From contig JBKOZS010000228.1 in NCBI GenBank assembly GCA_046726015.1, positions 1-52,299 of the forward strand: a DNA stretch of 52,299 nt. The letters are read 5' to 3'. Of the stretch, positions 1-52,299 are shown one piece after another; the first letter of the stretch is position 1; the number at the start of each line of letters is the position of its first letter. The notes under the pieces are model-generated. The model was not told where the DNA came from. It saw nothing but the letters and a program-made list of their open reading frames with translations, and ran no database searches. This DNA is from Acidobacteriota bacterium (lineage in GTDB: Bacteria; Acidobacteriota; Vicinamibacteria; Vicinamibacterales; 2-12-FULL-66-21). Made by a program: the position numbers and the translations under genes.

Positions 1-2396
<2,396 letters not shown>

Positions 2397-2424
2397 GTGG
2401 TCGGGTATTATCTGCGGGCTGCGC

Positions 2425-3525
2425 ATGCGCCGCAATCTTCCAGTCTATTTTTGTGAGTTCGCCGGGACGGCGATCATGCTGTTTATCGGCATCAGCGCCG
2501 TGGCGTTGATGTGGGCGCCAGGGTCACCGATGCCCACGATGTCGAATCCGATGCTCCGTCGGCTCGCGACGGGCATCCTGTTCGCCGGTGGCGCGACGCT
2601 CGTCGTCTACTCGCCGCTGGGGCAGCGAAGCGGAGGACACATCAACCCCGCGGTCACGCTGGCCTTCTGGCGAATGGGCCAGGTGTCGACCCGCGATGCC
2701 GTCGCCTACGTGATCGCGCAGTTTGCGGGCGCGCTCGTTGGCGCATTTGCCGCCGGGCTCGCGTGGCGCGAGCTCACGCCAGCGATTCAATATGCCGTCA
2801 CCATACCGGGCGATGGCTATTCGACACTGTTCGCGCTGGTCGCGGAGACGATCATCACGTTCCTCCTCGTGTTCACGATTTTCGTCTGCGTGAACAAGCC
2901 GTCGATCGCCCCACGCACCGGCATCATCGCAGGGGCGCTCGTCGCCCTCCTCGTGATGGTCGAAGCGCCCGTTTCGGGCACGAGCCTTAATCCCGCGCGG
3001 TCGCTTGGACCGGCCATCATGGTGCCGCTCTATCGCGACATCTGGATCTATTTCGTGGGCCCATGCATCGGCGCGGTCATCGCCGTGGCGGCCTACACGC
3101 AGCAGTGGGGCGGTGGCACGGTGTGCGCGAAGCTCTATCACACGGAGAAATACCGCTGTCCATTCGACTGCTGCGGATATCGCCTGGTGTCCGCCGGCGA
3201 GACGGTCATGCGCCAGGGGGAACTCGGCGACGAGGCTTACGTCATCGAGCGAGGCGTCCTCGACGTGTTGCGGGATCGTGCGGGCGCGACCCCGCTCTCG
3301 CTGGCCAGGCTGAGCAAAGGGGACTGGGTCGGAGAAATCAGTTTGCTCCTTGACGAGCCCAGGTCCGCGACCGTCATCGCGGTATCGGACGCGCAGCTGC
3401 GCAGGGTCGCCAAGAAGGATTTCGGCCGCATGCTGGCCAGCGATCCCGAGCGAACACAGGAACTGCTACGGCAACTCGCTCGACACGTCAAAGAGTCGAC
3501 GAGACGCCTGGTAGAGAGGACATGA
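2425..3525 (+). CDS. MIP/aquaporin channel fused to a C-terminal cyclic-nucleotide-binding domain
   Basis: Track ORF 2344..3525; I prefer the ATG at 2425 ([22 protein letters not shown], a typical MIP N-terminus). Both NPA boxes are present ([27 protein letters not shown]). A Cys-rich linker ([10 protein letters not shown]) follows, then a cNMP-binding beta-roll with a phosphate-binding cassette ([21 protein letters not shown]). Confidence 0.85.
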
Positions 3526-3529
3526 GCGG

Positions 3530-4339
3530 ATGCGCGTGCGTTTCTGGGGTGTGCGAGGGTCGGTGCCGTGGGCCGTACCCAACGCCATTGGTCACGGCTG
3601 CAACACGCCCTGCGTCGAACTGCTCGACGAGCGCACCGGCGGGATCCTCATTCTCGATGCCGGGTCCGGCATTGTCGGCGTCAACCCTGCGGCGGTCGCG
3701 CCGGCGCCACAGCCCGTCTCGCTGCTGCTGACGCACTATCACTGGGATCACCTGCTCGGTCTTCCATTCTTTGCGACGCTGTATCAGCCCGGGTGGGACC
3801 TGACGATCCACACGCCGGCGCTCGCGTCACACGACCCATCGTGGCTCGACACGATGTTCAAGTCACCGTTTTTTCCCGTCCCGTACCAGCACCTCCCGAA
3901 CCGTCCCGGGGTGAACCTGGTGACGCGGGGCGAGCTCGGGATTCCGGGATTCGACGTGACGGCATGTCCGCTGAACCATCCTGGCGGCGCGCTCGCGTAT
4001 CGCATTCGCGGCCTGACCGGCGATTTCGTCTACGCCACGGACCACGAGTTCGGCGACCCCGCGTTCGACGAGCCGCTCGCCGATTTCGCGCGAGGGGCGG
4101 CGGCGATCGTACTGGACGCGCACTTCACGCCGCAGGAATTACCGCAGCATCGTGGATGGGGACACAGCGACTGGCGGCAGTGCGCGGAGTTCGCCGCACT
4201 TAACGATATCGGGGGCCTGTGGCTGTTTCATCACAAGCCGGGGCGGTCGGACGAAGAACTCGTCAGGATTCGGGCAGATGCCCGCCGAATCTTTGCCGCG
4301 ACCGAGACAGCAAGTGAAGGGGAAGCGCTGCAGTTGTAG
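3530..4339 (+). CDS. MBL-fold metallo-hydrolase (possible phosphodiesterase)
   Basis: 269 aa. Carries the HxHxDH metal motif in LLLTHYHWDHLLGLPFF, the N-terminal FWGVRGSVP, and later NHPGG and DH/HH ligand positions. It starts 4 nt after the stop of the aquaporin fusion. Confidence 0.8.
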   Translation: MRVRFWGVRGSVPWAVPNAIGHGCNTPCVELLDERTGGILILDAGSGIVGVNPAAVAPAPQPVSLLLTHYHWDHLLGLPFFATLYQPGWDLTIHTPALASHDPSWLDTMFKSPFFPVPYQHLPNRPGVNLVTRGELGIPGFDVTACPLNHPGGALAYRIRGLTGDFVYATDHEFGDPAFDEPLADFARGAAAIVLDAHFTPQELPQHRGWGHSDWRQCAEFAALNDIGGLWLFHHKPGRSDEELVRIRADARRIFAATETASEGEALQL

Positions 4340-4362
4340 GCGCAGCGGCCTCGGCGCGGAAT

Positions 4363-6144
4363 CTAGCGCCGCAGCTCCTGGATTTCAGGATTTCTTGGCA
4401 GCTTCAAATACGGCAACCGCACCGAGCGGCCGTTGCTGTTCACCATGAAGCTGTTGTCGACGCGCAACTCGTCAGGCGGATGGAACCCTTCGCTCCCGAA
4501 CTGCGACACGTAGTCGTCCTGCTCGACGCCGTCGCCGCTGACGCCAAGGCCTCCAATCAGGCGATCGCCGCGATAGAGCGGCACGCTGCCCGGGAACCAC
4601 ACGATGCCGCTCTGATTCAGGAACGTGCGATTACCGCCGCGCGAGGGTCCTGGACCCTCCGTGCACGGGTTCCTGGAGTCGTAGACGTAAAGATCGAACC
4701 ACGGGCCAGGGCGCGGATGATCGTCACGCTCTTCGAGCTCCTCCTCGCGGTCGATGCCGGGAGGGAAGAGCGGCTGACCGGCGAAGCTGATGGTCCGCGC
4801 CGTCAGCGCCCATCCGCGGCCGGCAGGCGGCTCAGGCGTCCACGTGTACTGCTCTCCCGCGCCATTCTGCGCAATCCCGCGCAGCACTTCGTACCCCTCA
4901 CGCGTGCTGAAGTAGTACGAGTTCCGCGCCTTCGTCATCGCGACGTCAGAGGAGAAAATGGTTCCATCCGCCATGCGATACAGCGCCAGGATGGTTCCGG
5001 TCTCGTCGGAGACGCTGAGCGTCATGCGCGACGGCTGGTTGATCGGCAGCCGGATCATGGCGCGCGTGCGGAATGCGACTTCGACCGATCGGTCGATGAT
5101 CTGGCGAACTTCGTCAACCGTGAGGCCTCCAGCTACCGTGCTGGCACGCGGGCCCAGCACGTAACCCTCCGGCGCCTGGATGCCGTCACGAGGTTCGACG
5201 ATGAAGCGGCCGCTTGTAATCTGGCCAGGCGACGAACCGGTCGGCCGTCCTTGCAGCGCGCGCCGGATGCACGGGATGTTGGTGCAGCCGCCGAAGAACG
5301 GCAGCCGGATGCCGTCAACATACACCGCGCCCGGAGCGCCGAGTGGTTCGTTGAAATCCAGCCCGCGCCCCGCACCCGCCGCCGCGAGTGTTGCGGCGTA
5401 TTCCGCATGATCCGGCGGCACACCCGCGACGCCGACACCTCCTACGACCTTGCCGCCGCGGTAGATTGGGATGCCGCCGGGATTGACCGGCACCGCGTTG
5501 AGTAGATCCTGGCCGGTGTCGAACACATCGGCCTTGCCTGTCGTGATTCCGACGGAAGACAGTGGCGCGCCCGTTTCGTCGAGCATCGGCCCGCCGCGCG
5601 CGCACCCGCGCGTGTCTGATGGTTCGCAGGGAAGCGGCGTGCTGGCCGCGCCTTCGCCAAACACACCGGCAATGGACCTGGGCCGCGGGAACGGCGCGTT
5701 GAACACTGCGTCGCCGAGCTGGTCGACCCTGCAGCCGCGGTTGATGTTCTCGACGCCGTAGAGCGCGGCGTTCGGCGTGTTCTGCACGCCCGGCGGATAG
5801 TGAATTCCGCTGATGAAGCGCACGGTCCGTGACGACAGCGGCGCCTGGTCGTTCGCGAACATCGCCCCGGTGCGCGCAAGCGTGACCGCGATGTCCGGCG
5901 TTCGCTCGTCGGCCTGCGGCCGGGCGAACACGCCAAGGATGCTGCCGGTGCGATCGACGACCGCCGCACCGAGCGTCTCGTTGCCGAGCGCCGTCGCGGC
6001 CACGGTCAGGATGGCCCGCACATCGTCGGCGGTCAGGATCTGCGCGGGCCCTCCCGCGCTATCCGATGGAGTGTTCTGCGATCTGAGCGTCGCGGGGCCA
6101 AGGACGATGAGGGTAGTGACAGCGATGATTGTGAATAGGCGCAC
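4363..6144 (-). CDS. secreted protein with two GlcG/HbpS-like (DUF336) heme-binding-type domains
   Basis: 593 aa with a GTG start and a signal-like N-terminus (MRLFTIIAVTTLIVLGPATLRSQ). It has two copies of the DUF336 C-terminal signature (GGIPIYRGGKVVGGVGVAGVPPD and GSVPLYRGDRLIGGLGVSGDGVEQDD). Each follows an LTxDxVRxI...AVVDRTG / SVSDETG type beginning. Confidence 0.7.
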   Translation of the reverse strand: MRLFTIIAVTTLIVLGPATLRSQNTPSDSAGGPAQILTADDVRAILTVAATALGNETLGAAVVDRTGSILGVFARPQADERTPDIAVTLARTGAMFANDQAPLSSRTVRFISGIHYPPGVQNTPNAALYGVENINRGCRVDQLGDAVFNAPFPRPRSIAGVFGEGAASTPLPCEPSDTRGCARGGPMLDETGAPLSSVGITTGKADVFDTGQDLLNAVPVNPGGIPIYRGGKVVGGVGVAGVPPDHAEYAATLAAAGAGRGLDFNEPLGAPGAVYVDGIRLPFFGGCTNIPCIRRALQGRPTGSSPGQITSGRFIVEPRDGIQAPEGYVLGPRASTVAGGLTVDEVRQIIDRSVEVAFRTRAMIRLPINQPSRMTLSVSDETGTILALYRMADGTIFSSDVAMTKARNSYYFSTREGYEVLRGIAQNGAGEQYTWTPEPPAGRGWALTARTISFAGQPLFPPGIDREEELEERDDHPRPGPWFDLYVYDSRNPCTEGPGPSRGGNRTFLNQSGIVWFPGSVPLYRGDRLIGGLGVSGDGVEQDDYVSQFGSEGFHPPDELRVDNSFMVNSNGRSVRLPYLKLPRNPEIQELRR

Positions 6145-6175
6145 GCGCCGCCGAGTTTAACACCACCGGCGCAAA

Positions 6176-6333
6176 ACGAAGGAAGCCCGGAGGTAACGGA
6201 TTCCGACACGAAGCAGCGAAGACAACGGAGGAAACGGAGCCTCTTAAGTGTGTTTAGAGTTTTTGACTCCGTTCCCTTCGTTTCCTCCGTTGCTCCGTTT
6301 CTAAGGTCCGTTCTCTTCGTCTACCTCCGTTTG
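6176..6333. repeat. long imperfect intergenic hairpin built from AACGGAG / CTCCGTT motifs
   Basis: The left half carries cggaggta, taacgga, gcgaaga, caacggagg and aacggag. The right half carries ctccgtt, cctccgttg, ctccgtt, tccgttc, tcttcgt and tacctccg. At least four blocks pair in nested order around a ~26-nt AT-richer loop (ctcttaagtgtgtttagagtttttga). It lies between the stop of the EF-hand gene (6334) and the start of the GlcG-like gene (6144). Confidence 0.55.
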
Positions 6334-7311
6334 TCACCGGGGCCCGAACCCTTCACGATAACCAAGACGGAACCCTGCACGATAGCCCGCCTGGTATTCC
6401 TGGTAGCTGCCCATCTGTGGCTGGTAGCCGGAGTCGGCGTTCTCGAGTTCCCGTTGTCCCTCGAGATCCCAGTGCCGCGGCTTGTCTTCCTTGCCGGCCT
6501 GGATGCCCTCCTGCCGTCCTCGCTCGTAGCCGTTGCGATACGCCACGGATTGCTGCCCGAGGTTGGTTGCCGGTGGGTTCTCGAACTCGCGCCGTGACAC
6601 GCGTCCATCGTGGTCGGCGTCGAGCCGATCGAACGCCGCCGTGTTCCAGTGCCACTCATCCCGCGAGATCGCGTCGTCACCGTTGATGTCGACGCTGCGG
6701 AACTCGTCGCGCACGACGTTGTCGTTACCCACCGCCTCCGCGCGCGTCAGGACGCCGTCGCCGTTCGCGTCGAGCGCCCGGAAGACGGCGGTGCTGCCGT
6801 GCCATTCGTCACGCGTGAGGCGGCCGTCGCGATTGGTATCGAGGTCCCAGAATCGCTCCTCACGATCGTCGTCGTCGGAACTCCCCATGAATTCGGCACG
6901 CGTCAGCGAGCCGTCGCGGTTGCGATCGAGGCGCCCGAACAGTTCGGGATCGCCGTGCCATTCCTTCGCGGACAGGCGACCGTTGCCGTCGTGATCGAGG
7001 CTGGAGAAGCGCGCCTCGCTCCAGTCGTCGTCGCGCGCGATCGAATCCGCGATGTCGCGATCGTCCCACCGCGGGACGCGGCGTCCGCCCGGACGCACTT
7101 CATCGCCGGACAGTTTGCCGTCGCCGTTCCAGTCGTGATTGCGAAACGATCGATCGTTGCCGCGCCACTCGTCGCGAGTGATAACGCCGTCACCGTTCGC
7201 ATCCATACTCTGGAAGCGCATCACCGTGTTGCCACGGCTCTGGTCCTGTGCGGCAGCGACCGGTGGAACGCTGAGGCAGAGTGCAGCGAAAAACAGCGTC
7301 GTCGATCTCAT
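6334..7311 (-). CDS. secreted multi-EF-hand calcium-binding protein (8 DxDxDG loops)
   Basis: 325 aa with a signal peptide (MRSTTLFFAALCLSVPPVAAAQ). Eight canonical loops are present: DANGDGVITRDE, DWNGDGKLSGDE, DHDGNGRLSAKE, DRNRDGSLTRAE, DTNRDGRLTRDE, DANGDGVLTRAE, DINGDDAISRDE, DADHDGRVSRRE. Confidence 0.85.
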   Translation of the reverse strand: MRSTTLFFAALCLSVPPVAAAQDQSRGNTVMRFQSMDANGDGVITRDEWRGNDRSFRNHDWNGDGKLSGDEVRPGGRRVPRWDDRDIADSIARDDDWSEARFSSLDHDGNGRLSAKEWHGDPELFGRLDRNRDGSLTRAEFMGSSDDDDREERFWDLDTNRDGRLTRDEWHGSTAVFRALDANGDGVLTRAEAVGNDNVVRDEFRSVDINGDDAISRDEWHWNTAAFDRLDADHDGRVSRREFENPPATNLGQQSVAYRNGYERGRQEGIQAGKEDKPRHWDLEGQRELENADSGYQPQMGSYQEYQAGYRAGFRLGYREGFGPR

Positions 7312-7352
7312 CGCTTCCTCCTCAGCCTGGAAGGAGCAAGCGGTGTACCGGC

Positions 7353-8006
7353 TTATTCAAACGGAAGAGGTGTTTGGGTGAGGATGGGAATGCGCAGGCG
7401 TCCTGCGCCATTGGTGGTGAACAATGGTTCCTGGCCGATGCGGCTGACGGCTTCGTCAGCGGCGCGATTGAACGCGTCGAGCAGATCGAGCGACCGTGTG
7501 CCGGGACGCCGCGGCCGGCGCAGTTGCCGCAGCAACGCGCCGGTGAAAAATCCATGGACGCTGTTTTCGCGTGCCCGCCCGTCAGACGCGCACGATGCGA
7601 GCGTAACCGGGCGTTGCGTGTCCGGCAACTTCGCCATCGCGGCGTCGAGCTTGCGCATACGATCGTCGGCGTGGCACGTGTCGACAATGAGGACGCGCAG
7701 CTTCGCGTCTGCCTTCTGCGCGAGCGCATCCACGATCGCGTCGATCGCGAACACGTGACCGCTCCAGTAAATCATCAGCAGGTCGAGATCGGGGATCGAG
7801 GCGCAGTGCGAGAGATGGGCATCGACCGCGGCGGGCGTGGCCTGCGCGCCCGTCAAGCATCGGTTCCGCTCCGCGCGCCAGTATCCAAGCTGCGCGAAGG
7901 TCCACGACATGCCGACTGCGTCGCGCTCCGCGGAACGCACGGCTGCGCCGTTCGACTCGCGGTTCACGCCGATCGACAGCAGGTGATAGCGGAACTCGCG
8001 CGCCAT
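7353..8006 (-). CDS. caspase-like (peptidase C14 fold) domain protein
   Basis: Track ORF 7353..8078; I prefer the ATG at 8006 (MAREFRYHLLSIGVN). The layout is HLLSIGVN...DA..M...LGY...L.G..AT...V...DLLMIYWSGHV...KLRVLIVDTCHAD. This matches the His (SGH) and Cys (D.CH) dyad spacing of caspase/metacaspase domains. There is no signal peptide and GC3 is high. Family assignment is by motif only. Confidence 0.5.
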   Translation of the reverse strand: MAREFRYHLLSIGVNRESNGAAVRSAERDAVGMSWTFAQLGYWRAERNRCLTGAQATPAAVDAHLSHCASIPDLDLLMIYWSGHVFAIDAIVDALAQKADAKLRVLIVDTCHADDRMRKLDAAMAKLPDTQRPVTLASCASDGRARENSVHGFFTGALLRQLRRPRRPGTRSLDLLDAFNRAADEAVSRIGQEPLFTTNGAGRLRIPILTQTPLPFE

Positions 8007-8196
8007 GTGCGGCCGCTCACTCTTTCGGCCGGAGCGCGGCCGAGCTTTACCGGTTCCGTTCAGTGTCGCCGCGTCCATCCAGGTCCGTGTCCTCTTTCAA
8101 CATCGTTAGCGCGCACACAAACGTGACCCTGCCCGCCCCTGCGCGCACGGGTTTTCAGTGACTTACGGGTGGTATGGATAGTGAAATGCACCCGGC

Positions 8197-9231
8197 GTGC
8201 CGGTCGGAGGACGGTCGGAGCGCGGAATACCGAGAGCCCCGTATTCCTCGCTGACTGCCGCAGCGATAGTCCTCGGGACTTCCGTGCTGTTCGCAGCGCC
8301 GCCGCAGCTTGCGGGCTCGCTTGTCGGCCGGCAAGTGTTTCCCGTCTCGAACTGGTGGAACCTCGACATCAGTCGAGCGCCGATCGATCCCGCGTCATCT
8401 GCTTACATCAACTTCATCGGTCGCACCAGGCAGGTGCATCCCGACTTCGGTCCGCCGCCTTACGGCATCCCCTACATCGTCGTTTCCGGTGACCAGCCAC
8501 TCGTGGCGCCGACCTGGACCGCGTATGGCGATGAGAGTGATGCCGGAGCACCCGGGCGCCCTGCCGGTTATCCCATTCCGTCCCAAGCGAAGACGCAGGC
8601 CAACTACATCGAGGGTGGCGTGGCTGGCGGCGGCTCGACTGGCGATCGACACATGCTGATCGTCGACCAGGATCACTGGCTCCTTTACGAAACGGCGGGC
8701 ACCCACTGGAATGCGGCGGCGAACCGATGGGAGGCGGACTGCGGCGCCGTGTTCGATCTCAATCGCAACGATCGCCGACCCGAGACGTGGACGTCCGCTG
8801 ATGCCGCAGGGCTGGCGATCTTTCCGGGCCTGGTCAGGTACGACGAAGCGTATGGCGCAGCAGAGATCAGGCACGCGTTCCGCGTCACCGTGCGTGCCAC
8901 GGACGGCTACGTCTGGCCCGCCTCGCATCGCGCGGGGTCGACAGCGGGCGCGTTACCCATGGGCGCGCGGCTGCGGTTGAAGTCGTCGAAGAACCTGTCC
9001 GGCTACGTCCCGGAAGTGCAACGCCTCTTTCGCGCGATGCAGCGCCACGGTCTCATCGTGGCCGACAATGGATCCGACATGTACGTCAGCGGCACCATGG
9101 ACCCGCGCTGGAACAACACCATCCTCAATCCCGCATTTCACGGGCTGACGGCGGACGACTTCGAGGTGATCCAGCTTGGATGGCGCGGCGCCGCGCCGGA
9201 TCCGCCGCGCAACCTCCGGATTGTTCGATAA
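8197..9231 (+). CDS. conserved secreted protein of unknown function
   Basis: 344 aa with a GTG start (uncertain) and a hydrophobic N-terminus (LTAAAIVLGTSVLFAAP). Blocks such as GDRHMLIVD...LYE, TSADAAGLAIFPGLVRYDE, IRHAFRVTV, YVWPASH, PMGARLRLK and ADNGSDMYVSG recur in an uncharacterised secreted family that I recognise from actinobacteria and acidobacteria. I cannot support a function. Confidence 0.6.
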   Translation: MPVGGRSERGIPRAPYSSLTAAAIVLGTSVLFAAPPQLAGSLVGRQVFPVSNWWNLDISRAPIDPASSAYINFIGRTRQVHPDFGPPPYGIPYIVVSGDQPLVAPTWTAYGDESDAGAPGRPAGYPIPSQAKTQANYIEGGVAGGGSTGDRHMLIVDQDHWLLYETAGTHWNAAANRWEADCGAVFDLNRNDRRPETWTSADAAGLAIFPGLVRYDEAYGAAEIRHAFRVTVRATDGYVWPASHRAGSTAGALPMGARLRLKSSKNLSGYVPEVQRLFRAMQRHGLIVADNGSDMYVSGTMDPRWNNTILNPAFHGLTADDFEVIQLGWRGAAPDPPRNLRIVR

Positions 9232-9238
9232 TCGTCTG

Positions 9239-9874
9239 ATGGACGAGGCCGCTTATGCGGCTGCGCGGTCACGGATGATCGCGGAACAGGTTCGCGCCCG
9301 CGGAGTGCGCGATCCGCGTGTCCTCGAGGCGATGGAACGAGTGCCGCGGCACCTCTTCGTTCCCTCCGCACAACGCGACCAGGCGTACGAGGATCATCCC
9401 ATTCCCATTGGTCTGGGCCAGACGATTTCACAACCTTACATCGTCGCGTTCATGACCGAAGCGCTGCGCGTCGAGGTTGCGCATCGCGTGCTCGAGATCG
9501 GAGCGGGATCCGGGTATCAGACCGCCGTCCTTGCGGAACTGGGGGCGACAGTCTACGCGATTGAGCTGATCGACGAGCTCGCAGAACGGGCGCAACGCCT
9601 GCTCCAGGAACTGCATTACACGAACGTCCACGTGCGGGCGGGCGATGGGTACGCCGGGTGGCCCGAACACGCGCCTTACGATCGAATCATCGTCGCGGCA
9701 GCGCCTGAAGACATTCCGCCCGCGTTCATCGAACAGCTCGTCGACGGCGGGATCCTCGCGATTCCGCTGGGGGTGTTCAACCAGGAGTTGCGGGTCATCA
9801 GGCGCAACGGCGAGATGCTGGAGACGGTCGGCACGATGCCGGTGAGGTTCGTGCCGATGATTAGAAAGGCTTAG
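9239..9874 (+). CDS. pcm: protein-L-isoaspartate O-methyltransferase
   Basis: Track ORF 9176..9874; the real start is probably the ATG at 9239 (MDEAAYAAARSRMIAEQV). Hallmarks: VPRHLFVP, GQTISQPYIVAFMTE, the SAM motif VLEIGAGSGYQTAVLA, and YDRIIVAAA. Confidence 0.9.
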   Translation: MDEAAYAAARSRMIAEQVRARGVRDPRVLEAMERVPRHLFVPSAQRDQAYEDHPIPIGLGQTISQPYIVAFMTEALRVEVAHRVLEIGAGSGYQTAVLAELGATVYAIELIDELAERAQRLLQELHYTNVHVRAGDGYAGWPEHAPYDRIIVAAAPEDIPPAFIEQLVDGGILAIPLGVFNQELRVIRRNGEMLETVGTMPVRFVPMIRKA

Positions 9875-9903
9875 GGCTCACGGCTCATGACGACTCAGGC
9901 CCT

Positions 9904-10251
9904 TCATCGCAATGCCCTGCCCGGAGGCCGCTTGAGCCCGCGTTTCCGCGACGGAAGATGTTCAACCGTAAGATCGTCGCGCGGACACGTCGTCACGGGA
10001 TGTTTCGGATCGGATAAGTCCATCTGATCCCACGCCACGCGGTAGATCCAGGCGATGCTGCGGAACCGCAGTCCGAGTCCGTGAACAGCGAAGCGATGCA
10101 GCCACGCCGCCGGGCCGACCAGATAGGCGGCCACGACAAACTCGTCGTCTTCTTTCTTTGCGACGACTTCCGATAACCGCCCGACCCGCCGGCCGGTCGT
10201 GTCGTGCACGATGCGTCCGACGAGACGCTCGAGATGGACTTCAGTAGTCAT
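9904..10251 (-). CDS. PRC-barrel-like small protein
   Basis: 115 aa. LERLVGRIVHDTTGRRVGRLSEVVAKKEDDEFVVAAYLVGP resembles the PRC-barrel core. Its ATG overlaps the stop of the upstream gene in an ATGA unit. Confidence 0.5.
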   Translation of the reverse strand: MTTEVHLERLVGRIVHDTTGRRVGRLSEVVAKKEDDEFVVAAYLVGPAAWLHRFAVHGLGLRFRSIAWIYRVAWDQMDLSDPKHPVTTCPRDDLTVEHLPSRKRGLKRPPGRALR

Positions 10252-10634
10252 TTCTGTGCTGCTTCAGGGCCGCCGCCGCCGGCGCCCGGGATACGGCCGA
10301 TCAGCACGCGCCGGATCCAGCGTTCCCAGTCGTAAACGGCCGTTGGATTCGCGTCGATGTCGACCCGGACGTCGATACCAGCCGCCTCGATGCGGTCGAG
10401 TGGAATCCTTACCGGTTTGCCGTCACCGACGCCGAGCCACCGCTCCAGCGCGCGCGCGCGATCCCCAAGCCGCTCGCTGATTCGCATCGCCAGCGTCGGA
10501 AGTCCGAGTTCGAGTGCCGCCACGCGCGGCGGACGCCCGCGCCGCAGCACGAGGACGATGCCGTCGACTTTGCCGATTTTGCGATTCAGCCTGTCGAGGA
10601 CCTGGTTGTCGAGAAGATCCCGGTTCAGGTGCAT
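10248..10634 (-). CDS. PRC-barrel-like small protein
   Basis: This is the C-terminal 128 aa of track ORF 10248..11228, starting at MHLNRDLLDNQVLDRLNRKIGKVDGIVLVL. The upstream 198 aa are an R-rich shadow overlapping the NRAMP gene. Its ATG shares one base with the NRAMP stop (TGATG). Confidence 0.5.
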   Translation of the reverse strand: MHLNRDLLDNQVLDRLNRKIGKVDGIVLVLRRGRPPRVAALELGLPTLAMRISERLGDRARALERWLGVGDGKPVRIPLDRIEAAGIDVRVDIDANPTAVYDWERWIRRVLIGRIPGAGGGGPEAAQK

Positions 10635-11854
10635 CAGCTGCCTCCGGCAATCTGCAGTGGAATCGCCACAAGTGCGAGAAGGAACCCCATCACGGTGACG
10701 GCCGACACGACGATGTTCGAGATCCAGCCGTTGGTGTACGGGCCCAGGTAGTCTTCGTCGTTCATGATCACCAGCAGCGGCAGCACGAGCGCCGGCATGA
10801 CGACAACGTTGAACGCCATCGCCAGCATGGTGATCTTCAGCGGGTTGAAGCCGATGGCCACGATGATCGACGCGACGAGAATGGCAATCGTGTAAGTTGC
10901 CGCGAATCGCGCGTCGTCGGCAGGCTGCAAATCTTCGCTCCAGTTCCACCCGAACGCCTGCGCCAGCGTGTAACTCAGGTTCAGCGAAACCTGGAGCGCC
11001 GCACCGACGCACGCGATCCCGAGCGATAACGCGAACAGCGTCGCTCCCAGCCGCGCACCGAGCGACAGCGACAGAGCGGCCTGCATCTCCTCGAACGTGT
11101 TCGCATCGACGCCGCGCGGGAACAGCGTCATCGCGCAGACGATCAGCATGGCGGCGCCGACACAGCCGCCGAACGTCATCCCTACGCCTGCGGCGATCCT
11201 GTTCACCGGAAGATCTTCCGCCTTCCATTTCTCTTCCACCGCTCCCGCAGAGTAGAAATTCAGCACGTATGGGCTGAGCAGCGAGCCAAGCATGCTGACA
11301 GCGAGAAACCAGTACTGCGCGGGCTTATCGGGCGGCAGCGTCGGCTTGAGCCCGGCGACGATCTCGCGGAGCGAAGGGCCCTCGGTCCACGCAGCCCAGA
11401 CGAAGCAGAGCGTGATCAGTCCGAGCAGCGCCACGCCCTCCTCGATCGCCTCGAACTTGCCGCGCCACAGGAGCAGCCAGATCGCGAAGCCGACGGGAAG
11501 CGCCCACCACGGAAATCCGATCCCCGTCAGCAGCTTGATGGCCACGGCCACGCCGCCGATCTCGGCGGCGAGCACGGTGACATCGAGAAACAACTCCGAG
11601 AACAACGGGAGCGCGTGGTAGCGAAAGCCGAAACGCTCGCGGATGGCATCGGCCAGCGTGTGCTTGCTGATGGCCGCGAGTCGGCCGAGCATCTCCGAAA
11701 GGAACACGATGCAGAGCGTGCCCAGGGCGGCAACCCACAGCAGCCGGAACTCGAACACGGCGCCGGCCTGCGCAAACGTGGCGATGGTGCCGGCATCGAG
11801 GAAGCCGCCGATGGCAGTGACGACCCCAAGGGCGATTTTAAGGAACCCTTTCAT
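10634..11854 (-). CDS. NRAMP-family transporter, non-canonical metal-site motifs
   Basis: 406 aa with a polytopic NRAMP-like sequence. The TM1 DPGN motif reads LDAGT, and the TM6 A..MPH region reads SLLSPY. I therefore do not call it mntH. Confidence 0.8.
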   Translation of the reverse strand: MKGFLKIALGVVTAIGGFLDAGTIATFAQAGAVFEFRLLWVAALGTLCIVFLSEMLGRLAAISKHTLADAIRERFGFRYHALPLFSELFLDVTVLAAEIGGVAVAIKLLTGIGFPWWALPVGFAIWLLLWRGKFEAIEEGVALLGLITLCFVWAAWTEGPSLREIVAGLKPTLPPDKPAQYWFLAVSMLGSLLSPYVLNFYSAGAVEEKWKAEDLPVNRIAAGVGMTFGGCVGAAMLIVCAMTLFPRGVDANTFEEMQAALSLSLGARLGATLFALSLGIACVGAALQVSLNLSYTLAQAFGWNWSEDLQPADDARFAATYTIAILVASIIVAIGFNPLKITMLAMAFNVVVMPALVLPLLVIMNDEDYLGPYTNGWISNIVVSAVTVMGFLLALVAIPLQIAGGS

Positions 11855-12630
11855 TCCAGACGGAACACTCCTCGAAGCGGACCTGGTCCGGCGTCTCCGG
11901 GGTAGTAGACGCTTTCAAGAAAGAGGCCAGCGGCAGGAGCGGTCAGCGTTGCGGGGACGCCGGAGCGTTGTTCGAGGAACCCGGCGGCGCCATCGACGGT
12001 CAACTCGCCACGTCCCACTGCGGCGAGCACGCCAACCATCCGGCGAACCATGCGCCAGAGGAAATGCGACCCCTGGATGCGAATCACCAGCAGGGCGCCG
12101 TCCTCGACAATGTCGAGTCGGTCGACCATCACCTTCGTCGACTTCTCACCTGGTTCATCGGCGGTAAACGACTCGAAGTTTTTCATGCCGACGAACGAGG
12201 CGGCAGCCTCACGCACGCGCGACACATCGAGCGGATCCTTGATCCACCACACGTACGGTTTGAAGAATGCCGTCTTGCGGCGTGCGATCTGATACAGGTA
12301 GCTGCGCGACACCGCGTCGTGTCGCGCGTGGAAACGATGTGGGACTTTTTCGATCTGGCGAATATAGATGTCGGCGGGGAGCGCGTCGTTGATTCGCGAC
12401 CGCAGCGTCGCAGGCGGCAAGTCCGTGTACAACTCGAGATGCGCGACCTGCGCCAGCGCATGCACACCTGCGTCGGTCCGTCCTGCCCCATACAGTTCGA
12501 ATTCCCGGCGTCTGGTGACCTCGCGGATCGCCTGGTCGATCTCTCCCTGGACCGTCCGCGCGTTTTTCTGAATCTGCCAGCCGCTATACCGCGCGCCCGA
12601 GTATTCGATCACCAGCTTGAAGCGCGGCAC
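11851..12630 (-). CDS. truA: tRNA pseudouridine(38-40) synthase
   Basis: 259 aa. MPRFKLVIEYSGARYSGWQIQ, the catalytic-Asp motif GAGRTDAGVHA, and GSHFLWRMVRRMVG are classic TruA blocks. Confidence 0.9.
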   Translation of the reverse strand: MPRFKLVIEYSGARYSGWQIQKNARTVQGEIDQAIREVTRRREFELYGAGRTDAGVHALAQVAHLELYTDLPPATLRSRINDALPADIYIRQIEKVPHRFHARHDAVSRSYLYQIARRKTAFFKPYVWWIKDPLDVSRVREAAASFVGMKNFESFTADEPGEKSTKVMVDRLDIVEDGALLVIRIQGSHFLWRMVRRMVGVLAAVGRGELTVDGAAGFLEQRSGVPATLTAPAAGLFLESVYYPGDAGPGPLRGVFRLE

Positions 12631-13578
12631 CTACGTAACCAGATGAAGCGCCTTGCTTGCGATGGCGGTGTCCTGAAAGCCGACGCCGGTCAGATCGGCA
12701 ATCGTGATCTGATCGTTGCGGGTCCGTCCTGGTTTGCGTCCGGCCACGACCTCGCCCAGTTCGCCATGGACGTCGCGACGCGTCACGAGGCCAGCGTCGA
12801 GCGCATGTCTCAGTTCCCCAAACGCGGCGCACTGCGCGAAGCGATCGACGACGACGAGGTCGGCGCGATCGAGGCAGGCGGCCTCGAGTTCCTGCTTGCC
12901 GGGAGCATCGGCGCCGACCGCGGTGACGTGCTGGCCAGGATGGAGCCACTCGGCTTTCACGAGCGGCGCGCGCGACGGCGTCGCCGTGATCAACACGTCC
13001 GCTTCGCGGCAGACGGATTCCGCGTCCGGCGCGGGTGCCGCGTCGTACCCCGCAAGGCGCATCTCATCACAGTAGGCCTGCACGTGCGCGCGGTTTGGAC
13101 TCCACACGACGAGACGCAGGAACGCCCTGACAACCCGAAGGCAATGCACCTGGTGACGCGCCTGCAGGCCGCTGCCGAGCACCCCGACGATGGCGACGGT
13201 GGAGGGGGCGAGGACGTCGGCGGCGATGGCGCCGGCGGCGCCCGTGCGGACATCCGTGAGAAAGCCGTTGTCGAACAGCATCGCCACCGGCAGTCCGGTC
13301 GTGGCATCGAACACCGCCATCAATCCGGATCCGCTTGGTAAGCCCTTTGCGGGATTGTCGTAGAAGCCGCTGGCGACCTTCACCGCGATGTGGGGCACTC
13401 CCTCGATCAACGCCGTCTTCACGTGGAACTCACCGTGCGCCTGGGGCACCTCGAGGTTGATGACGGCCGGCACGTGCGTGCGCCCTTCGCCGTCCGCGCG
13501 GAACGCCTCACGCATCGCGTCGACGGCGTGCTCCGCGGTGATCACGTGGCGCAGTGCCGTCTCGTCGATGGTCCGCAT
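12631..13578 (-). CDS. ornithine cyclodeaminase / mu-crystallin family protein
   Basis: This is the C-terminal 315 aa of track ORF 12631..14220, starting at MRTIDETAL. It has a Rossmann motif (VGVLGSGLQA), DVRTGAAGA and TAVGAD blocks. The N-terminal 214 aa of the track ORF are a shadow overlapping the methyltransferase gene in another frame. Confidence 0.85.
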   Translation of the reverse strand: MRTIDETALRHVITAEHAVDAMREAFRADGEGRTHVPAVINLEVPQAHGEFHVKTALIEGVPHIAVKVASGFYDNPAKGLPSGSGLMAVFDATTGLPVAMLFDNGFLTDVRTGAAGAIAADVLAPSTVAIVGVLGSGLQARHQVHCLRVVRAFLRLVVWSPNRAHVQAYCDEMRLAGYDAAPAPDAESVCREADVLITATPSRAPLVKAEWLHPGQHVTAVGADAPGKQELEAACLDRADLVVVDRFAQCAAFGELRHALDAGLVTRRDVHGELGEVVAGRKPGRTRNDQITIADLTGVGFQDTAIASKALHLVT

Positions 13579-13580
13579 GA

Positions 13581-14213
13581 TTACGCGAGAGGTTTCCGGC
13601 CGCGCGCGATGAAGATGGTGATGGACGCCTGAGTGCCGCAGTTCGACGTGGGACAGCATGTCTCCTGCGTGTCGCCGACCGTCACCTCCTCGAGGCCGGC
13701 ATCGAGGAACCACGATGCGACGTCGCCACGGGCGAACCCGAGCCAGCGATCGTGCTGCTCGGTCCGCAGCCACTCGTGCGTGTGCGTGTCGGCATCGGTG
13801 ATGACCAGCGTGCCGCCAGGTTTCAGGACGCGGGCCCACTCGCGGATCGCGCCGGCGGGATCCTCCGCGTGATGCAGCACCATATTGGCGAGCACCGCGT
13901 CGACTTCTCTCTCTGCCAGCGGCAACCGCTCGCCGTCCCCGCGTCGCGCCTCGAACGGATGATTCGCGAACTTCGTACGCGCCTGGTCGAGCATGGCGTC
14001 TGAGATGTCGATGCCGATCACTCGCGCGCCAGCGTCGAGCGCGGCCTCGGCAAGAAAGCCGGTGCCGATACCAACATCGGCGACGACCATTCCGGGCCCG
14101 ACGCGGGCCGCCGCGATTGACGCGCGACGTACACCGTCGCCAAAGAATCGCTGCCGCATCTCGTCCCAGCGGCTGGCCACGTCGTTGAAATACTCGCGCG
14201 TATCGTCCGACAT
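13581..14213 (-). CDS. class I SAM-dependent methyltransferase
   Basis: 210 aa with the SAM motif I VADVGIGTGFLAE, plus VIGIDISDAML and LKPGGTLVITD. Confidence 0.85.
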   Translation of the reverse strand: MSDDTREYFNDVASRWDEMRQRFFGDGVRRASIAAARVGPGMVVADVGIGTGFLAEAALDAGARVIGIDISDAMLDQARTKFANHPFEARRGDGERLPLAEREVDAVLANMVLHHAEDPAGAIREWARVLKPGGTLVITDADTHTHEWLRTEQHDRWLGFARGDVASWFLDAGLEEVTVGDTQETCCPTSNCGTQASITIFIARGRKPLA

Positions 14214-14263
14214 ATGTCACCGGTGCCTGACGTCACTCAGAGGCCGGGGAGGCCACTTAGCGC

Positions 14264-14659
14264 TTACTTCGGAATGACGGCGACCGCATCAATCTCCACG
14301 CGCATCCCGGCGCCGGGCAGGTTCGAGACCTCCACCGTCGTGCGCGCCGGGCGGTGGTTGCCGAACATGCGGCCATACACCTCGTTCATCCGCGGGAATT
14401 CCTTGATGTCGACGAGGAAGACGCCGCAGCGCAGGACGTGCTGGAGACCGGAACCGGCCTCCTCCAGGATCGCCGCGATATTCTTCAGCACCTGTTCTGT
14501 CTGTGCTTCGACGTCGGGACCGACCAGCTGGTTCGTGGAGGGGTCACGTCCCCCTTGCCCTGAGACGAAGACGAGGTTCCCCGCAATGGTCGCCGGGGCG
14601 TACGGACCCGCGGGGGCCGGCAGCCTGGCGCTGGTCACCAGTTGCACTTGATCGCTCAT
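14264..14659 (-). CDS. RidA/YjgF family reactive-intermediate deaminase
   Basis: 131 aa. GPYAPATIAGNLVFVSGQ, QTEQVLKNIAAILEEAG and PARTTVEVSNLP...VEIDAVA are typical of the family. Confidence 0.9.
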   Translation of the reverse strand: MSDQVQLVTSARLPAPAGPYAPATIAGNLVFVSGQGGRDPSTNQLVGPDVEAQTEQVLKNIAAILEEAGSGLQHVLRCGVFLVDIKEFPRMNEVYGRMFGNHRPARTTVEVSNLPGAGMRVEIDAVAVIPK

Positions 14660-14725
14660 CCCGCCATCCTATTCGAGGAGACGCGCCGGCCCTAGTAGAA
14701 CCGACCCGTCGCGCGTGAACAGCCA

Positions 14726-15328
14726 ATGACCTTACCGAACCCGGGCATCCTGCTGGTGGCCGCTGTCCTCAGCGCCGCACCCGTTGCACCGCCGCGCGCG
14801 CAGGGAGACTCCGCGCGCGAAGCGCTGAACATCGGGCGCACGCACGATCAGGCCCTCTATGACGCGTTCAGCGCCGGCTACCGTCTTACGCCGTCGGGCA
14901 TCGTCGACAGCATCGAGGTGATTACCGAATTCCGCCGCGCCGTGCTCATCGTCCGCGAGCGCGCGATGCAGGGGGAATACTCCTTCACAACGCACGACCT
15001 TGCCGCCGCGATGACGCCGTTTCGGGGCCTCGTGACGTTCATCGCGGACGTGCGCCTGCACCCGCTCAACACGTTTGCCGGTCCGCCGGCCTACGATCTC
15101 TACGTCCGGACCGGTCCCGACACGAAGCCCGTCGCGGCGCCCAAGATCATGCGCGACCCGGTATATCCACCGGGAAGCGGGCCGGGGAGCGCGATGACGT
15201 CGATTCGCCTGGAAGCATCGTTCCCCCGCGCCGAGATCGCCGGGGCAAGCGAGCCAATGCTCATCCTGAACGACGAGCGCGGGAACGTCATCTGGCAGAC
15301 CCGGCTCGACCTCGCGCGCTTTCGATAA
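14726..15328 (+). CDS. hypothetical secreted protein
   Basis: 200 aa with an ATG start and a signal-like N-terminus (ILLVAAVLSAAPVAPPRAQG). Amino-acid composition is sensible. The 265-aa minus ORF 14732..15529 is its same-register antisense shadow. Confidence 0.5.
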   Translation: MTLPNPGILLVAAVLSAAPVAPPRAQGDSAREALNIGRTHDQALYDAFSAGYRLTPSGIVDSIEVITEFRRAVLIVRERAMQGEYSFTTHDLAAAMTPFRGLVTFIADVRLHPLNTFAGPPAYDLYVRTGPDTKPVAAPKIMRDPVYPPGSGPGSAMTSIRLEASFPRAEIAGASEPMLILNDERGNVIWQTRLDLARFR

Positions 15329-15403
15329 CGGAACGCAGCGTGCCTCTGATTTGCATGGAAGTGTTACGGCGGAGTATCGTCGCGGTAACATACAGGGCCC
15401 ACC

Positions 15404-15685
15404 TTGAAACCCAGACCTCGCACCCACACCGACGCGCTGCTCGCTCTCGCGCTTGATCTGCTTGCGCAGGCCGAGGCCCATCATCGGGTCGCGAACCGCC
15501 TCGAAGTGGCAACCAGGGTGTTCGCACACGGTGCGCCCGAGCGTCGCAAGGCCGATCCCGCGCAGATTCGACAGGTGCGCGAACAGGTCACTGCCCTCGA
15601 GGATCTGGCGAAGACTAACCGTAACCTGTTGACCGAGTTCACTCGCGAGCTGGAACTCCTCCTCGGTCGCGCCCGCGGCGCGTAA
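15404..15685 (+). CDS. small helical hypothetical protein (weak call)
   Basis: 93 aa with a TTG start. By hand count, GC3 in this frame is higher than in the same-register antisense frame. I recognise no family. Confidence 0.3.
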   Translation: MKPRPRTHTDALLALALDLLAQAEAHHRVANRLEVATRVFAHGAPERRKADPAQIRQVREQVTALEDLAKTNRNLLTEFTRELELLLGRARGA

Positions 15686-15694
15686 GCTCGACCT

Positions 15695-15928
15695 TTAGCT
15701 GGTCCGTATTTTGATTTCGTCTGCAACCATGGAGTTGCGGAAAGAACGACCGTACGTGCTGGTCATTGGGTCGACAGAATCCGATCCGTCTGGATCCCTG
15801 GCGACGTGCCGATCCTGGCGATTGCCGGCGAGCCAGCGGACCAGCAGTTCATGATCGAACTTGCGGTCAAACCGTGTGATATCGAGACGCTCGATCGCGA
15901 GATCAGGCGGATCATCGACACGATTCAC
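15695..15928 (-). CDS. small hypothetical protein (weak call; start set after the heptamer array)
   Basis: This is the part of track ORF 15695..16069 downstream of an in-frame GTG at 15928 (VNRVDDPPDLAIERLDITRFDRKFDHELLVRWLAG...). The upstream 47 codons merely translate the CCTCGCR repeat. The region has visibly lower GC than its surroundings. A competing plus-frame reading exists (see findings). Confidence 0.25.
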   Translation of the reverse strand: MNRVDDPPDLAIERLDITRFDRKFDHELLVRWLAGNRQDRHVARDPDGSDSVDPMTSTYGRSFRNSMVADEIKIRTS

Positions 15929-15931
15929 TGA

Positions 15932-16007
15932 CGCCTCGCGCCTCGCGCCTCCCGCCGCGCCTCGCACCTCGCACCTCGCGCCTCGCACCTCGCGCATCGC
16001 GCCTCGG
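15932..16007 (+). repeat. tandem heptamer array (CCTCGCR)n, about 11 units
   Basis: It reads cgcctcg cgcctcg cgcctcc cgccgcg cctcgca cctcgca cctcgcg cctcgca cctcgcg catcgcg cctcgg. The plus strand is C-rich. The array ends 37 nt upstream of the M16 peptidase ATG. Confidence 0.8.
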
Positions 16008-16044
16008 ACCCTGTGTGGCCCGTGCCTCGTGTTACATTCGAACG

Positions 16045-18888
16045 ATGGTCCGTCTTCGCCTGCTCCCACTGATCACTCTTCTCGTCACGCTCACGCCCGT
16101 GATGCGTGCGCAGCAGGCCGCGCCTGCGCCGGCACAGCCGCCGCCCGCCTTCTCGCCGCAGGACACGATCCCGTTCGACCCGGCTGTGAAAACCGGGACG
16201 CTGGCGAACGGGCTGAAGTATTACGTGCGCAAGAACGGTCGGCCGGCCAATCGCGTGCTGCTGCGGCTCGCGGTCAAGACTGGATCGCTGCAGGAGGCGG
16301 ACGATCAGCAGGGGCTCGCGCATATGCTCGAGCACATGGCGTTCAACGGCAGCGCCCACTTCAAACCGGGTGAGCTGGTCTCCTACTTCGAATCCACCGG
16401 CGCGCGGCTCGGACCGCACGTCAATGCCTACACGAGCTTCGACGAAACGGTCTACATGCTCGACCTGCCGTCGGACAAGCCGGAGATCGTCGAAAAGGGG
16501 CTGACCGCCATGGCGGATTACGCCGGCGGCCTGACGCTCGATCCAAAGGAGATCGACAAGGAACGCGGGGTCGTCATCGAAGAGTGGCGCGGCGGCCTTG
16601 GCGCGTCATCGCGCGTCCGCGACAAGCAGATTCCTGTGTTGTATTACCACTCGCGCTACGCGGAACGCCTGCCGATCGGCAAGCCCGACATCCTGCGCAC
16701 GTTCAAGCCGGAGCGGCTCCGCGCGTACTACGACACGTTTTATCGTCCCGAGCGTATGGCGGTCGTGGCGGTTGGCGACATGGACCCGCAGAAGCTGGAG
16801 GCGGGGATCCGCGCCGCCTTCGCGGAGGTCAAGGATCGGGCGCCTGCCGCCGCCGATCCGAACATCGATGTGCCGCTTCACAAGGAAACGCTCGTCAGCG
16901 TCGTCACCGACCCCGAAGTCACGCGCTCCACGGTCAGCATCGTCCGCAAGCGCCCGAGGGAAGAGGAGTCGCGCGTGGCCGACTATCGCCGGGACCTGGT
17001 GCAGCGGTTCTTCTCAACGATGCTGAACGACCGGTTCGACGAGCTGACGCGCCGGCCTGATGCGAAGTTCCTCGGCGCGGGGATGTATAGCGGCAACCTG
17101 AGCCCCACGGTGGAAACGGTCTCGTTTGGCGTGAACGTGCAGGACGGGAAAATCCCCGAAGGTCTTACGGCGGTCGCCATCGAAGCGAAGCGTGCGCGCG
17201 AGCACGGGTTCGCGGATGCCGAGCTCGACCGTGCCAAGAAGTGGATGCTTGCCTCGTACGAGCGCGCCTACAACGAGCGCGACAAGACGGAAAGCTCGTC
17301 GTTCGCCCAGGAGTACTTGAATCACTTCCTCGAAGTGGAGCCGAGCCCCGGCATCGAGTACGAGTACAAACTGGTGCAGCAACTGCTGCCTGGCATCTCG
17401 GCGTCCGAGGTGTCGGCGATTGCCAAGACGCTGCTCGCGGACGACAGCCGCGTGGTCCTCGCGCTGACGCCGCAGAAGACGGGCGTGACGGTGCCCACGG
17501 AAGAACAGGTGCGCGCCGCGCTGGCCGCGGCGGAAAGCGCGGCCGTTACTCCCTGGCATGACACCACGTCCACGCGCGATCTGATCGAACATGTCCCCGA
17601 CCCTGCCGCCGTCACCGCACGCCGCCAGTTGCCGGACGTCGACGTCACGGTCGTCAAGTTCGCGAACGGCATCGAGGCGTGGCTGCGGCCGACGGATTTC
17701 AAGAACGACCAGGTGGTGTTCACGATGTATGCGAAGGGGGGCTCGTCGCTCGCGCCGACCGCGGATTTCGTGGAAGCATCGCTGGCCCCGGGATACGTCC
17801 GGCTGTCGGGTGCCGCAGGCCTGAAAGCGCTCGACCTGCAGAAGATGCTCGCGGGCAAGATTGCCGACGCGTCGCCGTTCATCAGCCTGTCGACACATGG
17901 ATTCTCCGGTTCCGCTTCTCCCGCGCACCTCGAGACCGCGCTGCAGCTGCTGTATGCGCGCTTCACGGCGCCCGGGGATGATCCCGAAGCGTTCGACCTG
18001 ATCAAGCGCCAGCTGACGGCCACGGTCGTCAATCGACTCGCCAATCCCGGCGTCGTATTCAGCGACAAGCTGGAAGAAGTGAACTCGTCGGGCCACTACA
18101 CGTCGCAGCCGTTGACCGTGGACCGGATCAACCAGCTCGATCGCGGCAAGATGGTCTCGTTCTACCACGACCGTTTTTCGAACGCGGCAGATTTCACGTT
18201 GTTCATGGTTGGCGCCTTCAAGGTGGACGAAGTCGTACCGCTGCTCGCGCGTTACGTCGGCACGCTGCCGTCAAAGGGGACTGGCGGGTCGACGTTCAAG
18301 GATGTCGGCATTCACTTCCCCGGCGACATCAAGCGCGCGACGGTGGAAAAGGGCAGCGAGCCCAAGAGCGAAACCGTCATCAGCTTTTTTGCGGATCCGC
18401 CGGTCGAACCGATGGAGCAGGAACGCATCAGCGCCGCGACCGACGTCCTCGAGATCTCGTTGCGCGACATCCTCCGCGAGGAACTCGGCCAGACCTACAC
18501 CGTCTCCGTTGATTCCGTGCAGCTGTTCCCGCAGAAAGGGGGCGGCAATATCGAGGTGAGCTTCGGGGCCGCTCCCGAAAACATCCAGAAAATGTCGGAG
18601 CGGGTGCTGGAGGAGGTGCGGCGGCTGCAGAAAGAAGGCCCGTCAGCGGACCTGCTGAACCGTGCGAAGGAGACCGCGCGGCGGAACTACGAAACGTCAC
18701 TGAAGCAGAACGGCTACTGGCTCGGCCGCCTGCAGTTCGTCCACATGTACGGCCAGGATCCTGCCCTGATCGTGCACCGGACCGATCGCATCGACGCGCT
18801 CACCATCCCGATGATGCAGGAGACGTTCAAGAAGTACTTCCCGCTCGATCGCCACACCGTCGTCACGCTCATGCCGGCGCCGAAGTAA
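16045..18888 (+). CDS. M16 (pitrilysin/insulinase) family zinc peptidase, double-length
   Basis: Track ORF 16015..18888; I prefer the ATG at 16045 (MVRLRLLPLITLLVTLTPVMRAQQ, a signal peptide). It has the inverted zinc motif HxxEH in GLAHMLEHMAFNGS. Its ~947 aa correspond to two M16 active/inactive domain pairs. Confidence 0.9.
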   Translation: MVRLRLLPLITLLVTLTPVMRAQQAAPAPAQPPPAFSPQDTIPFDPAVKTGTLANGLKYYVRKNGRPANRVLLRLAVKTGSLQEADDQQGLAHMLEHMAFNGSAHFKPGELVSYFESTGARLGPHVNAYTSFDETVYMLDLPSDKPEIVEKGLTAMADYAGGLTLDPKEIDKERGVVIEEWRGGLGASSRVRDKQIPVLYYHSRYAERLPIGKPDILRTFKPERLRAYYDTFYRPERMAVVAVGDMDPQKLEAGIRAAFAEVKDRAPAAADPNIDVPLHKETLVSVVTDPEVTRSTVSIVRKRPREEESRVADYRRDLVQRFFSTMLNDRFDELTRRPDAKFLGAGMYSGNLSPTVETVSFGVNVQDGKIPEGLTAVAIEAKRAREHGFADAELDRAKKWMLASYERAYNERDKTESSSFAQEYLNHFLEVEPSPGIEYEYKLVQQLLPGISASEVSAIAKTLLADDSRVVLALTPQKTGVTVPTEEQVRAALAAAESAAVTPWHDTTSTRDLIEHVPDPAAVTARRQLPDVDVTVVKFANGIEAWLRPTDFKNDQVVFTMYAKGGSSLAPTADFVEASLAPGYVRLSGAAGLKALDLQKMLAGKIADASPFISLSTHGFSGSASPAHLETALQLLYARFTAPGDDPEAFDLIKRQLTATVVNRLANPGVVFSDKLEEVNSSGHYTSQPLTVDRINQLDRGKMVSFYHDRFSNAADFTLFMVGAFKVDEVVPLLARYVGTLPSKGTGGSTFKDVGIHFPGDIKRATVEKGSEPKSETVISFFADPPVEPMEQERISAATDVLEISLRDILREELGQTYTVSVDSVQLFPQKGGGNIEVSFGAAPENIQKMSERVLEEVRRLQKEGPSADLLNRAKETARRNYETSLKQNGYWLGRLQFVHMYGQDPALIVHRTDRIDALTIPMMQETFKKYFPLDRHTVVTLMPAPK

Positions 18889-18896
18889 TTCGGCAC

Positions 18897-19013
18897 CTAC
18901 CGCCCTCCTCCGAAATGCCGAACGACTAATTCCACGATCACGACGGCTGCAAGCACTGACGTCGCGAGCGCGATCAGTACCCACATCATCATCTTCTTGT
19001 ATTCAGAGTCCAT
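18897..19013 (-). CDS. possible 38-aa single-pass membrane peptide
   Basis: Not in the track because it is under 60 aa. My translation is MDSEYKKMMMWVLIALATSVLAAVVIVELVVRHFGGGR*. An AGGA lies about 6 nt upstream of the ATG. The ATG is 21 nt from the left arm of the heptamer cassette. Confidence 0.3.
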   Translation of the reverse strand: MDSEYKKMMMWVLIALATSVLAAVVIVELVVRHFGGGR

Positions 19014-19034
19014 TTCCAGTCCTAATTATGTCTG

Positions 19035-19193
19035 ATTGGCGACTGCCGATTGCAGATTGAAGATTCACGGATTGCTGATTGTCGATTGTCGATTTGGATT
19101 GCTGATTGCGGATTGGATTGACGATTCTCGGATTGTTGATTCCCATTGCCGATTGCCGATTACGATTGTCGATTGCGATTGTCGATTGGTGAT
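19035..19193 (+). repeat. left arm: about 23 degenerate GATTGNN heptamers
   Basis: It reads (g)attggc gactgcc gattgca gattgaa gattcac ggattgct gattgtc gattgtc gatttg gattgct gattgcg gattg gattgac ... gattgtc gattggt gatc. It ends at the stop codon of the four-helix-bundle gene. Confidence 0.85.
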
Positions 19194-19613
19194 CTACTTG
19201 CGGCGGCTCGAGCGACCCGCTTCTAACATTTGCTTCCGCAGCCGTTCGCGTTCTTCTTTTCGTCGTTCTGCGGTCTTGCGGGATGAGACAAAGATGGCCA
19301 CGAGTTCGTCCGCTTCCTTGATCAGTGCGGCGGCGGCTTCCTGCGTCGTAAAGCCGCTCCGGACGAGCAATTCCAACCAGCCCTTCGACTCATCCGCCTC
19401 CTCCGCAGCCACGCCCACCTTCGCGATGAATTCGTCGGGAGATCGCGCCCGACACGTTGCCCGGTAGTTGCTGTCCGTGGCGCCGGCCGAGTCGGTGAGC
19501 TGTTCGACGATCTGCCGGCAGGCCTTCGCGTCAGGTAGCTGTTCACAGAACTTGATCACCTGCGCCGCAAACTTCTGAGTGCGCTCTTGAAGCTCCAGGG
19601 CTTTTGGATTCAT
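19194..19613 (-). CDS. four-helix-bundle protein (23S rRNA intervening-sequence protein / Avd family)
   Basis: 139 aa. QLTDSAGATDSNYRATCRARSPDEFIAKVGVAAEEADESKGWLELL fits the family core (QL.RS..S...N..EA....S..DF..K......E..E...WL.L). Confidence 0.85.
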   Translation of the reverse strand: MNPKALELQERTQKFAAQVIKFCEQLPDAKACRQIVEQLTDSAGATDSNYRATCRARSPDEFIAKVGVAAEEADESKGWLELLVRSGFTTQEAAAALIKEADELVAIFVSSRKTAERRKEERERLRKQMLEAGRSSRRK

Positions 19614-19689
19614 GCCCTGGACATTGCATGGCGCACGCCACTGATCAAACGGGCCGATTTTCCGGCGATCGGCAGGAATTCCAAGTCGA

Positions 19690-19847
19690 ATTGCTGCAAT
19701 TTCCCCAATCCAATCCCCAATCGAAAATCAAGAAATCTCCAATCGTCAATCTCCAATCGCCAATCTCAATCCACAATCGTCAATCCCAATCATCAATCGA
19801 CAGTCGCCAATCCGTGAATCGGCAATCTGCAGTCGGCAATCGCCAAT
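19690..19847 (+). repeat. right arm: NNCAATC heptamers, inverted copy of the left arm
   Basis: It reads ...ccccaatc caatcc ccaatcg aaaatca ... ctccaatcg tcaatct ccaatcg ccaatct caatcca caatcg tcaatcc caatcat caatcga cagtcgc caatccgtgaatcgg caatctg cagtcgg caatcgc caat. By hand, the reverse complement of the outer 54 nt matches the outer 54 nt of the left arm at 47 positions. The arm ends 20 nt before the SSF gene ATG. Confidence 0.85.
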
Positions 19848-19866
19848 GTGCTAAGGTGGCTCCCCG

Positions 19867-21375
19867 ATGGGCTTTTCCACGATTGATTACATCGTCCTTC
19901 TTACGTATCTCGTGGGCATCACGGTCTTCGGGATGCAGTTCAAGAAGTCACATAAAAGCGTCAAAGACTATTTCGTCGGTGCGCGGAACACCCACTGGAT
20001 CATCATCTGCCTTTCGATCGTCGCCACCGAGACGAGCACGCTGACGCTCATCGGCGTTCCGGCGCTCGCCTACGCGAACTTTGCCAGGCCGGAACAGGGC
20101 GGCACGCTGACCTACCTCCAGGTGCTGATCGGCTACGTCGTCGGCCGGTTCATCATCGCCAGACTGTTCCTGCCGTCGTACTTCCGCGGTGAACTGCTGA
20201 CCGCGTATGCGCTGCTCGAGCAGCGGTTCGGGTCGGCAGCGCGCCACGTGGCCGCGTCGCTCTTTCTCGTGATGCGGGCGCTCGCGGAGGGAGTCCGCGT
20301 GTTTGCCGCGTCGCTGGTGCTGTCCGCCGTCCTCGCTTCGAGCTTCCCCGGCATCCCGCACCTGTGGCTGTGGTCGATCGCGCTCGTTGGCGTGCTGACG
20401 CTGATTTACACGTTCGAGGGGGGCATTGCCGCGGTCATCTGGACCGATCTGATCCAGTTCGTCATCTACATAGGCGGATCGCTGCTGGCGGCGTACCAGC
20501 TCCTGCACCTGACGCCGGGAGGCTGGCGTGGAATCGTCGAGACGGCCTCCGTGGCAGGCAAGCTCCAGGTGTTGTCGTTTTCGACGGACCTGACGGTGCC
20601 GTTTACGTTCTGGGCGGGCGTGATTGGCGGCACCTTCCTGACGAACGCGAGCCACGGGACCGATCAGCTGCTGGTGCAGCGGCTGCTCACGTGCAAGAAC
20701 CTGCGCGATAGCCAGAAGGCAATCATCACCAGCGGCTTCATCGTGCTGGGGCAGTTCGTGCTGTTCCTTGGCATCGGGATCATGCTGTTCGCGTATTACC
20801 AGTCGGTGCCGCAGCCCGCGATCACGACCAACGACGAAATCTTCCCGCGCTTCATCGTGACCACGCTGCCGCACGGCGTATCCGGCCTGGTCATTGCGGC
20901 GATTTTCGCCGCCGCGATGTCGAATCTCAGTGGATCACTGAACTCGCTGGCCTCGACAACCGTTATTGACTTCTATCAGCCGCTTGCCGGCGGCAACGTG
21001 CCCGACCGCCGCCTGCTGGCGCTGTCGCGGTGGTGCACGGCCGCCTGGGGCGTCGTGTTGATCCTCATCGCGGTCGTCGCGCGGGGCTGGGGTTCCGTGT
21101 TCACCGCGGGGCTCACCGTCGCGTCGATCGTCTATGGACCGATGCTGGGCGCCTTCGTGCTCGGCGTGTTGACGAACCGCGCGAATGCGACCGGTGTGAT
21201 CGCGGGCATGGCAGTGTCGTCCGCATCAATGATCGTGATCTGGGCGACCACGAAGCTCGCGTGGACGTGGTACGTGCTCGTGGGATTTGCGATCTGCTGG
21301 ATGGTGGGGTACCTGGTCAGCATGGTGACCGCGCAGGTCAGCCAGGCCGCACAAACCGAAGGAAGGCAGGCATAG
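19867..21375 (+). CDS. sodium:solute symporter (SSF) family transporter
   Basis: 502 aa, polytopic. The N-terminus DYIVLLTYLVGITVFG...KSVKDYFVGARN and the overall pattern are typical of SSF permeases. Confidence 0.85.
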   Translation: MGFSTIDYIVLLTYLVGITVFGMQFKKSHKSVKDYFVGARNTHWIIICLSIVATETSTLTLIGVPALAYANFARPEQGGTLTYLQVLIGYVVGRFIIARLFLPSYFRGELLTAYALLEQRFGSAARHVAASLFLVMRALAEGVRVFAASLVLSAVLASSFPGIPHLWLWSIALVGVLTLIYTFEGGIAAVIWTDLIQFVIYIGGSLLAAYQLLHLTPGGWRGIVETASVAGKLQVLSFSTDLTVPFTFWAGVIGGTFLTNASHGTDQLLVQRLLTCKNLRDSQKAIITSGFIVLGQFVLFLGIGIMLFAYYQSVPQPAITTNDEIFPRFIVTTLPHGVSGLVIAAIFAAAMSNLSGSLNSLASTTVIDFYQPLAGGNVPDRRLLALSRWCTAAWGVVLILIAVVARGWGSVFTAGLTVASIVYGPMLGAFVLGVLTNRANATGVIAGMAVSSASMIVIWATTKLAWTWYVLVGFAICWMVGYLVSMVTAQVSQAAQTEGRQA

Positions 21376-23847
21376 GTGACGTCGCTGGCCTCGGATATCC
21401 GGTACGCCGTCCGCGTCCTTTTCAAGAACCCGCGATTCAGCCTCGTCGCCATCGCGGCGGTTGCGCTCGGTGTCGGGGCCAACGCGGCCATCTTTTCCGT
21501 CGTCAACGCGGTGCTGCTGCAGCCGGTCCCGTATCCTGACGCGGATCGCCTGGTGCGCGTGTGCCGCGAGTTCGACGGCAATCCACAGTGTGCGACCTCG
21601 ATTCCAAAGTTCCTGACATGGGCGCGTTCCACGTCATTCACTGGCATAGCCGCGTACGATTTCGCCGGGCCGGGCCTGAACCTGAGCGGCGGCGATCGCC
21701 CTCAGCAGGTGAAAGGCATCCACGTCTCCGAAGGCTACTTCCGGGTGTTTGGCGTGTCGCCAATGATCGGCAGAACCTTCGCGCCGGAGGAAGATCGTCC
21801 GGGCGACGCCAGGGTCGCGGTGCTCTCCTACAGACTGTGGTCGACACACTTCGCGCGTGACGAGGCGATTGCCGGCAAGCCGATCTCGTTGAACGGCGAT
21901 GCTTACATTGTCGTGGGCGTGCTGCCGCAGCGGTTCCGATCCGACCCGGACGCCGACGTGTTCATTCCCTTGCAGGCCGACCCGAACAGCACGAACCAGG
22001 GGCACTTCCTCGCGGTAGCGGCCCGTCTCAAGCCGGGCCTGACCGTCGAGTCCGCGCGCGCCGAAATGGCGCTGCTCGGCAACGAGTTCCGTCGCGCCAA
22101 TCCGAGATGGATGTCGGAGAACGAGCGGGTCGGCGTCTACGCGATGCGCGACATTGCGGTCCGCGACGTCCGTCCGGCGCTTCTCATCCTGCTGGGCGCG
22201 GTCGGCCTCGTGCTGCTGATGGCCTGTGCGAACGTTGCGAACCTGCTGCTCGCGCGCGCGGCGGGACGTCAGCGCGAGGTCGCGATTCGTGCGGCGGTTG
22301 GCGCGGGTCGTGGACAGATCGTTCGTCAATTGCTCATCGAGTCGCTGCTCTTGTCGAGCATTGGCGCCATTGCCGGCGTCGTGGCTGGCGTGTGGAGCGC
22401 GCGAGCGCTGCTGGCAGTCAGTCCGGGCGGTCTGCCGCGCGTCGATGATCTCGCAACCGCGCCTGTCTGGTCCTCGCTGCTCGACTGGCGCGTGCTGGCG
22501 TTCGCGGTTGGCGCCTCGCTGGTCACCGGGCTGCTGTTCGGCATCGCGCCGGCCCTGCACCTCGCGCGCGCTGACCTGGGCGCCACGCTGAAGGATGCCG
22601 GCGGACGCGGCGGAAGCAGCCGTCATGCGGCACGCACCCGCGGGTTGCTGGTTGTCGTCGAAATCGCGCTGGCGCTGGTGCTGCTCGTCGGCGCCGCCCT
22701 CCTCATTCGAACCTTCATGGGCTTGCGCGCTGTGCAGCCGGGATTCGAGGCGCACAATGTGCTGACGTTCCAGACATCGCTGGCCGGAACGAAATACGCG
22801 ACAACGCAAGGCGTCAGTCAGTTGGTGACGACAATGACGCAGCGCATCGATGCGCTGCCCGGCGTCGAAGCCACCGCCACGGTCATCACGCTGCCAACCG
22901 AGGGCGGCGTCGATCTCCCGTTCAGAATCGAGGGGCGTCGCCTGGAAGGAGACTCCCCGTACCACGGCGATGAGCAATGGCGCTCCGTCTCGGCCGAATA
23001 CTTTCGTGCGCTCTCGATTCCTGTGTTGCGCGGGCGCGGTTTTGACCTGCGCGATGTCGCTGGTGCGACGCCGGTCGTGGTAATCAATGACGCCATGGCG
23101 AAGAAGTTCTGGAAGGATGGCGATCCGATCCATCAGCGGATCACGATTGGCAAGGGGCTCGGACCGGAGTTCGACGACCCGACACGGGAGATCGTCGGCA
23201 TCGTTGGCAACGTGAAGGAGAACGGCCTCGACCAGGACACGCCGCCGGTGATGTACTTGCCGGCGCCGCAGATCTCCGACGGCTTGACGCGGCTGGCGAA
23301 CAGCGTGATTCCCGCGTCGTGGATCGTCAAGACGGTGGGCACTCCCACCGGATTGACGGCACAGATCCAGAAGGAATTTCTCGCCGTCGACGCGCAGCTG
23401 CCAATGTCGCGCATCAGGACGATGGAGCAGGTCGTGTCGAGTTCGATCGCGCGGCAAAACTTCAACATGTTGCTGCTGATGATTTTCGGCGCGATTGCGT
23501 TGCTGCTGGCAGCGATTGGCATCTATGGATTGATGTCGTACTCGGTCGAGCAGGCCACGCACGACATCGGCGTGCGGATGGCCCTGGGGGCCGCGCGCGG
23601 CGACATCCTGTCGCTGGTTGTGGCTCGTGGAATGAAGCTCGCCGGTATTGGGCTCGTGGCGGGGATTGCGGCAGCGTTTGCCGCAGCGCGCCTGCTCTCG
23701 CGGATGCTGTTCGGCGTCAAGCCGACCGATCCCGCCACCTACCTTGCGGTTGCCGTCTCGCTCGCGATCGTCGCGTTCTTCGCGTGCTATCTGCCTGCGC
23801 GCCGCGCGATGCGGATCGATCCGCTGATTGCGCTGCGTTCCGAGTAA
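21376..23847 (+). CDS. ADOP-family duplicated FtsX/MacB-like ABC permease
   Basis: 823 aa with a GTG start directly after the SSF stop codon. The N-terminus DIRYAVRVLFKNPRFSLVAIAAVALGVGANAAIFSVVNAVLLQPVPYPDADRLV is the characteristic start of acidobacterial duplicated orphan permeases. There are two FtsX-type 4-TM modules. Confidence 0.9.
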   Translation: MTSLASDIRYAVRVLFKNPRFSLVAIAAVALGVGANAAIFSVVNAVLLQPVPYPDADRLVRVCREFDGNPQCATSIPKFLTWARSTSFTGIAAYDFAGPGLNLSGGDRPQQVKGIHVSEGYFRVFGVSPMIGRTFAPEEDRPGDARVAVLSYRLWSTHFARDEAIAGKPISLNGDAYIVVGVLPQRFRSDPDADVFIPLQADPNSTNQGHFLAVAARLKPGLTVESARAEMALLGNEFRRANPRWMSENERVGVYAMRDIAVRDVRPALLILLGAVGLVLLMACANVANLLLARAAGRQREVAIRAAVGAGRGQIVRQLLIESLLLSSIGAIAGVVAGVWSARALLAVSPGGLPRVDDLATAPVWSSLLDWRVLAFAVGASLVTGLLFGIAPALHLARADLGATLKDAGGRGGSSRHAARTRGLLVVVEIALALVLLVGAALLIRTFMGLRAVQPGFEAHNVLTFQTSLAGTKYATTQGVSQLVTTMTQRIDALPGVEATATVITLPTEGGVDLPFRIEGRRLEGDSPYHGDEQWRSVSAEYFRALSIPVLRGRGFDLRDVAGATPVVVINDAMAKKFWKDGDPIHQRITIGKGLGPEFDDPTREIVGIVGNVKENGLDQDTPPVMYLPAPQISDGLTRLANSVIPASWIVKTVGTPTGLTAQIQKEFLAVDAQLPMSRIRTMEQVVSSSIARQNFNMLLLMIFGAIALLLAAIGIYGLMSYSVEQATHDIGVRMALGAARGDILSLVVARGMKLAGIGLVAGIAAAFAAARLLSRMLFGVKPTDPATYLAVAVSLAIVAFFACYLPARRAMRIDPLIALRSE

Positions 23848-23853
23848 TCCCCC

Positions 23854-26619
23854 TTACCGCGGCACGATCGTCGTGTCGTTGGTCGGCGCGCCCGGCGCCT
23901 TCGTCAGGTACTGCGCGGGGCTGATGACGATCTGGTCGATGAAGATGCCGTCTTCGCGCTGTTGAATGCGAAGTGTCTGAGGCCCCGCCTGGGAAAACGT
24001 GACGGGGGCCGCAACGCTTGCCCACCCCGCGTCGTTCCAGCCCCACCCCGCAATCGGTGCGCCGCTGAAGTCCTGCAGGACGACCGCCGCTGCATCCTGC
24101 GTTCCGATCCGCGCGACCGGTTGAGCCGAGGCATCGACGGCGCCGCTGAACTGCACGTACACGGAATCGTTGGACGCCGAGTTGCGATCCGCGCGCATCC
24201 GCAGCCAGACCTGGTATGAAACGCCGGCCTGGGCGTTGAACGGCACGTCCACGAACGACGCGGGGGAGGCCAGCGCCGTAGCAATCTTTGGCGCGCCGAG
24301 ATCCGCGTTCGAAAGGGCCACCCCGCCGGCAGCGGTCGTGTCTTCCGCCAGTGTCCACCTGCCGTGAATGTTCGCGGATGGAACGTCTGCCGCGAACACG
24401 ACAATCTCTCGAGGTGTGGTTGCGCCGGCCTGCGGCGTCGTCAGAATAGTCGAGTCGTTCTTCAGCGACCCCGGAGCACGGGACAGGTAGTTGCGCGCGG
24501 AGAGGACGACTTGATCGATGGAGATGCCGTCTTCGCGCGTCTGAATCCGGATGGTGTGCGGTCCTGGTTGCGAGAAGGTCACGATCGGGCCGAGCGCACC
24601 CGCGCCCCAGCCGTTGTCCTGCCATCCCCATCCCGAGAGCCCGCAGCGGTCGCAGTCCTCGAGATTCACGGTCGTGGCCGACGTGGTTCCACCGCGCCAC
24701 ACCGGTGCGCCGGCGGCATCCACGCTGTCGCTGAACTGCACGAAGACGGAATCGATGTTCCACGCATTGGATTCCGCTTTCCCGCGCAGCCACAGGCGGT
24801 ACGTTTTTCCCGCGTCCGCAACGAAGGTCAGCTCGAAGTAGTTGAGGGGACTGGCCAGCGCCGAGGAGAGCTTCGCTGCGCCCGCGTTGGGATGGACCAG
24901 GAGCGCACCACTCGCTGCGGCGGGATCTGCCACGCGGCGCCACGCACCCGCGACCTTCGTTGCGTCAACCGCGAACAGGACGATCTCGTCGTTCACCGCA
25001 GCTGTCCGCTCGTGCGCGCCGATATCGTAGCCTGCCCCGTGGGGAAGGGGCGCGCCGTAGAAGTCAGAACTCCCACTCGAGACACCGAACCGGGCCGCGA
25101 GGTCGAGTCCGGCATCGATCATGGCGGATCCGTCGCGCAGCTGATACGCGTCGATGCTCTCCAGCCGATCCGCATCGTCCAGTGTCGCGCCAGCCCCGGC
25201 GGCGTTCAGTTGCGGATCGACGGAGAACCCGGTTGCAACGCCTGCAACCATCTCCTGGCCTGAGTTCCGCCAGTCGGCAACCGTGCCGTACGTCGAGGTT
25301 CCCCAGAGAAGCCGCAGGCCACTGCCGCTCGCGTAGTAATTGTTCCCCTCGAAGCGGACGTTGGTCGACGAAACCTGGCTGGCGCTCACATCGATCACGG
25401 GAAGTCCACCTGAGGTGATCAGGATGTTGTTACGAATGCGCAATGCCGTGACCCGCCGGTCGGGTGCTCCAGCATTCCACACGCGAATCGCGGACGGGCG
25501 CCCGCTCAACGCCGGCGAGACGAAGACGGTGTTGTTGTAAATGTCCGCGTCAATCGTCCTGCCCCACACTTCGATGCCCGCGTACGAGTTCTTCCGGCCG
25601 TCGTTCTGAGAGATGTTGTACCGGACCACGTTCGCGCGATGGGTATCATTCGCGGGCGCATGGGCGAGGAGGTAGCCGGCGCCGTCGTTGTCGTGCGAGT
25701 AGTTGTACTGAAGCACGGAGTTGGAGACGTTCTGATCGAGATCGAACCCGCCACCATCGGCCGAACTTGCGGTGTGGTTGTCGTAGGACTCGTTGTGCTG
25801 AATCACCACGTCGTTCGAGTCATACGTCCAGATACCGACGGGCCCGCCGACGGTCGCGCACAGGCGGCCATTGCCGTGCGCGACCGAGCGTTCGATGACA
25901 CCGCCACTCACGCCCGAAAGCACGATGCCGCTCCCCGTATTCGACGTCGCGGCGGGGATGCCCGGATTGTCGTACGCGCGCACGTGACCCACGTACACCT
26001 GCTCGTGGCTGCCCGCTAATTGCGCGTAGACGAAGATGCCGGTGCGCGCGTTGCCATGTGTCGAGGCGTTCGTGATGCGAACGTCGCGGAACCCGGCGTG
26101 ATTGTTCCAGGCGCCGATCTCGATGCCGTCGCGACCGAATCCGCTGACGTCGACAGTGTCGATACGCACGTAGGACGACTTCGCATCGGCTGCGAGATCA
26201 CTATAGAAGACGATACCGCTGGCGGTTCCGCCATCGCCGACGAGCGTGAGGTTGGAAATGGCGTATCCCGCGGCGTTGTAGACAGAAATTCCGGCGCCCG
26301 TTCCGGCGGCAATCGTCGCGCGCCCCGTTCCATACGATGTGATCGTGATAGGAGACGTGGAGGATCCGGCATCTCCCGCGTCGAACGCCATCCCTCCGCT
26401 GAAGGTGTCGCCACCACGGAGCAACACGCGATCGCCCGGCAACAGACGCACCGAGTTCAGACGGGCGAACGATTGCCATGGCGCCGCAGGCGAGGTGCCC
26501 GCATTCGCGTCGTTGCCAGCCAGGCTGATGTAGTAATCAGCCGCATATGTCGGGGAAGCAAGCGCAAAGACACAGAGTAAGAGAGCGTACGCGTAAATGG
26601 GTCGCTTGAGGAGCAGCAC
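23854..26619 (-). CDS. secreted right-handed parallel beta-helix protein with two C-terminal ~190-aa CBM-like modules
   Basis: 921 aa with a signal peptide (LLLCVFALASPTYA). The N-terminus YYISLAGNDANAGTSPAAPWQSF is typical of beta-helix (pectate-lyase-fold) proteins. It has repeated NxxxG/HDN turns. The C-terminus holds two paralogous modules, each beginning EIV(L/V)FA and ending ...GWGW.D.GW...TFS..GP.T.RIQ.REDG..IDQ.V.S. Confidence 0.8.
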   Translation of the reverse strand: MLLLKRPIYAYALLLCVFALASPTYAADYYISLAGNDANAGTSPAAPWQSFARLNSVRLLPGDRVLLRGGDTFSGGMAFDAGDAGSSTSPITITSYGTGRATIAAGTGAGISVYNAAGYAISNLTLVGDGGTASGIVFYSDLAADAKSSYVRIDTVDVSGFGRDGIEIGAWNNHAGFRDVRITNASTHGNARTGIFVYAQLAGSHEQVYVGHVRAYDNPGIPAATSNTGSGIVLSGVSGGVIERSVAHGNGRLCATVGGPVGIWTYDSNDVVIQHNESYDNHTASSADGGGFDLDQNVSNSVLQYNYSHDNDGAGYLLAHAPANDTHRANVVRYNISQNDGRKNSYAGIEVWGRTIDADIYNNTVFVSPALSGRPSAIRVWNAGAPDRRVTALRIRNNILITSGGLPVIDVSASQVSSTNVRFEGNNYYASGSGLRLLWGTSTYGTVADWRNSGQEMVAGVATGFSVDPQLNAAGAGATLDDADRLESIDAYQLRDGSAMIDAGLDLAARFGVSSGSSDFYGAPLPHGAGYDIGAHERTAAVNDEIVLFAVDATKVAGAWRRVADPAAASGALLVHPNAGAAKLSSALASPLNYFELTFVADAGKTYRLWLRGKAESNAWNIDSVFVQFSDSVDAAGAPVWRGGTTSATTVNLEDCDRCGLSGWGWQDNGWGAGALGPIVTFSQPGPHTIRIQTREDGISIDQVVLSARNYLSRAPGSLKNDSTILTTPQAGATTPREIVVFAADVPSANIHGRWTLAEDTTAAGGVALSNADLGAPKIATALASPASFVDVPFNAQAGVSYQVWLRMRADRNSASNDSVYVQFSGAVDASAQPVARIGTQDAAAVVLQDFSGAPIAGWGWNDAGWASVAAPVTFSQAGPQTLRIQQREDGIFIDQIVISPAQYLTKAPGAPTNDTTIVPR

Positions 26620-26767
26620 AACACCTCACACCGGTGAACGTCAGTAAACGTCGAATGTCGTGAGAACGCCCCGCTGTAAAGCAAGGCTCTGACCGCGCTG
26701 GCGTCAGTCCGTAACATGTTGTAAACGCGGGTGATAGCGAACTGGCGCCTCGCGAATGACTCTCGGG

Positions 26768-26788
26768 GTGACGTCGTCACATGACGAC
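26768..26788. promoter_or_regulatory. overlapping palindromes upstream of the copper module (candidate operator)
   Basis: In gtgacgtcgtcacatgacgac, GTGAC-gtc-GTCAC overlaps GTCGTCA-ca-TGACGAC (a 7-bp perfect inverted repeat). It lies about 55 nt upstream of the ATG at 26844, and a TAAGAT box lies 8 nt upstream of that ATG. No binding protein is identified. Confidence 0.3.
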
Positions 26789-26843
26789 ACGACGGCACTC
26801 GCGCCCGAGCTCTCGACGAGCGCGAGTGCTAAGATCGGCAGAG

Positions 26844-27227
26844 ATGTCCCGCGTCGCCTCACTCGTGCTGGCGTGCCTGGTTGCGCTCTCGCCCATCCTC
26901 GGAGGAGAGTGTCGGCTGCGCTGCCATCACCAGGTCGCGTGTCACGACGAATCGAGTTCGACGTCTGCGGACGCGCCGTGTCATGAACCAGCGGACGCGC
27001 TGAACCCTGTCGCGACGGCTGCGCGCAGCGCATGCCAGGCCCCCTCGTCTGCAGCCCCTGCGCTGCGCCCCTCGAACGACACGTCGCTTCGAACGGACTC
27101 CGCATCGGCACCGATTAGCGCGAATCACCTGGTCATGACGGTCGCGGGATCGACTGCAACGGCGGTAGTTCCGCCGGGCTCCGCTCTCCACGCTGCTGGC
27201 GTTCATTCGACTCCTCTGCGCCTGTAA
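26844..27227 (+). CDS. small secreted Cys/His-rich protein (putative metal-binding)
   Basis: Track ORF 26781..27227; I prefer the ATG at 26844 (MSRVASLVLACLVALSPILGG, signal-like). A cluster ECRLRCHHQVACHDE...APCHEP follows. It sits at the head of the copper module. Confidence 0.45.
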   Translation: MSRVASLVLACLVALSPILGGECRLRCHHQVACHDESSSTSADAPCHEPADALNPVATAARSACQAPSSAAPALRPSNDTSLRTDSASAPISANHLVMTVAGSTATAVVPPGSALHAAGVHSTPLRL

Positions 27228-27233
27228 AGACAA

Positions 27234-27258
27234 GCGCCTCACCTGATCGCTGAGGCGC
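27234..27258 (+). terminator. stem-loop after the small Cys/His gene
   Basis: gcgcctca-cctgatcgc-tgaggcgc forms an 8-bp perfect stem. It is followed by a pyrimidine-rich stretch (gttgtccctctcttttcc). Confidence 0.4.
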
Positions 27259-27355
27259 AGGTTGTCCCTCTCTTTTCCGCAGCCTGCTAATTCCAGCCAT
27301 CGGTTCGGTCACCACTGATGGCCGCGCACGGGTCGCGCGTTGGGGAGAATCACTC

Positions 27356-28600
27356 ATGTTTCGTTCGATCGGCGGGTACACCGCGGCAGCACTGCTGCTG
27401 TTCGGCACGGCGCACGCAGACGCCCAGGAGGCAGGGCATCAACAGCACCACATGCAGTCGACTGGCTCCGAGTGGACGTTCATGCAGGATGGAATCGTCT
27501 ACGGCCTCTTCAATCACCAGGGAGGACCGCGTGGGGGAGACGAATTCAAGGTGCCCAACTGGTGGATGGGAATGTGGTCGCGTCCAACCGGCAAATCACA
27601 GCTCACGTTGACGACGATGTTGAGCCTGGATGCGGCGACAGTGGGCACGCGTGGCTATGGCGAGATCTTCCAGGTGGGCGAGGCCGTTGACGACCGTCCG
27701 CTGGTGGACCGCCAGCATCCGCACGACCTGTTCATGCAACTCGCGGCGATCTGGCGCGTGCCGTTGAGCGACCGAACGGGGCTCACGCTCGCGGGTGCGC
27801 CATCAGGCGAGCCGGCTCTTGGGCCTGTTGCCTTCATGCATCGACCATCGGCGGCGGACATACCGTTGGCGCCGCTGGGTCATCACACCTTCGATTCAAC
27901 GCACGTCGCCTTCGGCGTCGTCACGGCGGCGGTCGATCGCGGGCCGTGGACCTTCGAGGGATCCGTGTTCAACGGGCGAGAGCCGGACCAGGATCGATGG
28001 AACTTCGATTTCGGCAGAATGGACTCCGTTTCTGGCCGGATCTGGTTCAAGCCGAACGCAAACTGGGATCTCCAGGTCTCGACCGGGCATCTCAAGGATC
28101 CAGAAGAACTCGAACCCGGCAACATTCAGCGCACGACCGCATCCGTCGCCTGGATGAACCGCGGCACTGACGACTTCAGCGCCGTCACGGTCGGGTATGG
28201 CGTCAACAATACCGATCACGGCACGCGGCACGCCGTGTTTGCAGAGGGCACGCGCAGCTTCAGCATGGCGGCCGTGTTCGGGCGGGCCGAGGTCGTCCAG
28301 GTGGAAACGGCACTGCTGCTGAGCGGGCAGGTCCATTCCGAGCTGAGCGCCAGGAGCGATACCGTCGGGGCCTTTACGGTGGGCGCCGTGCGCGATCTGC
28401 CACACTGGCGAGGATTCGAGGCGGGCCTTGGAGCCGGCGTGACGCTTTACGCCGTGCCCGGGATCTTGAAGCCGACACATGGATCGAGGCCGGTGTCGTT
28501 CCAGGTCTTTTTCCGCGTACGCCCGCCGGTCAGCCGGATGGGGCGAATGTGGAACATGCGCATGTCGGCGCCGGTCAATCACGCCATGCGGCATGAATGA
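27356..28600 (+). CDS. His-rich periplasmic/outer-membrane-like protein associated with the Cu ATPase
   Basis: 414 aa with a signal peptide ([15 protein letters not shown]). The mature N-terminus is [11 protein letters not shown]. It has a DRQHPHD block, alternating beta-like segments and a His/Met-rich tail ([17 protein letters not shown]). Its stop overlaps the ATPase ATG (ATGA). The fold assignment is an inference. Confidence 0.55.
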
Positions 28601-31041
28601 GGAAGATGGCAGAACCAGCACAAGCGCCGGAATCTGAGATGGTGCTCGATCCGGTCTGCGGGATGACGATCGATCCCGCCGACGCCGCGGGGTCGTGGGA
28701 ATACAAGGGACAGAAGTACTACTTCTGTCACGAGAGCTGCCTCGCGCGCTTCAAGACACATCCCGAGTCGTTCCTGGCGCCAGCCCTGCCGTCACAAGCG
28801 AGCCCGCCACCTCCAGCGGGGACGACGTACGTCTGTCCGATGGATCCCGAGGTGCATCAGTCGACGCCCGGCGCGTGCCCGAAGTGCGGGATGGCGCTCG
28901 AGCCCGACCTGTCGACGGTCGCACCAACACGCGTCGAATACACCTGCCCGATGCACCCCGAGATCGTTCGCGACCAGCCGGGCACGTGTCCGATCTGCGG
29001 CATGGCGCTCGAGCCCCGCACCGTCGTTGCGGAAGACGCGCCGAATCCCGAGCTCGTCGACATGACGCGGCGGTTCTGGGTCTCCGCCGCGCTGGGTCTC
29101 CCCGTTTTCGTCCTGACGATGGGCGACATGGTGCTGGGCATGGGACTCGGTGGCCGCATCGACATGGCGGTCACGAACTGGATCGGATTGATCTTCAGCA
29201 CGCCTGTCGTCCTGTGGGGAGGCTGGCCGTTCTTCGTGCGCGGCTGGCAATCGATCGTCAATCGCCACGCGAACATGTTCACGCTGATCGCGCTTGGCGT
29301 GGGGGCCGCTTACATCTTCAGCATTGCAGGCACGCTCGTGCCGCAGGCGTTTCCTCCAGGGTTCCGCGTGCACGGCGTCGTCGAGACGTATTTCGATACC
29401 GCCGTCGTGGTGGTTGTGCTCGTGCTGCTCGGCCAGGTGCTGGAGTTGAGGGCGCGCGGACGGACGAGCGCCGCGCTGCGCGATCTGCTGCGGCTCGCGC
29501 CCAACACCGCGCATCTGGTGCGCGCCGATCGCGACGAGGACGTCCCGCTCGCGTCGGTCGCAAAGGGGGATGTCCTGCGCGTGCGGCCGGGTGAGCGCAT
29601 CCCTGTCGACGGGATCGTGCTCGAAGGGCGCAGCACCGTCGATGAGTCGATGCTGACCGGCGAGCCGATCCCGGTTGAAAAGGAGCCGGGCGCGCGCATC
29701 ACGGGCGGGACGATGAACGGCACCGGCAGCTTCGTCATGCGTGCGGAGCGGGTCGGCGCCGACACGCTGCTCGCGCAAATCGTGCGCATGGTGAGCCAGG
29801 CTCAACGGACACGCGCGCCGATTCAGCGGCTTGCCGATCGCATCGCCGCCTACTTCGTCCCGGCCGTCGTGATCGTTGCGATGGTGGCCTTGGTGGCATG
29901 GGCACTGTTTGGTCCGGAGCCCCGCCTTGCGCACGCGCTGCTGAGCGCGGTCGCGGTACTCATCATCGCGTGCCCGTGCGCGCTCGGCCTGGCTACGCCA
30001 ATGGCGGTGATGGTGGGCACGGGGAGAGGCGCACAGGTGGGCGTCCTGATCAGGAACGCCGATGCGATCGAGCGTCTCGAGCAGGTCGACACACTGATTG
30101 TTGACAAGACGGGCACGTTGACGGAAGGCCGGCCGCGCCTGGTCACCATCCAGCCAGTGCCACCGTTCAGCGAGCAGGACGTCCTGGCCATCACGGCGGC
30201 ACTCGAGCAGGCGAGCGAGCATCCGCTTGCCGCGGCAATCGTGGCTGGCGCGCGGGAACGCAACGTGCCCATACCAGCCGCATCCGCCTTCGAGAGCGTC
30301 ACCGGCCAGGGTGTGCGCGGCACCGTCGACCGGCACGACGTGCTCGTCGGCAACGTGAGACTGCTGACCGACGCGGGCATCGACACGATGTTGCTCGACG
30401 CGAAGGCCCGTGCGCTGCGTGCCGCCGGGCAGACGGTCGTGCTGGCGGCCATCGACCGGAAACTGGCGGGCCTCATTGGCGTGGCGGACCCGATCAAGCC
30501 CTCTACACGCGAGGCCATCGCGATGCTGCACCGGGAGGGACTGCGGATCGTGATGGTGACGGGGGACAATGCCGTGACCGCGAACGCGGTTGCCGAGGCG
30601 CTTGGCCTTGACGACGTGATCGCGGATGTGCTGCCCGATCAAAAGCGCGAGGTGGTCCGGCGTTTCCAGAGTGAAGGGCGCGTGGTCGCGATGGCGGGCG
30701 ACGGCATCAACGACGCCCCGGCGCTCGCGCAGGCGGATGTCGGCATCGCGATGGGCACCGGCACCGACGTCGCGATCGAGAGCGCGGGCATCACGCTGGT
30801 GCGCGGCGACCTCCGCGGCATCGTGCGCGCGCGACGGCTCAGTCGCGCGACCATGAAGAACATCCGGCAGAACCTGTTCCTGGCGTTCGTCTACAACGCC
30901 ATCGGTGTGCCGGTGGCCGCGGGTGTGCTCTATCCGTTCACGGGCGTGCTGATCAGCCCGATCTGGGCCAGCGCAGCGATGACGTTCAGTTCCGTGTCGG
31001 TAATCGCGAATGCATTAAGGCTTCGACATAGTGAGCTCTAG
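28597..31041 (+). CDS. copA: copper(I)/silver-type P1B ATPase with a YHS/TRASH domain and two CPxCGM metal-binding modules at the N-terminus
   Basis: 814 aa. N-terminal modules: [10 protein letters not shown]...[12 protein letters not shown] (YHS/TRASH), then YVCPMDPEV...[10 protein letters not shown] and YTCPMHPEI...[10 protein letters not shown]. Core motifs: [21 protein letters not shown] and GDGINDAP. The YN (FVYNAIG) and MxxSS (AMTFSSVS) residues are typical of Cu(I) pumps. Confidence 0.9.
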
Positions 31042-31183
31042 ACCGTTATGCGGCGCCGTTACTGAATCCCCGCGTGCGTAGCCGCATAACGGCGGCGCGC
31101 ACAGCGCGCCCGCGAGGGAGCGGCGCGGGGCTAGGGGCCCCCGCAAGCGACCGAGCCGGGTTCCGGGGCGGAGCCCCGGTTAA
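31042..31183 (+). other. 142-nt GC-rich block of four consecutive hairpins between the copA stop and a copA 3' remnant
   Basis: The four hairpins are: ccgttatgcggc(26 nt)gccgcataacgg (12-bp perfect stem, 31043..31092); ggcgcgc-aca-gcgcgcc; gcgggg(8 nt)ccccgc; ccggggc-gga-gccccgg. Confidence 0.6.
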
Positions 31184-31249
31184 GCAATGACGTTCAGTTC
31201 GGTGTCGGTGATCGCGAACGCGCTCCGGCTGCGTCACGCATCACTGTAG
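31184..31249 (+). pseudogene. orphan duplicate of the last 21 codons of copA
   Basis: gca atg acg ttc agt tcg gtg tcg gtg atc gcg aac gcg ctc cgg ctg cgt cac gca tca ctg tag encodes [21 protein letters not shown]. The live copA end at 30976..31041 encodes [21 protein letters not shown]. Differences are mostly synonymous. The remnant uses G/C-ending codons, while the live end uses A/T-ending ones (tta agg ctt cga cat agt). Confidence 0.7.
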
Positions 31250-31281
31250 GGAGGGTCTTCAGACCCGCGGCAGCTGGCGCG

Positions 31282-32286
31282 CTAGCGCCGGCAGAAGACG
31301 ATTGGAGCGTTGGCGTCGCCCGTCGCCGCGAGAAAGTCCGACGGATCCTTGTCGATGTCAAGATTGCCAGGTTGGCGCAAGTACGCGATCCGGGCGTGCG
31401 TTCGTTCTATCGCGGAGAATTGGGTGTTTCTACAGTCCCTCGCCCGCTCGGGGTTCATGATCCCGTCGCCGCTGATATGCCAGAAACCCATCGCGTGGCC
31501 GACCTCATGCGCGATCGTTTCAGGCGTGACTTTTAAGCTCCCGCAGACGTTGGCGCAGCGATCGTAGTTGATCGTGATCTCGCCTGGATTCGCGCCGATG
31601 AATGCCTGACCGCAATAGTCGGCGTTCGGCTCGTACACGAATTTCACGTTCACGTAACCGGTGCGCTGGTCTCGCGGGCCGCCGCCCGATTCAATGACGC
31701 CAGCGTTGAACGCGCCACCGGTAATTTGAGGGACAGACGCCTGAATGATGTTGACGACCAGGGCGAGCTCCGCTGGTTCAAGCGGCTGCCCCGTCTTGGG
31801 ATTGAATGTGTTGATGTAGAAATTCGGCGTCGTCGTCCAGCGCCTGACGGGCCGCAGCGCATCGGGCGCTTCGCGGCCGTTTCGCACCAGTTCACGATAG
31901 AACGGGAGCGAGAACGGCGCGCCCTCGGGCACGAGGTCGATAGCGATACCGGATCGCCCCGCCGATTCCCACTTCACGTTCGTTTCGCGGGTGACGTAAC
32001 CAGCGGCCGACACGACGACGGACTGACGCGATGCGGTCGTGCCGGTGCCCGTGAGCGTCCAGGTACCGTCGCTTGCACTCGTGACCGCCGGCCGCCCGGA
32101 GAATGTCAACGTCGCGCCGCCAATTGGTACACCGCTGATGGTGTCCGTGACTGTCCCGGCGAGCGTCCAGTCTCGTGATGCAGGCGGTGGTGGCGGCGTC
32201 TGTGTGGGACTGGACGGCGAGCGTCCGCCGCCGCAAGCCACGAGAATGCACGCGATGGCTACGAGCGCTGGCCCAAATCGATCCAT
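31282..32286 (-). CDS. lipoprotein zinc metalloprotease (HExxH zincin)
   Basis: This is the C-terminal 334 aa of track ORF 31282..32517, starting at MDRFGPALVAIACILVACGG (lipobox LVAC). It has a Pro-rich linker and a carboxypeptidase-regulatory-like beta domain (TLAGTVTD...PIGGATLTF). The zinc motif is IAHEVGHAMGFWH. Confidence 0.7.
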   Translation of the reverse strand: MDRFGPALVAIACILVACGGGRSPSSPTQTPPPPPASRDWTLAGTVTDTISGVPIGGATLTFSGRPAVTSASDGTWTLTGTGTTASRQSVVVSAAGYVTRETNVKWESAGRSGIAIDLVPEGAPFSLPFYRELVRNGREAPDALRPVRRWTTTPNFYINTFNPKTGQPLEPAELALVVNIIQASVPQITGGAFNAGVIESGGGPRDQRTGYVNVKFVYEPNADYCGQAFIGANPGEITINYDRCANVCGSLKVTPETIAHEVGHAMGFWHISGDGIMNPERARDCRNTQFSAIERTHARIAYLRQPGNLDIDKDPSDFLAATGDANAPIVFCRR

Positions 32287-32369
32287 GAGGGAGGCGTCAT
32301 TGTATGCGATTCCGCGCCATTGGCAAGGGCGCTTCCTCCAATGACCCGCTCCCGATTCTCGGTGCATCC

Positions 32370-33551
32370 TTAGTACAGGATTGTGAACGTACCGTCCGCC
32401 TGGGCGAACGCCGCGACCAAGCTCCAGGCGGGCACGCCGTCGGCCCGTCCGATCCCGCCGATTGGCGCGTGCGTCTTGTCGAACACCTGCCACGCGAGCG
32501 ATCCGCCGCGGCTCCACCCCATACCTTCGGTCCAGGCGAGCAGTGTGTCGCCGCGCGCATTCCGTGCGATCGCCGGATGCTTCCGGCCGCCGGCCGGACC
32601 CGGGGCAGCAATGGGCGCCGTTCGCTCAGTGCCGGTTCCATCGACGCGTGACCAGTACACTTGTCCGGCGGTTTCCCACGCTGCGGCGACCGCGCCACCC
32701 CCTTCGGCAAGCGAAAACGTGCTCATCGGGCAGGCCGAGATCTCCCAGTCCTGGAGCGATCGCGACCTGAATGTGACGCCGTGATCCGTCGAGGCGAGGA
32801 CCACGGTTTCGCGATGCCGTGTTTCGCGGGCCGAGCGGAACAACACATACACGGTTGCGTTCGACGAGACGAACGTTCCAGTGCCGCAGCACCCGCACGC
32901 GCCGATGCCGGCGGGCGAAGCCGGCGCTTCAGGCGCGAATGTCGCGCCATCGTCACTCGATCGCGCGATCCAGGCGCGGCGCGTGTCTTCCCCCTTCGAC
33001 CCCGGTAGCTCCGAGTGCCACGCCACGTAGACGCGCCCGTCACGATCGGCGCCAACCGATCCGCCATCAATCGGTCCCGCATTCTGGTGGATGTTGCGTT
33101 CCGGCTCGAAGGTGCCGTCTTCGTTGGACCGCGTGTAAAGCATCGGCGCGGCGTCACCGCTGCGAGCCGCCTTGTCCGAGCCCATCCACGCGATGTGAAC
33201 GCGCCGGTCGCGCCCGAGCGTGAGGGATGGGCCCCGCACGTTCCCCGTCGCGATCGAGGAGCCGGGTTGCGTATTGACGCGAACCGCCGGCGCGAATCGG
33301 CCGTTTGCGAGGCGCGTGTAGAACACGTCACCGTGCATCGGGTCGCCACCGAAATACGTCACGTGGACGACTCCCGCTTGATCGACGACTGCGCGCGGTT
33401 GCAAGCCGCCCTCAGGGACGCGAAGCAGCGTGACACGTTCGTCTGAAGCAGCCACGCCGATCGGATCCGAGGCCGCTGCAAAAGGGAGAAGAAGCGCGAG
33501 CGCACACACCGAGAGATATGTCGAGCGAAACCCGCCCATAGGTCCAATCAT
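32370..33551 (-). CDS. secreted beta-propeller-like protein (sialidase/BNR-fold-like, family unassigned)
   Basis: This is the C-terminal 393 aa of track ORF 32370..34007, starting at MIGPMGGFRSTYLSVCALALLLPFAAA. It has repeated blade-like segments (VHVTYFGG, VHIAWMGS, VYVAWHSE, VYVLFRSA, LLAWTEG) and a Cys cluster (GACGCCGTG). Confidence 0.55.
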   Translation of the reverse strand: MIGPMGGFRSTYLSVCALALLLPFAAASDPIGVAASDERVTLLRVPEGGLQPRAVVDQAGVVHVTYFGGDPMHGDVFYTRLANGRFAPAVRVNTQPGSSIATGNVRGPSLTLGRDRRVHIAWMGSDKAARSGDAAPMLYTRSNEDGTFEPERNIHQNAGPIDGGSVGADRDGRVYVAWHSELPGSKGEDTRRAWIARSSDDGATFAPEAPASPAGIGACGCCGTGTFVSSNATVYVLFRSARETRHRETVVLASTDHGVTFRSRSLQDWEISACPMSTFSLAEGGGAVAAAWETAGQVYWSRVDGTGTERTAPIAAPGPAGGRKHPAIARNARGDTLLAWTEGMGWSRGGSLAWQVFDKTHAPIGGIGRADGVPAWSLVAAFAQADGTFTILY

Positions 33552-33556
33552 AGCGT

Positions 33557-34021
33557 TCAACGTACGAGTTTCGCCGGATCGTTCGTGTGATGCTCGCGAA
33601 TCTGGTAACGCAGGAACTCGTGCACCGCCTTGACCGCTTCGGCGTCCGCACTTCGAATGCGAACCCGGCCGCCACGGTCGGTATCGTCGTATCGGTACTT
33701 GATCGTTGAGCGCAACGCCGCCATGCGCTGAGAGCCGGGAGGATTCTCCCCGTGCGTCATGAACGGCTTCGAGAAATCTCCGTTCGCGAACTGCACCGCG
33801 ATCTGTTTCAGGTGCGCCCGGATGGCCGGTCGCGTCGCGGCGTCGGTTTCCTCCCTGGCCTCGACTTCGATCGACCCGCCGTCGCGCGCGAGTTTGAAGT
33901 GATGCACCGCGGCATCCTGGTTGAATTCCATCGCGGCGGCACCGCGATCCTTCATGTGTTGTTGGTGGGTCATGCCGCCAGGCATCTGGAGCAGGAGCAC
34001 CGTGCAAACGATCGTCAGCAT
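33557..34021 (-). CDS. small exported protein of unknown function, His/Met-rich N-terminus
   Basis: 154 aa. MLTIVCTVLLLQMPGGMTHQQHMKDRG is followed by a conserved-looking core (HHFKL...IEVEA...IRAHLKQIAVQFANGDFSKPFMTHG...RVRIRSADAEAVKAVHEFLRYQIREHHTND). It is the first gene of the operon that faces the MerR gene. Confidence 0.55.
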   Translation of the reverse strand: MLTIVCTVLLLQMPGGMTHQQHMKDRGAAAMEFNQDAAVHHFKLARDGGSIEVEAREETDAATRPAIRAHLKQIAVQFANGDFSKPFMTHGENPPGSQRMAALRSTIKYRYDDTDRGGRVRIRSADAEAVKAVHEFLRYQIREHHTNDPAKLVR

Positions 34022-34027
34022 GTGCGC

Positions 34028-34059
34028 ATCGTAAACCCTTGAATAGATTCCAGGGTCAA
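34028..34059 (-). promoter_or_regulatory. MerR-type promoter: -35 TTGACC, 20-bp spacer containing a 20-bp dyad, -10 TACGAT
   Basis: The minus strand reads TTGACC ctggaatctattcaagggtt TACGAT gcgcac ATG. The spacer contains the dyad CCCTTGAATA/GATTCCAGGG (plus 34036..34055), which matches 8 of 10 as an inverted repeat. Over-long 19-20-bp spacers with a central dyad are the MerR-family hallmark. The -10 ends 6 nt before the ATG, which suggests a leaderless mRNA. Confidence 0.55.
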
Positions 34060-34079
34060 GACGGGTCTATCATCACCCC

Positions 34080-34502
34080 ATGTCCCCCAAAGCGCTGCGA
34101 ATTGGCCAGGTTGCAAAAGCGGCAGGCGTCAGCGTCGACACCGTGCGTCATTACGAGCGCATTGGCGCGCTGCGTGCCGCGCCCCGCAGCGAGGCTGGCT
34201 ATCGGCTCTACTCGCCAGAATCCATCGATCGCGTGCGCCTCGTTCGAAGCGCGGTGCAATTCGGCTTTTCGCTGAAGGAGCTTGCCATGTTCCTGGGCGC
34301 GCGAGACAAAGGATCGCCGCCGTGCCGCGCCGTACGCGCCGCCGCCCAGGAGATCATGGATCGGGTCGAAACGCAGATCGCCGAACTGCTCGAAACGCGC
34401 GAGTGGATGCGCGCAACCCTTGGTGAATGGGACCAGCGGCTCGCACGTACCGCTCCCGGCACTCCCGCGCGCCTGCTGGAGGATCTGCCGCCACGTCGGT
34501 GA
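34080..34502 (+). CDS. MerR-family transcriptional regulator
   Basis: 140 aa. The N-terminal HTH is LRIGQVAKAAGVSVDTVRHYERIGAL...GYRLYS, followed by a coiled-coil dimerisation helix. It has a single Cys (GSPPCR), so the effector is unclear. Confidence 0.9.
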   Translation: MSPKALRIGQVAKAAGVSVDTVRHYERIGALRAAPRSEAGYRLYSPESIDRVRLVRSAVQFGFSLKELAMFLGARDKGSPPCRAVRAAAQEIMDRVETQIAELLETREWMRATLGEWDQRLARTAPGTPARLLEDLPPRR

Positions 34503-34517
34503 ACCCGGAAGGGCGAA

Positions 34518-34571
34518 CCTCGGGCCTCGGCCCTCGACGCGCCTCGCGCCTCGCACATCGCACATCGCGCC
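34518..34571 (+). repeat. second CCTCGSN heptamer array
   Basis: It reads cctcggg cctcggc cctcgac gcg cctcgcg cctcgca catcgca catcgcg cc. The unit and orientation are the same as at 15932..16007. It starts 15 nt after the MerR stop and ends 39 nt before the SPFH ATG. Confidence 0.7.
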
Positions 34572-34610
34572 AGTGGTGTATCCTTCTCGTCATCCATCGT
34601 CAGGAGGCTT

Positions 34611-35459
34611 ATGCGCGAACCTTTCACGCTGGAACGTTCTGCCGGCGCTGGACGCGGCGGCTCTTTCGTTCGTGCGACCGGCGTGTTGATTCTTTTGATT
34701 CTGGTTGCGATCGTCGCGCTCTCGTCCACGTCCTGCGTGCGCACCGGCCACGTCGGCGTCGTGACGCTCTTTGGCCGGGTAACCGGCCGGACATTGCCGG
34801 AGGGCATTCACTTCGTGAACCCGCTGTCAAACGTGACCGAGCTGAATGTGAAGACGCAGGAAATCAAGGAACACGCGGCGGTTCCGTCAAAGGAAGGGCT
34901 GATCATGGGGATCGACGCGTCGATTCTCTATCACCTCGATCCGGTGCAGGCCGCCACCCTGTTCCAGCGCGTCGGGCCGAACTACGCAGAGGTGCTCCTT
35001 CAGCCGACGTTCCGCTCGGCCATGCGCGCCATTACCGCGGCAAACACCGCGAGCGCGCTTTACTCGGACGCGCGCGAAAACATCGCGCGTCAGATCCTGG
35101 ACGACGTGGCGCGGCAAATTTCGTCACGTGGGGTCGTTGTCGAGAACGTGTTGTTGCGCGACCTGCAGCTGCCCGAAACGTTGAAACACGCGATTGAAGC
35201 CAAGCAGCAGGCGCAGCAGGAGGCCCAGCGCATGGAGTTCGTGCTCCAGCGCGAAAAGCAGGAAGCCGAGCGCAAGCGCGTGGAAGCGGCCGGCATCAAG
35301 GACTTCCAGGACATCGTCACACAGGGCATCAGCGAGAAGCTTCTCGACTGGAAGGGCATCGAGGCCACGATCGAGCTGGCCAAGAGCCAGAACTCGAAGG
35401 TGATTGTCGTTGGCAACTCGAGGAACGGCCTGCCGCTGATTTACTCGGCGGACAAGTAA
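34611..35459 (+). CDS. SPFH/band-7 (prohibitin-like) membrane protein
   Basis: 282 aa. AGGAGG lies upstream of the ATG. It has an N-terminal TM segment (VLILLILVAIVALS), the SPFH core (GHVGVVTLFGRV...LNVKTQE...VPSKEGL...ASILYHL) and a Glu/Gln/Lys-rich coiled coil. Confidence 0.9.
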   Translation: MREPFTLERSAGAGRGGSFVRATGVLILLILVAIVALSSTSCVRTGHVGVVTLFGRVTGRTLPEGIHFVNPLSNVTELNVKTQEIKEHAAVPSKEGLIMGIDASILYHLDPVQAATLFQRVGPNYAEVLLQPTFRSAMRAITAANTASALYSDARENIARQILDDVARQISSRGVVVENVLLRDLQLPETLKHAIEAKQQAQQEAQRMEFVLQREKQEAERKRVEAAGIKDFQDIVTQGISEKLLDWKGIEATIELAKSQNSKVIVVGNSRNGLPLIYSADK

Positions 35460-35492
35460 GCTTGCCCGCCTTCGCGGCTGCGGCGGGACGTG

Positions 35493-36185
35493 CTAGTCGC
35501 GTCGCGTGGACGTGACTGCGTCTGCGCGCACGATGAACCGTTCGGGCGCGGCGCCGATGTAGTCGAAGGGGTAGGACGTGACGAGCGTCAGCGTGTGTCC
35601 CGACGTCGACGCGACAACGGATCGCTCAGTCGCCGCGACGATCCTGGTCGTCGTCACGACATAGCGGTACACGCCGTCCGCCGTGGTGACGATGACCTCG
35701 TCGCCCTGGCGCACACCCTGGAGGTTGCGGAACGTGTCTCGGTAGCCGGCGAATGCGGCATTACCGACGTCTCCAGGAAGCGGAGTCTCCGGCAAATGTC
35801 CGACAGCCGTTCGCAACGTCTGGACATCCGCCCCTTCACGCGCCATGACCGAAAGCTTGAGCCGGGGAACCTCGATGCGCCCGATCACCGTGCGTGGTGC
35901 GGGCCGCACGCTCAGCATTCCCGTCGTCGCCACCGGCCGCGCCTCGGAGGCTGCCGCGAGGCGAATGTCCGCCAGGTCCCGCGCAAGGGCCGACTGCTCA
36001 CGCGAAGTCGAGATCCAGATAAACACGTACCCGCCGAGCGTGGCGAGCGCGATGCCGAGCAGCAGACTTTCGATCGCGTACGCGCGCAATTGCGAGCCGC
36101 GGAGCATTTCGCTTCCAGCCACCAAGGCTGGTCTGAATCGCTTGACCGTTGTCCGATCCCGATTGACGGTGGGGAGCCATCCCAT
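35493..36185 (-). CDS. sortase-fold protein with substituted catalytic His and Cys
   Basis: This is the C-terminal part of track ORF 35493..36587. Candidate starts are the ATG at 36185 or the ATG at 36107 (MLRGSQLRAYAIESLLLGIALATLGGYVFIWI, TM anchor). The sortase core is IGRIEVPRL...GNAAFAGYRDTFRNL...GDEVIV...YRYVV...LTLVTSYPF...PERFIVRA. Canonical sequences read AGHRxT.F and LTLxTC.P. Confidence 0.7.
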   Translation of the reverse strand: MGWLPTVNRDRTTVKRFRPALVAGSEMLRGSQLRAYAIESLLLGIALATLGGYVFIWISTSREQSALARDLADIRLAAASEARPVATTGMLSVRPAPRTVIGRIEVPRLKLSVMAREGADVQTLRTAVGHLPETPLPGDVGNAAFAGYRDTFRNLQGVRQGDEVIVTTADGVYRYVVTTTRIVAATERSVVASTSGHTLTLVTSYPFDYIGAAPERFIVRADAVTSTRRD

Positions 36186-36341
36186 CAACTCATGCTGCCT
36201 TCCTTCGTAGGGCTCGCACCCGAACAGAGCACGTGGCATGCCCGGCGCTGAATTCGATCGGTGCGAAATTGGGCGCATTTCGATGATTGTTGGTGGCAGG
36301 AGAGGGTCTCTGGCACGGCCGTTATCGACACTCGGCCGTGA

Positions 36342-36728
36342 ATGTTTACCTTGGACGCCTGCGGCCGGGGTAAAGTTGCTGCTGTGATTGCACTTGTCTG
36401 GATGTTCGATATCCGCCCGGGAATGACGGAAGAGTTTGAACGCTTCTACGGCGCTGACGGGGAGTGGACCGCACTGTCCCGCCGGAGCCGATCGTTTCTT
36501 GGGAGCTCGTTCCTGAAAGACATCTCGTCCGAGACCCGCTACCTCCTGGTTGAGTACTGGGGCGAGATGGTCGTCTACGAAAAGCACGTGGCAGGGTTCA
36601 AGCAGCCGATCGAGTTGCTCCAGCGCGAACGCGACCGGTTCGTGGAACGCGTCGACGCACTTGGCGTGTTCAATGCACTCGACACGCCGGCACGCGTTGG
36701 TCCGACGTGGTCACGTCGTGGCAGTTAG
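36342..36728 (+). CDS. ABM/Dabb-fold (antibiotic biosynthesis monooxygenase-like) small protein
   Basis: 128 aa; the start may be the internal GTG at 36384 or the ATG at 36402. ALVWMFDIRPGMTEEFERFYG...GSSFLKD...RYLLVEYWGEMVVYEKH fits the ferredoxin-like ABM pattern. Its 3' end overlaps the convergent NRAMP gene by 18 nt. Confidence 0.5.
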   Translation: MFTLDACGRGKVAAVIALVWMFDIRPGMTEEFERFYGADGEWTALSRRSRSFLGSSFLKDISSETRYLLVEYWGEMVVYEKHVAGFKQPIELLQRERDRFVERVDALGVFNALDTPARVGPTWSRRGS

Positions 36729-38099
36729 CACGGCGTAGTACCCCATCACCACCAGGATGATCGCCGTGGTCACCCACAGCGCGATCGTCGTCAGCGGTGC
36801 CGGTGCGATCTCCGGCGGCAGGCGACGATGGCGCAGGTAGATCGCGCCGATGCCAATTGCCGGTAGCATCATCGACTGCACGATGCCGCCGAGCATCACC
36901 ATGGTAACCGGGGATCGCATCGTGAAGAAAAGCGTGACCGGCACGAGGGTAAGGACGACGACGAACCGGTTGCGTAGCGTGACGCGCCGTTCGTGGTTGT
37001 CGGCATCGAAGCGTCCCATCAGCTGGAACATGTCGGCGAACAGGCGCGAATGCGCCGCGGTGGACGCGAACACGGTTCCATAGAGCGTCGCGACCGCGCC
37101 GAGATAGAACAGCCACAGCGCCCAGCCGCCGAGCGTCTGCGTGTAAAGGTTCGAGAGCACCGGGATCATGTCCTTGGCCGCTGGAACCAGTCCCATTCCG
37201 TGCAGCACTCCGGCGCCGAGCAGGTAGAACGCGACCGTCGCGGCCGTGTAGATGATCATCGATACGGCGATGTCGACGTGCATCACGCGGATCCAACCGC
37301 GCGCGCGACGCAGCCAGCCGCCGCTTCCGTCCCTCGCTCCCGTGTACTGCGCATAGCCCTTTTCCACGCACCAGTACGGGTACATGAAGAGTTCGCTGGC
37401 GCCAACGCCAGTAATGCCGAATACCGCCACCGCCATGCCGAGTCCAGCGGCAGGCAACTCGAATCCGAGGCCGCCTGCCACCGCGTTCCACGAGAAGAAG
37501 CGCGGCATGTTCATGAGGATGAGCGCAGCGAGAACGGTGAGCATGGTGAAGAGTGCGACCTTCACCATCGCGATCCGCTCGACACGTGCGTACCCGCCGC
37601 CGAGAAGTAATGCGAGCGTCAATGCCAGGAACACCAGCACCCACGCGGCGACCGGCACGGCAGGGACCAGCAGGTTCATGACCTGCGAGACGCCTCCGTA
37701 CATGCCGCCGACTTGCAACAGCGTTGCGCCAACCATGCAGGCCCACGCCCACACCAACCAGTTCACGCGTAACACGCGGGGACCGGGTACCTGGTTCAAT
37801 GCCGCCAGGCCGCTCATCCCGGTGGCAATCGTGTAGCGTCCGAGCTCCGCCTGGATCACGGGCTTGCACAGGCAACTGAGGAGCACGACCCAGAGCGCCG
37901 TATAGCCCGCCTGCGCGCCAAGCGTCGTTGTCGCAATCAATTCACCGGATCCGACAATGGAGGCGGCCAGCACCATTCCCGGACCGATGCGCTTCAGCGT
38001 GTCGCCGAGACGAACGGGCGGTTCTTCGGTTGCCGAGGGATCGAGAACGTAGGGATTGCGTGGAGATGGCGGTCGTTCCCGTGCCGTTGCCGTTGTCAT
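36711..38099 (-). CDS. NRAMP-superfamily transporter (non-canonical, lacks DPGN)
   Basis: Track ORF 36711..38207; I prefer the ATG at 38099, which forms an ATGA overlap with the cutC stop. It is polytopic. GPGMVLAASIVGSGELIATTTLGAQAGY replaces the DPGN-containing TM1 motif. Confidence 0.8.
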   Translation of the reverse strand: MTTATARERPPSPRNPYVLDPSATEEPPVRLGDTLKRIGPGMVLAASIVGSGELIATTTLGAQAGYTALWVVLLSCLCKPVIQAELGRYTIATGMSGLAALNQVPGPRVLRVNWLVWAWACMVGATLLQVGGMYGGVSQVMNLLVPAVPVAAWVLVFLALTLALLLGGGYARVERIAMVKVALFTMLTVLAALILMNMPRFFSWNAVAGGLGFELPAAGLGMAVAVFGITGVGASELFMYPYWCVEKGYAQYTGARDGSGGWLRRARGWIRVMHVDIAVSMIIYTAATVAFYLLGAGVLHGMGLVPAAKDMIPVLSNLYTQTLGGWALWLFYLGAVATLYGTVFASTAAHSRLFADMFQLMGRFDADNHERRVTLRNRFVVVLTLVPVTLFFTMRSPVTMVMLGGIVQSMMLPAIGIGAIYLRHRRLPPEIAPAPLTTIALWVTTAIILVVMGYYAVLTATT

Positions 38100-38782
38100 G
38101 ATGTCTCCGCCAGCTCCCGCAACCGGGCAACTCGCCCGGCCGACACCGCCGACTCCGGATCTCCGTCGGCGCGTGCGGCACGCCCGACATGTACTTCGCT
38201 GACGCAACCTGTTTGTGCGATGAGGGCGAGCATCTGTTCGTCGACGGCTGAGCCCGCAATAATGATGAGGCGCCCACGCGCCCGCGCGGCGTAGCCGCGA
38301 AGCCGCTCGCAGCGGTCAGCGGGCGTGCCAGTGCCGCCGCTGGTCAAGATGCGATCGATCTGCGGAACCGCGCCCAGCCGATCGATGGCATTCAACGGAT
38401 CGCGCAGCTGATCGAAGGCGCGATGGAACGTCGCCTTGACCTTGGGCGCTGCCTCGAGCGCGCGAACTGTGTCTGCTACCCCGGGCTCGCATCCATTGGC
38501 AAAGCCGACGACGACGCCATCGACCGCGTCCGCCGCGAACGTCGCGATCGAGTCGCGCAGCGCCGAGAGCTCGTCCGGGGTTGTCGAGTATCCGGCGTTG
38601 CCCCTCACCATCACGCGCAACGGCAGCGACACGGCCTCGGCGATATCGCGGACGAGCGATACCGGAGGCGTCAGGCCGCCGTCGCGTATCGCGCGCACGA
38701 CTTCCAGCCGGTCCGCGCCACCGCGCGCCGCTGCCCGGGCGTCGGCAACGCTCTGCACGATCACTTCGAGCAGAAGTGCCAT
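38096..38782 (-). CDS. cutC: CutC-family copper homeostasis protein
   Basis: 228 aa with a TIM-barrel CutC pattern: LEVIVQSVADARAAARGGADRLEV, GGLTPP, PLRVMVR, GVVVGF, TFHRAFD, ILTSGG. Confidence 0.85.
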   Translation of the reverse strand: MALLLEVIVQSVADARAAARGGADRLEVVRAIRDGGLTPPVSLVRDIAEAVSLPLRVMVRGNAGYSTTPDELSALRDSIATFAADAVDGVVVGFANGCEPGVADTVRALEAAPKVKATFHRAFDQLRDPLNAIDRLGAVPQIDRILTSGGTGTPADRCERLRGYAARARGRLIIIAGSAVDEQMLALIAQTGCVSEVHVGRAARADGDPESAVSAGRVARLRELAETS

Positions 38783-38812
38783 GGCGCCGGATTCTATCGT
38801 TTCCTGGAGTTC

Positions 38813-40108
38813 TTATGAGGCCAGCCGACCCAGTCGGCCGAGGCGGGTCGCATCCACGTGACAGACACGCATACTGCCCGGGCTCTTTTTGCCGCCGGCC
38901 GGCTCCTTGCGCAGTGCGCGCATCACTTCTTCGACCGTCGTGAGTCCGCGATACATCTTGTCGAGCGCGTCGTCGAGCAGGAGCCGGACGCCCGCGTTGA
39001 CCGCGACGCGCGTTCTCTCGGCTTCCGTTGCTTCGCGAGTGAGGGACTGTAACAGGTGCGAGCTGCCATTGAGAACTTCGAAAATGCCGATACGCCCCGA
39101 ATAGCCGGTGTGACCGCATTGGACGCAGCCGCGGCCCCGCTCGAACTGACGGAGCGCATCGAGATTCAGCCAATCGAGCACGTCTCGTGGCGGCTCGTAA
39201 GGCTCGCGGCAGTTCGAGCAAATCCGGCGCACACGCCGTTGCGCGACGATCAGGTTGGTCGCTGACGCCAGCAGTGATTCCGTGACCCCGAGGTCCAGCA
39301 GTCGGTCGATGGCCTCGAGCGAGTTGTCGACGTGCAGCCTGCCGAGGACCGCGTGCCCGCTCAGCGCCGCTTCGAATGCCATCCTGGCGGTCTCGCGATC
39401 GCGGATCTCGGCAACCTCGACGTTTGCTTCAGATGCTCGACGATGGGCCAGCAGCGATCGAAGCGTGGTGCTCGTCCCGGCGCCGGCCGGTCCGACAACG
39501 AGGATGAGCCCCTGGCGCCGCCCCAGCGCGTTCTCGATCAGCACGCGCTGGCTCACCGACAGCCCGAGTCCCGACAGCGCCGGACTCTCCGATGAACGTG
39601 CCAGGTGCAGGATCGCTTTCTCACCAAATCCCGTCGGCGTCGTTGAAACGTGAAGGTTGATCGGACCACTCCGGCCCCTGACGTGTGTCCGCCCATCCTG
39701 TGGCAAATGCTGCTGCGTCGTGTCGAGCCTCGCGAGCGATTTGATCGCACCGACGAGCGACGCGTGCATCCAGCCGGGAAGCAGAAGATGATCGCGCAGC
39801 ACACCATCGACGCGCAAACGCACCCGAAGATCGTGGGGGCCTGGCTCGATGTGGACGTCGCTTGCACGCGACGCAAGCGCGTCAAGGACGATTTGCCGGA
39901 AGAAATGAAGCGCTGGAGCGCTGTCCGGAGACTCGGCGGCGTCGCCGCCATCGTGATCCCGGCCCGTTTCGGACGTCGTTCCGGGAGTGCCCGCAGCGTC
40001 GACAAAAAGTGCACCGAATCGCGCACTTTTCAGGACCGATGAATGCGCGTGTGCAAAAGACTCAGTAAGAACGTCCACCGGCCGACTCCGGGTGGCTGCC
40101 CGGTGCAA
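38813..40108 (-). CDS. degenerate GspE/PilB-type secretion ATPase homolog (Walker A Lys missing, Asp-box/Walker B region deleted)
   Basis: 431 aa with a TTG start in the track. The N2 and C-terminal domain motifs are kept: ASDVHIEP...RVRLRVDGVL, PQDGR, HVSTTPTGFGEKAIL, the His box SGHAVLGRLHVDN, the tetra-Cys CSNC...CVQCGHTGYSGRIGIFE, and TTVEEVMRAL. The Walker A reads GPAGAGTSTTL instead of GPTGSGK(S/T)TTL. Only about 21 aa separate it from EIRDRETA, where canonical enzymes have about 66. Confidence 0.75.
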   Translation of the reverse strand: MHRAATRSRPVDVLTESFAHAHSSVLKSARFGALFVDAAGTPGTTSETGRDHDGGDAAESPDSAPALHFFRQIVLDALASRASDVHIEPGPHDLRVRLRVDGVLRDHLLLPGWMHASLVGAIKSLARLDTTQQHLPQDGRTHVRGRSGPINLHVSTTPTGFGEKAILHLARSSESPALSGLGLSVSQRVLIENALGRRQGLILVVGPAGAGTSTTLRSLLAHRRASEANVEVAEIRDRETARMAFEAALSGHAVLGRLHVDNSLEAIDRLLDLGVTESLLASATNLIVAQRRVRRICSNCREPYEPPRDVLDWLNLDALRQFERGRGCVQCGHTGYSGRIGIFEVLNGSSHLLQSLTREATEAERTRVAVNAGVRLLLDDALDKMYRGLTTVEEVMRALRKEPAGGKKSPGSMRVCHVDATRLGRLGRLAS

Positions 40109-40166
40109 GAGTGCTGCCGGTGGAGCGCTGATGTAGGAGAATCATCCAAGAGGAGAGTTCGCGAGC

Positions 40167-41402
40167 ATGAAAAGTCTTATCGCTGCATTCGCTGTGTTGA
40201 TTGGCACCTCTGCGTTCGCCCAGACCCCGGCCCCGGCGCCGCAGGGCGGCGTTGATCCGCGTCCGCCCAACGCACCAAACCAGAAGCCTGCAATCCCCGG
40301 ACAGACGCGTGCGCCCGAACGGAAAAGCGGTGTCGCCTTCGAGGTCGTCACCGTTGCCGGGGGTCTCCAGAATCCGTGGGGCCTGACGTTTCTTCCTGGT
40401 GACAAGCTGCTCGTCACTGAGAAGCCAGGCCGGCTGCGAATCGTCGGAGCAGACGGAAAACTATCCGAGCCGGTCGCTGGACTCCCGCCAGTCGATGCGC
40501 GGCGGCAAGGTGGCCTGCTGGACGTGGCGCTCGATCCCGCGTTCGCGTCGAATCGTTTGATCTACTGGAGCTATGCCGAGCCGCGGGAAGGGGGCGTTAA
40601 CAATACGGCGGTTGCGCGTGGACGGCTGGTGGAAGAGGGAGCGCCGCGCGTCGAGAACGTGCAGGTGATCTTTCACCAGGTGCCCACGCTCGATTCGCAG
40701 CTGCATTTTGGCGGACGGCTGGTCTTCGGCCGCGACGGCACCTTATTTATTACGCTCGGCGAACGCTCGGTCACCGAAGGACGCATGCAGGCGCAGCGGC
40801 TCGACGGGCTGCTCGGCAAAATCGTCCGCCTCAATAGCGACGGCACGATTCCAAAGGACAATCCATTCGTTGGCAAGGAAGGCGCACGCCCGGAGATCTG
40901 GTCGCTCGGGCATCGCAACGTGCAGGCAGCCACACTCAACCCCGCGACCGGTGAGCTCTGGGAGGTCGAGCACGGCACGCGCGGCGGCGATGAGATCAAC
41001 ATCGCGCGCAAGGGGAAGGACTACGGCTGGCCGACGATCGCGTACGGCATCGAGTATCAAGGTGCTCCGATCACCGGTGACATCACCGCCAAAGACGGCA
41101 TGGAGCAGCCGTTGTACTACTGGGACCCGGTCATCGCGCCGAGCGGCATGGTGTTCTACACTGGCTCGCTGTTTCCCGAGTGGAAGGGAAACCTGTTCAT
41201 TGGAGGACTCGCCAGCACGAACCTCGTGCGTCTCACGATCAATGGTGAACGCGTGGTCGACGAAGAGCGGCTGCTCACCGATCTCCAGCCGAATCGCGAG
41301 CGCATTCGCGACGTCAGGCAGGGGCCCGATGGCGCGCTGTATCTGCTGACCGACAGCGGATCAGGACGTATATTGAAGCTCGTTCCGCCGAAGTCTCGCT
41401 AA
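40167..41402 (+). CDS. PQQ-dependent sugar (glucose/sorbosone) dehydrogenase, soluble beta-propeller type
   Basis: 411 aa with a signal peptide ([16 protein letters not shown]). Typical blocks: [102 protein letters not shown]. Confidence 0.9.
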
Positions 41403-41460
41403 CCCTACTCGCGCGGTCGATCTCTTCGATCGGCACTGCAAAGTTCGGTCAGTCGTGAAC

Positions 41461-41496
41461 GGCCAACCCGCGGTCTTCGCGGGCCGCCGGTTGGCC
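41461..41496 (+). terminator. compound GC-rich stem-loop downstream of the dehydrogenase gene
   Basis: ggccaacc...ggttggcc (8 bp) encloses cccgcg-gtctt-cgcggg. There is no clean T-tract afterwards, so the call is weak. Confidence 0.3.
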
Positions 41497-41847
41497 GCCG
41501 CGCCGTGTCTTCGCTTCTCATTCGAGTCCAGAAGTGCACCGAACTGCGACCTTTAATCTTCTTGTCCGGGCATGTCCTTCGTTTGACAGACAGCGACAGC
41601 GGCGCGAATTCCTCGATTTTGGCCTGAATTTCATCCCCATCCCGCCACTTTGGTACTAGGCCATCCGGGCAGCGCTGTTGCTTGATGGCAAGACCTCGCC
41701 GGTGCGTCTAGCCACTTATTTGGGGGCGCCTCGGCTCCCGAATTTCCAAGCAACGACCCAAAGGTCATTCGCACGCGGCAGCGCCGTGCTTAGCCACAGG
41801 CCTGCCGCGGAGTGCCAGGTCTGTGCGGAAGGGAACGAAAGTACCGA

Positions 41848-44800
41848 GTGACTAATCCGGCGGCAGAGTGGCTCGTTGACATTCGACGTGCGAATTTTCG
41901 CACGCGCTGTGCAGATGTCCGCACGCGTCTGGCGTGCTCCGTGTTCGCGGCGGTCGCGTTCGTGCTCTTCACGGCGTCGCAGGTCTTTGCGCAGACGCCG
42001 CTCGCCACGGTTGGCCTCACCCAGGGGTGGGCCACGTTTGGCCAGGCGCTGCCACAGGGTGCGGTGCCGGCCGGCAACGGGCTTCAAGTTGGCTCGCTGC
42101 TGACGCAGACCGACGTCAAGACCCGATGGGCGGACGGATCGATTCGCTTCGCGATCGTCACCGTCCAGGTCCCAACATCCGGGAGTTATCCAATCCAGCC
42201 GGCTCCGATCTCGACCGGCTCAGTGACGCCGACGTTGCCGAGCGCGTCGGCGGCAATCACCATAGGCAGCGTCGTCTACACGGCGACACTGCCGGCCACC
42301 CCCTCCAGCGACACGTGGCTGTCTGGTCCGCTCGTCAACGAATCGCGTTACGTCGTCGCACCACTGTCGTCGACCAATGGTTCTCCCCATCCGTTCCTGC
42401 GTGTGATTTTCGACACGCGCGTGTACAACGACGGCGCCGCGCGCGTGGACGTGACGGTCGAGAACGTGCTCGATAAGACGGGCGCGACGACCGTGACCTA
42501 CAACGTCACGCTGACCGTCAACGGCAATGCGTTCTTCACGAAATCTGCAGTCCAGCACTTCTACCTGACACGCTGGCGCAAGACGTTCGTGGCTGGCCCG
42601 GCGCCATCTGTCGTCACGCCGGACTTCGCGCCGTTCAATGCGGCGAAAGCGCTGCCGCCGTTCCTCTCGGTCGTTCGCAACCAGATCAACGTGTCGACTG
42701 GTCCGACCTACGAGATCCTCGAGCCGGGCGCGCTCGAGCGGAACATGCCGGCGCACTCGGGCCGCCAGGAGATCGCGCCATACCCGGATTGGGCGGCGCG
42801 ATATCTCGTGCATCGCGAGCCGCAGCAGCGCACGTTCGTCCTCACCAACGGCGACCTGTCCGGGTCGTGGCCGGTTCACGTGCGCGAAGCCGAGAACAGC
42901 GCGCAGACTGGCGTGGGATCCGAACGGTTCATCTCCCTCAACCAGCGCCCGAACTTCTGGCTGGACAATCGCGCGCTGGCCGATGGTTGGGATTCCGCGC
43001 ACGGCACACCGCTGCCGATTCGCGAGTACGGCAGCCTGGTGCCAGGACCCGGGCAGTCGTCGCTGATTCCCGACAACGCGCATCAGCCGTCGCTCGCGTT
43101 CATCCCGTATCTGCTGACGGGCGATCGCTACTACGCCGAAGAGATGGCGTTCTGGGCGCACTACGGGATGCTTCGCACGTATCCCGGCGACGGCACGCGC
43201 GGGTCCACCGGCATCGTCGCGAATAACGAGGTCCGTGGCTTCGGGTGGTCGCTCCGCAACATCGCGGACGCGGCCGCCTACTATCCGGACGCGTCACCGG
43301 TTCGCGCGTATCTGATCGAGAAGGTTCAGAACAACCTGAACTGGATCGACGGCTACGCCAGCGCGCGCTTCACGCCTGACAACCCGTTCAAGGTCCTCTG
43401 GACCAAGACACGACCTGAGGGGCCGAACTTCATTTCGCTGTGGGAGCAGACGTATCTCGGCTTTGCGATCGATCGCGCGAACCAGCACGGGTTCATTGGC
43501 GGCATGCCGGCCCGGGATGCGATCGCGCGGTTGCAGCTGAATCTGTTCAACAGTGAGCCGGACTACCCGCGGGTGTCTACCCTGGGCTGCTCTGTTGGTG
43601 TCACGAGTTGTCCGTGGTCCGCGCCCTATCTCGTCAACATCGGTGTGCCGAATGCCCTGGTGCCGAGCGGCGTCAATTTCCACCAGACGATGGCGGCGAT
43701 CGCGGCCAATACCGTCGGCGATCCGAACCTTCAGCGTAACTACCCGGGATTCTACGGTCCCGAGGCGCGCATCAACTTGATGCGCGGCGTTCAGGCTGGT
43801 TGGACCGGCGCGCAGGCCGCCTACAACTATCTCTGGCCGTTCATCGGCACCGATCCGTTTTTCTGCCCGTCTGACGGTGCACCGATTCCGGATCTGGTAT
43901 GCCGCGCCGGTTGGGCGCTGGATTTCGATTCAGGCGCACCGCCGCCGCCACCGCCGCCGCCACCGCCGACGTCGACACCGGCGCAGCTCCTCACGCCCGC
44001 GTCGGGCGTGCCGTTCGGCTCGAGTGTGCAGAGCTTCACGTGGACGGCTGGGAAGGACGTCACCAGCTACAAGCTCGATGTCGGGAGCACGTTGGGAGGC
44101 TCGAATCTCTACGCCGGGCCTGAGAACGCCGCGCAGTCCGCCGTGGTCACCAGTCTGCCGGTGAACGGCAGCATCGTCTTTGTGCGGCTGTACTCACGCA
44201 TCAACGGCGTCATGCAATCGGTCGACTACAGCTTCACGAGTTACACAGCGCCGCCGCCGCCGGCGCCGCCCACGCCGCTGGACTTCAGGGTCGTCGGCAT
44301 CGCGGACGGCAACGCGACGGTCCTGACGCCGCCGTTCAACACCCTGGCTGGCGACGTGCTCGTTGCGTTCGTGTCCTCATCAGGTCCGAACGGCGTCCCG
44401 GCCACCAATGTCGTGAACGGGGGCAGCCTGACGTGGACGCTGGTCGCGCGCGCCAACGGACAGAACGGAGTTTCGGAGATCTGGACCGCCACGACACCGA
44501 CCGCGCGCACAGGCGTTACGGTGGCGTCCTTCCAGTCCACCGGGACGTTCGATCAGTCGCTGGTGGTTGTGGCGTTCAGTGGGGCTGCTGGCGTAGGGGC
44601 GAGCGCGTCGGCGAGTGGCGCCAACGGCGGGCCTTCGGTGTCGCTCACCGCGACAAAGGCCGGTTCGTTTGTCTTCGGTGTGGGCAACGACTGGAACGGT
44701 GCGGTGCCGCGCGTGCTCGGCGCGACCCAGGTCATGGTCCACGAGGTGCTGGGTGGATTCGGCGACACGTTCTGGACGCAGCGCACCCAGTTTCCGACCG

Positions 44801-47800
44801 CCGCTGCCGGCAGCATCGTCACGATCAACGACGTTGCCCCGACGGATCACATCTGGAACCTGGTGGCCGTCGAGATCGTTCCGCTTGGCGGATCGACGAA
44901 GCCGACCCCGCCGATCACGTGGGCGACGCCGGCCGACATCGTCAAGGGTACGGCGCTCGGCGCTGCCCAGTTGAATGCCACGGCGAGTGTGCCGGGCACG
45001 TTCGTGTATTCACCGGCCGCCGGAACGATCCTCATCGCGGGCAACGCCCAGCCGCTGTCGGTCACGTTCAACCCGACGGACACGGCGACGTATCAGTCGG
45101 CGACCGCGACGGTGTTCATCAACGTGCTGGCATCCGGGCCGACGGTCACGTGGAATGCGCCAGCACCGATCACACCGAACACGGCGCTGAGCGCTGCGCA
45201 GCTGAATGCGACCGCCGACTTCCCGGGCACGTTCGTCTACACGCCGCCGGCTGGAACGTTCCTCCCGCCGGGTCTGCAGATATTGACGGTGACGTTCACG
45301 CCAACCAACACGGCGTTCCTGCCGATCGTCAAGATCGTGCCGCTGAACGTCGTGAAGCGGAAGCCGGTCATCACGTGGCCGACGCCGGCGAACATCACTC
45401 CGGGGACGGCGCTCACCGCCGCGCAGTTGAATGCGACCGCGGACGTGCCTGGATCATTCGTGTACTTGCCGCCGGCAGGAACGGTGTTGCCAACCGGCCC
45501 CGGACAGAAATTGTCGGTGACGTTTACGCCGTCCGATCTTCTCAACGTCGAGACGGCAACGGCATCCGTCGCGATCACCGTGGCGGCTGCGGGCGGCGGC
45601 GGAACCGCCGCGCCCATCAAGATTGGCAATCAGATCTCAGGGACGTTCGGCGATGCGACGGGTCACTCGGGACAGTCGCACCTGGTTTATGCGCCGAACG
45701 CGGGCGTCTGGTGGTTGTTCACGCTATCGTCGTTGCATGATTCGTTCGGCGATCAGACAGTTCAAGCCTTTAGAAGCAGCGGGCCCGATCTGGCGACCGC
45801 CACGTGGACCGCAGCAACCTCGAGTCCCGATCTCGGCAGGGCTGGCGGAGCGACTAACCCGCTGCTTGCAGGCGGCCGCTCGCTTGGCGTGGCGTTGCGC
45901 ACAATTGGCAGTAACGATTATGTCCATATCTTCATCTCGTCGGCGATCGATGGCCAGGTGTCGTCGAATGGACACTTGCGCGCGCAGCTCGGTGCATCGT
46001 CGATTAGTTGGGGCGCCTGGGATAATCCCGGCTCGCCGAATGCGGCGTCGGAGTGGCAGGGGCCGCCAGGAACTGGCGCAAGCGGATTGTCCACGCATTC
46101 GTCGTGGGGCAACTCCGTTGGCATCTCAACGGGCGGCTTCATCCATCACTTCAGTGTCACGATGGACCAGGAAGTCGACTGTGCCGTTGGCAGGTCGACC
46201 AACCCGGACATATCCGCCAACTGGATAAACGGCTTCGGGACAAACACGAGTCCGACAGGCAGGGCGGGTACGTCACCACCCTGGACGACGGCTGTCATCG
46301 ACAAGACGATGTCGAACGAGTGCAAGGCGTTGGCATTTGCACCGCTTGCGTCGGACGTGATGCTCGCCGTTTACAGCAACGGCGCTGCGCCGCAGCCCCA
46401 ACTGACGAACCTGCGCTACAAGAAGTCAGGGACAGGGAGCGGCGGGACCGTCGCAGGCCAGTGGACCAACATTTCAGCTGCGACCGGGGGCGGCGATGGA
46501 AATGTTTTCGGGACGATCGCGCAAATAAATCACAACGACTGGGCGCTGGTGCCCGTCCACACCGGACTCATTTACGCATTCCGCCCCAACCAGGCCGGCA
46601 CGGCGATCGAAGGACGGCAATATAACGTCGCGGGTAACAGCTGGGGCAACCTCTCAGTCGCGCTGCCCGCTTTCACTGCCGGCCAGGCATTCAAGTCGGG
46701 CGGCGGCCTATTCGGTGCGAGCGACGGCACGTCGAGCGTGTGGCTGTTCTTCATCAACACGGACGCCGCGAATTCGATTCTGTTCACGAGATTCAACGGC
46801 TCGACGTGGACACCATGGGCCGCCGTGCCGGGCACGAATACCGGCATTCACAGGCGCAACTTCATTAGCGGCTATCAGCGGCTGAGCAGCAACCAGATCG
46901 GCCTGGCGTGGACCGAGGGGACCAGCACATTCGACGTCTTCACGACCTCGCTGAACACGGTCGGAGGAACTCCCGCGTCACCGGTGACGGTGACAATGTC
47001 AACGCCGCTGAACCTGGCGTCGGTATCCGGAACCACGACGGTCAGTGCCACCGCATCGACCACAGCTGCCAGTGCCGTCATCGCCGGCGTGCAGTTCGTG
47101 TTGGACGGCGTGAACCTCGGAGCCGAAGTCACCACCAGCCCCTATTCAACTTCATGGGACACCACGACTGCGGCTGGCGGCACACACTTCCTGACGGCAA
47201 TCGCACGGGACACCGCGGGCAATACCGGATTCGGAACGACCAGGACGGTGAACAACGACACTGCCGCGCCCGCCGTGTCGATGACCGCGCCGGCGAGCGG
47301 CCCGATCAGTGGAACCAGCGTTGTCGTTGCGGCAAACGCCACAGACGACATCGGTATTGCAGGCGTACAGTTCCTGCTCGACGGCACTCCCATCGGTCCC
47401 GAACTGACCGTCGAGCCATACGCCATCAACTGGGATTCGACCAGCGCAACCAACGGCGCGCACGCGCTGTCGGCGCGCGCCAGGGATGCGGCCGGCCGGA
47501 CAACGACATCAGCTCCGGTGAATGTGACGATTACCGGGGCTCGTGTCACGCCAACGATCACCTGGAACCCGCCGGCTGCGATCGCCTATGGCACGCCACT
47601 CGGGGCGGCGCAGTTCAATGCGACCGCAAACGTCCCCGGAACCTTTGTGTACTCACCGCCGGCGGGAACGATCCTGCCGGTCGGGCAGAACCAGCCGCTG
47701 TCGGTATCGTTCACGCCGACTGATACGACGACCTATACGACAGCCGCGGCAAACGTCCCCATCACCGTGACGCGCGGCGTGCCGGTGATCAACTGGCCGA

Positions 47801-50800
47801 CCCCGGCCGACATCGTGTATGGGACGACGCTCACCGCGGCGCAGCTCAATGCGACCTCGAACGTGCCTGGAACGTTCGCGTATACGCCGTCGCTGGGAAC
47901 GCATCTGTCCGCCGGACTTGCTCAGACGTTGTCGGTGACCTTCACACCGAACGACGCGTCGAGCTGGGACATTGCCACAGCCTTCGTCGCCATCAACGTG
48001 CTCAAGGCGACGCCAACGATTACCTGGCCGGAACCGGGTGCGATCTCGTTCGGCACGGTGCTGACGAACGTCCAGTTGAATGCGACCGCGAGCGTGAGGG
48101 GCACGTTTGCGTATTCGCCGGCCGGCGGCGCCGTGCTCGCGCCGGGCCTCAAGACACTGTCGGTGACCTTTACGCCAGACGACCCGGCGAACTACAGCAG
48201 CGCGACCGCGACGGTGCGGCTGACAGTGGTCAAGGGAACGCCGGACATCACCTGGCCCGACCCCGCCAATATCCCGTACGGGACGCTGCTCGGTCCGGCG
48301 CAGCTCAATGCGACGAGTACCGTTCCCGGAACGTTTACGTACGATCCGCCCGCAGGCACGAAATTGCCGGCTGGCCCTGGGCAGACGCTGTCGGTCACCT
48401 TCACCCCCGAGGATCCGGCGAGCTACAACACCGCGACCGCAACCGTCGCGATTGCGGTGACCAAGGGCGCACCGACCATTACGTGGCCGACGCCCGCGGC
48501 GATCTCGTATGGCACGGCGCTCAGCGCGACGCAGCTGAATGCCACGGCAAACGTGCCCGGCACCTTTACGTATTCGCCCGCTGCAGGGACGATCCTGAAC
48601 GTCGGAGCGCGGCAGCAGCTTTCGGTGACGTTCACGCCGACCGATACGGTCAACTACATCGCCGCCACGGCGACCGTGTCCATTGACGTGCTGAAGGCCA
48701 CACCCGTCATCACGTGGCCGACACCCGCGGCAATCTCGTATGGCACGGCGCTCAGCGCGACGCAGCTGAACGCCACCGCGAACACGCCAGGAACGTTCGT
48801 CTACACCCCTGCGGCTGGCACGGTTCTCAATGCGGGAGTTGGACAGACGCTGTCCGTGACATTTACGCCGAGCGATACGGTCAACTACGACACCGTGACA
48901 GCGACCGTGTCCATCGACGTGCTGAAGGCCACACCCGTGATCACGTGGCCGACGCCGGCGGCGATCTCATACGGCACGGCGCTCAGTGCGACGCAGTTGA
49001 ACGCCACCGCGAACACGTCAGGAACGTTCGTCTACAACCCCGCGGCGGGCGCGGTCCTCAATGCGGGAGTGGGGCAGACGCTGTCGGTGACGTTCACGCC
49101 GGCGGATGCGGCGAACTACACCACCGCAACCGCAACCGTGCTGATTACTGTCGACAAGGGGACGCCGGTCATCACCTGGCCAACGCCGGCAGGCATCACA
49201 TATGGAACGGCGCTGGGCGCGACGCAACTCAATGCGACAGCGAACGTCCCTGGCACGTTCGTCTACACGCCGCCGGCTGGAACGGTCCTCTCGGCCGGTA
49301 CCGGACAGTCGCTCTCGGTCAGCTTTACGCCGAACGACGCGGTCAACTACAACACCGCGGCGGCGATGGTGCACATCGACGTCATCAGGGCAACGCCGGC
49401 GATCACCTGGGCGCCGCCTGCAGCGATCACGTACGGCACGGCCCTGAGCGCCACGCAGCTGAACGCCACCGCGGTGATTCCTGGAACGTTCGTCTACACG
49501 CCAGCTCTGGACGCGTTACTCAATGCGGGTGCGGCACAGACGTTGTCGGTCACGTTCACGCCGCAGGATGCGGTCAACTACACCACCGGCACCGCGAGCG
49601 TTTCTATCGAGGTGCTGAGGGCCACGCCGACGATCACGTGGGCGACGCCAACCGACATCGTCTATGGCACGGCGCTGAGCACGACGCAGTTGAACGCGAC
49701 CTCGAGCGTCGCCGGGACGTTCGCATATGCACCGGCGGCTGGCACCGTGTTGAACGCCGGAGCGGCGCAGACGCTCTCCGTCACGTTCACGCCGACCGAT
49801 GCGGCGAACTACACCACGGCAACGAAGACGGTCAGCATCACCGTGCTGAAGGCCACGCCGACGATCACGTGGCCGACGCCGGCCGACATCGTCTATGGCA
49901 CGGCGCTGAGTGCGACGCAATTGAATGCAACCTCGAGCGTGCCGGGAACGTTCGAGTATTCGCCGACCGCGGGCACGCTGTTGAACGCCGGAGCCGCGCA
50001 GACGCTCTCCGTCACGTTCACGCCGACCGATGCGGCAAACTACACCACGGCAACGAAGACGGTCAGCATCACGGTGCTGAAGGCGACGCCAACGATCGTC
50101 TGGCCGACGCCGGCGGACATTTTTTATGGCACCGCGCTCGGCGCGACGCAGCTGAACGCCTCCGCCACCGGCGTTCAGGGGACGTTCGCCTACACGCCGG
50201 CGGCGGGTGTGCTGCTGAATGCGGGTGCGGGACAGACGCTTTCGGTCACGTTCACACCGACTGACGGTGCGAACTACACGACAGCGACGAAGACGGTCAG
50301 CATCACCGTGCTGAAGGCGACCCCGACGATTACCTGGCCAACCCCGGCGGACATCGTCTATGGCACGGCGCTCAGCACGACACAGCTCAACGCGACGGCA
50401 AGCGTGCCCGGCACGTTCGTGTATGCACAGGCCGCGGGCACGGTGCTGAACGCCGGTGCGGTGCAGACACTCTCCGTCAGCTTTACGCCGACAGACGCCG
50501 TGAACTACACCGGTGCTACGGCGAGCGTGGCGATCACCGTGCTGAAGGCCACGCCGACGATCGTCTGGCCGACACCCGCGGACATCGTCTATGGCACCGC
50601 GCTCAGCGCCACGCAGCTGAATGCCTCCGTCGCAGGCGTCACGGGGACGTTCGTCTACACGCCGGCGGCCGGTGTGGTGCTGAATGCGAGTGCTGCGCAG
50701 ACCTTGTCGGTCACGTTTACACCGAACGAGACGGCGAACTACACGACAGCGACGAAGACGGTCACCATTAATGTGCTGAAGGCGACGCCAACGATCACCT

Positions 50801-52299
50801 GGCCGACGCCCGCGGACATCGTCTATGGCACCGCCCTGAGCGCAACGCAGCTCAACGCGACGACGAGCATACCCGGCACGTTCGTGTATTCACCGGCCGC
50901 CGGCGCGGTGCTGAACGCCGGTGCGGCACAGACACTCTCCGTTACGTTTACGCCGACGGACGCCGTGAACTACACCGGCGCCACCGCCAGCGTGGCGATC
51001 ACCGTGCTGAAGGCGACGCCAACGATCACCTGGCCGACGCCCGCGGACATCATCTATGGCACCGTGCTCGGTGCGACGCAGCTCAACGCGACCGCCAGTG
51101 TGCCGGGCACGTTCGTGTATGCGCCGGCGGCTGGCGTGGTGCTGAACGCTGGTGCGGCGCAGGCGCTGTCTGTCTCGTTCACGCCGACGGACGCGGCGAA
51201 TTACAACTCCGCGACCGCCACCGTCTTGATCAACGTGCTCAAGGGCACGCCGACGATCACGTGGCCGACGCCCGCCGACATCGTTTATGGCACCGCACTC
51301 GGTGCGACGCAGCTCAACGCGACGGCCAGTGTGACGGGCACGTTCGTGTATACGCCCGCTGCCGGCATCGTGCTCGACGCCGGGACGCACCAGCTTTCGC
51401 TGGCGTTCACGCCGACCGATGCGGCGAACTACAACGCGGCAACCGCGAGCGTCTCGATTAAGGTCCTGAAGGCGACCCCGACGATCGCCTGGGCGACACT
51501 GGCGGACATCATTTACGGCACTGCGCTGAGCGCGGCGCACCTGAATGCCACCGCCAACGTGCCGGGCAGCTTCGTCTACACGCCCGCCGCCGGGACCGTG
51601 CTCGATGCCGGGACGCACCAGCTGTCACTCGCGTTCACGGCGACGGATGCCACCAATTACACCGCCGCGACTGCGACCGTCAGCCTCAACGTGCTCAAGG
51701 CGACGCCGACGATCACGTGGGCGACGCCGGCGGACATCACGTATGGCACGGCGCTGAGCCCGACGCAGTTGAATGCGACGTCGACTGCGCCGGGCAGCTT
51801 CGTCTACACCCCGGCGGCCGGCACCGTGCTTGATGCCGGGACGCACAGCCTGTCGCTGACCTTTACGCCGACGGATGCGGTCAATTACACCGGCGCGACG
51901 GCCACGGTCTCGATCACCGTGCTCAAGGCGACGCCGACGATCACGTGGGCGACGCCGGCCGACATCACGTATGGCACAGCGCTGAGCCCGACGCAGTTGA
52001 ATGCGACGTCGACTGTGCCGGGCAGCTTCGTCTATACGCCGGCCGCCGGCACCGTGCTTGATGCCGGGACGCACAGCCTGTCGCTGACCTTCACGGCGAC
52101 GGATGCGACGAATTACACGGGCGCGACGGCCACGGTCTCGATCAACGTGCTCAAGGCGACGCCGACGATCACGTGGGCAACGCCGGCGGACACGTCGTAT
52201 GGCACGGCGCTGACCCCGACGCATTTGAATGCGACGTCGACTGTTCCGGGCAGCTTCGTCTACACGCCGGCTGCCGGAATCGTGCTTGATGCCGGGACG
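41848..52299 (+). CDS. giant secreted multidomain repeat protein (>3,484 aa, open at the window end)
   Basis: Absent from the ORF track because there is no stop. No plus-strand ORF is listed in this frame anywhere after 41793, where an in-frame TAG lies, and my translation is continuous to 52299. The start is uncertain: GTG at 41848 (GGAAGGGA upstream) or GTG at 41812. Order of elements:
- signal peptide ([23 protein letters not shown]);
- ~690-aa N-terminal domain;
- a P10 linker at 43939..43968;
- ~90-aa module ([26 protein letters not shown]...);
- a second Pro-rich linker;
- ~200-aa module;
- 3 Ig-like units;
- ~450-aa unassigned domain;
- two Big_7-like Ig domains ([11 protein letters not shown]...[10 protein letters not shown]...[15 protein letters not shown] and [11 protein letters not shown]...[10 protein letters not shown]...[14 protein letters not shown]);
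- ~20.5 tandem units. Confidence 0.85.
   Translation, partial: [3484 protein letters not shown]
44902..45585 (+). repeat. first block of 3 Ig-like units (in-frame coding repeat)
   Basis: P(P/T)[38 protein letters not shown]..., then [39 protein letters not shown]..., then [39 protein letters not shown]... The consensus is the same as in the main array. Confidence 0.8.
47548..52299 (+). repeat. tandem array of ~20.5 coding units of 228-234 bp (76-78 aa), continuing past the window
   Basis: Unit consensus: [77 protein letters not shown]. Measured unit starts (gtgct.aag) at 49843, 50074, 50308, 51691, 51919 and 52147 give periods of 231, 234, 228 and 228. It has an Ig-like/MBG-like feel (conserved YG, NAT, GTF.Y, LSVTF.P.D..NY). 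No family is assigned. Confidence 0.85.

Follow-up and report, generated by a model that had tools for sequence, protein, structure and literature searches.

The known ways of regulating an aquaporin involve phosphorylation, pH, Ca2+, calmodulin, or trafficking. Precedents for closing a MIP pore from its cytoplasmic side with a protein segment or partner are found in SoPIP2;1, which uses loop D, yeast Aqy1, which uses its N-terminus, and AQP0, which is bound by calmodulin; control of this type responds to phosphorylation, pH, Ca2+, calmodulin, or mechanical cues. To our knowledge, the sole earlier link between a MIP and cyclic nucleotides is AQP1, whose cGMP-activated cation conductance is disputed. 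None of SoPIP2;1, Aqy1, AQP0, or AQP1 features a canonical cyclic nucleotide-binding (CNB) domain, and we know of no MIP that carries a canonical second-messenger-binding domain. Such domains are instead described in MloK1, SthK, CNG, and HCN, tetrameric channels with a K-channel fold and one central pore, in which a C-terminal CNB domain follows the last transmembrane helix.

The stretch of DNA analyzed here (the window) comprises 52,299 nt from a soil Acidobacteriota bacterium and encodes a chain that combines elements of both systems (Table 1). As an earlier note on this DNA had read from the letters, one uninterrupted ORF joins a complete MIP channel with both NPA boxes to a cNMP-binding beta-roll with an intact phosphate-binding cassette, and Pfam places PF00230 and PF00027 above their cutoffs on this one chain. 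Like MloK1, SthK, CNG, and HCN, the fusion has its CNB domain off the last transmembrane helix, and the phosphate-binding cassettes are very similar (GE..L....PRSATV). The pores, however, are unrelated, as the fusion has a MIP membrane domain of six helices, with a separate pore in each subunit and no match to an ion-channel family. The fusion also lacks a C-linker and features a Cys3-His knuckle in place of the alpha-A helix.

Table 1. Features of the fusion gene and its two neighbors, in window coordinates.
Feature	Position	Strand	Details or basis
GH63-like (MGH1-like) cytoplasmic glycosidase	1-2396 (ORF 3-2396)	-	Partial, about 798 of 890 aa, runs off window start; ATG 2396
Gap between divergent start codons of glycosidase and fusion	2397-2424	.	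28 nt
MIP-tail-CNB fusion ORF	2425-3525	+	366 aa plus stop, uninterrupted; start ATG 2425, stop TGA 3523-3525
MIP channel domain, aa 1-228	2425-3108	+	PF00230, 144.5 bits, aa 8-224, cutoff 25
Selectivity-filter F53	2581-2583	+	Alignment with E. coli AqpZ and GlpF
NPA box 1, N74-P75-A76	2644-2652	+	Sequence
Selectivity-filter V177	2953-2955	+	Alignment with E. coli AqpZ and GlpF
Selectivity-filter T186	2980-2982	+	Alignment with E. coli AqpZ and GlpF
NPA box 2, N189-P190-A191	2989-2997	+	Sequence
Selectivity-filter R192	2998-3000	+	Alignment with E. coli AqpZ and GlpF
Conserved tail C234-x4-H239-x5-C245-x4-C250	3124-3174	+	Between TM6 and beta-roll; putative metal-binding knuckle
CNB domain, aa 252-366	3178-3522	+	PF00027, 66.4 bits, aa 255-340, cutoff 27.5
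Beta-roll, aa 252-329			AlphaFold2 secondary structure
Phosphate-binding cassette, aa 303-317	3331-3375	+	Sequence, intact
C-terminal helices, aa 330-365			AlphaFold2 secondary structure
MBL-fold hydrolase, 269 aa, RNase Z/YhfI/PhnP type	3530-4339	+	PF12706 Lactamase_B_2, 55.5 bits
HxHxDH motif, H69-Y-H-W-D-H74	3734-3751	+	Sequence

The same two-domain chain is widely conserved. It was recovered in more than 120 independent full-length clusters (90% identity; NCBI, JGI, ENA, and Logan), and a scan of GTDB species genomes with an alignment of the tail and CNB domain as query found the fusion in 24 of them, from Acidobacteriota, Gamma- and Betaproteobacteria, and Bdellovibrionota; the same genome scan with a single fusion protein as query gave no matches. 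A literature search found no published description of a MIP-CNB fusion or of the Cys tail, and it likewise found no characterized cNMP-gated bacterial aquaporin, in agreement with the earlier note. The AlphaFold2 model of the fusion chain has a pLDDT of 80.6, and its whole-chain pTM of 0.80 suggests a defined arrangement of the domains relative to one another.

The membrane domain is a MIP by its AlphaFold2 helices and by Foldseek TM scores of 0.7-0.84 to solved aquaporins, and both NPA boxes and R192 are invariant among 18 homologues. The best Foldseek matches of the fusion model are the AqpM structures 2evu and 3ne2 (33-34% identity). As judged from the alignment, the filter is AqpM-like and not AqpZ-like: F53/V177/T186/R192 fits the AqpM pattern of Phe, an aliphatic residue, Ser or Thr, and Arg, and the corresponding residues of AqpM are F62/I187/S196/R202. 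AqpM itself ends after TM6, without the Cys3-His tail or a ligand-binding domain. The fusion is not an orthodox AqpZ, since position H5 is Val177 rather than the His of the F-H-T-R filter and the match to the AqpZ model NF003838 (cutoff 256 bits) reaches 79 bits. Nor is it a GlpF-type aquaglyceroporin, as the W-G-F-R filter and the GlpF loop insertions are absent from the alignment. Thr49, which a HMMER alignment to AQP4 placed at filter position H2, was rejected because the alignment with AqpZ and GlpF puts Phe53 there with no gaps inside the helix. The constriction is wider and more hydrophobic than that of AqpZ, so that it could admit water and perhaps neutral solutes of about the size of glycerol. 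AqpM-type filters are poor glycerol conductors, which weakens the case for glycerol.

The C-terminal domain clears its Pfam threshold and forms the strands of a beta-roll in the AlphaFold2 model. Its cassette follows the pattern G-E-x(8)-R-[ST]-A through G303, E304, R313, S314, and A315, and the cNMP-contact residues G303, E304, R313, and A315 are invariant both in the 18-sequence alignment and in a divergent set down to 43% identity. The best PDB sequence matches of residues 248-350 are the CNB domains of PKG and of the PKA R-subunit (E about 1e-21). The domain thus resembles a functional one and is a candidate binder of cAMP or cGMP. According to the AlphaFold2 secondary structure it is without the N-terminal alpha-A helix, and since CNB domains of PKA, Epac, and the CNG type use this N-terminal helix as their signal relay, any path of signal transduction in the fusion is hypothetical. 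The window ORFs that were scanned included no adenylate or guanylate cyclase.

The conserved partner of the fusion is the GH63-like glycosidase upstream of it and not the MBL gene downstream. Where the flank is informative, the glycosidase adjoins the fusion in 25 of 27 loci (tblastn), among them 14/14 acidobacterial and 11/11 proteobacterial ones, and the genes occur in three different orders; two fusion loci (L016 and L024) have no glycosidase in their flanks. The fusion-adjacent genes of the 25 loci are 66-79% identical to the glycosidase of the window, which begins MPSRTRL and scores 83.7 bits against PF22422 MGH1-like_GH (cutoff 27). PDB profile searches with the glycosidase gave nothing or faint GH63 matches only. 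A glycosidase-fusion spacing of roughly 29 nt is repeated in three loci (L001, L046, and L047), no sigma-70-like promoter was found near the genes or in the gap between the divergent start codons, and an Rfam search returned no matches. The partnership with the glycosidase had gone unmentioned in the earlier reading.

In 10 of 11 proteobacterial loci, the glycosidase is followed by an SDR (tblastn) that scores 302 bits against the glucose 1-dehydrogenase model NF006493 and lies above the cutoff for NF005559, a related model. This 268-aa gene might be taken for the MBL gene by its length, a candidate identity that was rejected. Outside the three-gene module, the proteobacterial flanks are not conserved and contain no glucosylglycerol synthesis genes. 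The same MIP subfamily lies beside the glycosidase and glucose-oxidation genes on Fischerella and Nostoc plasmids, and beside a GH15 enzyme in Deinococcus. A described system with which the glycosidase can be compared is GghA, an 885-aa GHL5-type hydrolase that, on salt down-shift, releases glucose and glycerol from glucosylglycerol (PMC5002435, PMC6753628). Compared by size and family type only, GghA (Slr1670 of Synechocystis, GHL5) and the fusion-partner glycosidases are of one size class (885 vs 887-894 aa) and share a cytoplasmic (alpha/alpha)6 GH63-like form (PMC5002435); the fusion-partner glycosidase neighbors glucose-consuming genes and a channel that could pass glycerol. Because the Deinococcus module has a GH15 enzyme, the substrate of the module may differ from glucosylglycerol and could be, for example, trehalose.

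Taken together, we lean toward a cNMP-regulated MIP channel that serves a module for glucoside or osmolyte breakdown with the GH63-like glycosidase. The channel would act as a partner of the adjacent cytoplasmic glycosidase, with glucose 1-dehydrogenase added in other lineages, and the module may break down a glucoside or compatible solute, as after osmotic down-shift or rewetting. We infer both the solute and the osmotic role of the channel; as the pool of solute is broken down, the channel would allow water or a small aglycone, for example glycerol, to equilibrate. The genomic association of a GH63-like glycosidase with genes for glucose oxidation suggests a module that has not been described before, one that may aid the abundant soil Acidobacteria and other bacteria in handling water and compatible solutes through wet-dry cycles.

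The way in which a cyclic nucleotide most likely acts on such a channel can be outlined. In a MIP channel of the tetrameric type, whose cytoplasmic C-terminus consists of a short putative Cys3-His knuckle and then the CNB domain, the beta-roll would take up cAMP or cGMP, the C-terminal helices (residues 330-365) would repack, and the rigid 23-residue tail would relay this to the pore mouth on the cytoplasmic side, so that the level of the second messenger would set the flux. In favor of such coupling are the conservation of the tail, which exceeds that of every other stretch of the protein, and the whole-chain pTM. It is a tentative proposal, and one that we put forward with some reserve, that this is the first second-messenger-gated aquaporin, in which a Cys3-His metal knuckle lets cAMP or cGMP on a built-in CNB domain open or close a MIP pore. 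If so, bacteria would be able to switch the flux of water or glycerol directly, at the post-translational level, as they break down osmolytes upon rewetting. The ligand-sensing ring would then be a point of convergence between the tetramers of MIPs and those of K channels, and the principle of the CNB-gated channel would be carried past ion channels. With this conserved MIP-CNB chain, the idea that a chemical ligand gates an aquaporin directly becomes testable in one small bacterial protein.

An alternative possibility is that the channel is constitutive and that the CNB domain is a membrane-anchored cNMP receptor or buffer, an element for assembly or localization, or the binder of a different ligand. 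CNB-fold domains of the CRP/FNR superfamily bind other ligands or no ligand, and the missing relay helix is consistent with this alternative, as is a related MIP (P0138) in which an NDH-2-like domain precedes the CNB domain, and the latter is distant from the pore. Nevertheless, a constitutive channel appears unlikely: the cNMP-specific Gly-Glu and Arg-Ser/Thr-Ala contact residues are invariant, a rigid and invariant 23-residue tail joins the CNB domain directly to the last transmembrane helix, and the fusion has been maintained over at least three phyla.

The earlier note had suggested a different arrangement, a possibly ligand-gated pore paired with an MBL enzyme that could terminate the signal. 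In its full form, this model combines cNMP gating of the channel with a dedicated cyclic nucleotide phosphodiesterase, the product of the downstream MBL gene, that ends the signal locally. The 269-aa MBL-fold gene with its HYHWDH motif does begin 4 nt (GCGG) after the fusion stop, and given this gap the two genes are probably co-transcribed. The pair is retained, at 4-25 nt, in all 15 acidobacterial loci of the tblastn table, all of which have downstream flank, and it is also present in L046 and L047. Every metal ligand of the superfamily (H69, H71, D73, H74, H150, D171, H212, and H234/H235) is invariant in 24 orthologues, and the AlphaFold2 model has a pLDDT of 84.9. By its sequence, the product is plausibly an active-looking enzyme of the binuclear-metal, phosphodiesterase type. 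Its Pfam matches at E <= 0.01 are PF12706 and PF00753 only, and its closest structures by Foldseek are RNase Z/ZipD, YhfI, and PhnP-type enzymes; Apyc1, a cyclic-mononucleotide nuclease, ranks 42nd. With RNase Z/ElaC, YhfI, BA1088, and PhnP (2cbn, 1y44, 6kns, 1zkp, 3g1p, and 6b9v) it has in common the MBL fold (TM 0.65-0.76), the HxHxDH motif, and a GHS-type His motif, yet it falls under every curated cutoff, with 42.5 bits against 293 for the RNase Z profile and 27 against 272 for PhnP, and its length is some 35 residues below that of the RNase Z chains 2cbn and 4gcw (306-307 aa).

The signal-terminating role finds a weak match in NF041851 (cyc_nuc_deg_phdiest), the NCBIfam model for a cyclic nucleotide-degrading phosphodiesterase, but this amounts to 36.3 bits against a cutoff of 400 and lies below the RNase Z score of the same protein. 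The suggested kinship with class II phosphodiesterases is not supported, as the MBL protein has no match to PF02112 and no class II enzyme is among its top 50 fold matches. The earlier note had named a lack of conservation of the gene pair elsewhere as a refutation, and the pair is not kept outside Vicinamibacterales, where 13 fusion loci are without an adjacent MBL homologue; L028 has only a 29%-identical one 3.5 kb away on the opposite strand. Conversely, orthologues with 71-75% identity occur without the fusion in three contexts (L040, L041, and L044/L045). The MBL gene is therefore a Vicinamibacterales-specific neighbor that lies outside the conserved module. A dedicated partnership with the fusion is not plausible, and there is little likelihood that the enzyme terminates a signal to the channel, even if the two may be functionally tied locally within Vicinamibacterales. 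The Nostoc cluster includes an SMP-30 gluconolactonase, and by analogy the MBL protein was considered as a lactonase; this identity was dropped because the fold neighbors of the MBL protein are phosphodiesterases and its gene also occurs away from the glycosidase.

The segment between the two domains deserves separate consideration. The earlier note described the join as a Cys-rich linker, and Cys residues are indeed present at this place, but the letters it quoted cover only the second half of the conserved C-x4-H-x5-C-x4-C motif, and the same tail is common on stand-alone MIPs of the subfamily. The motif is invariant in the 18 fusion proteins and in 11 more divergent ones (C249 of the present protein is not conserved), and it occurs in about 70 of 150 listed representatives, mostly stand-alone MIPs, thus marking a large and unstudied MIP subfamily. 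Among other MIPs that have the tail, fusions occur with glyoxalase/VOC pairs, DoxX, DM13, and an NDH-2-like or SQR-like flavoprotein. It is conceivable that the tail is itself the primary sensor, whether of redox state, zinc, or a metalloid, in a channel that passes a small reactive solute, for example H2O2, H2S, methylglyoxal, or As(OH)3, with cNMP as a secondary input. The tail is the best-conserved segment and is older than the CNB fusion, the fusion partners just listed are in keeping with such a function, and AqpM-type pores have been proposed as conduits for gases such as H2S. The genomic partners of the fusion clade, however, are sugar-catabolic and not detoxification genes, and Nostoc and Deinococcus members with degenerate tails occupy the same module, which makes a primary sensor in the tail quite doubtful.

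The last alternative, that an assembly or sequencing frameshift across ~3130..3190 has artificially joined two genes, found no support and is refuted, as the join is spanned without gaps by contigs of two further metagenomes (3095-3310 and 3061-3379), it is the best-conserved stretch of the fusion protein in the 18-sequence alignment, and the same chain recurs in the clusters and species genomes described above. In the public annotation of this contig, the gene product (P0001) has 349 aa and starts at Met18 of the fusion ORF; the ATG at 2425 is backed by homologues that align over the full length.

The earlier note read the gene starting at 2425 as a MIP channel joined to a cyclic-nucleotide-binding (CNB) domain, and this is borne out by a single unbroken reading frame, two Pfam domains scoring well over their curated cutoffs, two NPA boxes and a phosphate-binding cassette ([15 protein letters not shown]). 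Comparison with homologues favours the upstream ATG as the start. Among 5.8 billion proteins searched, there were more than 120 matching clusters (64-87% identity, 344-385 aa) from NCBI, JGI, ENA and Logan assemblies, with named members belonging to Vicinamibacterales or Acidobacteria; all except P0077 (324 aa) carry both domains. When one genome per GTDB species was scanned, the complete MIP-tail-CNB chain was found at 24 loci: 11 in Acidobacteriota, mostly Vicinamibacterales, 11 in Gamma-/Betaproteobacteria (Nevskia, Xanthomonas sp., Rhodanobacteraceae, Burkholderiales), one in Bdellovibrionota and one in Bryobacteraceae. Contigs of two other metagenomes span the join gap-free (nt 3095-3310 and 3061-3379), and these three lines of evidence rule out an assembly frameshift that artificially joins two genes. 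Only about three full-length fusion clusters (P0121, P0122, P0124) remain at 50% clustering; the clade is thus broad taxonomically and narrow in sequence space. Public annotation names these proteins "aquaporin Z" or "aquaporin", and a literature search found no paper describing a MIP-CNB fusion or its Cys3-His tail.

Positions of features in the window, the fusion protein and related loci
Feature	Position	Strand	Remarks
GH63-like glycosidase	3-2396	-	MGH1-like_GH 83.7 bits; ATG at 2396; partial, runs off window start
Spacer between divergent start codons	2397-2424		28 nt; relatives equally spaced
Fusion	2425-3525	+	366 aa; stop codon 3523-3525
Fusion start region	2425-2475		Public gene call for the contig starts at Met18 (349 aa)
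MIP domain	aa 8-224		Pfam, 144.5 bits
cNMP_binding domain	aa 255-340		Pfam, 66.4 bits
TM6 (model)	ends at residue 228
Cys3-His tail	3124-3174
Tail (model)	residues 229-251		Non-helical; block-mean pLDDT 73-88
Beta-roll (model)	residues 252-329
Two helices (model)	residues 330-365
MBL-fold gene	3530-4339	+	269 aa; HYHWDH; Lactamase_B_2 55.5 bits
HbpS-like (593 aa), many-EF-hand (325 aa) and caspase-like (Peptidase_C14) genes	4363-8078	-	Downstream
Two Nramp-type metal transporters	10634-11854; 36711-38207	-
P-type ATPase	28597-31041	+	YHS, HMBD metal-binding domains
Ferredoxin-type protein, L040 (relative's genome)	13492-14807		cNMP_binding and several 4Fe-4S ferredoxin domains in one protein
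Module L049 (AP018300.1)	19826-23315		Plasmid-borne
Module L050 (NZ_CP054695.1)	84056-90022		Plasmid-borne
Nostoc edaphicum MIP, within L050	5686-6489
Module L052 (NZ_CP140099.1)	10535-14436		Plasmid-borne

The "linker" between the two domains is the best conserved stretch of the protein in an alignment of 18 fusions, with W228, G229, T232, V233, C234, A235, K236, L237, Y238, H239, T240, C245, P246, F247, C250, Y252, R253 and L254 invariant. It has the motif C-x4-H-x5-C-x4-C, Cys249 of the window protein not being conserved, and looks like a small, putatively metal-binding knuckle. Of the 150 representatives listed at 50% identity, about 70 have roughly the same motif (CAKLxH-x(4-6)-CIFxC) directly after TM6; the remainder are tail-less MIPs and multi-CNB proteins matching via the CNB part only. 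Since those with the motif are mostly stand-alone MIPs (250-290 aa), and others have a C-terminal fusion to two glyoxalase/VOC domains, to DM13, to DoxX, or to an NDH-2-like flavoprotein together with a CNB domain, the tail is older than the CNB fusion. It marks a large prokaryotic MIP subfamily (P0129-P0270). In the Nostoc edaphicum member, SPA replaces the second NPA box and the tail (TGKLFH..RCIFKN) lacks both its first and its last Cys.

When aligned with AqpZ and GlpF of E. coli (NC_000913.3), the protein has F53, V177, T186 and R192 at the four positions of the selectivity filter, a pattern that is AqpM-like. An AqpZ-like filter, which has His on helix 5, and a GlpF-like filter were both rejected on these residues. 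In the CNB domain, the contact residues G303, E304, R313 and A315 are invariant down to 43% identity. The AlphaFold2 model (pLDDT 80.6, pTM 0.80) has no alpha-A helix ahead of the beta-roll. Its top Foldseek matches in the PDB are AqpM (2evu, 3ne2), and no solved chain there spans both domains.

The fusion has a conserved partner in the glycosidase gene. A glycosidase homologue (66-79% identity) adjoins it in 14/14 acidobacterial and 11/11 proteobacterial loci with informative flank, and is absent only at L016 and L024. The pair is either divergent, as in the window, or arranged as fusion-GH-SDR or GH-SDR-fusion, where the SDR scores 302 bits against glucose 1-dehydrogenase NF006493. Because so few nucleotides separate the divergent start codons, the promoter of each gene must lie inside the coding region of the other. 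The same association is seen in cultured strains and with MIPs of this subfamily that stand alone. On plasmid2 of Fischerella sp. NIES-4106 the gene order is SDR, GH, a MIP with a CAKLHH...CIFRC tail and a GMC oxidoreductase; on pNe_3 of Nostoc edaphicum it is MIP, glucose 1-dehydrogenase, SMP-30 gluconolactonase and GH; and in Deinococcus sp. AB2017081 it is a universal stress protein, glucose 1-dehydrogenase, GH15 and MIP. What recurs is thus a module that combines an (alpha/alpha)6 glycosidase with genes for glucose oxidation and a MIP of this subfamily. The plasmid-borne examples from cultured cyanobacteria and a Deinococcus (L049, L050, L052) contain such a glycosidase (GH63-like; GH15 in Deinococcus), glucose 1-dehydrogenase, sometimes gluconolactonase and a tail-subfamily MIP, with several genes overlapping. 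Under salt down-shift, Synechocystis GghA (885 aa, GHL5) splits the compatible solute glucosylglycerol into glucose and glycerol (PMC5002435, PMC6753628). The partner glycosidase resembles it in size and family type. The ~890-aa glycosidases of L001, L041, L017, L019, L023, L027 and L028 (alignment A5) have an unusually high mean column identity of 81%. Between Acidobacteriota and Proteobacteria, glycosidases share 63-65% pairwise identity while the MIP part of the accompanying channel shares only 48-59%, a difference that may reflect either strong constraint or a laterally transferred module.

Judged from sequence, the MIP domain is channel-competent and the CNB domain nucleotide-competent on the cytoplasmic side; the connector is rigid and conserved, as is the link to a glucoside-splitting module. 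We infer that binding of cAMP or cGMP would reposition the tail and the CNB domain at the mouth of the pore on its cytoplasmic side, and that this shift would set the flux of water or a glycerol-sized solute during osmolyte-pool breakdown. Like MloK1, SthK, CNG and HCN, the fusion places a CNB domain at the C-terminus of a tetrameric channel. However, its pore domain is MIP, so it falls outside that family and is a MIP superfamily member with an AqpM-like filter.

While the fusion reading of the earlier note stands strengthened, its phosphodiesterase partner is not supported. An MBL-fold gene does begin 4 nt after the fusion stop, and its product is probably active, since none of the metal ligands varies among 24 orthologues. 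No class II phosphodiesterase family comes up for it in Pfam, and NCBIfam gives sub-threshold matches only (RNase Z 42 bits, PhnP 27 bits, cyclic-nucleotide-degrading phosphodiesterase 36 bits against a cutoff of 400). Its AlphaFold2 model (pLDDT 84.9) matches ZipD/RNase Z, YhfI, BA1088 and PhnP-family enzymes in Foldseek, with Apyc1 at rank 42, and the automatic JGI name is a PhnP orthology term. By these results it is a phosphodiesterase-type MBL protein. In the tblastn table, every one of the 15 acidobacterial loci includes downstream flank and has the MBL gene 4-25 nt after the fusion; the order recurs in two more contigs (L046, L047), and the whole neighbourhood is syntenic there. An adjacent homologue occurs at 0/13 non-Vicinamibacterales fusion loci (L028 has one of 29% identity, 3.5 kb off on the opposite strand), and orthologues of 71-75% identity occur without the fusion in three contexts: directly beside the glycosidase and divergent (L040, L041), or between M16 peptidase and pseudouridine synthase genes (L044/L045). 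Synteny thus argues against a dedicated partnership, and the MBL gene is not a conserved component of the glycosidase-channel module. Within Vicinamibacterales, the substrate of the enzyme may be a phosphodiester from the same physiological context.

Further downstream, the HbpS-like, EF-hand and caspase-like trio is syntenic in L001, and a JGI contig has the HbpS-like and caspase-like genes with the EF-hand gene missing. The ferredoxin-type protein of L040 lies beside NADH-dehydrogenase-like genes.

Follow-up and report, generated by a model that had tools for sequence, protein, structure and literature searches.

The window that we analysed, a stretch of 52,299 nucleotides, carries a single insertion cassette of about 815 bp (positions 19034-19848), in which a gene for a four-helix-bundle protein lies between two inverted arrays of heptamers. 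The cassette is placed between a small conserved ORF on the side of an M16 peptidase gene and a sodium:solute symporter (SSF) gene (Table 1). The left arm lies 3' of the minus-strand cassette gene and touches its stop codon, and its outer tip is approximately 20 nt from the ATG of the small ORF; the tip of the right arm is 18-19 nt from the ATG of the SSF gene.

Table 1. Coordinates of the cassette and its immediate neighbours in the window
Feature	Coordinates	Strand	Remarks
Host transmembrane ORF, 37-39 aa, conserved	18897..19013	-	Also in genomes without the cassette
Left arm	19034/5..19193		23 tandem units; GATTG core plus about 2 variable nt, read on the + strand
139-aa four-helix-bundle protein gene, PF05635 / TIGR02436	19194..19613	-	Assigned by profile matches
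Leader between right (upstream) arm and ATG, presumed promoter region	19614..19689	-	76 nt
Right arm	19690..19848		22 units; NNCAATC on the + strand, inverted copy of the left arm
Sodium:solute symporter (SSF) gene, host	19867..21375	+	Flanks the right arm

The 139-aa protein matches PF05635, a family named after the 23S rRNA intervening sequence (IVS) protein, with 53.1 bits over residues 5-107 (cut-off 33.8), and TIGR02436 with 76 bits (cut-off 24). It is also homologous to PDB 2RLD, an entry with five chains (E 1.7e-9, residues 8-116), and it ends in a basic tail rich in R and K (residues ~110-139). With dN/dS values of 0.12-0.20, the gene is under purifying selection. A PADLOC search matched the protein to no known defence family. 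Rfam searches of the surroundings of the cassette (permissive threshold) and of the whole window (gathering threshold) returned no rRNA and nothing relevant, and the scanned neighbours included no transposase, integrase, recombinase or other mobilising enzyme. These results agree with the initial annotation, which had seen no reverse transcriptase, rRNA or transposase nearby.

Because the orientation of the gene flips in relatives, its own promoter is presumed to lie in the 76-nt leader. When leaders were aligned by eye, only a short 'ATGCAATGTCC' before the ATG and 'GCGAC' after the arm recurred, and no promoter could be assigned; a scan of positions 18800-20000 for consensus sigma-70 promoters and intrinsic terminators found none.

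In the left arm, the 23 GATTG-type cores are most often spaced by 7 nt (15 times), with spacings of 6 nt (four times), 8 nt (twice) and 5 nt (once) making up the rest. A search for three consecutive GATTGNN units with at most two mismatches gave 18 matches in the 52-kb window, against an expectation of 0.1, and all of them are within the two arms. With the arm tips aligned, 47 of the outermost 54 nt are identical; this figure, like the other statements on arms, gene and spacing made in the initial annotation, was reproduced. The ungapped match in register is 83-84% over the outer 81 nt, compared with 64% and 62% at shifts of 7 nt to either side. Both arms also have their odd-length units in the same succession: unit 5 is an 8-nt 'gattcacg', unit 9 has 6 nt and unit 12 has 5/6 nt. 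Over at least 12 units the arms thus form a true inverted duplication rather than just two arrays of the same motif.

The predicted RNA fold of positions 19020-19860 has a free energy of -367 kcal/mol; dinucleotide-shuffled sequences give -293 ± 7.7 (z = -9.6). Cofolding of the arms alone gives -163 to -169, compared with -139 ± 6 for arms whose units are shuffled in order. The stem is thus more stable than shuffled controls, the comparison that the initial annotation had proposed. The second set of controls indicates that most of this stability comes from the common core and a smaller share from true register, which is confined to the outer ~80 nt; the overall arm complementarity of ~82% is about the level expected from a common 5-nt core alone. 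Mismatches between the arms are mostly transversions (177) and have no G.U strand bias (65 versus 55), so that their pattern gives no positive evidence of selection for RNA pairing. A G-quadruplex reading of the arms was ruled out, as GATTGNN has no G-tracts.

Acquisition, further copies and inversions

Three genomes (L149, L150 and L151, with SSF identities of 85%, 81% and 78%) have the same order of M16, small ORF, SSF and FtsX genes without the cassette or the arrays. These are the empty sites that the initial annotation had suggested looking for, and in them the small ORF and the SSF gene are 9-87 nt apart. Since the cassette sits in what is in related genomes a spacer of this size, it was acquired as a unit, and at the M16/SSF site it is a discrete insertion. 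Loci L001 and L006 carry the cassette at the same site as the window.

Further units of arms plus gene, likewise sought following the initial annotation, were found both at this site and elsewhere. In close relatives the other sites are mainly the prfB/PBP1A spacer (L005, L009-L011, L013, L165 and L167) and the HK/PHO4 spacer (L012 and L014), with one cassette between a TonB receptor gene and PBP1A (L166). Copies at different sites (the window, L005, L012 and L013) have their outer ~40 nt in common, which is the tip conservation looked for in the terminal inverted repeats (TIRs) of a MITE. No convincing target-site duplication was seen at the junctions of the window, L001, L005 or L013 copies. 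Within the clade few sites are used and the synonymous divergence between copies is saturated, and movement of the cassette is therefore rare.

At two sites, related genomes carry the gene in opposite orientations with respect to its neighbours; the inner segment can thus invert relative to its flanks. We rejected a site-specific invertible switch, as there is no recombinase nearby and the inversions are seen only between genomes. Loss of the gene can leave a bare hairpin: L013 contains a full copy and a gene-less copy within 8 kb, the gene-less hairpin having a tip identical in 38 of 39 positions to the cassette tip 2.3 kb away. The window has one copy in 52 kb. Gene-less arrays or hairpins built of the cassette's own unit lie near cassettes in both L013 and L011. 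Other loci depart from the simple plan in other ways. L166 has kept the gene and lost the downstream arm, the arrays of Bernardetia (L146) are direct rather than inverted, and the hairpins of Planktothrix, Chlorohelix and Treponema are more complex, being nested or duplicated. Judging from these cases, the simple gene-in-loop form is common and not obligatory.

Inverted arms at PF05635 genes across phyla

Inverted arms were present at 31 of 33 PF05635 loci, each scoring above all 40 of its shuffles, and the best lag was 7 in 26 of these 31. The 31 loci span at least nine bacterial phyla, among them Acidobacteriota, Cyanobacteriota, Bacteroidota, Chloroflexota, Spirochaetota, Verrucomicrobiota, Nitrospirota and Ignavibacteriota, as well as viral contigs. 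Period-7 arrays cluster at the gene: 46 of 55 lie within 400 nt of it, a zone that makes up 15% of the bases, so that they are ~29-fold denser there. On two whole plasmids, every array is at the gene or no more than 2.4 kb from it. In many phyla, stand-alone PF05635 genes normally lie between inverted heptamer arms. The initial annotation had described an ORF in a hairpin loop between ordinary genes; that topology is present here, but it is not a peculiarity of this locus.

The repeat unit differs between lineages, and its divergence parallels that of the protein (Mantel r = 0.41, 0 of 2000 permutations; r = 0.20 and 29 of 2000 permutations without close relatives); one viral contig carries two cassettes with different units. 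Arms and gene move and diverge as one. The polarity of the arms is nearly uniform, with G exceeding C in the 5' arm of 28 loci and C exceeding G in that of one. Cassettes often interrupt defence operons (BREX-like, DISARM and DUF1156-HEPN).

Proposed role of the hairpin and competing readings

We lean, if not strongly, towards reading the element as a self-insulating hairpin cassette of an IVS-like kind, with arms made of heptameric simple-sequence repeats. The arms would act as a two-way transcriptional insulator, which would allow the gene to lie within operons, in intergenic spacers or in rRNA. A transcript arriving from outside (here by read-through on the + strand from M16 to SSF) would make the G/U-rich arm first; this arm would pair with the later C/A-rich arm into an interrupted duplex of ~150 bp with the gene in its loop, a putative substrate for an RNase III-type enzyme by analogy with IVSs. 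A transcript begun within the loop would exit in either direction through an unpaired, C-rich and G-poor array resembling a Rho-loading site. Because heptamers are the bacterial tandem-repeat size most prone to expansion, slippage makes the arms longer or shorter while their core is conserved. That the 5-nt core is strictly kept and the NN positions are free suggests binding of the core by some factor as well, for which the best candidate is the cassette's own basic-tailed protein.

It is possible, with the balance tilted against it, that such a partnership of protein and repeat is primary and the hairpin secondary. A pentamer would then bind tandem 5-nt cores, one per subunit, and would either regulate its own gene or the neighbours, or maintain and spread cognate arrays in the manner of RAYTs and REPINs. 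In favour of this reading, GATTG is conserved and the NN positions vary freely (0.04 and 0.41 bits) despite the age of the inverted duplication; the value for the core is inflated, however, since similarity to GATTG served to define the units. The co-divergence of unit and protein, the two units on one viral contig, the basic C-terminal tail, and the gene-less arrays and hairpins with the cassette unit (near cassettes in L013 and L011, and elsewhere) point the same way. TRAP and HutP rings bind spaced RNA triplets, and as an analogy they likewise combine a small oligomeric protein with a repeated short core and a free spacer of 2-3 nt; their fold differs from that of the cassette protein, whose binding to the repeats is hypothetical. 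The diversity-generating retroelement (DGR) accessory protein Avd has a four-helix-bundle fold homologous to that of the cassette protein and forms a basic pentamer with nucleic-acid-binding activity (PMC10053308); relatives form homopentamers (PMC4990558, PMC10053308).

Against a primary partnership, the 52-kb window holds no other GATTG array, and the protein, being neither a nuclease nor a recombinase, could not spread repeats alone. A metagenome scan for four consecutive GATTGNN units gave at least 120 matches, which are not a fair sample; most of those listed were on AT-rich contigs with homogeneous GGGGATT/CCCCAAT ends, that is, ciliate-type telomere repeats, and were set aside as a confounder. 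Among the matches listed, 0 of 21 informative, GC-rich, non-ciliate GATTGNN loci had the gene adjacent, and one had it 6 kb away.

We consider it unlikely that the cassette is purely a DNA-level, cargo-carrying, MITE-like transposable or recombinational unit, in which the arrays are TIRs with no role as RNA and movement is due to some enzyme acting in trans or to homologous recombination. The empty sites in L149-L151, the several insertion sites with conserved ~40-nt tips, the gene-less copy in L013, whose tip nearly matches that of the cassette in this genome, and the lack of strand bias in the arm mismatches would all fit such a unit, as would the interior inversions, a sign that the arms have recombined with each other. 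However, no target-site duplication is recognisable at the inspected junctions, no transposase or integrase was found nearby, and movement is rare, as the few sites and saturated divergence within the clade indicate. A DNA-level unit would moreover leave unexplained both the 28:1 polarity of the arms and the topology in common with RNase III-processed IVSs.

From the geometry of the locus it could also be argued that the main role of the arms concerns the neighbours, with the outward-facing tips supplying promoter or ribosome-binding sequence to the small ORF and the SSF gene, but this strikes us as quite improbable. The insertion split an ancestral divergent spacer of 44-87 nt and left 18-20 nt between the arm tips and the ATGs, so that both neighbours must be transcribed from or through the cassette. 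Near the tips, a CATAAT hexamer on the small-ORF side and an RBS-like AAGGTGG before SSF are kept in L001 and L006; these motifs, however, belong to the flank of this particular site and not to the arms, and other insertion sites lack them. The empty consensus promoter scan also counts against this role, and cassettes at sites between convergent genes have no gene to drive.

Finally, heptameric repeats are common in bacteria (PMC4692102) and the window holds two further heptamer arrays (15932-16006 and 34518-34571), but a chance expansion of ordinary microsatellites on both sides of an unrelated small gene is effectively refuted by the inverted arms at 31 of 33 loci across phyla, the ~29-fold density of arrays at the gene, the odd-length units in register in both arms, and a cassette unit unlike the other heptamer arrays of the genome. 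Those two window arrays have no PF05635 gene, and no inverted partner was found for either; array formation therefore needs no such gene in cis.

Related elements and implications

The closest known systems are the ORF-bearing 23S rRNA IVSs, such as those of Leptospira and of Coxiella burnetii with its S23p ORF. They have a terminal stem, are excised by RNase III, are acquired horizontally and are regarded as selfish inserts tolerated within a transcription unit (PMC4990558). Like them, the cassette has a protein of the same family in the loop of an inverted-repeat stem and a sporadic, acquired distribution among relatives. Unlike them, it is located between the M16/small-ORF side and SSF with no rRNA, rather than in the 23S rRNA gene (helix 25 or 45); its arms are ~160 nt of heptamer repeats, whereas the IVS stem is a unique 28-bp sequence; its gene is intact and under purifying selection, whereas the Coxiella S23p gene is decaying; and its processing by RNase III, in contrast to IVS excision, is something we infer.

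The arms themselves resemble the cyanobacterial STRRs, the Xanthomonas GGGAATC repeats and the Nostoc 7120 GGGGA(T/C)T repeats, which are tandem arrays of 7-nt units in intergenic regions, with lengths that vary among relatives. STRRs are also said to lie within an RNase P RNA helix, in work by Vioque from 1997. The reports on these heptamer repeats tie them to no gene, whereas the cassette arms bracket one gene family across phyla and co-diverge with it. Heptameric repeats are over-represented and are often arranged in convergent pairs, G-rich on the plus and then on the minus strand, which can form hairpins; inverted GGGAATC pairs of this kind have been described in Xanthomonas, without a PF05635 gene (PMC4692102). 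The initial annotation had known of no element with heptamer-built arms around this gene family, and our literature search found none either; inverted heptamer pairs as such have already been described.

Correia/NEMIS elements are processed by RNase III if co-transcribed and can carry outward promoters. Compared with these MITEs, the cassette seems low in copy number, and no target-site duplication was seen. In REPIN-RAYT systems (REPtrons), as in the cassette, one gene has cognate hairpin-forming repeats on both sides, and gene-less hairpins are found elsewhere (PMC3116915). These two kinds of element have a HUH/Y1 transposase or a unique palindrome, in contrast to the small helical protein and tandem-repeat arms found here. 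The cassette is not itself a REPIN-RAYT, as the flanked gene is PF05635 only and there is no HUH/Y1 (RAYT) transposase. Nor is it a DGR: no reverse transcriptase is among the neighbours, there is no TR/VR pair, and the only repeats are the heptamer arms.

Our literature search found no description of the PF05635/TIGR02436 family linked to heptamer repeats. Inverted heptamer pairs and ORF-bearing IVSs are each known; the linkage of both appears to be undescribed. To our knowledge, PF05635/TIGR02436 is a large family known only from rRNA IVSs and, distantly, from Avd, while heptameric tandem repeats such as the cyanobacterial STRRs and the GGGAATC units of Xanthomonas occur in abundance and lack an explanation. 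A gene combined with inverted arrays of G-rich-first polarity joins these two puzzles, and the tie can be tested through dependence on RNase III and Rho, binding of the protein to the repeats, and inversion. There are practical consequences for annotation as well, since heptamer arrays break short-read assemblies (most homologues are on contigs of ~1 kb) and may be mis-called as CRISPR-like repeats.

A bolder reading, to which we give a low probability, is that stand-alone PF05635/TIGR02436 proteins are dedicated partners of STRR-type arrays and read their core, that gene and inverted arrays together form a hitherto unrecognised, phylum-spanning class of invertible, self-insulating cassettes, and that the IVSs are the special case of cassettes that landed in rRNA. 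If the partner reading is true, it would provide a function for the large PF05635 family and for heptamer repeats that have been unexplained since 1990.

Structure of the cassette and its arms

The genes around the cassette are ordinary chromosomal ones: an M16 peptidase, a conserved 38-aa membrane ORF, an SSF symporter, a MacB/FtsX permease, Nramp, a pseudouridine synthase and a P-type ATPase. As the initial annotation had stated, no reverse transcriptase or transposase was found among these neighbours, nor any integrase, and neither rRNA nor any other Rfam family in the window. The 139-aa cassette protein matches Pfam PF05635 with 53 bits (cut-off 33.8) and NCBIfam TIGR02436 with 76 (cut-off 24), its nearest PDB entry is 2RLD (E 1.7e-9), and it carries a basic C-terminal tail of ~30 residues; it had no match among the PADLOC defence models. 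Its dN/dS against orthologues is 0.12-0.13 (L001, L006) and 0.20 (L013), synonymous sites being close to saturation; the gene is functional and under purifying selection.

The unit counts agree with the original description of about 23 degenerate heptamers facing an inverted right arm. Left-arm units are spaced by 7 nt fifteen times, 6 nt four times, 8 nt twice and 5 nt once. With the tips aligned we obtained the 47 matches in the outermost 54 nt reported before, and ungapped in-register matching over 81 nt is 83-84%, versus 64% and 62% after a slide of one unit. Units of odd length line up along the two arms (8-nt gattcacg at unit 5, 6 nt at unit 9, 5/6 nt at unit 12), so the arms are an inverted duplication whose later divergence has mainly affected the two variable positions, in keeping with the earlier remark that cores stay in register while NN drifts. 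All 18 matches to GATTGNNx3 (at most 2 mismatches) in the 52-kb window lie within the arms, against a chance expectation of 0.1.

Stem stability exceeds that of shuffled controls: for the 841-nt region the folding energy is -367 kcal/mol versus -293 +- 7.7 (z = -9.6). Cofolding the arms only gave -163 for plus-strand RNA and -169 for gene-sense RNA versus -139 +- 6 after the units of one arm had been shuffled in order; pairing energy thus comes mostly from the common 5-nt core, with a smaller share from true register. The NN positions hold 0.04 and 0.41 bits, diverging freely while the core is kept, a contrast that is partly ascertainment because units were called by their GATTG match. Selection for pairing does not by itself account for this contrast, which suggests a sequence-specific constraint on the core.

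Features, settings and repeat units of the cassette (L-numbers are other contigs compared with the window)
Feature	Location or host	Strand or reading	Details
Left arm	19034-19193	+	23 units, GATTG-type core
TIGR02436/PF05635 four-helix-bundle gene	19194-19613	minus	139 aa; Pfam, NCBIfam, PDB matches
Right arm	19690-19848	reverse complement of a GATTG-type run	22 units
Single non-inverted array	15932-16006		CGCCTCG/CACCTCG x11; right after stop codon, upstream of M16 peptidase gene
Single intergenic array	34518-34571		CCTCGGC, CGCGCCT, CGCACAT units; starts 15 nt past stop codon
Cassette site	L005/L007, L009-L011, L013, L165, L167		convergent prfB/PBP1A spacer
Cassette site	L166		TonB receptor/PBP1A spacer; downstream arm lost
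Cassette site	L012, L014		PhoR-like kinase/PHO4 transporter spacer
Operon context	L153, viral contig		between Eco57I-type methylase and PglZ
Operon context	L145, Planktothrix		between drmD and MmeI
Operon context	L147, Chlorohelix, and L168, Gloeocapsa plasmids		between DUF1156 and Swt1-HEPN gene
Unit GATTGNN	Acidobacteriota, an Anaerolineaceae MAG, Nostoc flagelliforme, several viral contigs
Unit GTCGGAG	Nostoc punctiforme
Unit GGATGTS	Bacteroidetes MAG (L017)
Unit GAAAGNG	Treponema
Unit ATGAGGT	Verrucomicrobiales MAG
Unit TACGAAT-type	Ignavibacteria, one viral contig
Units GAACGTA, GAATAAT, GGGTAAA, GGATAAT	other viral contigs

Empty sites, further copies and flipped interiors

The order M16, small ORF, SSF, FtsX is kept in L149, L150 and L151 (SSF identity 85, 81 and 78%). 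There the gap between small ORF and SSF is 87, 9 and 44 nt, with no PF05635 gene and no heptamers: the empty sites that the initial annotation had proposed looking for. The same site is occupied in L001 and L006. The window cassette is a discrete, acquired insertion of gene plus arms. Each arm tip leaves only 18-20 nt to the neighbour's start codon, and from this geometry transcription of both flanking genes must, since the insertion, start in the cassette or run through it. Another window/L149 indel comprises a 921-aa beta-helix protein gene and a 414-aa ORF between FtsX permease and P-type ATPase (23854-28600), missing at L149 7466-7628. A tandem repeat of period 231/462 nt (48379-52271, ~17 copies, 76-77% identity) reaches the window end and is probably a repetitive surface-protein gene.

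Further arm-plus-gene units, also anticipated, were found in other spacers of related genomes. Close relatives of the protein (64-78% identity) always have GATTGNN upstream and NNCAATC downstream, and the arms' outer ~40 nt resemble one another across sites, e.g. GATTGCCGATTCACNGGATTG in the window as well as in L005 and L012. Of the homologues in the protein database, most lie on ~1-kb contigs, as expected if arrays break assemblies. L013 has, 2.3 kb from its own cassette, a gene-less hairpin with ~160-nt arms and a ~65-nt loop, whose 3' tip is identical to the cassette tip at 38 of 39 positions; a solitary arm occupies the PBP1A site of L011. In L166 (3031-3060, PBP1A site) ~20 nt of the downstream arm remain, and the upstream arm and gene are kept.

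In five genomes the gene shares the orientation of prfB, and in L013 that of PBP1A; at the kinase/PHO4 pair its direction is that of the kinase in L012 and that of PHO4 in L014. These flipped interiors are most simply explained by recombination between the inverted arms. Both orientations persist, so a promoter for the gene would be expected inside the loop, in the 76-nt leader; no sigma-70 consensus promoter was found there.

Arrays with and without the gene

We read or scored 33 loci of family members (genome contigs L005-L021, plasmids L143-L148, viral contigs L153-L164). Inverted arms scored above all 40 shuffles in 31, and the best periodicity was 7 nt in 26. Protein identity tracks unit similarity (Mantel r = 0.41, 0/2000 permutations; r = 0.20, 29/2000, without close relatives). 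Paralogous cassettes with units GAACGTA and GAATAAT (L159, L163) share one 42.6-kb viral contig, IMGVR_UViG_3300001528_001028; in L159, as in the related L162, a GC hairpin and a promoter-like leader (TTGACT...TTTTAT) come after the array. Of the 55 period-7 arrays counted over 24 loci (188 kb), 46 fall no more than 400 nt from the gene, a zone holding 15% of bases (~29-fold enrichment), and two plasmids known in full (30.8 and 38.6 kb) have such arrays only at the gene or at most 2.4 kb away. Exceptions to the simple form are Bernardetia (direct arrays), Planktothrix and Treponema (nested hairpins) and Chlorohelix (a ~105-nt hairpin unit in direct repeats either side of the gene). In L145, L147, L168 and L153 the four-helix-bundle cassettes lie within defence operons. 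Three arrays (CAATCAAAAATC-type, GATTTTA-type, CAATCAAAAATC-type) in the annotated DUF1156 CDS of the Gloeocapsa plasmid pGLO7428.03 (L168 9863-10093) reflect either a hairpin inserted in frame or a start codon that was annotated wrongly.

Among the listed matches of a metagenome scan with GATTGNNx4, none of 21 GC-rich loci adjoins a PF05635 gene. All 21 are intergenic, and several are gene-less hairpins, e.g. in the gcvH-gcvP spacer, L043. The listed matches were mostly AT-rich contigs with homogeneous GGGGATT/CCCCAAT ends, rejected as ciliate-type telomeres, whose unit is GATTGNN with NN = GG. Such rumen-type contigs (L023-L142, 1-2.7 kb) carry head-to-head runs, e.g. L063 121-206 and 1257-1340; they look like ciliate gene-sized chromosomes, and the joins like assembly artefacts. 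In the window itself, the 34518-34571 array has no inverted partner within 1 kb; at the position orthologous to the array upstream of the M16 gene, L151 (223-488) has ~25 copies of the unrelated GGTCGTT. Heptamer arrays therefore do not require the gene in cis; the gene, for its part, is almost always accompanied by arrays. Arrays very often start 0-5 nt past the upstream stop codon (stop-adjacent cases: window 15929, 34500; L005, L009-L014, L024, L035, L043, L106, L132).

Polarity and the nature of the cassette

An inverted repeat reads the same on either strand, so only two polarities are possible. The 5' arm is G-rich at 28 loci, C-rich at one and tied at two. Any incoming transcript thus contains the G/U-rich arm first and its C/A-rich complement last, and one started in the loop exits via an unpaired C-rich, G-poor array (~33% C, 15% G in the window). 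Arm mismatches at 14 loci (1336 matches, 177 transversions) show no strand bias, 65 being G.U-compatible in sense and 55 in antisense RNA. Complementarity of 82% at these loci is roughly what the common 5-of-7 core alone yields, and together with the mismatch pattern speaks against a selected RNA stem.

The Coxiella IVS (428 nt, 28-bp terminal stem, S23p ORF) is excised by RNase III, was acquired horizontally and is regarded as selfish (PMC4990558), and PF05635 is akin to Avd (PMC10053308). Heptamers are the most over-represented bacterial long simple-sequence repeats, with polymerase slippage the proposed cause; the 186 GGGAATC arrays of Xanthomonas include 70 pairs that are convergent and inverted, with the same polarity as the cassettes, and GGGGA(T/C)T arrays occur in Nostoc 7120, no associated gene being mentioned for either (PMC4692102). 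For Beggiatoaceae, heptamers of the unit TAACTGA are reported (PMC4679880). In a figure legend of a CRISPR-association screen, '23S rRNA IVP' appears among the proteins linked to CRISPR adaptation modules (PMC10910872); we speculate that flanking heptamer arrays might be mis-called as CRISPR-like repeats. Our literature search found no paper tying the PF05635/TIGR02436 family to heptamer repeats, consistent with the prior statement that no such described element was known to its author. ORF-bearing IVSs and inverted heptamer pairs are each known separately; what appears new is their systematic combination, along with the polarity rule and the inversions.

Arms and gene recur and diverge together, the interior inverts, a gene-less derivative exists and polarity is fixed. 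We lean towards reading this as a self-insulating, IVS-like hairpin cassette. Of the main rivals, a partnership of protein and repeat as the primary function, which the constrained core and the co-divergence favour, seems unlikely. A purely DNA-level TIR element, compatible with acquisition and inversion, is slightly less likely still and leaves the fixed polarity unexplained.

Established knowledge points to growth of the arms by slippage and offers the IVS as a precedent for RNase III cleavage of such stems. Of the proposed IVS-like ORF in a hairpin between ordinary genes, topology and acquired status stand; RNA processing would follow that precedent. In the self-insulating cassette the arms would act as a two-way insulator: transcripts from outside would form the hairpin and then be processed, and those from inside would end in the rut-like C-rich array. 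A candidate partner of the conserved core is the protein encoded in the cassette, which may bind it. Two-way insulation would account for the tolerance of the cassette inside operons and rRNA.
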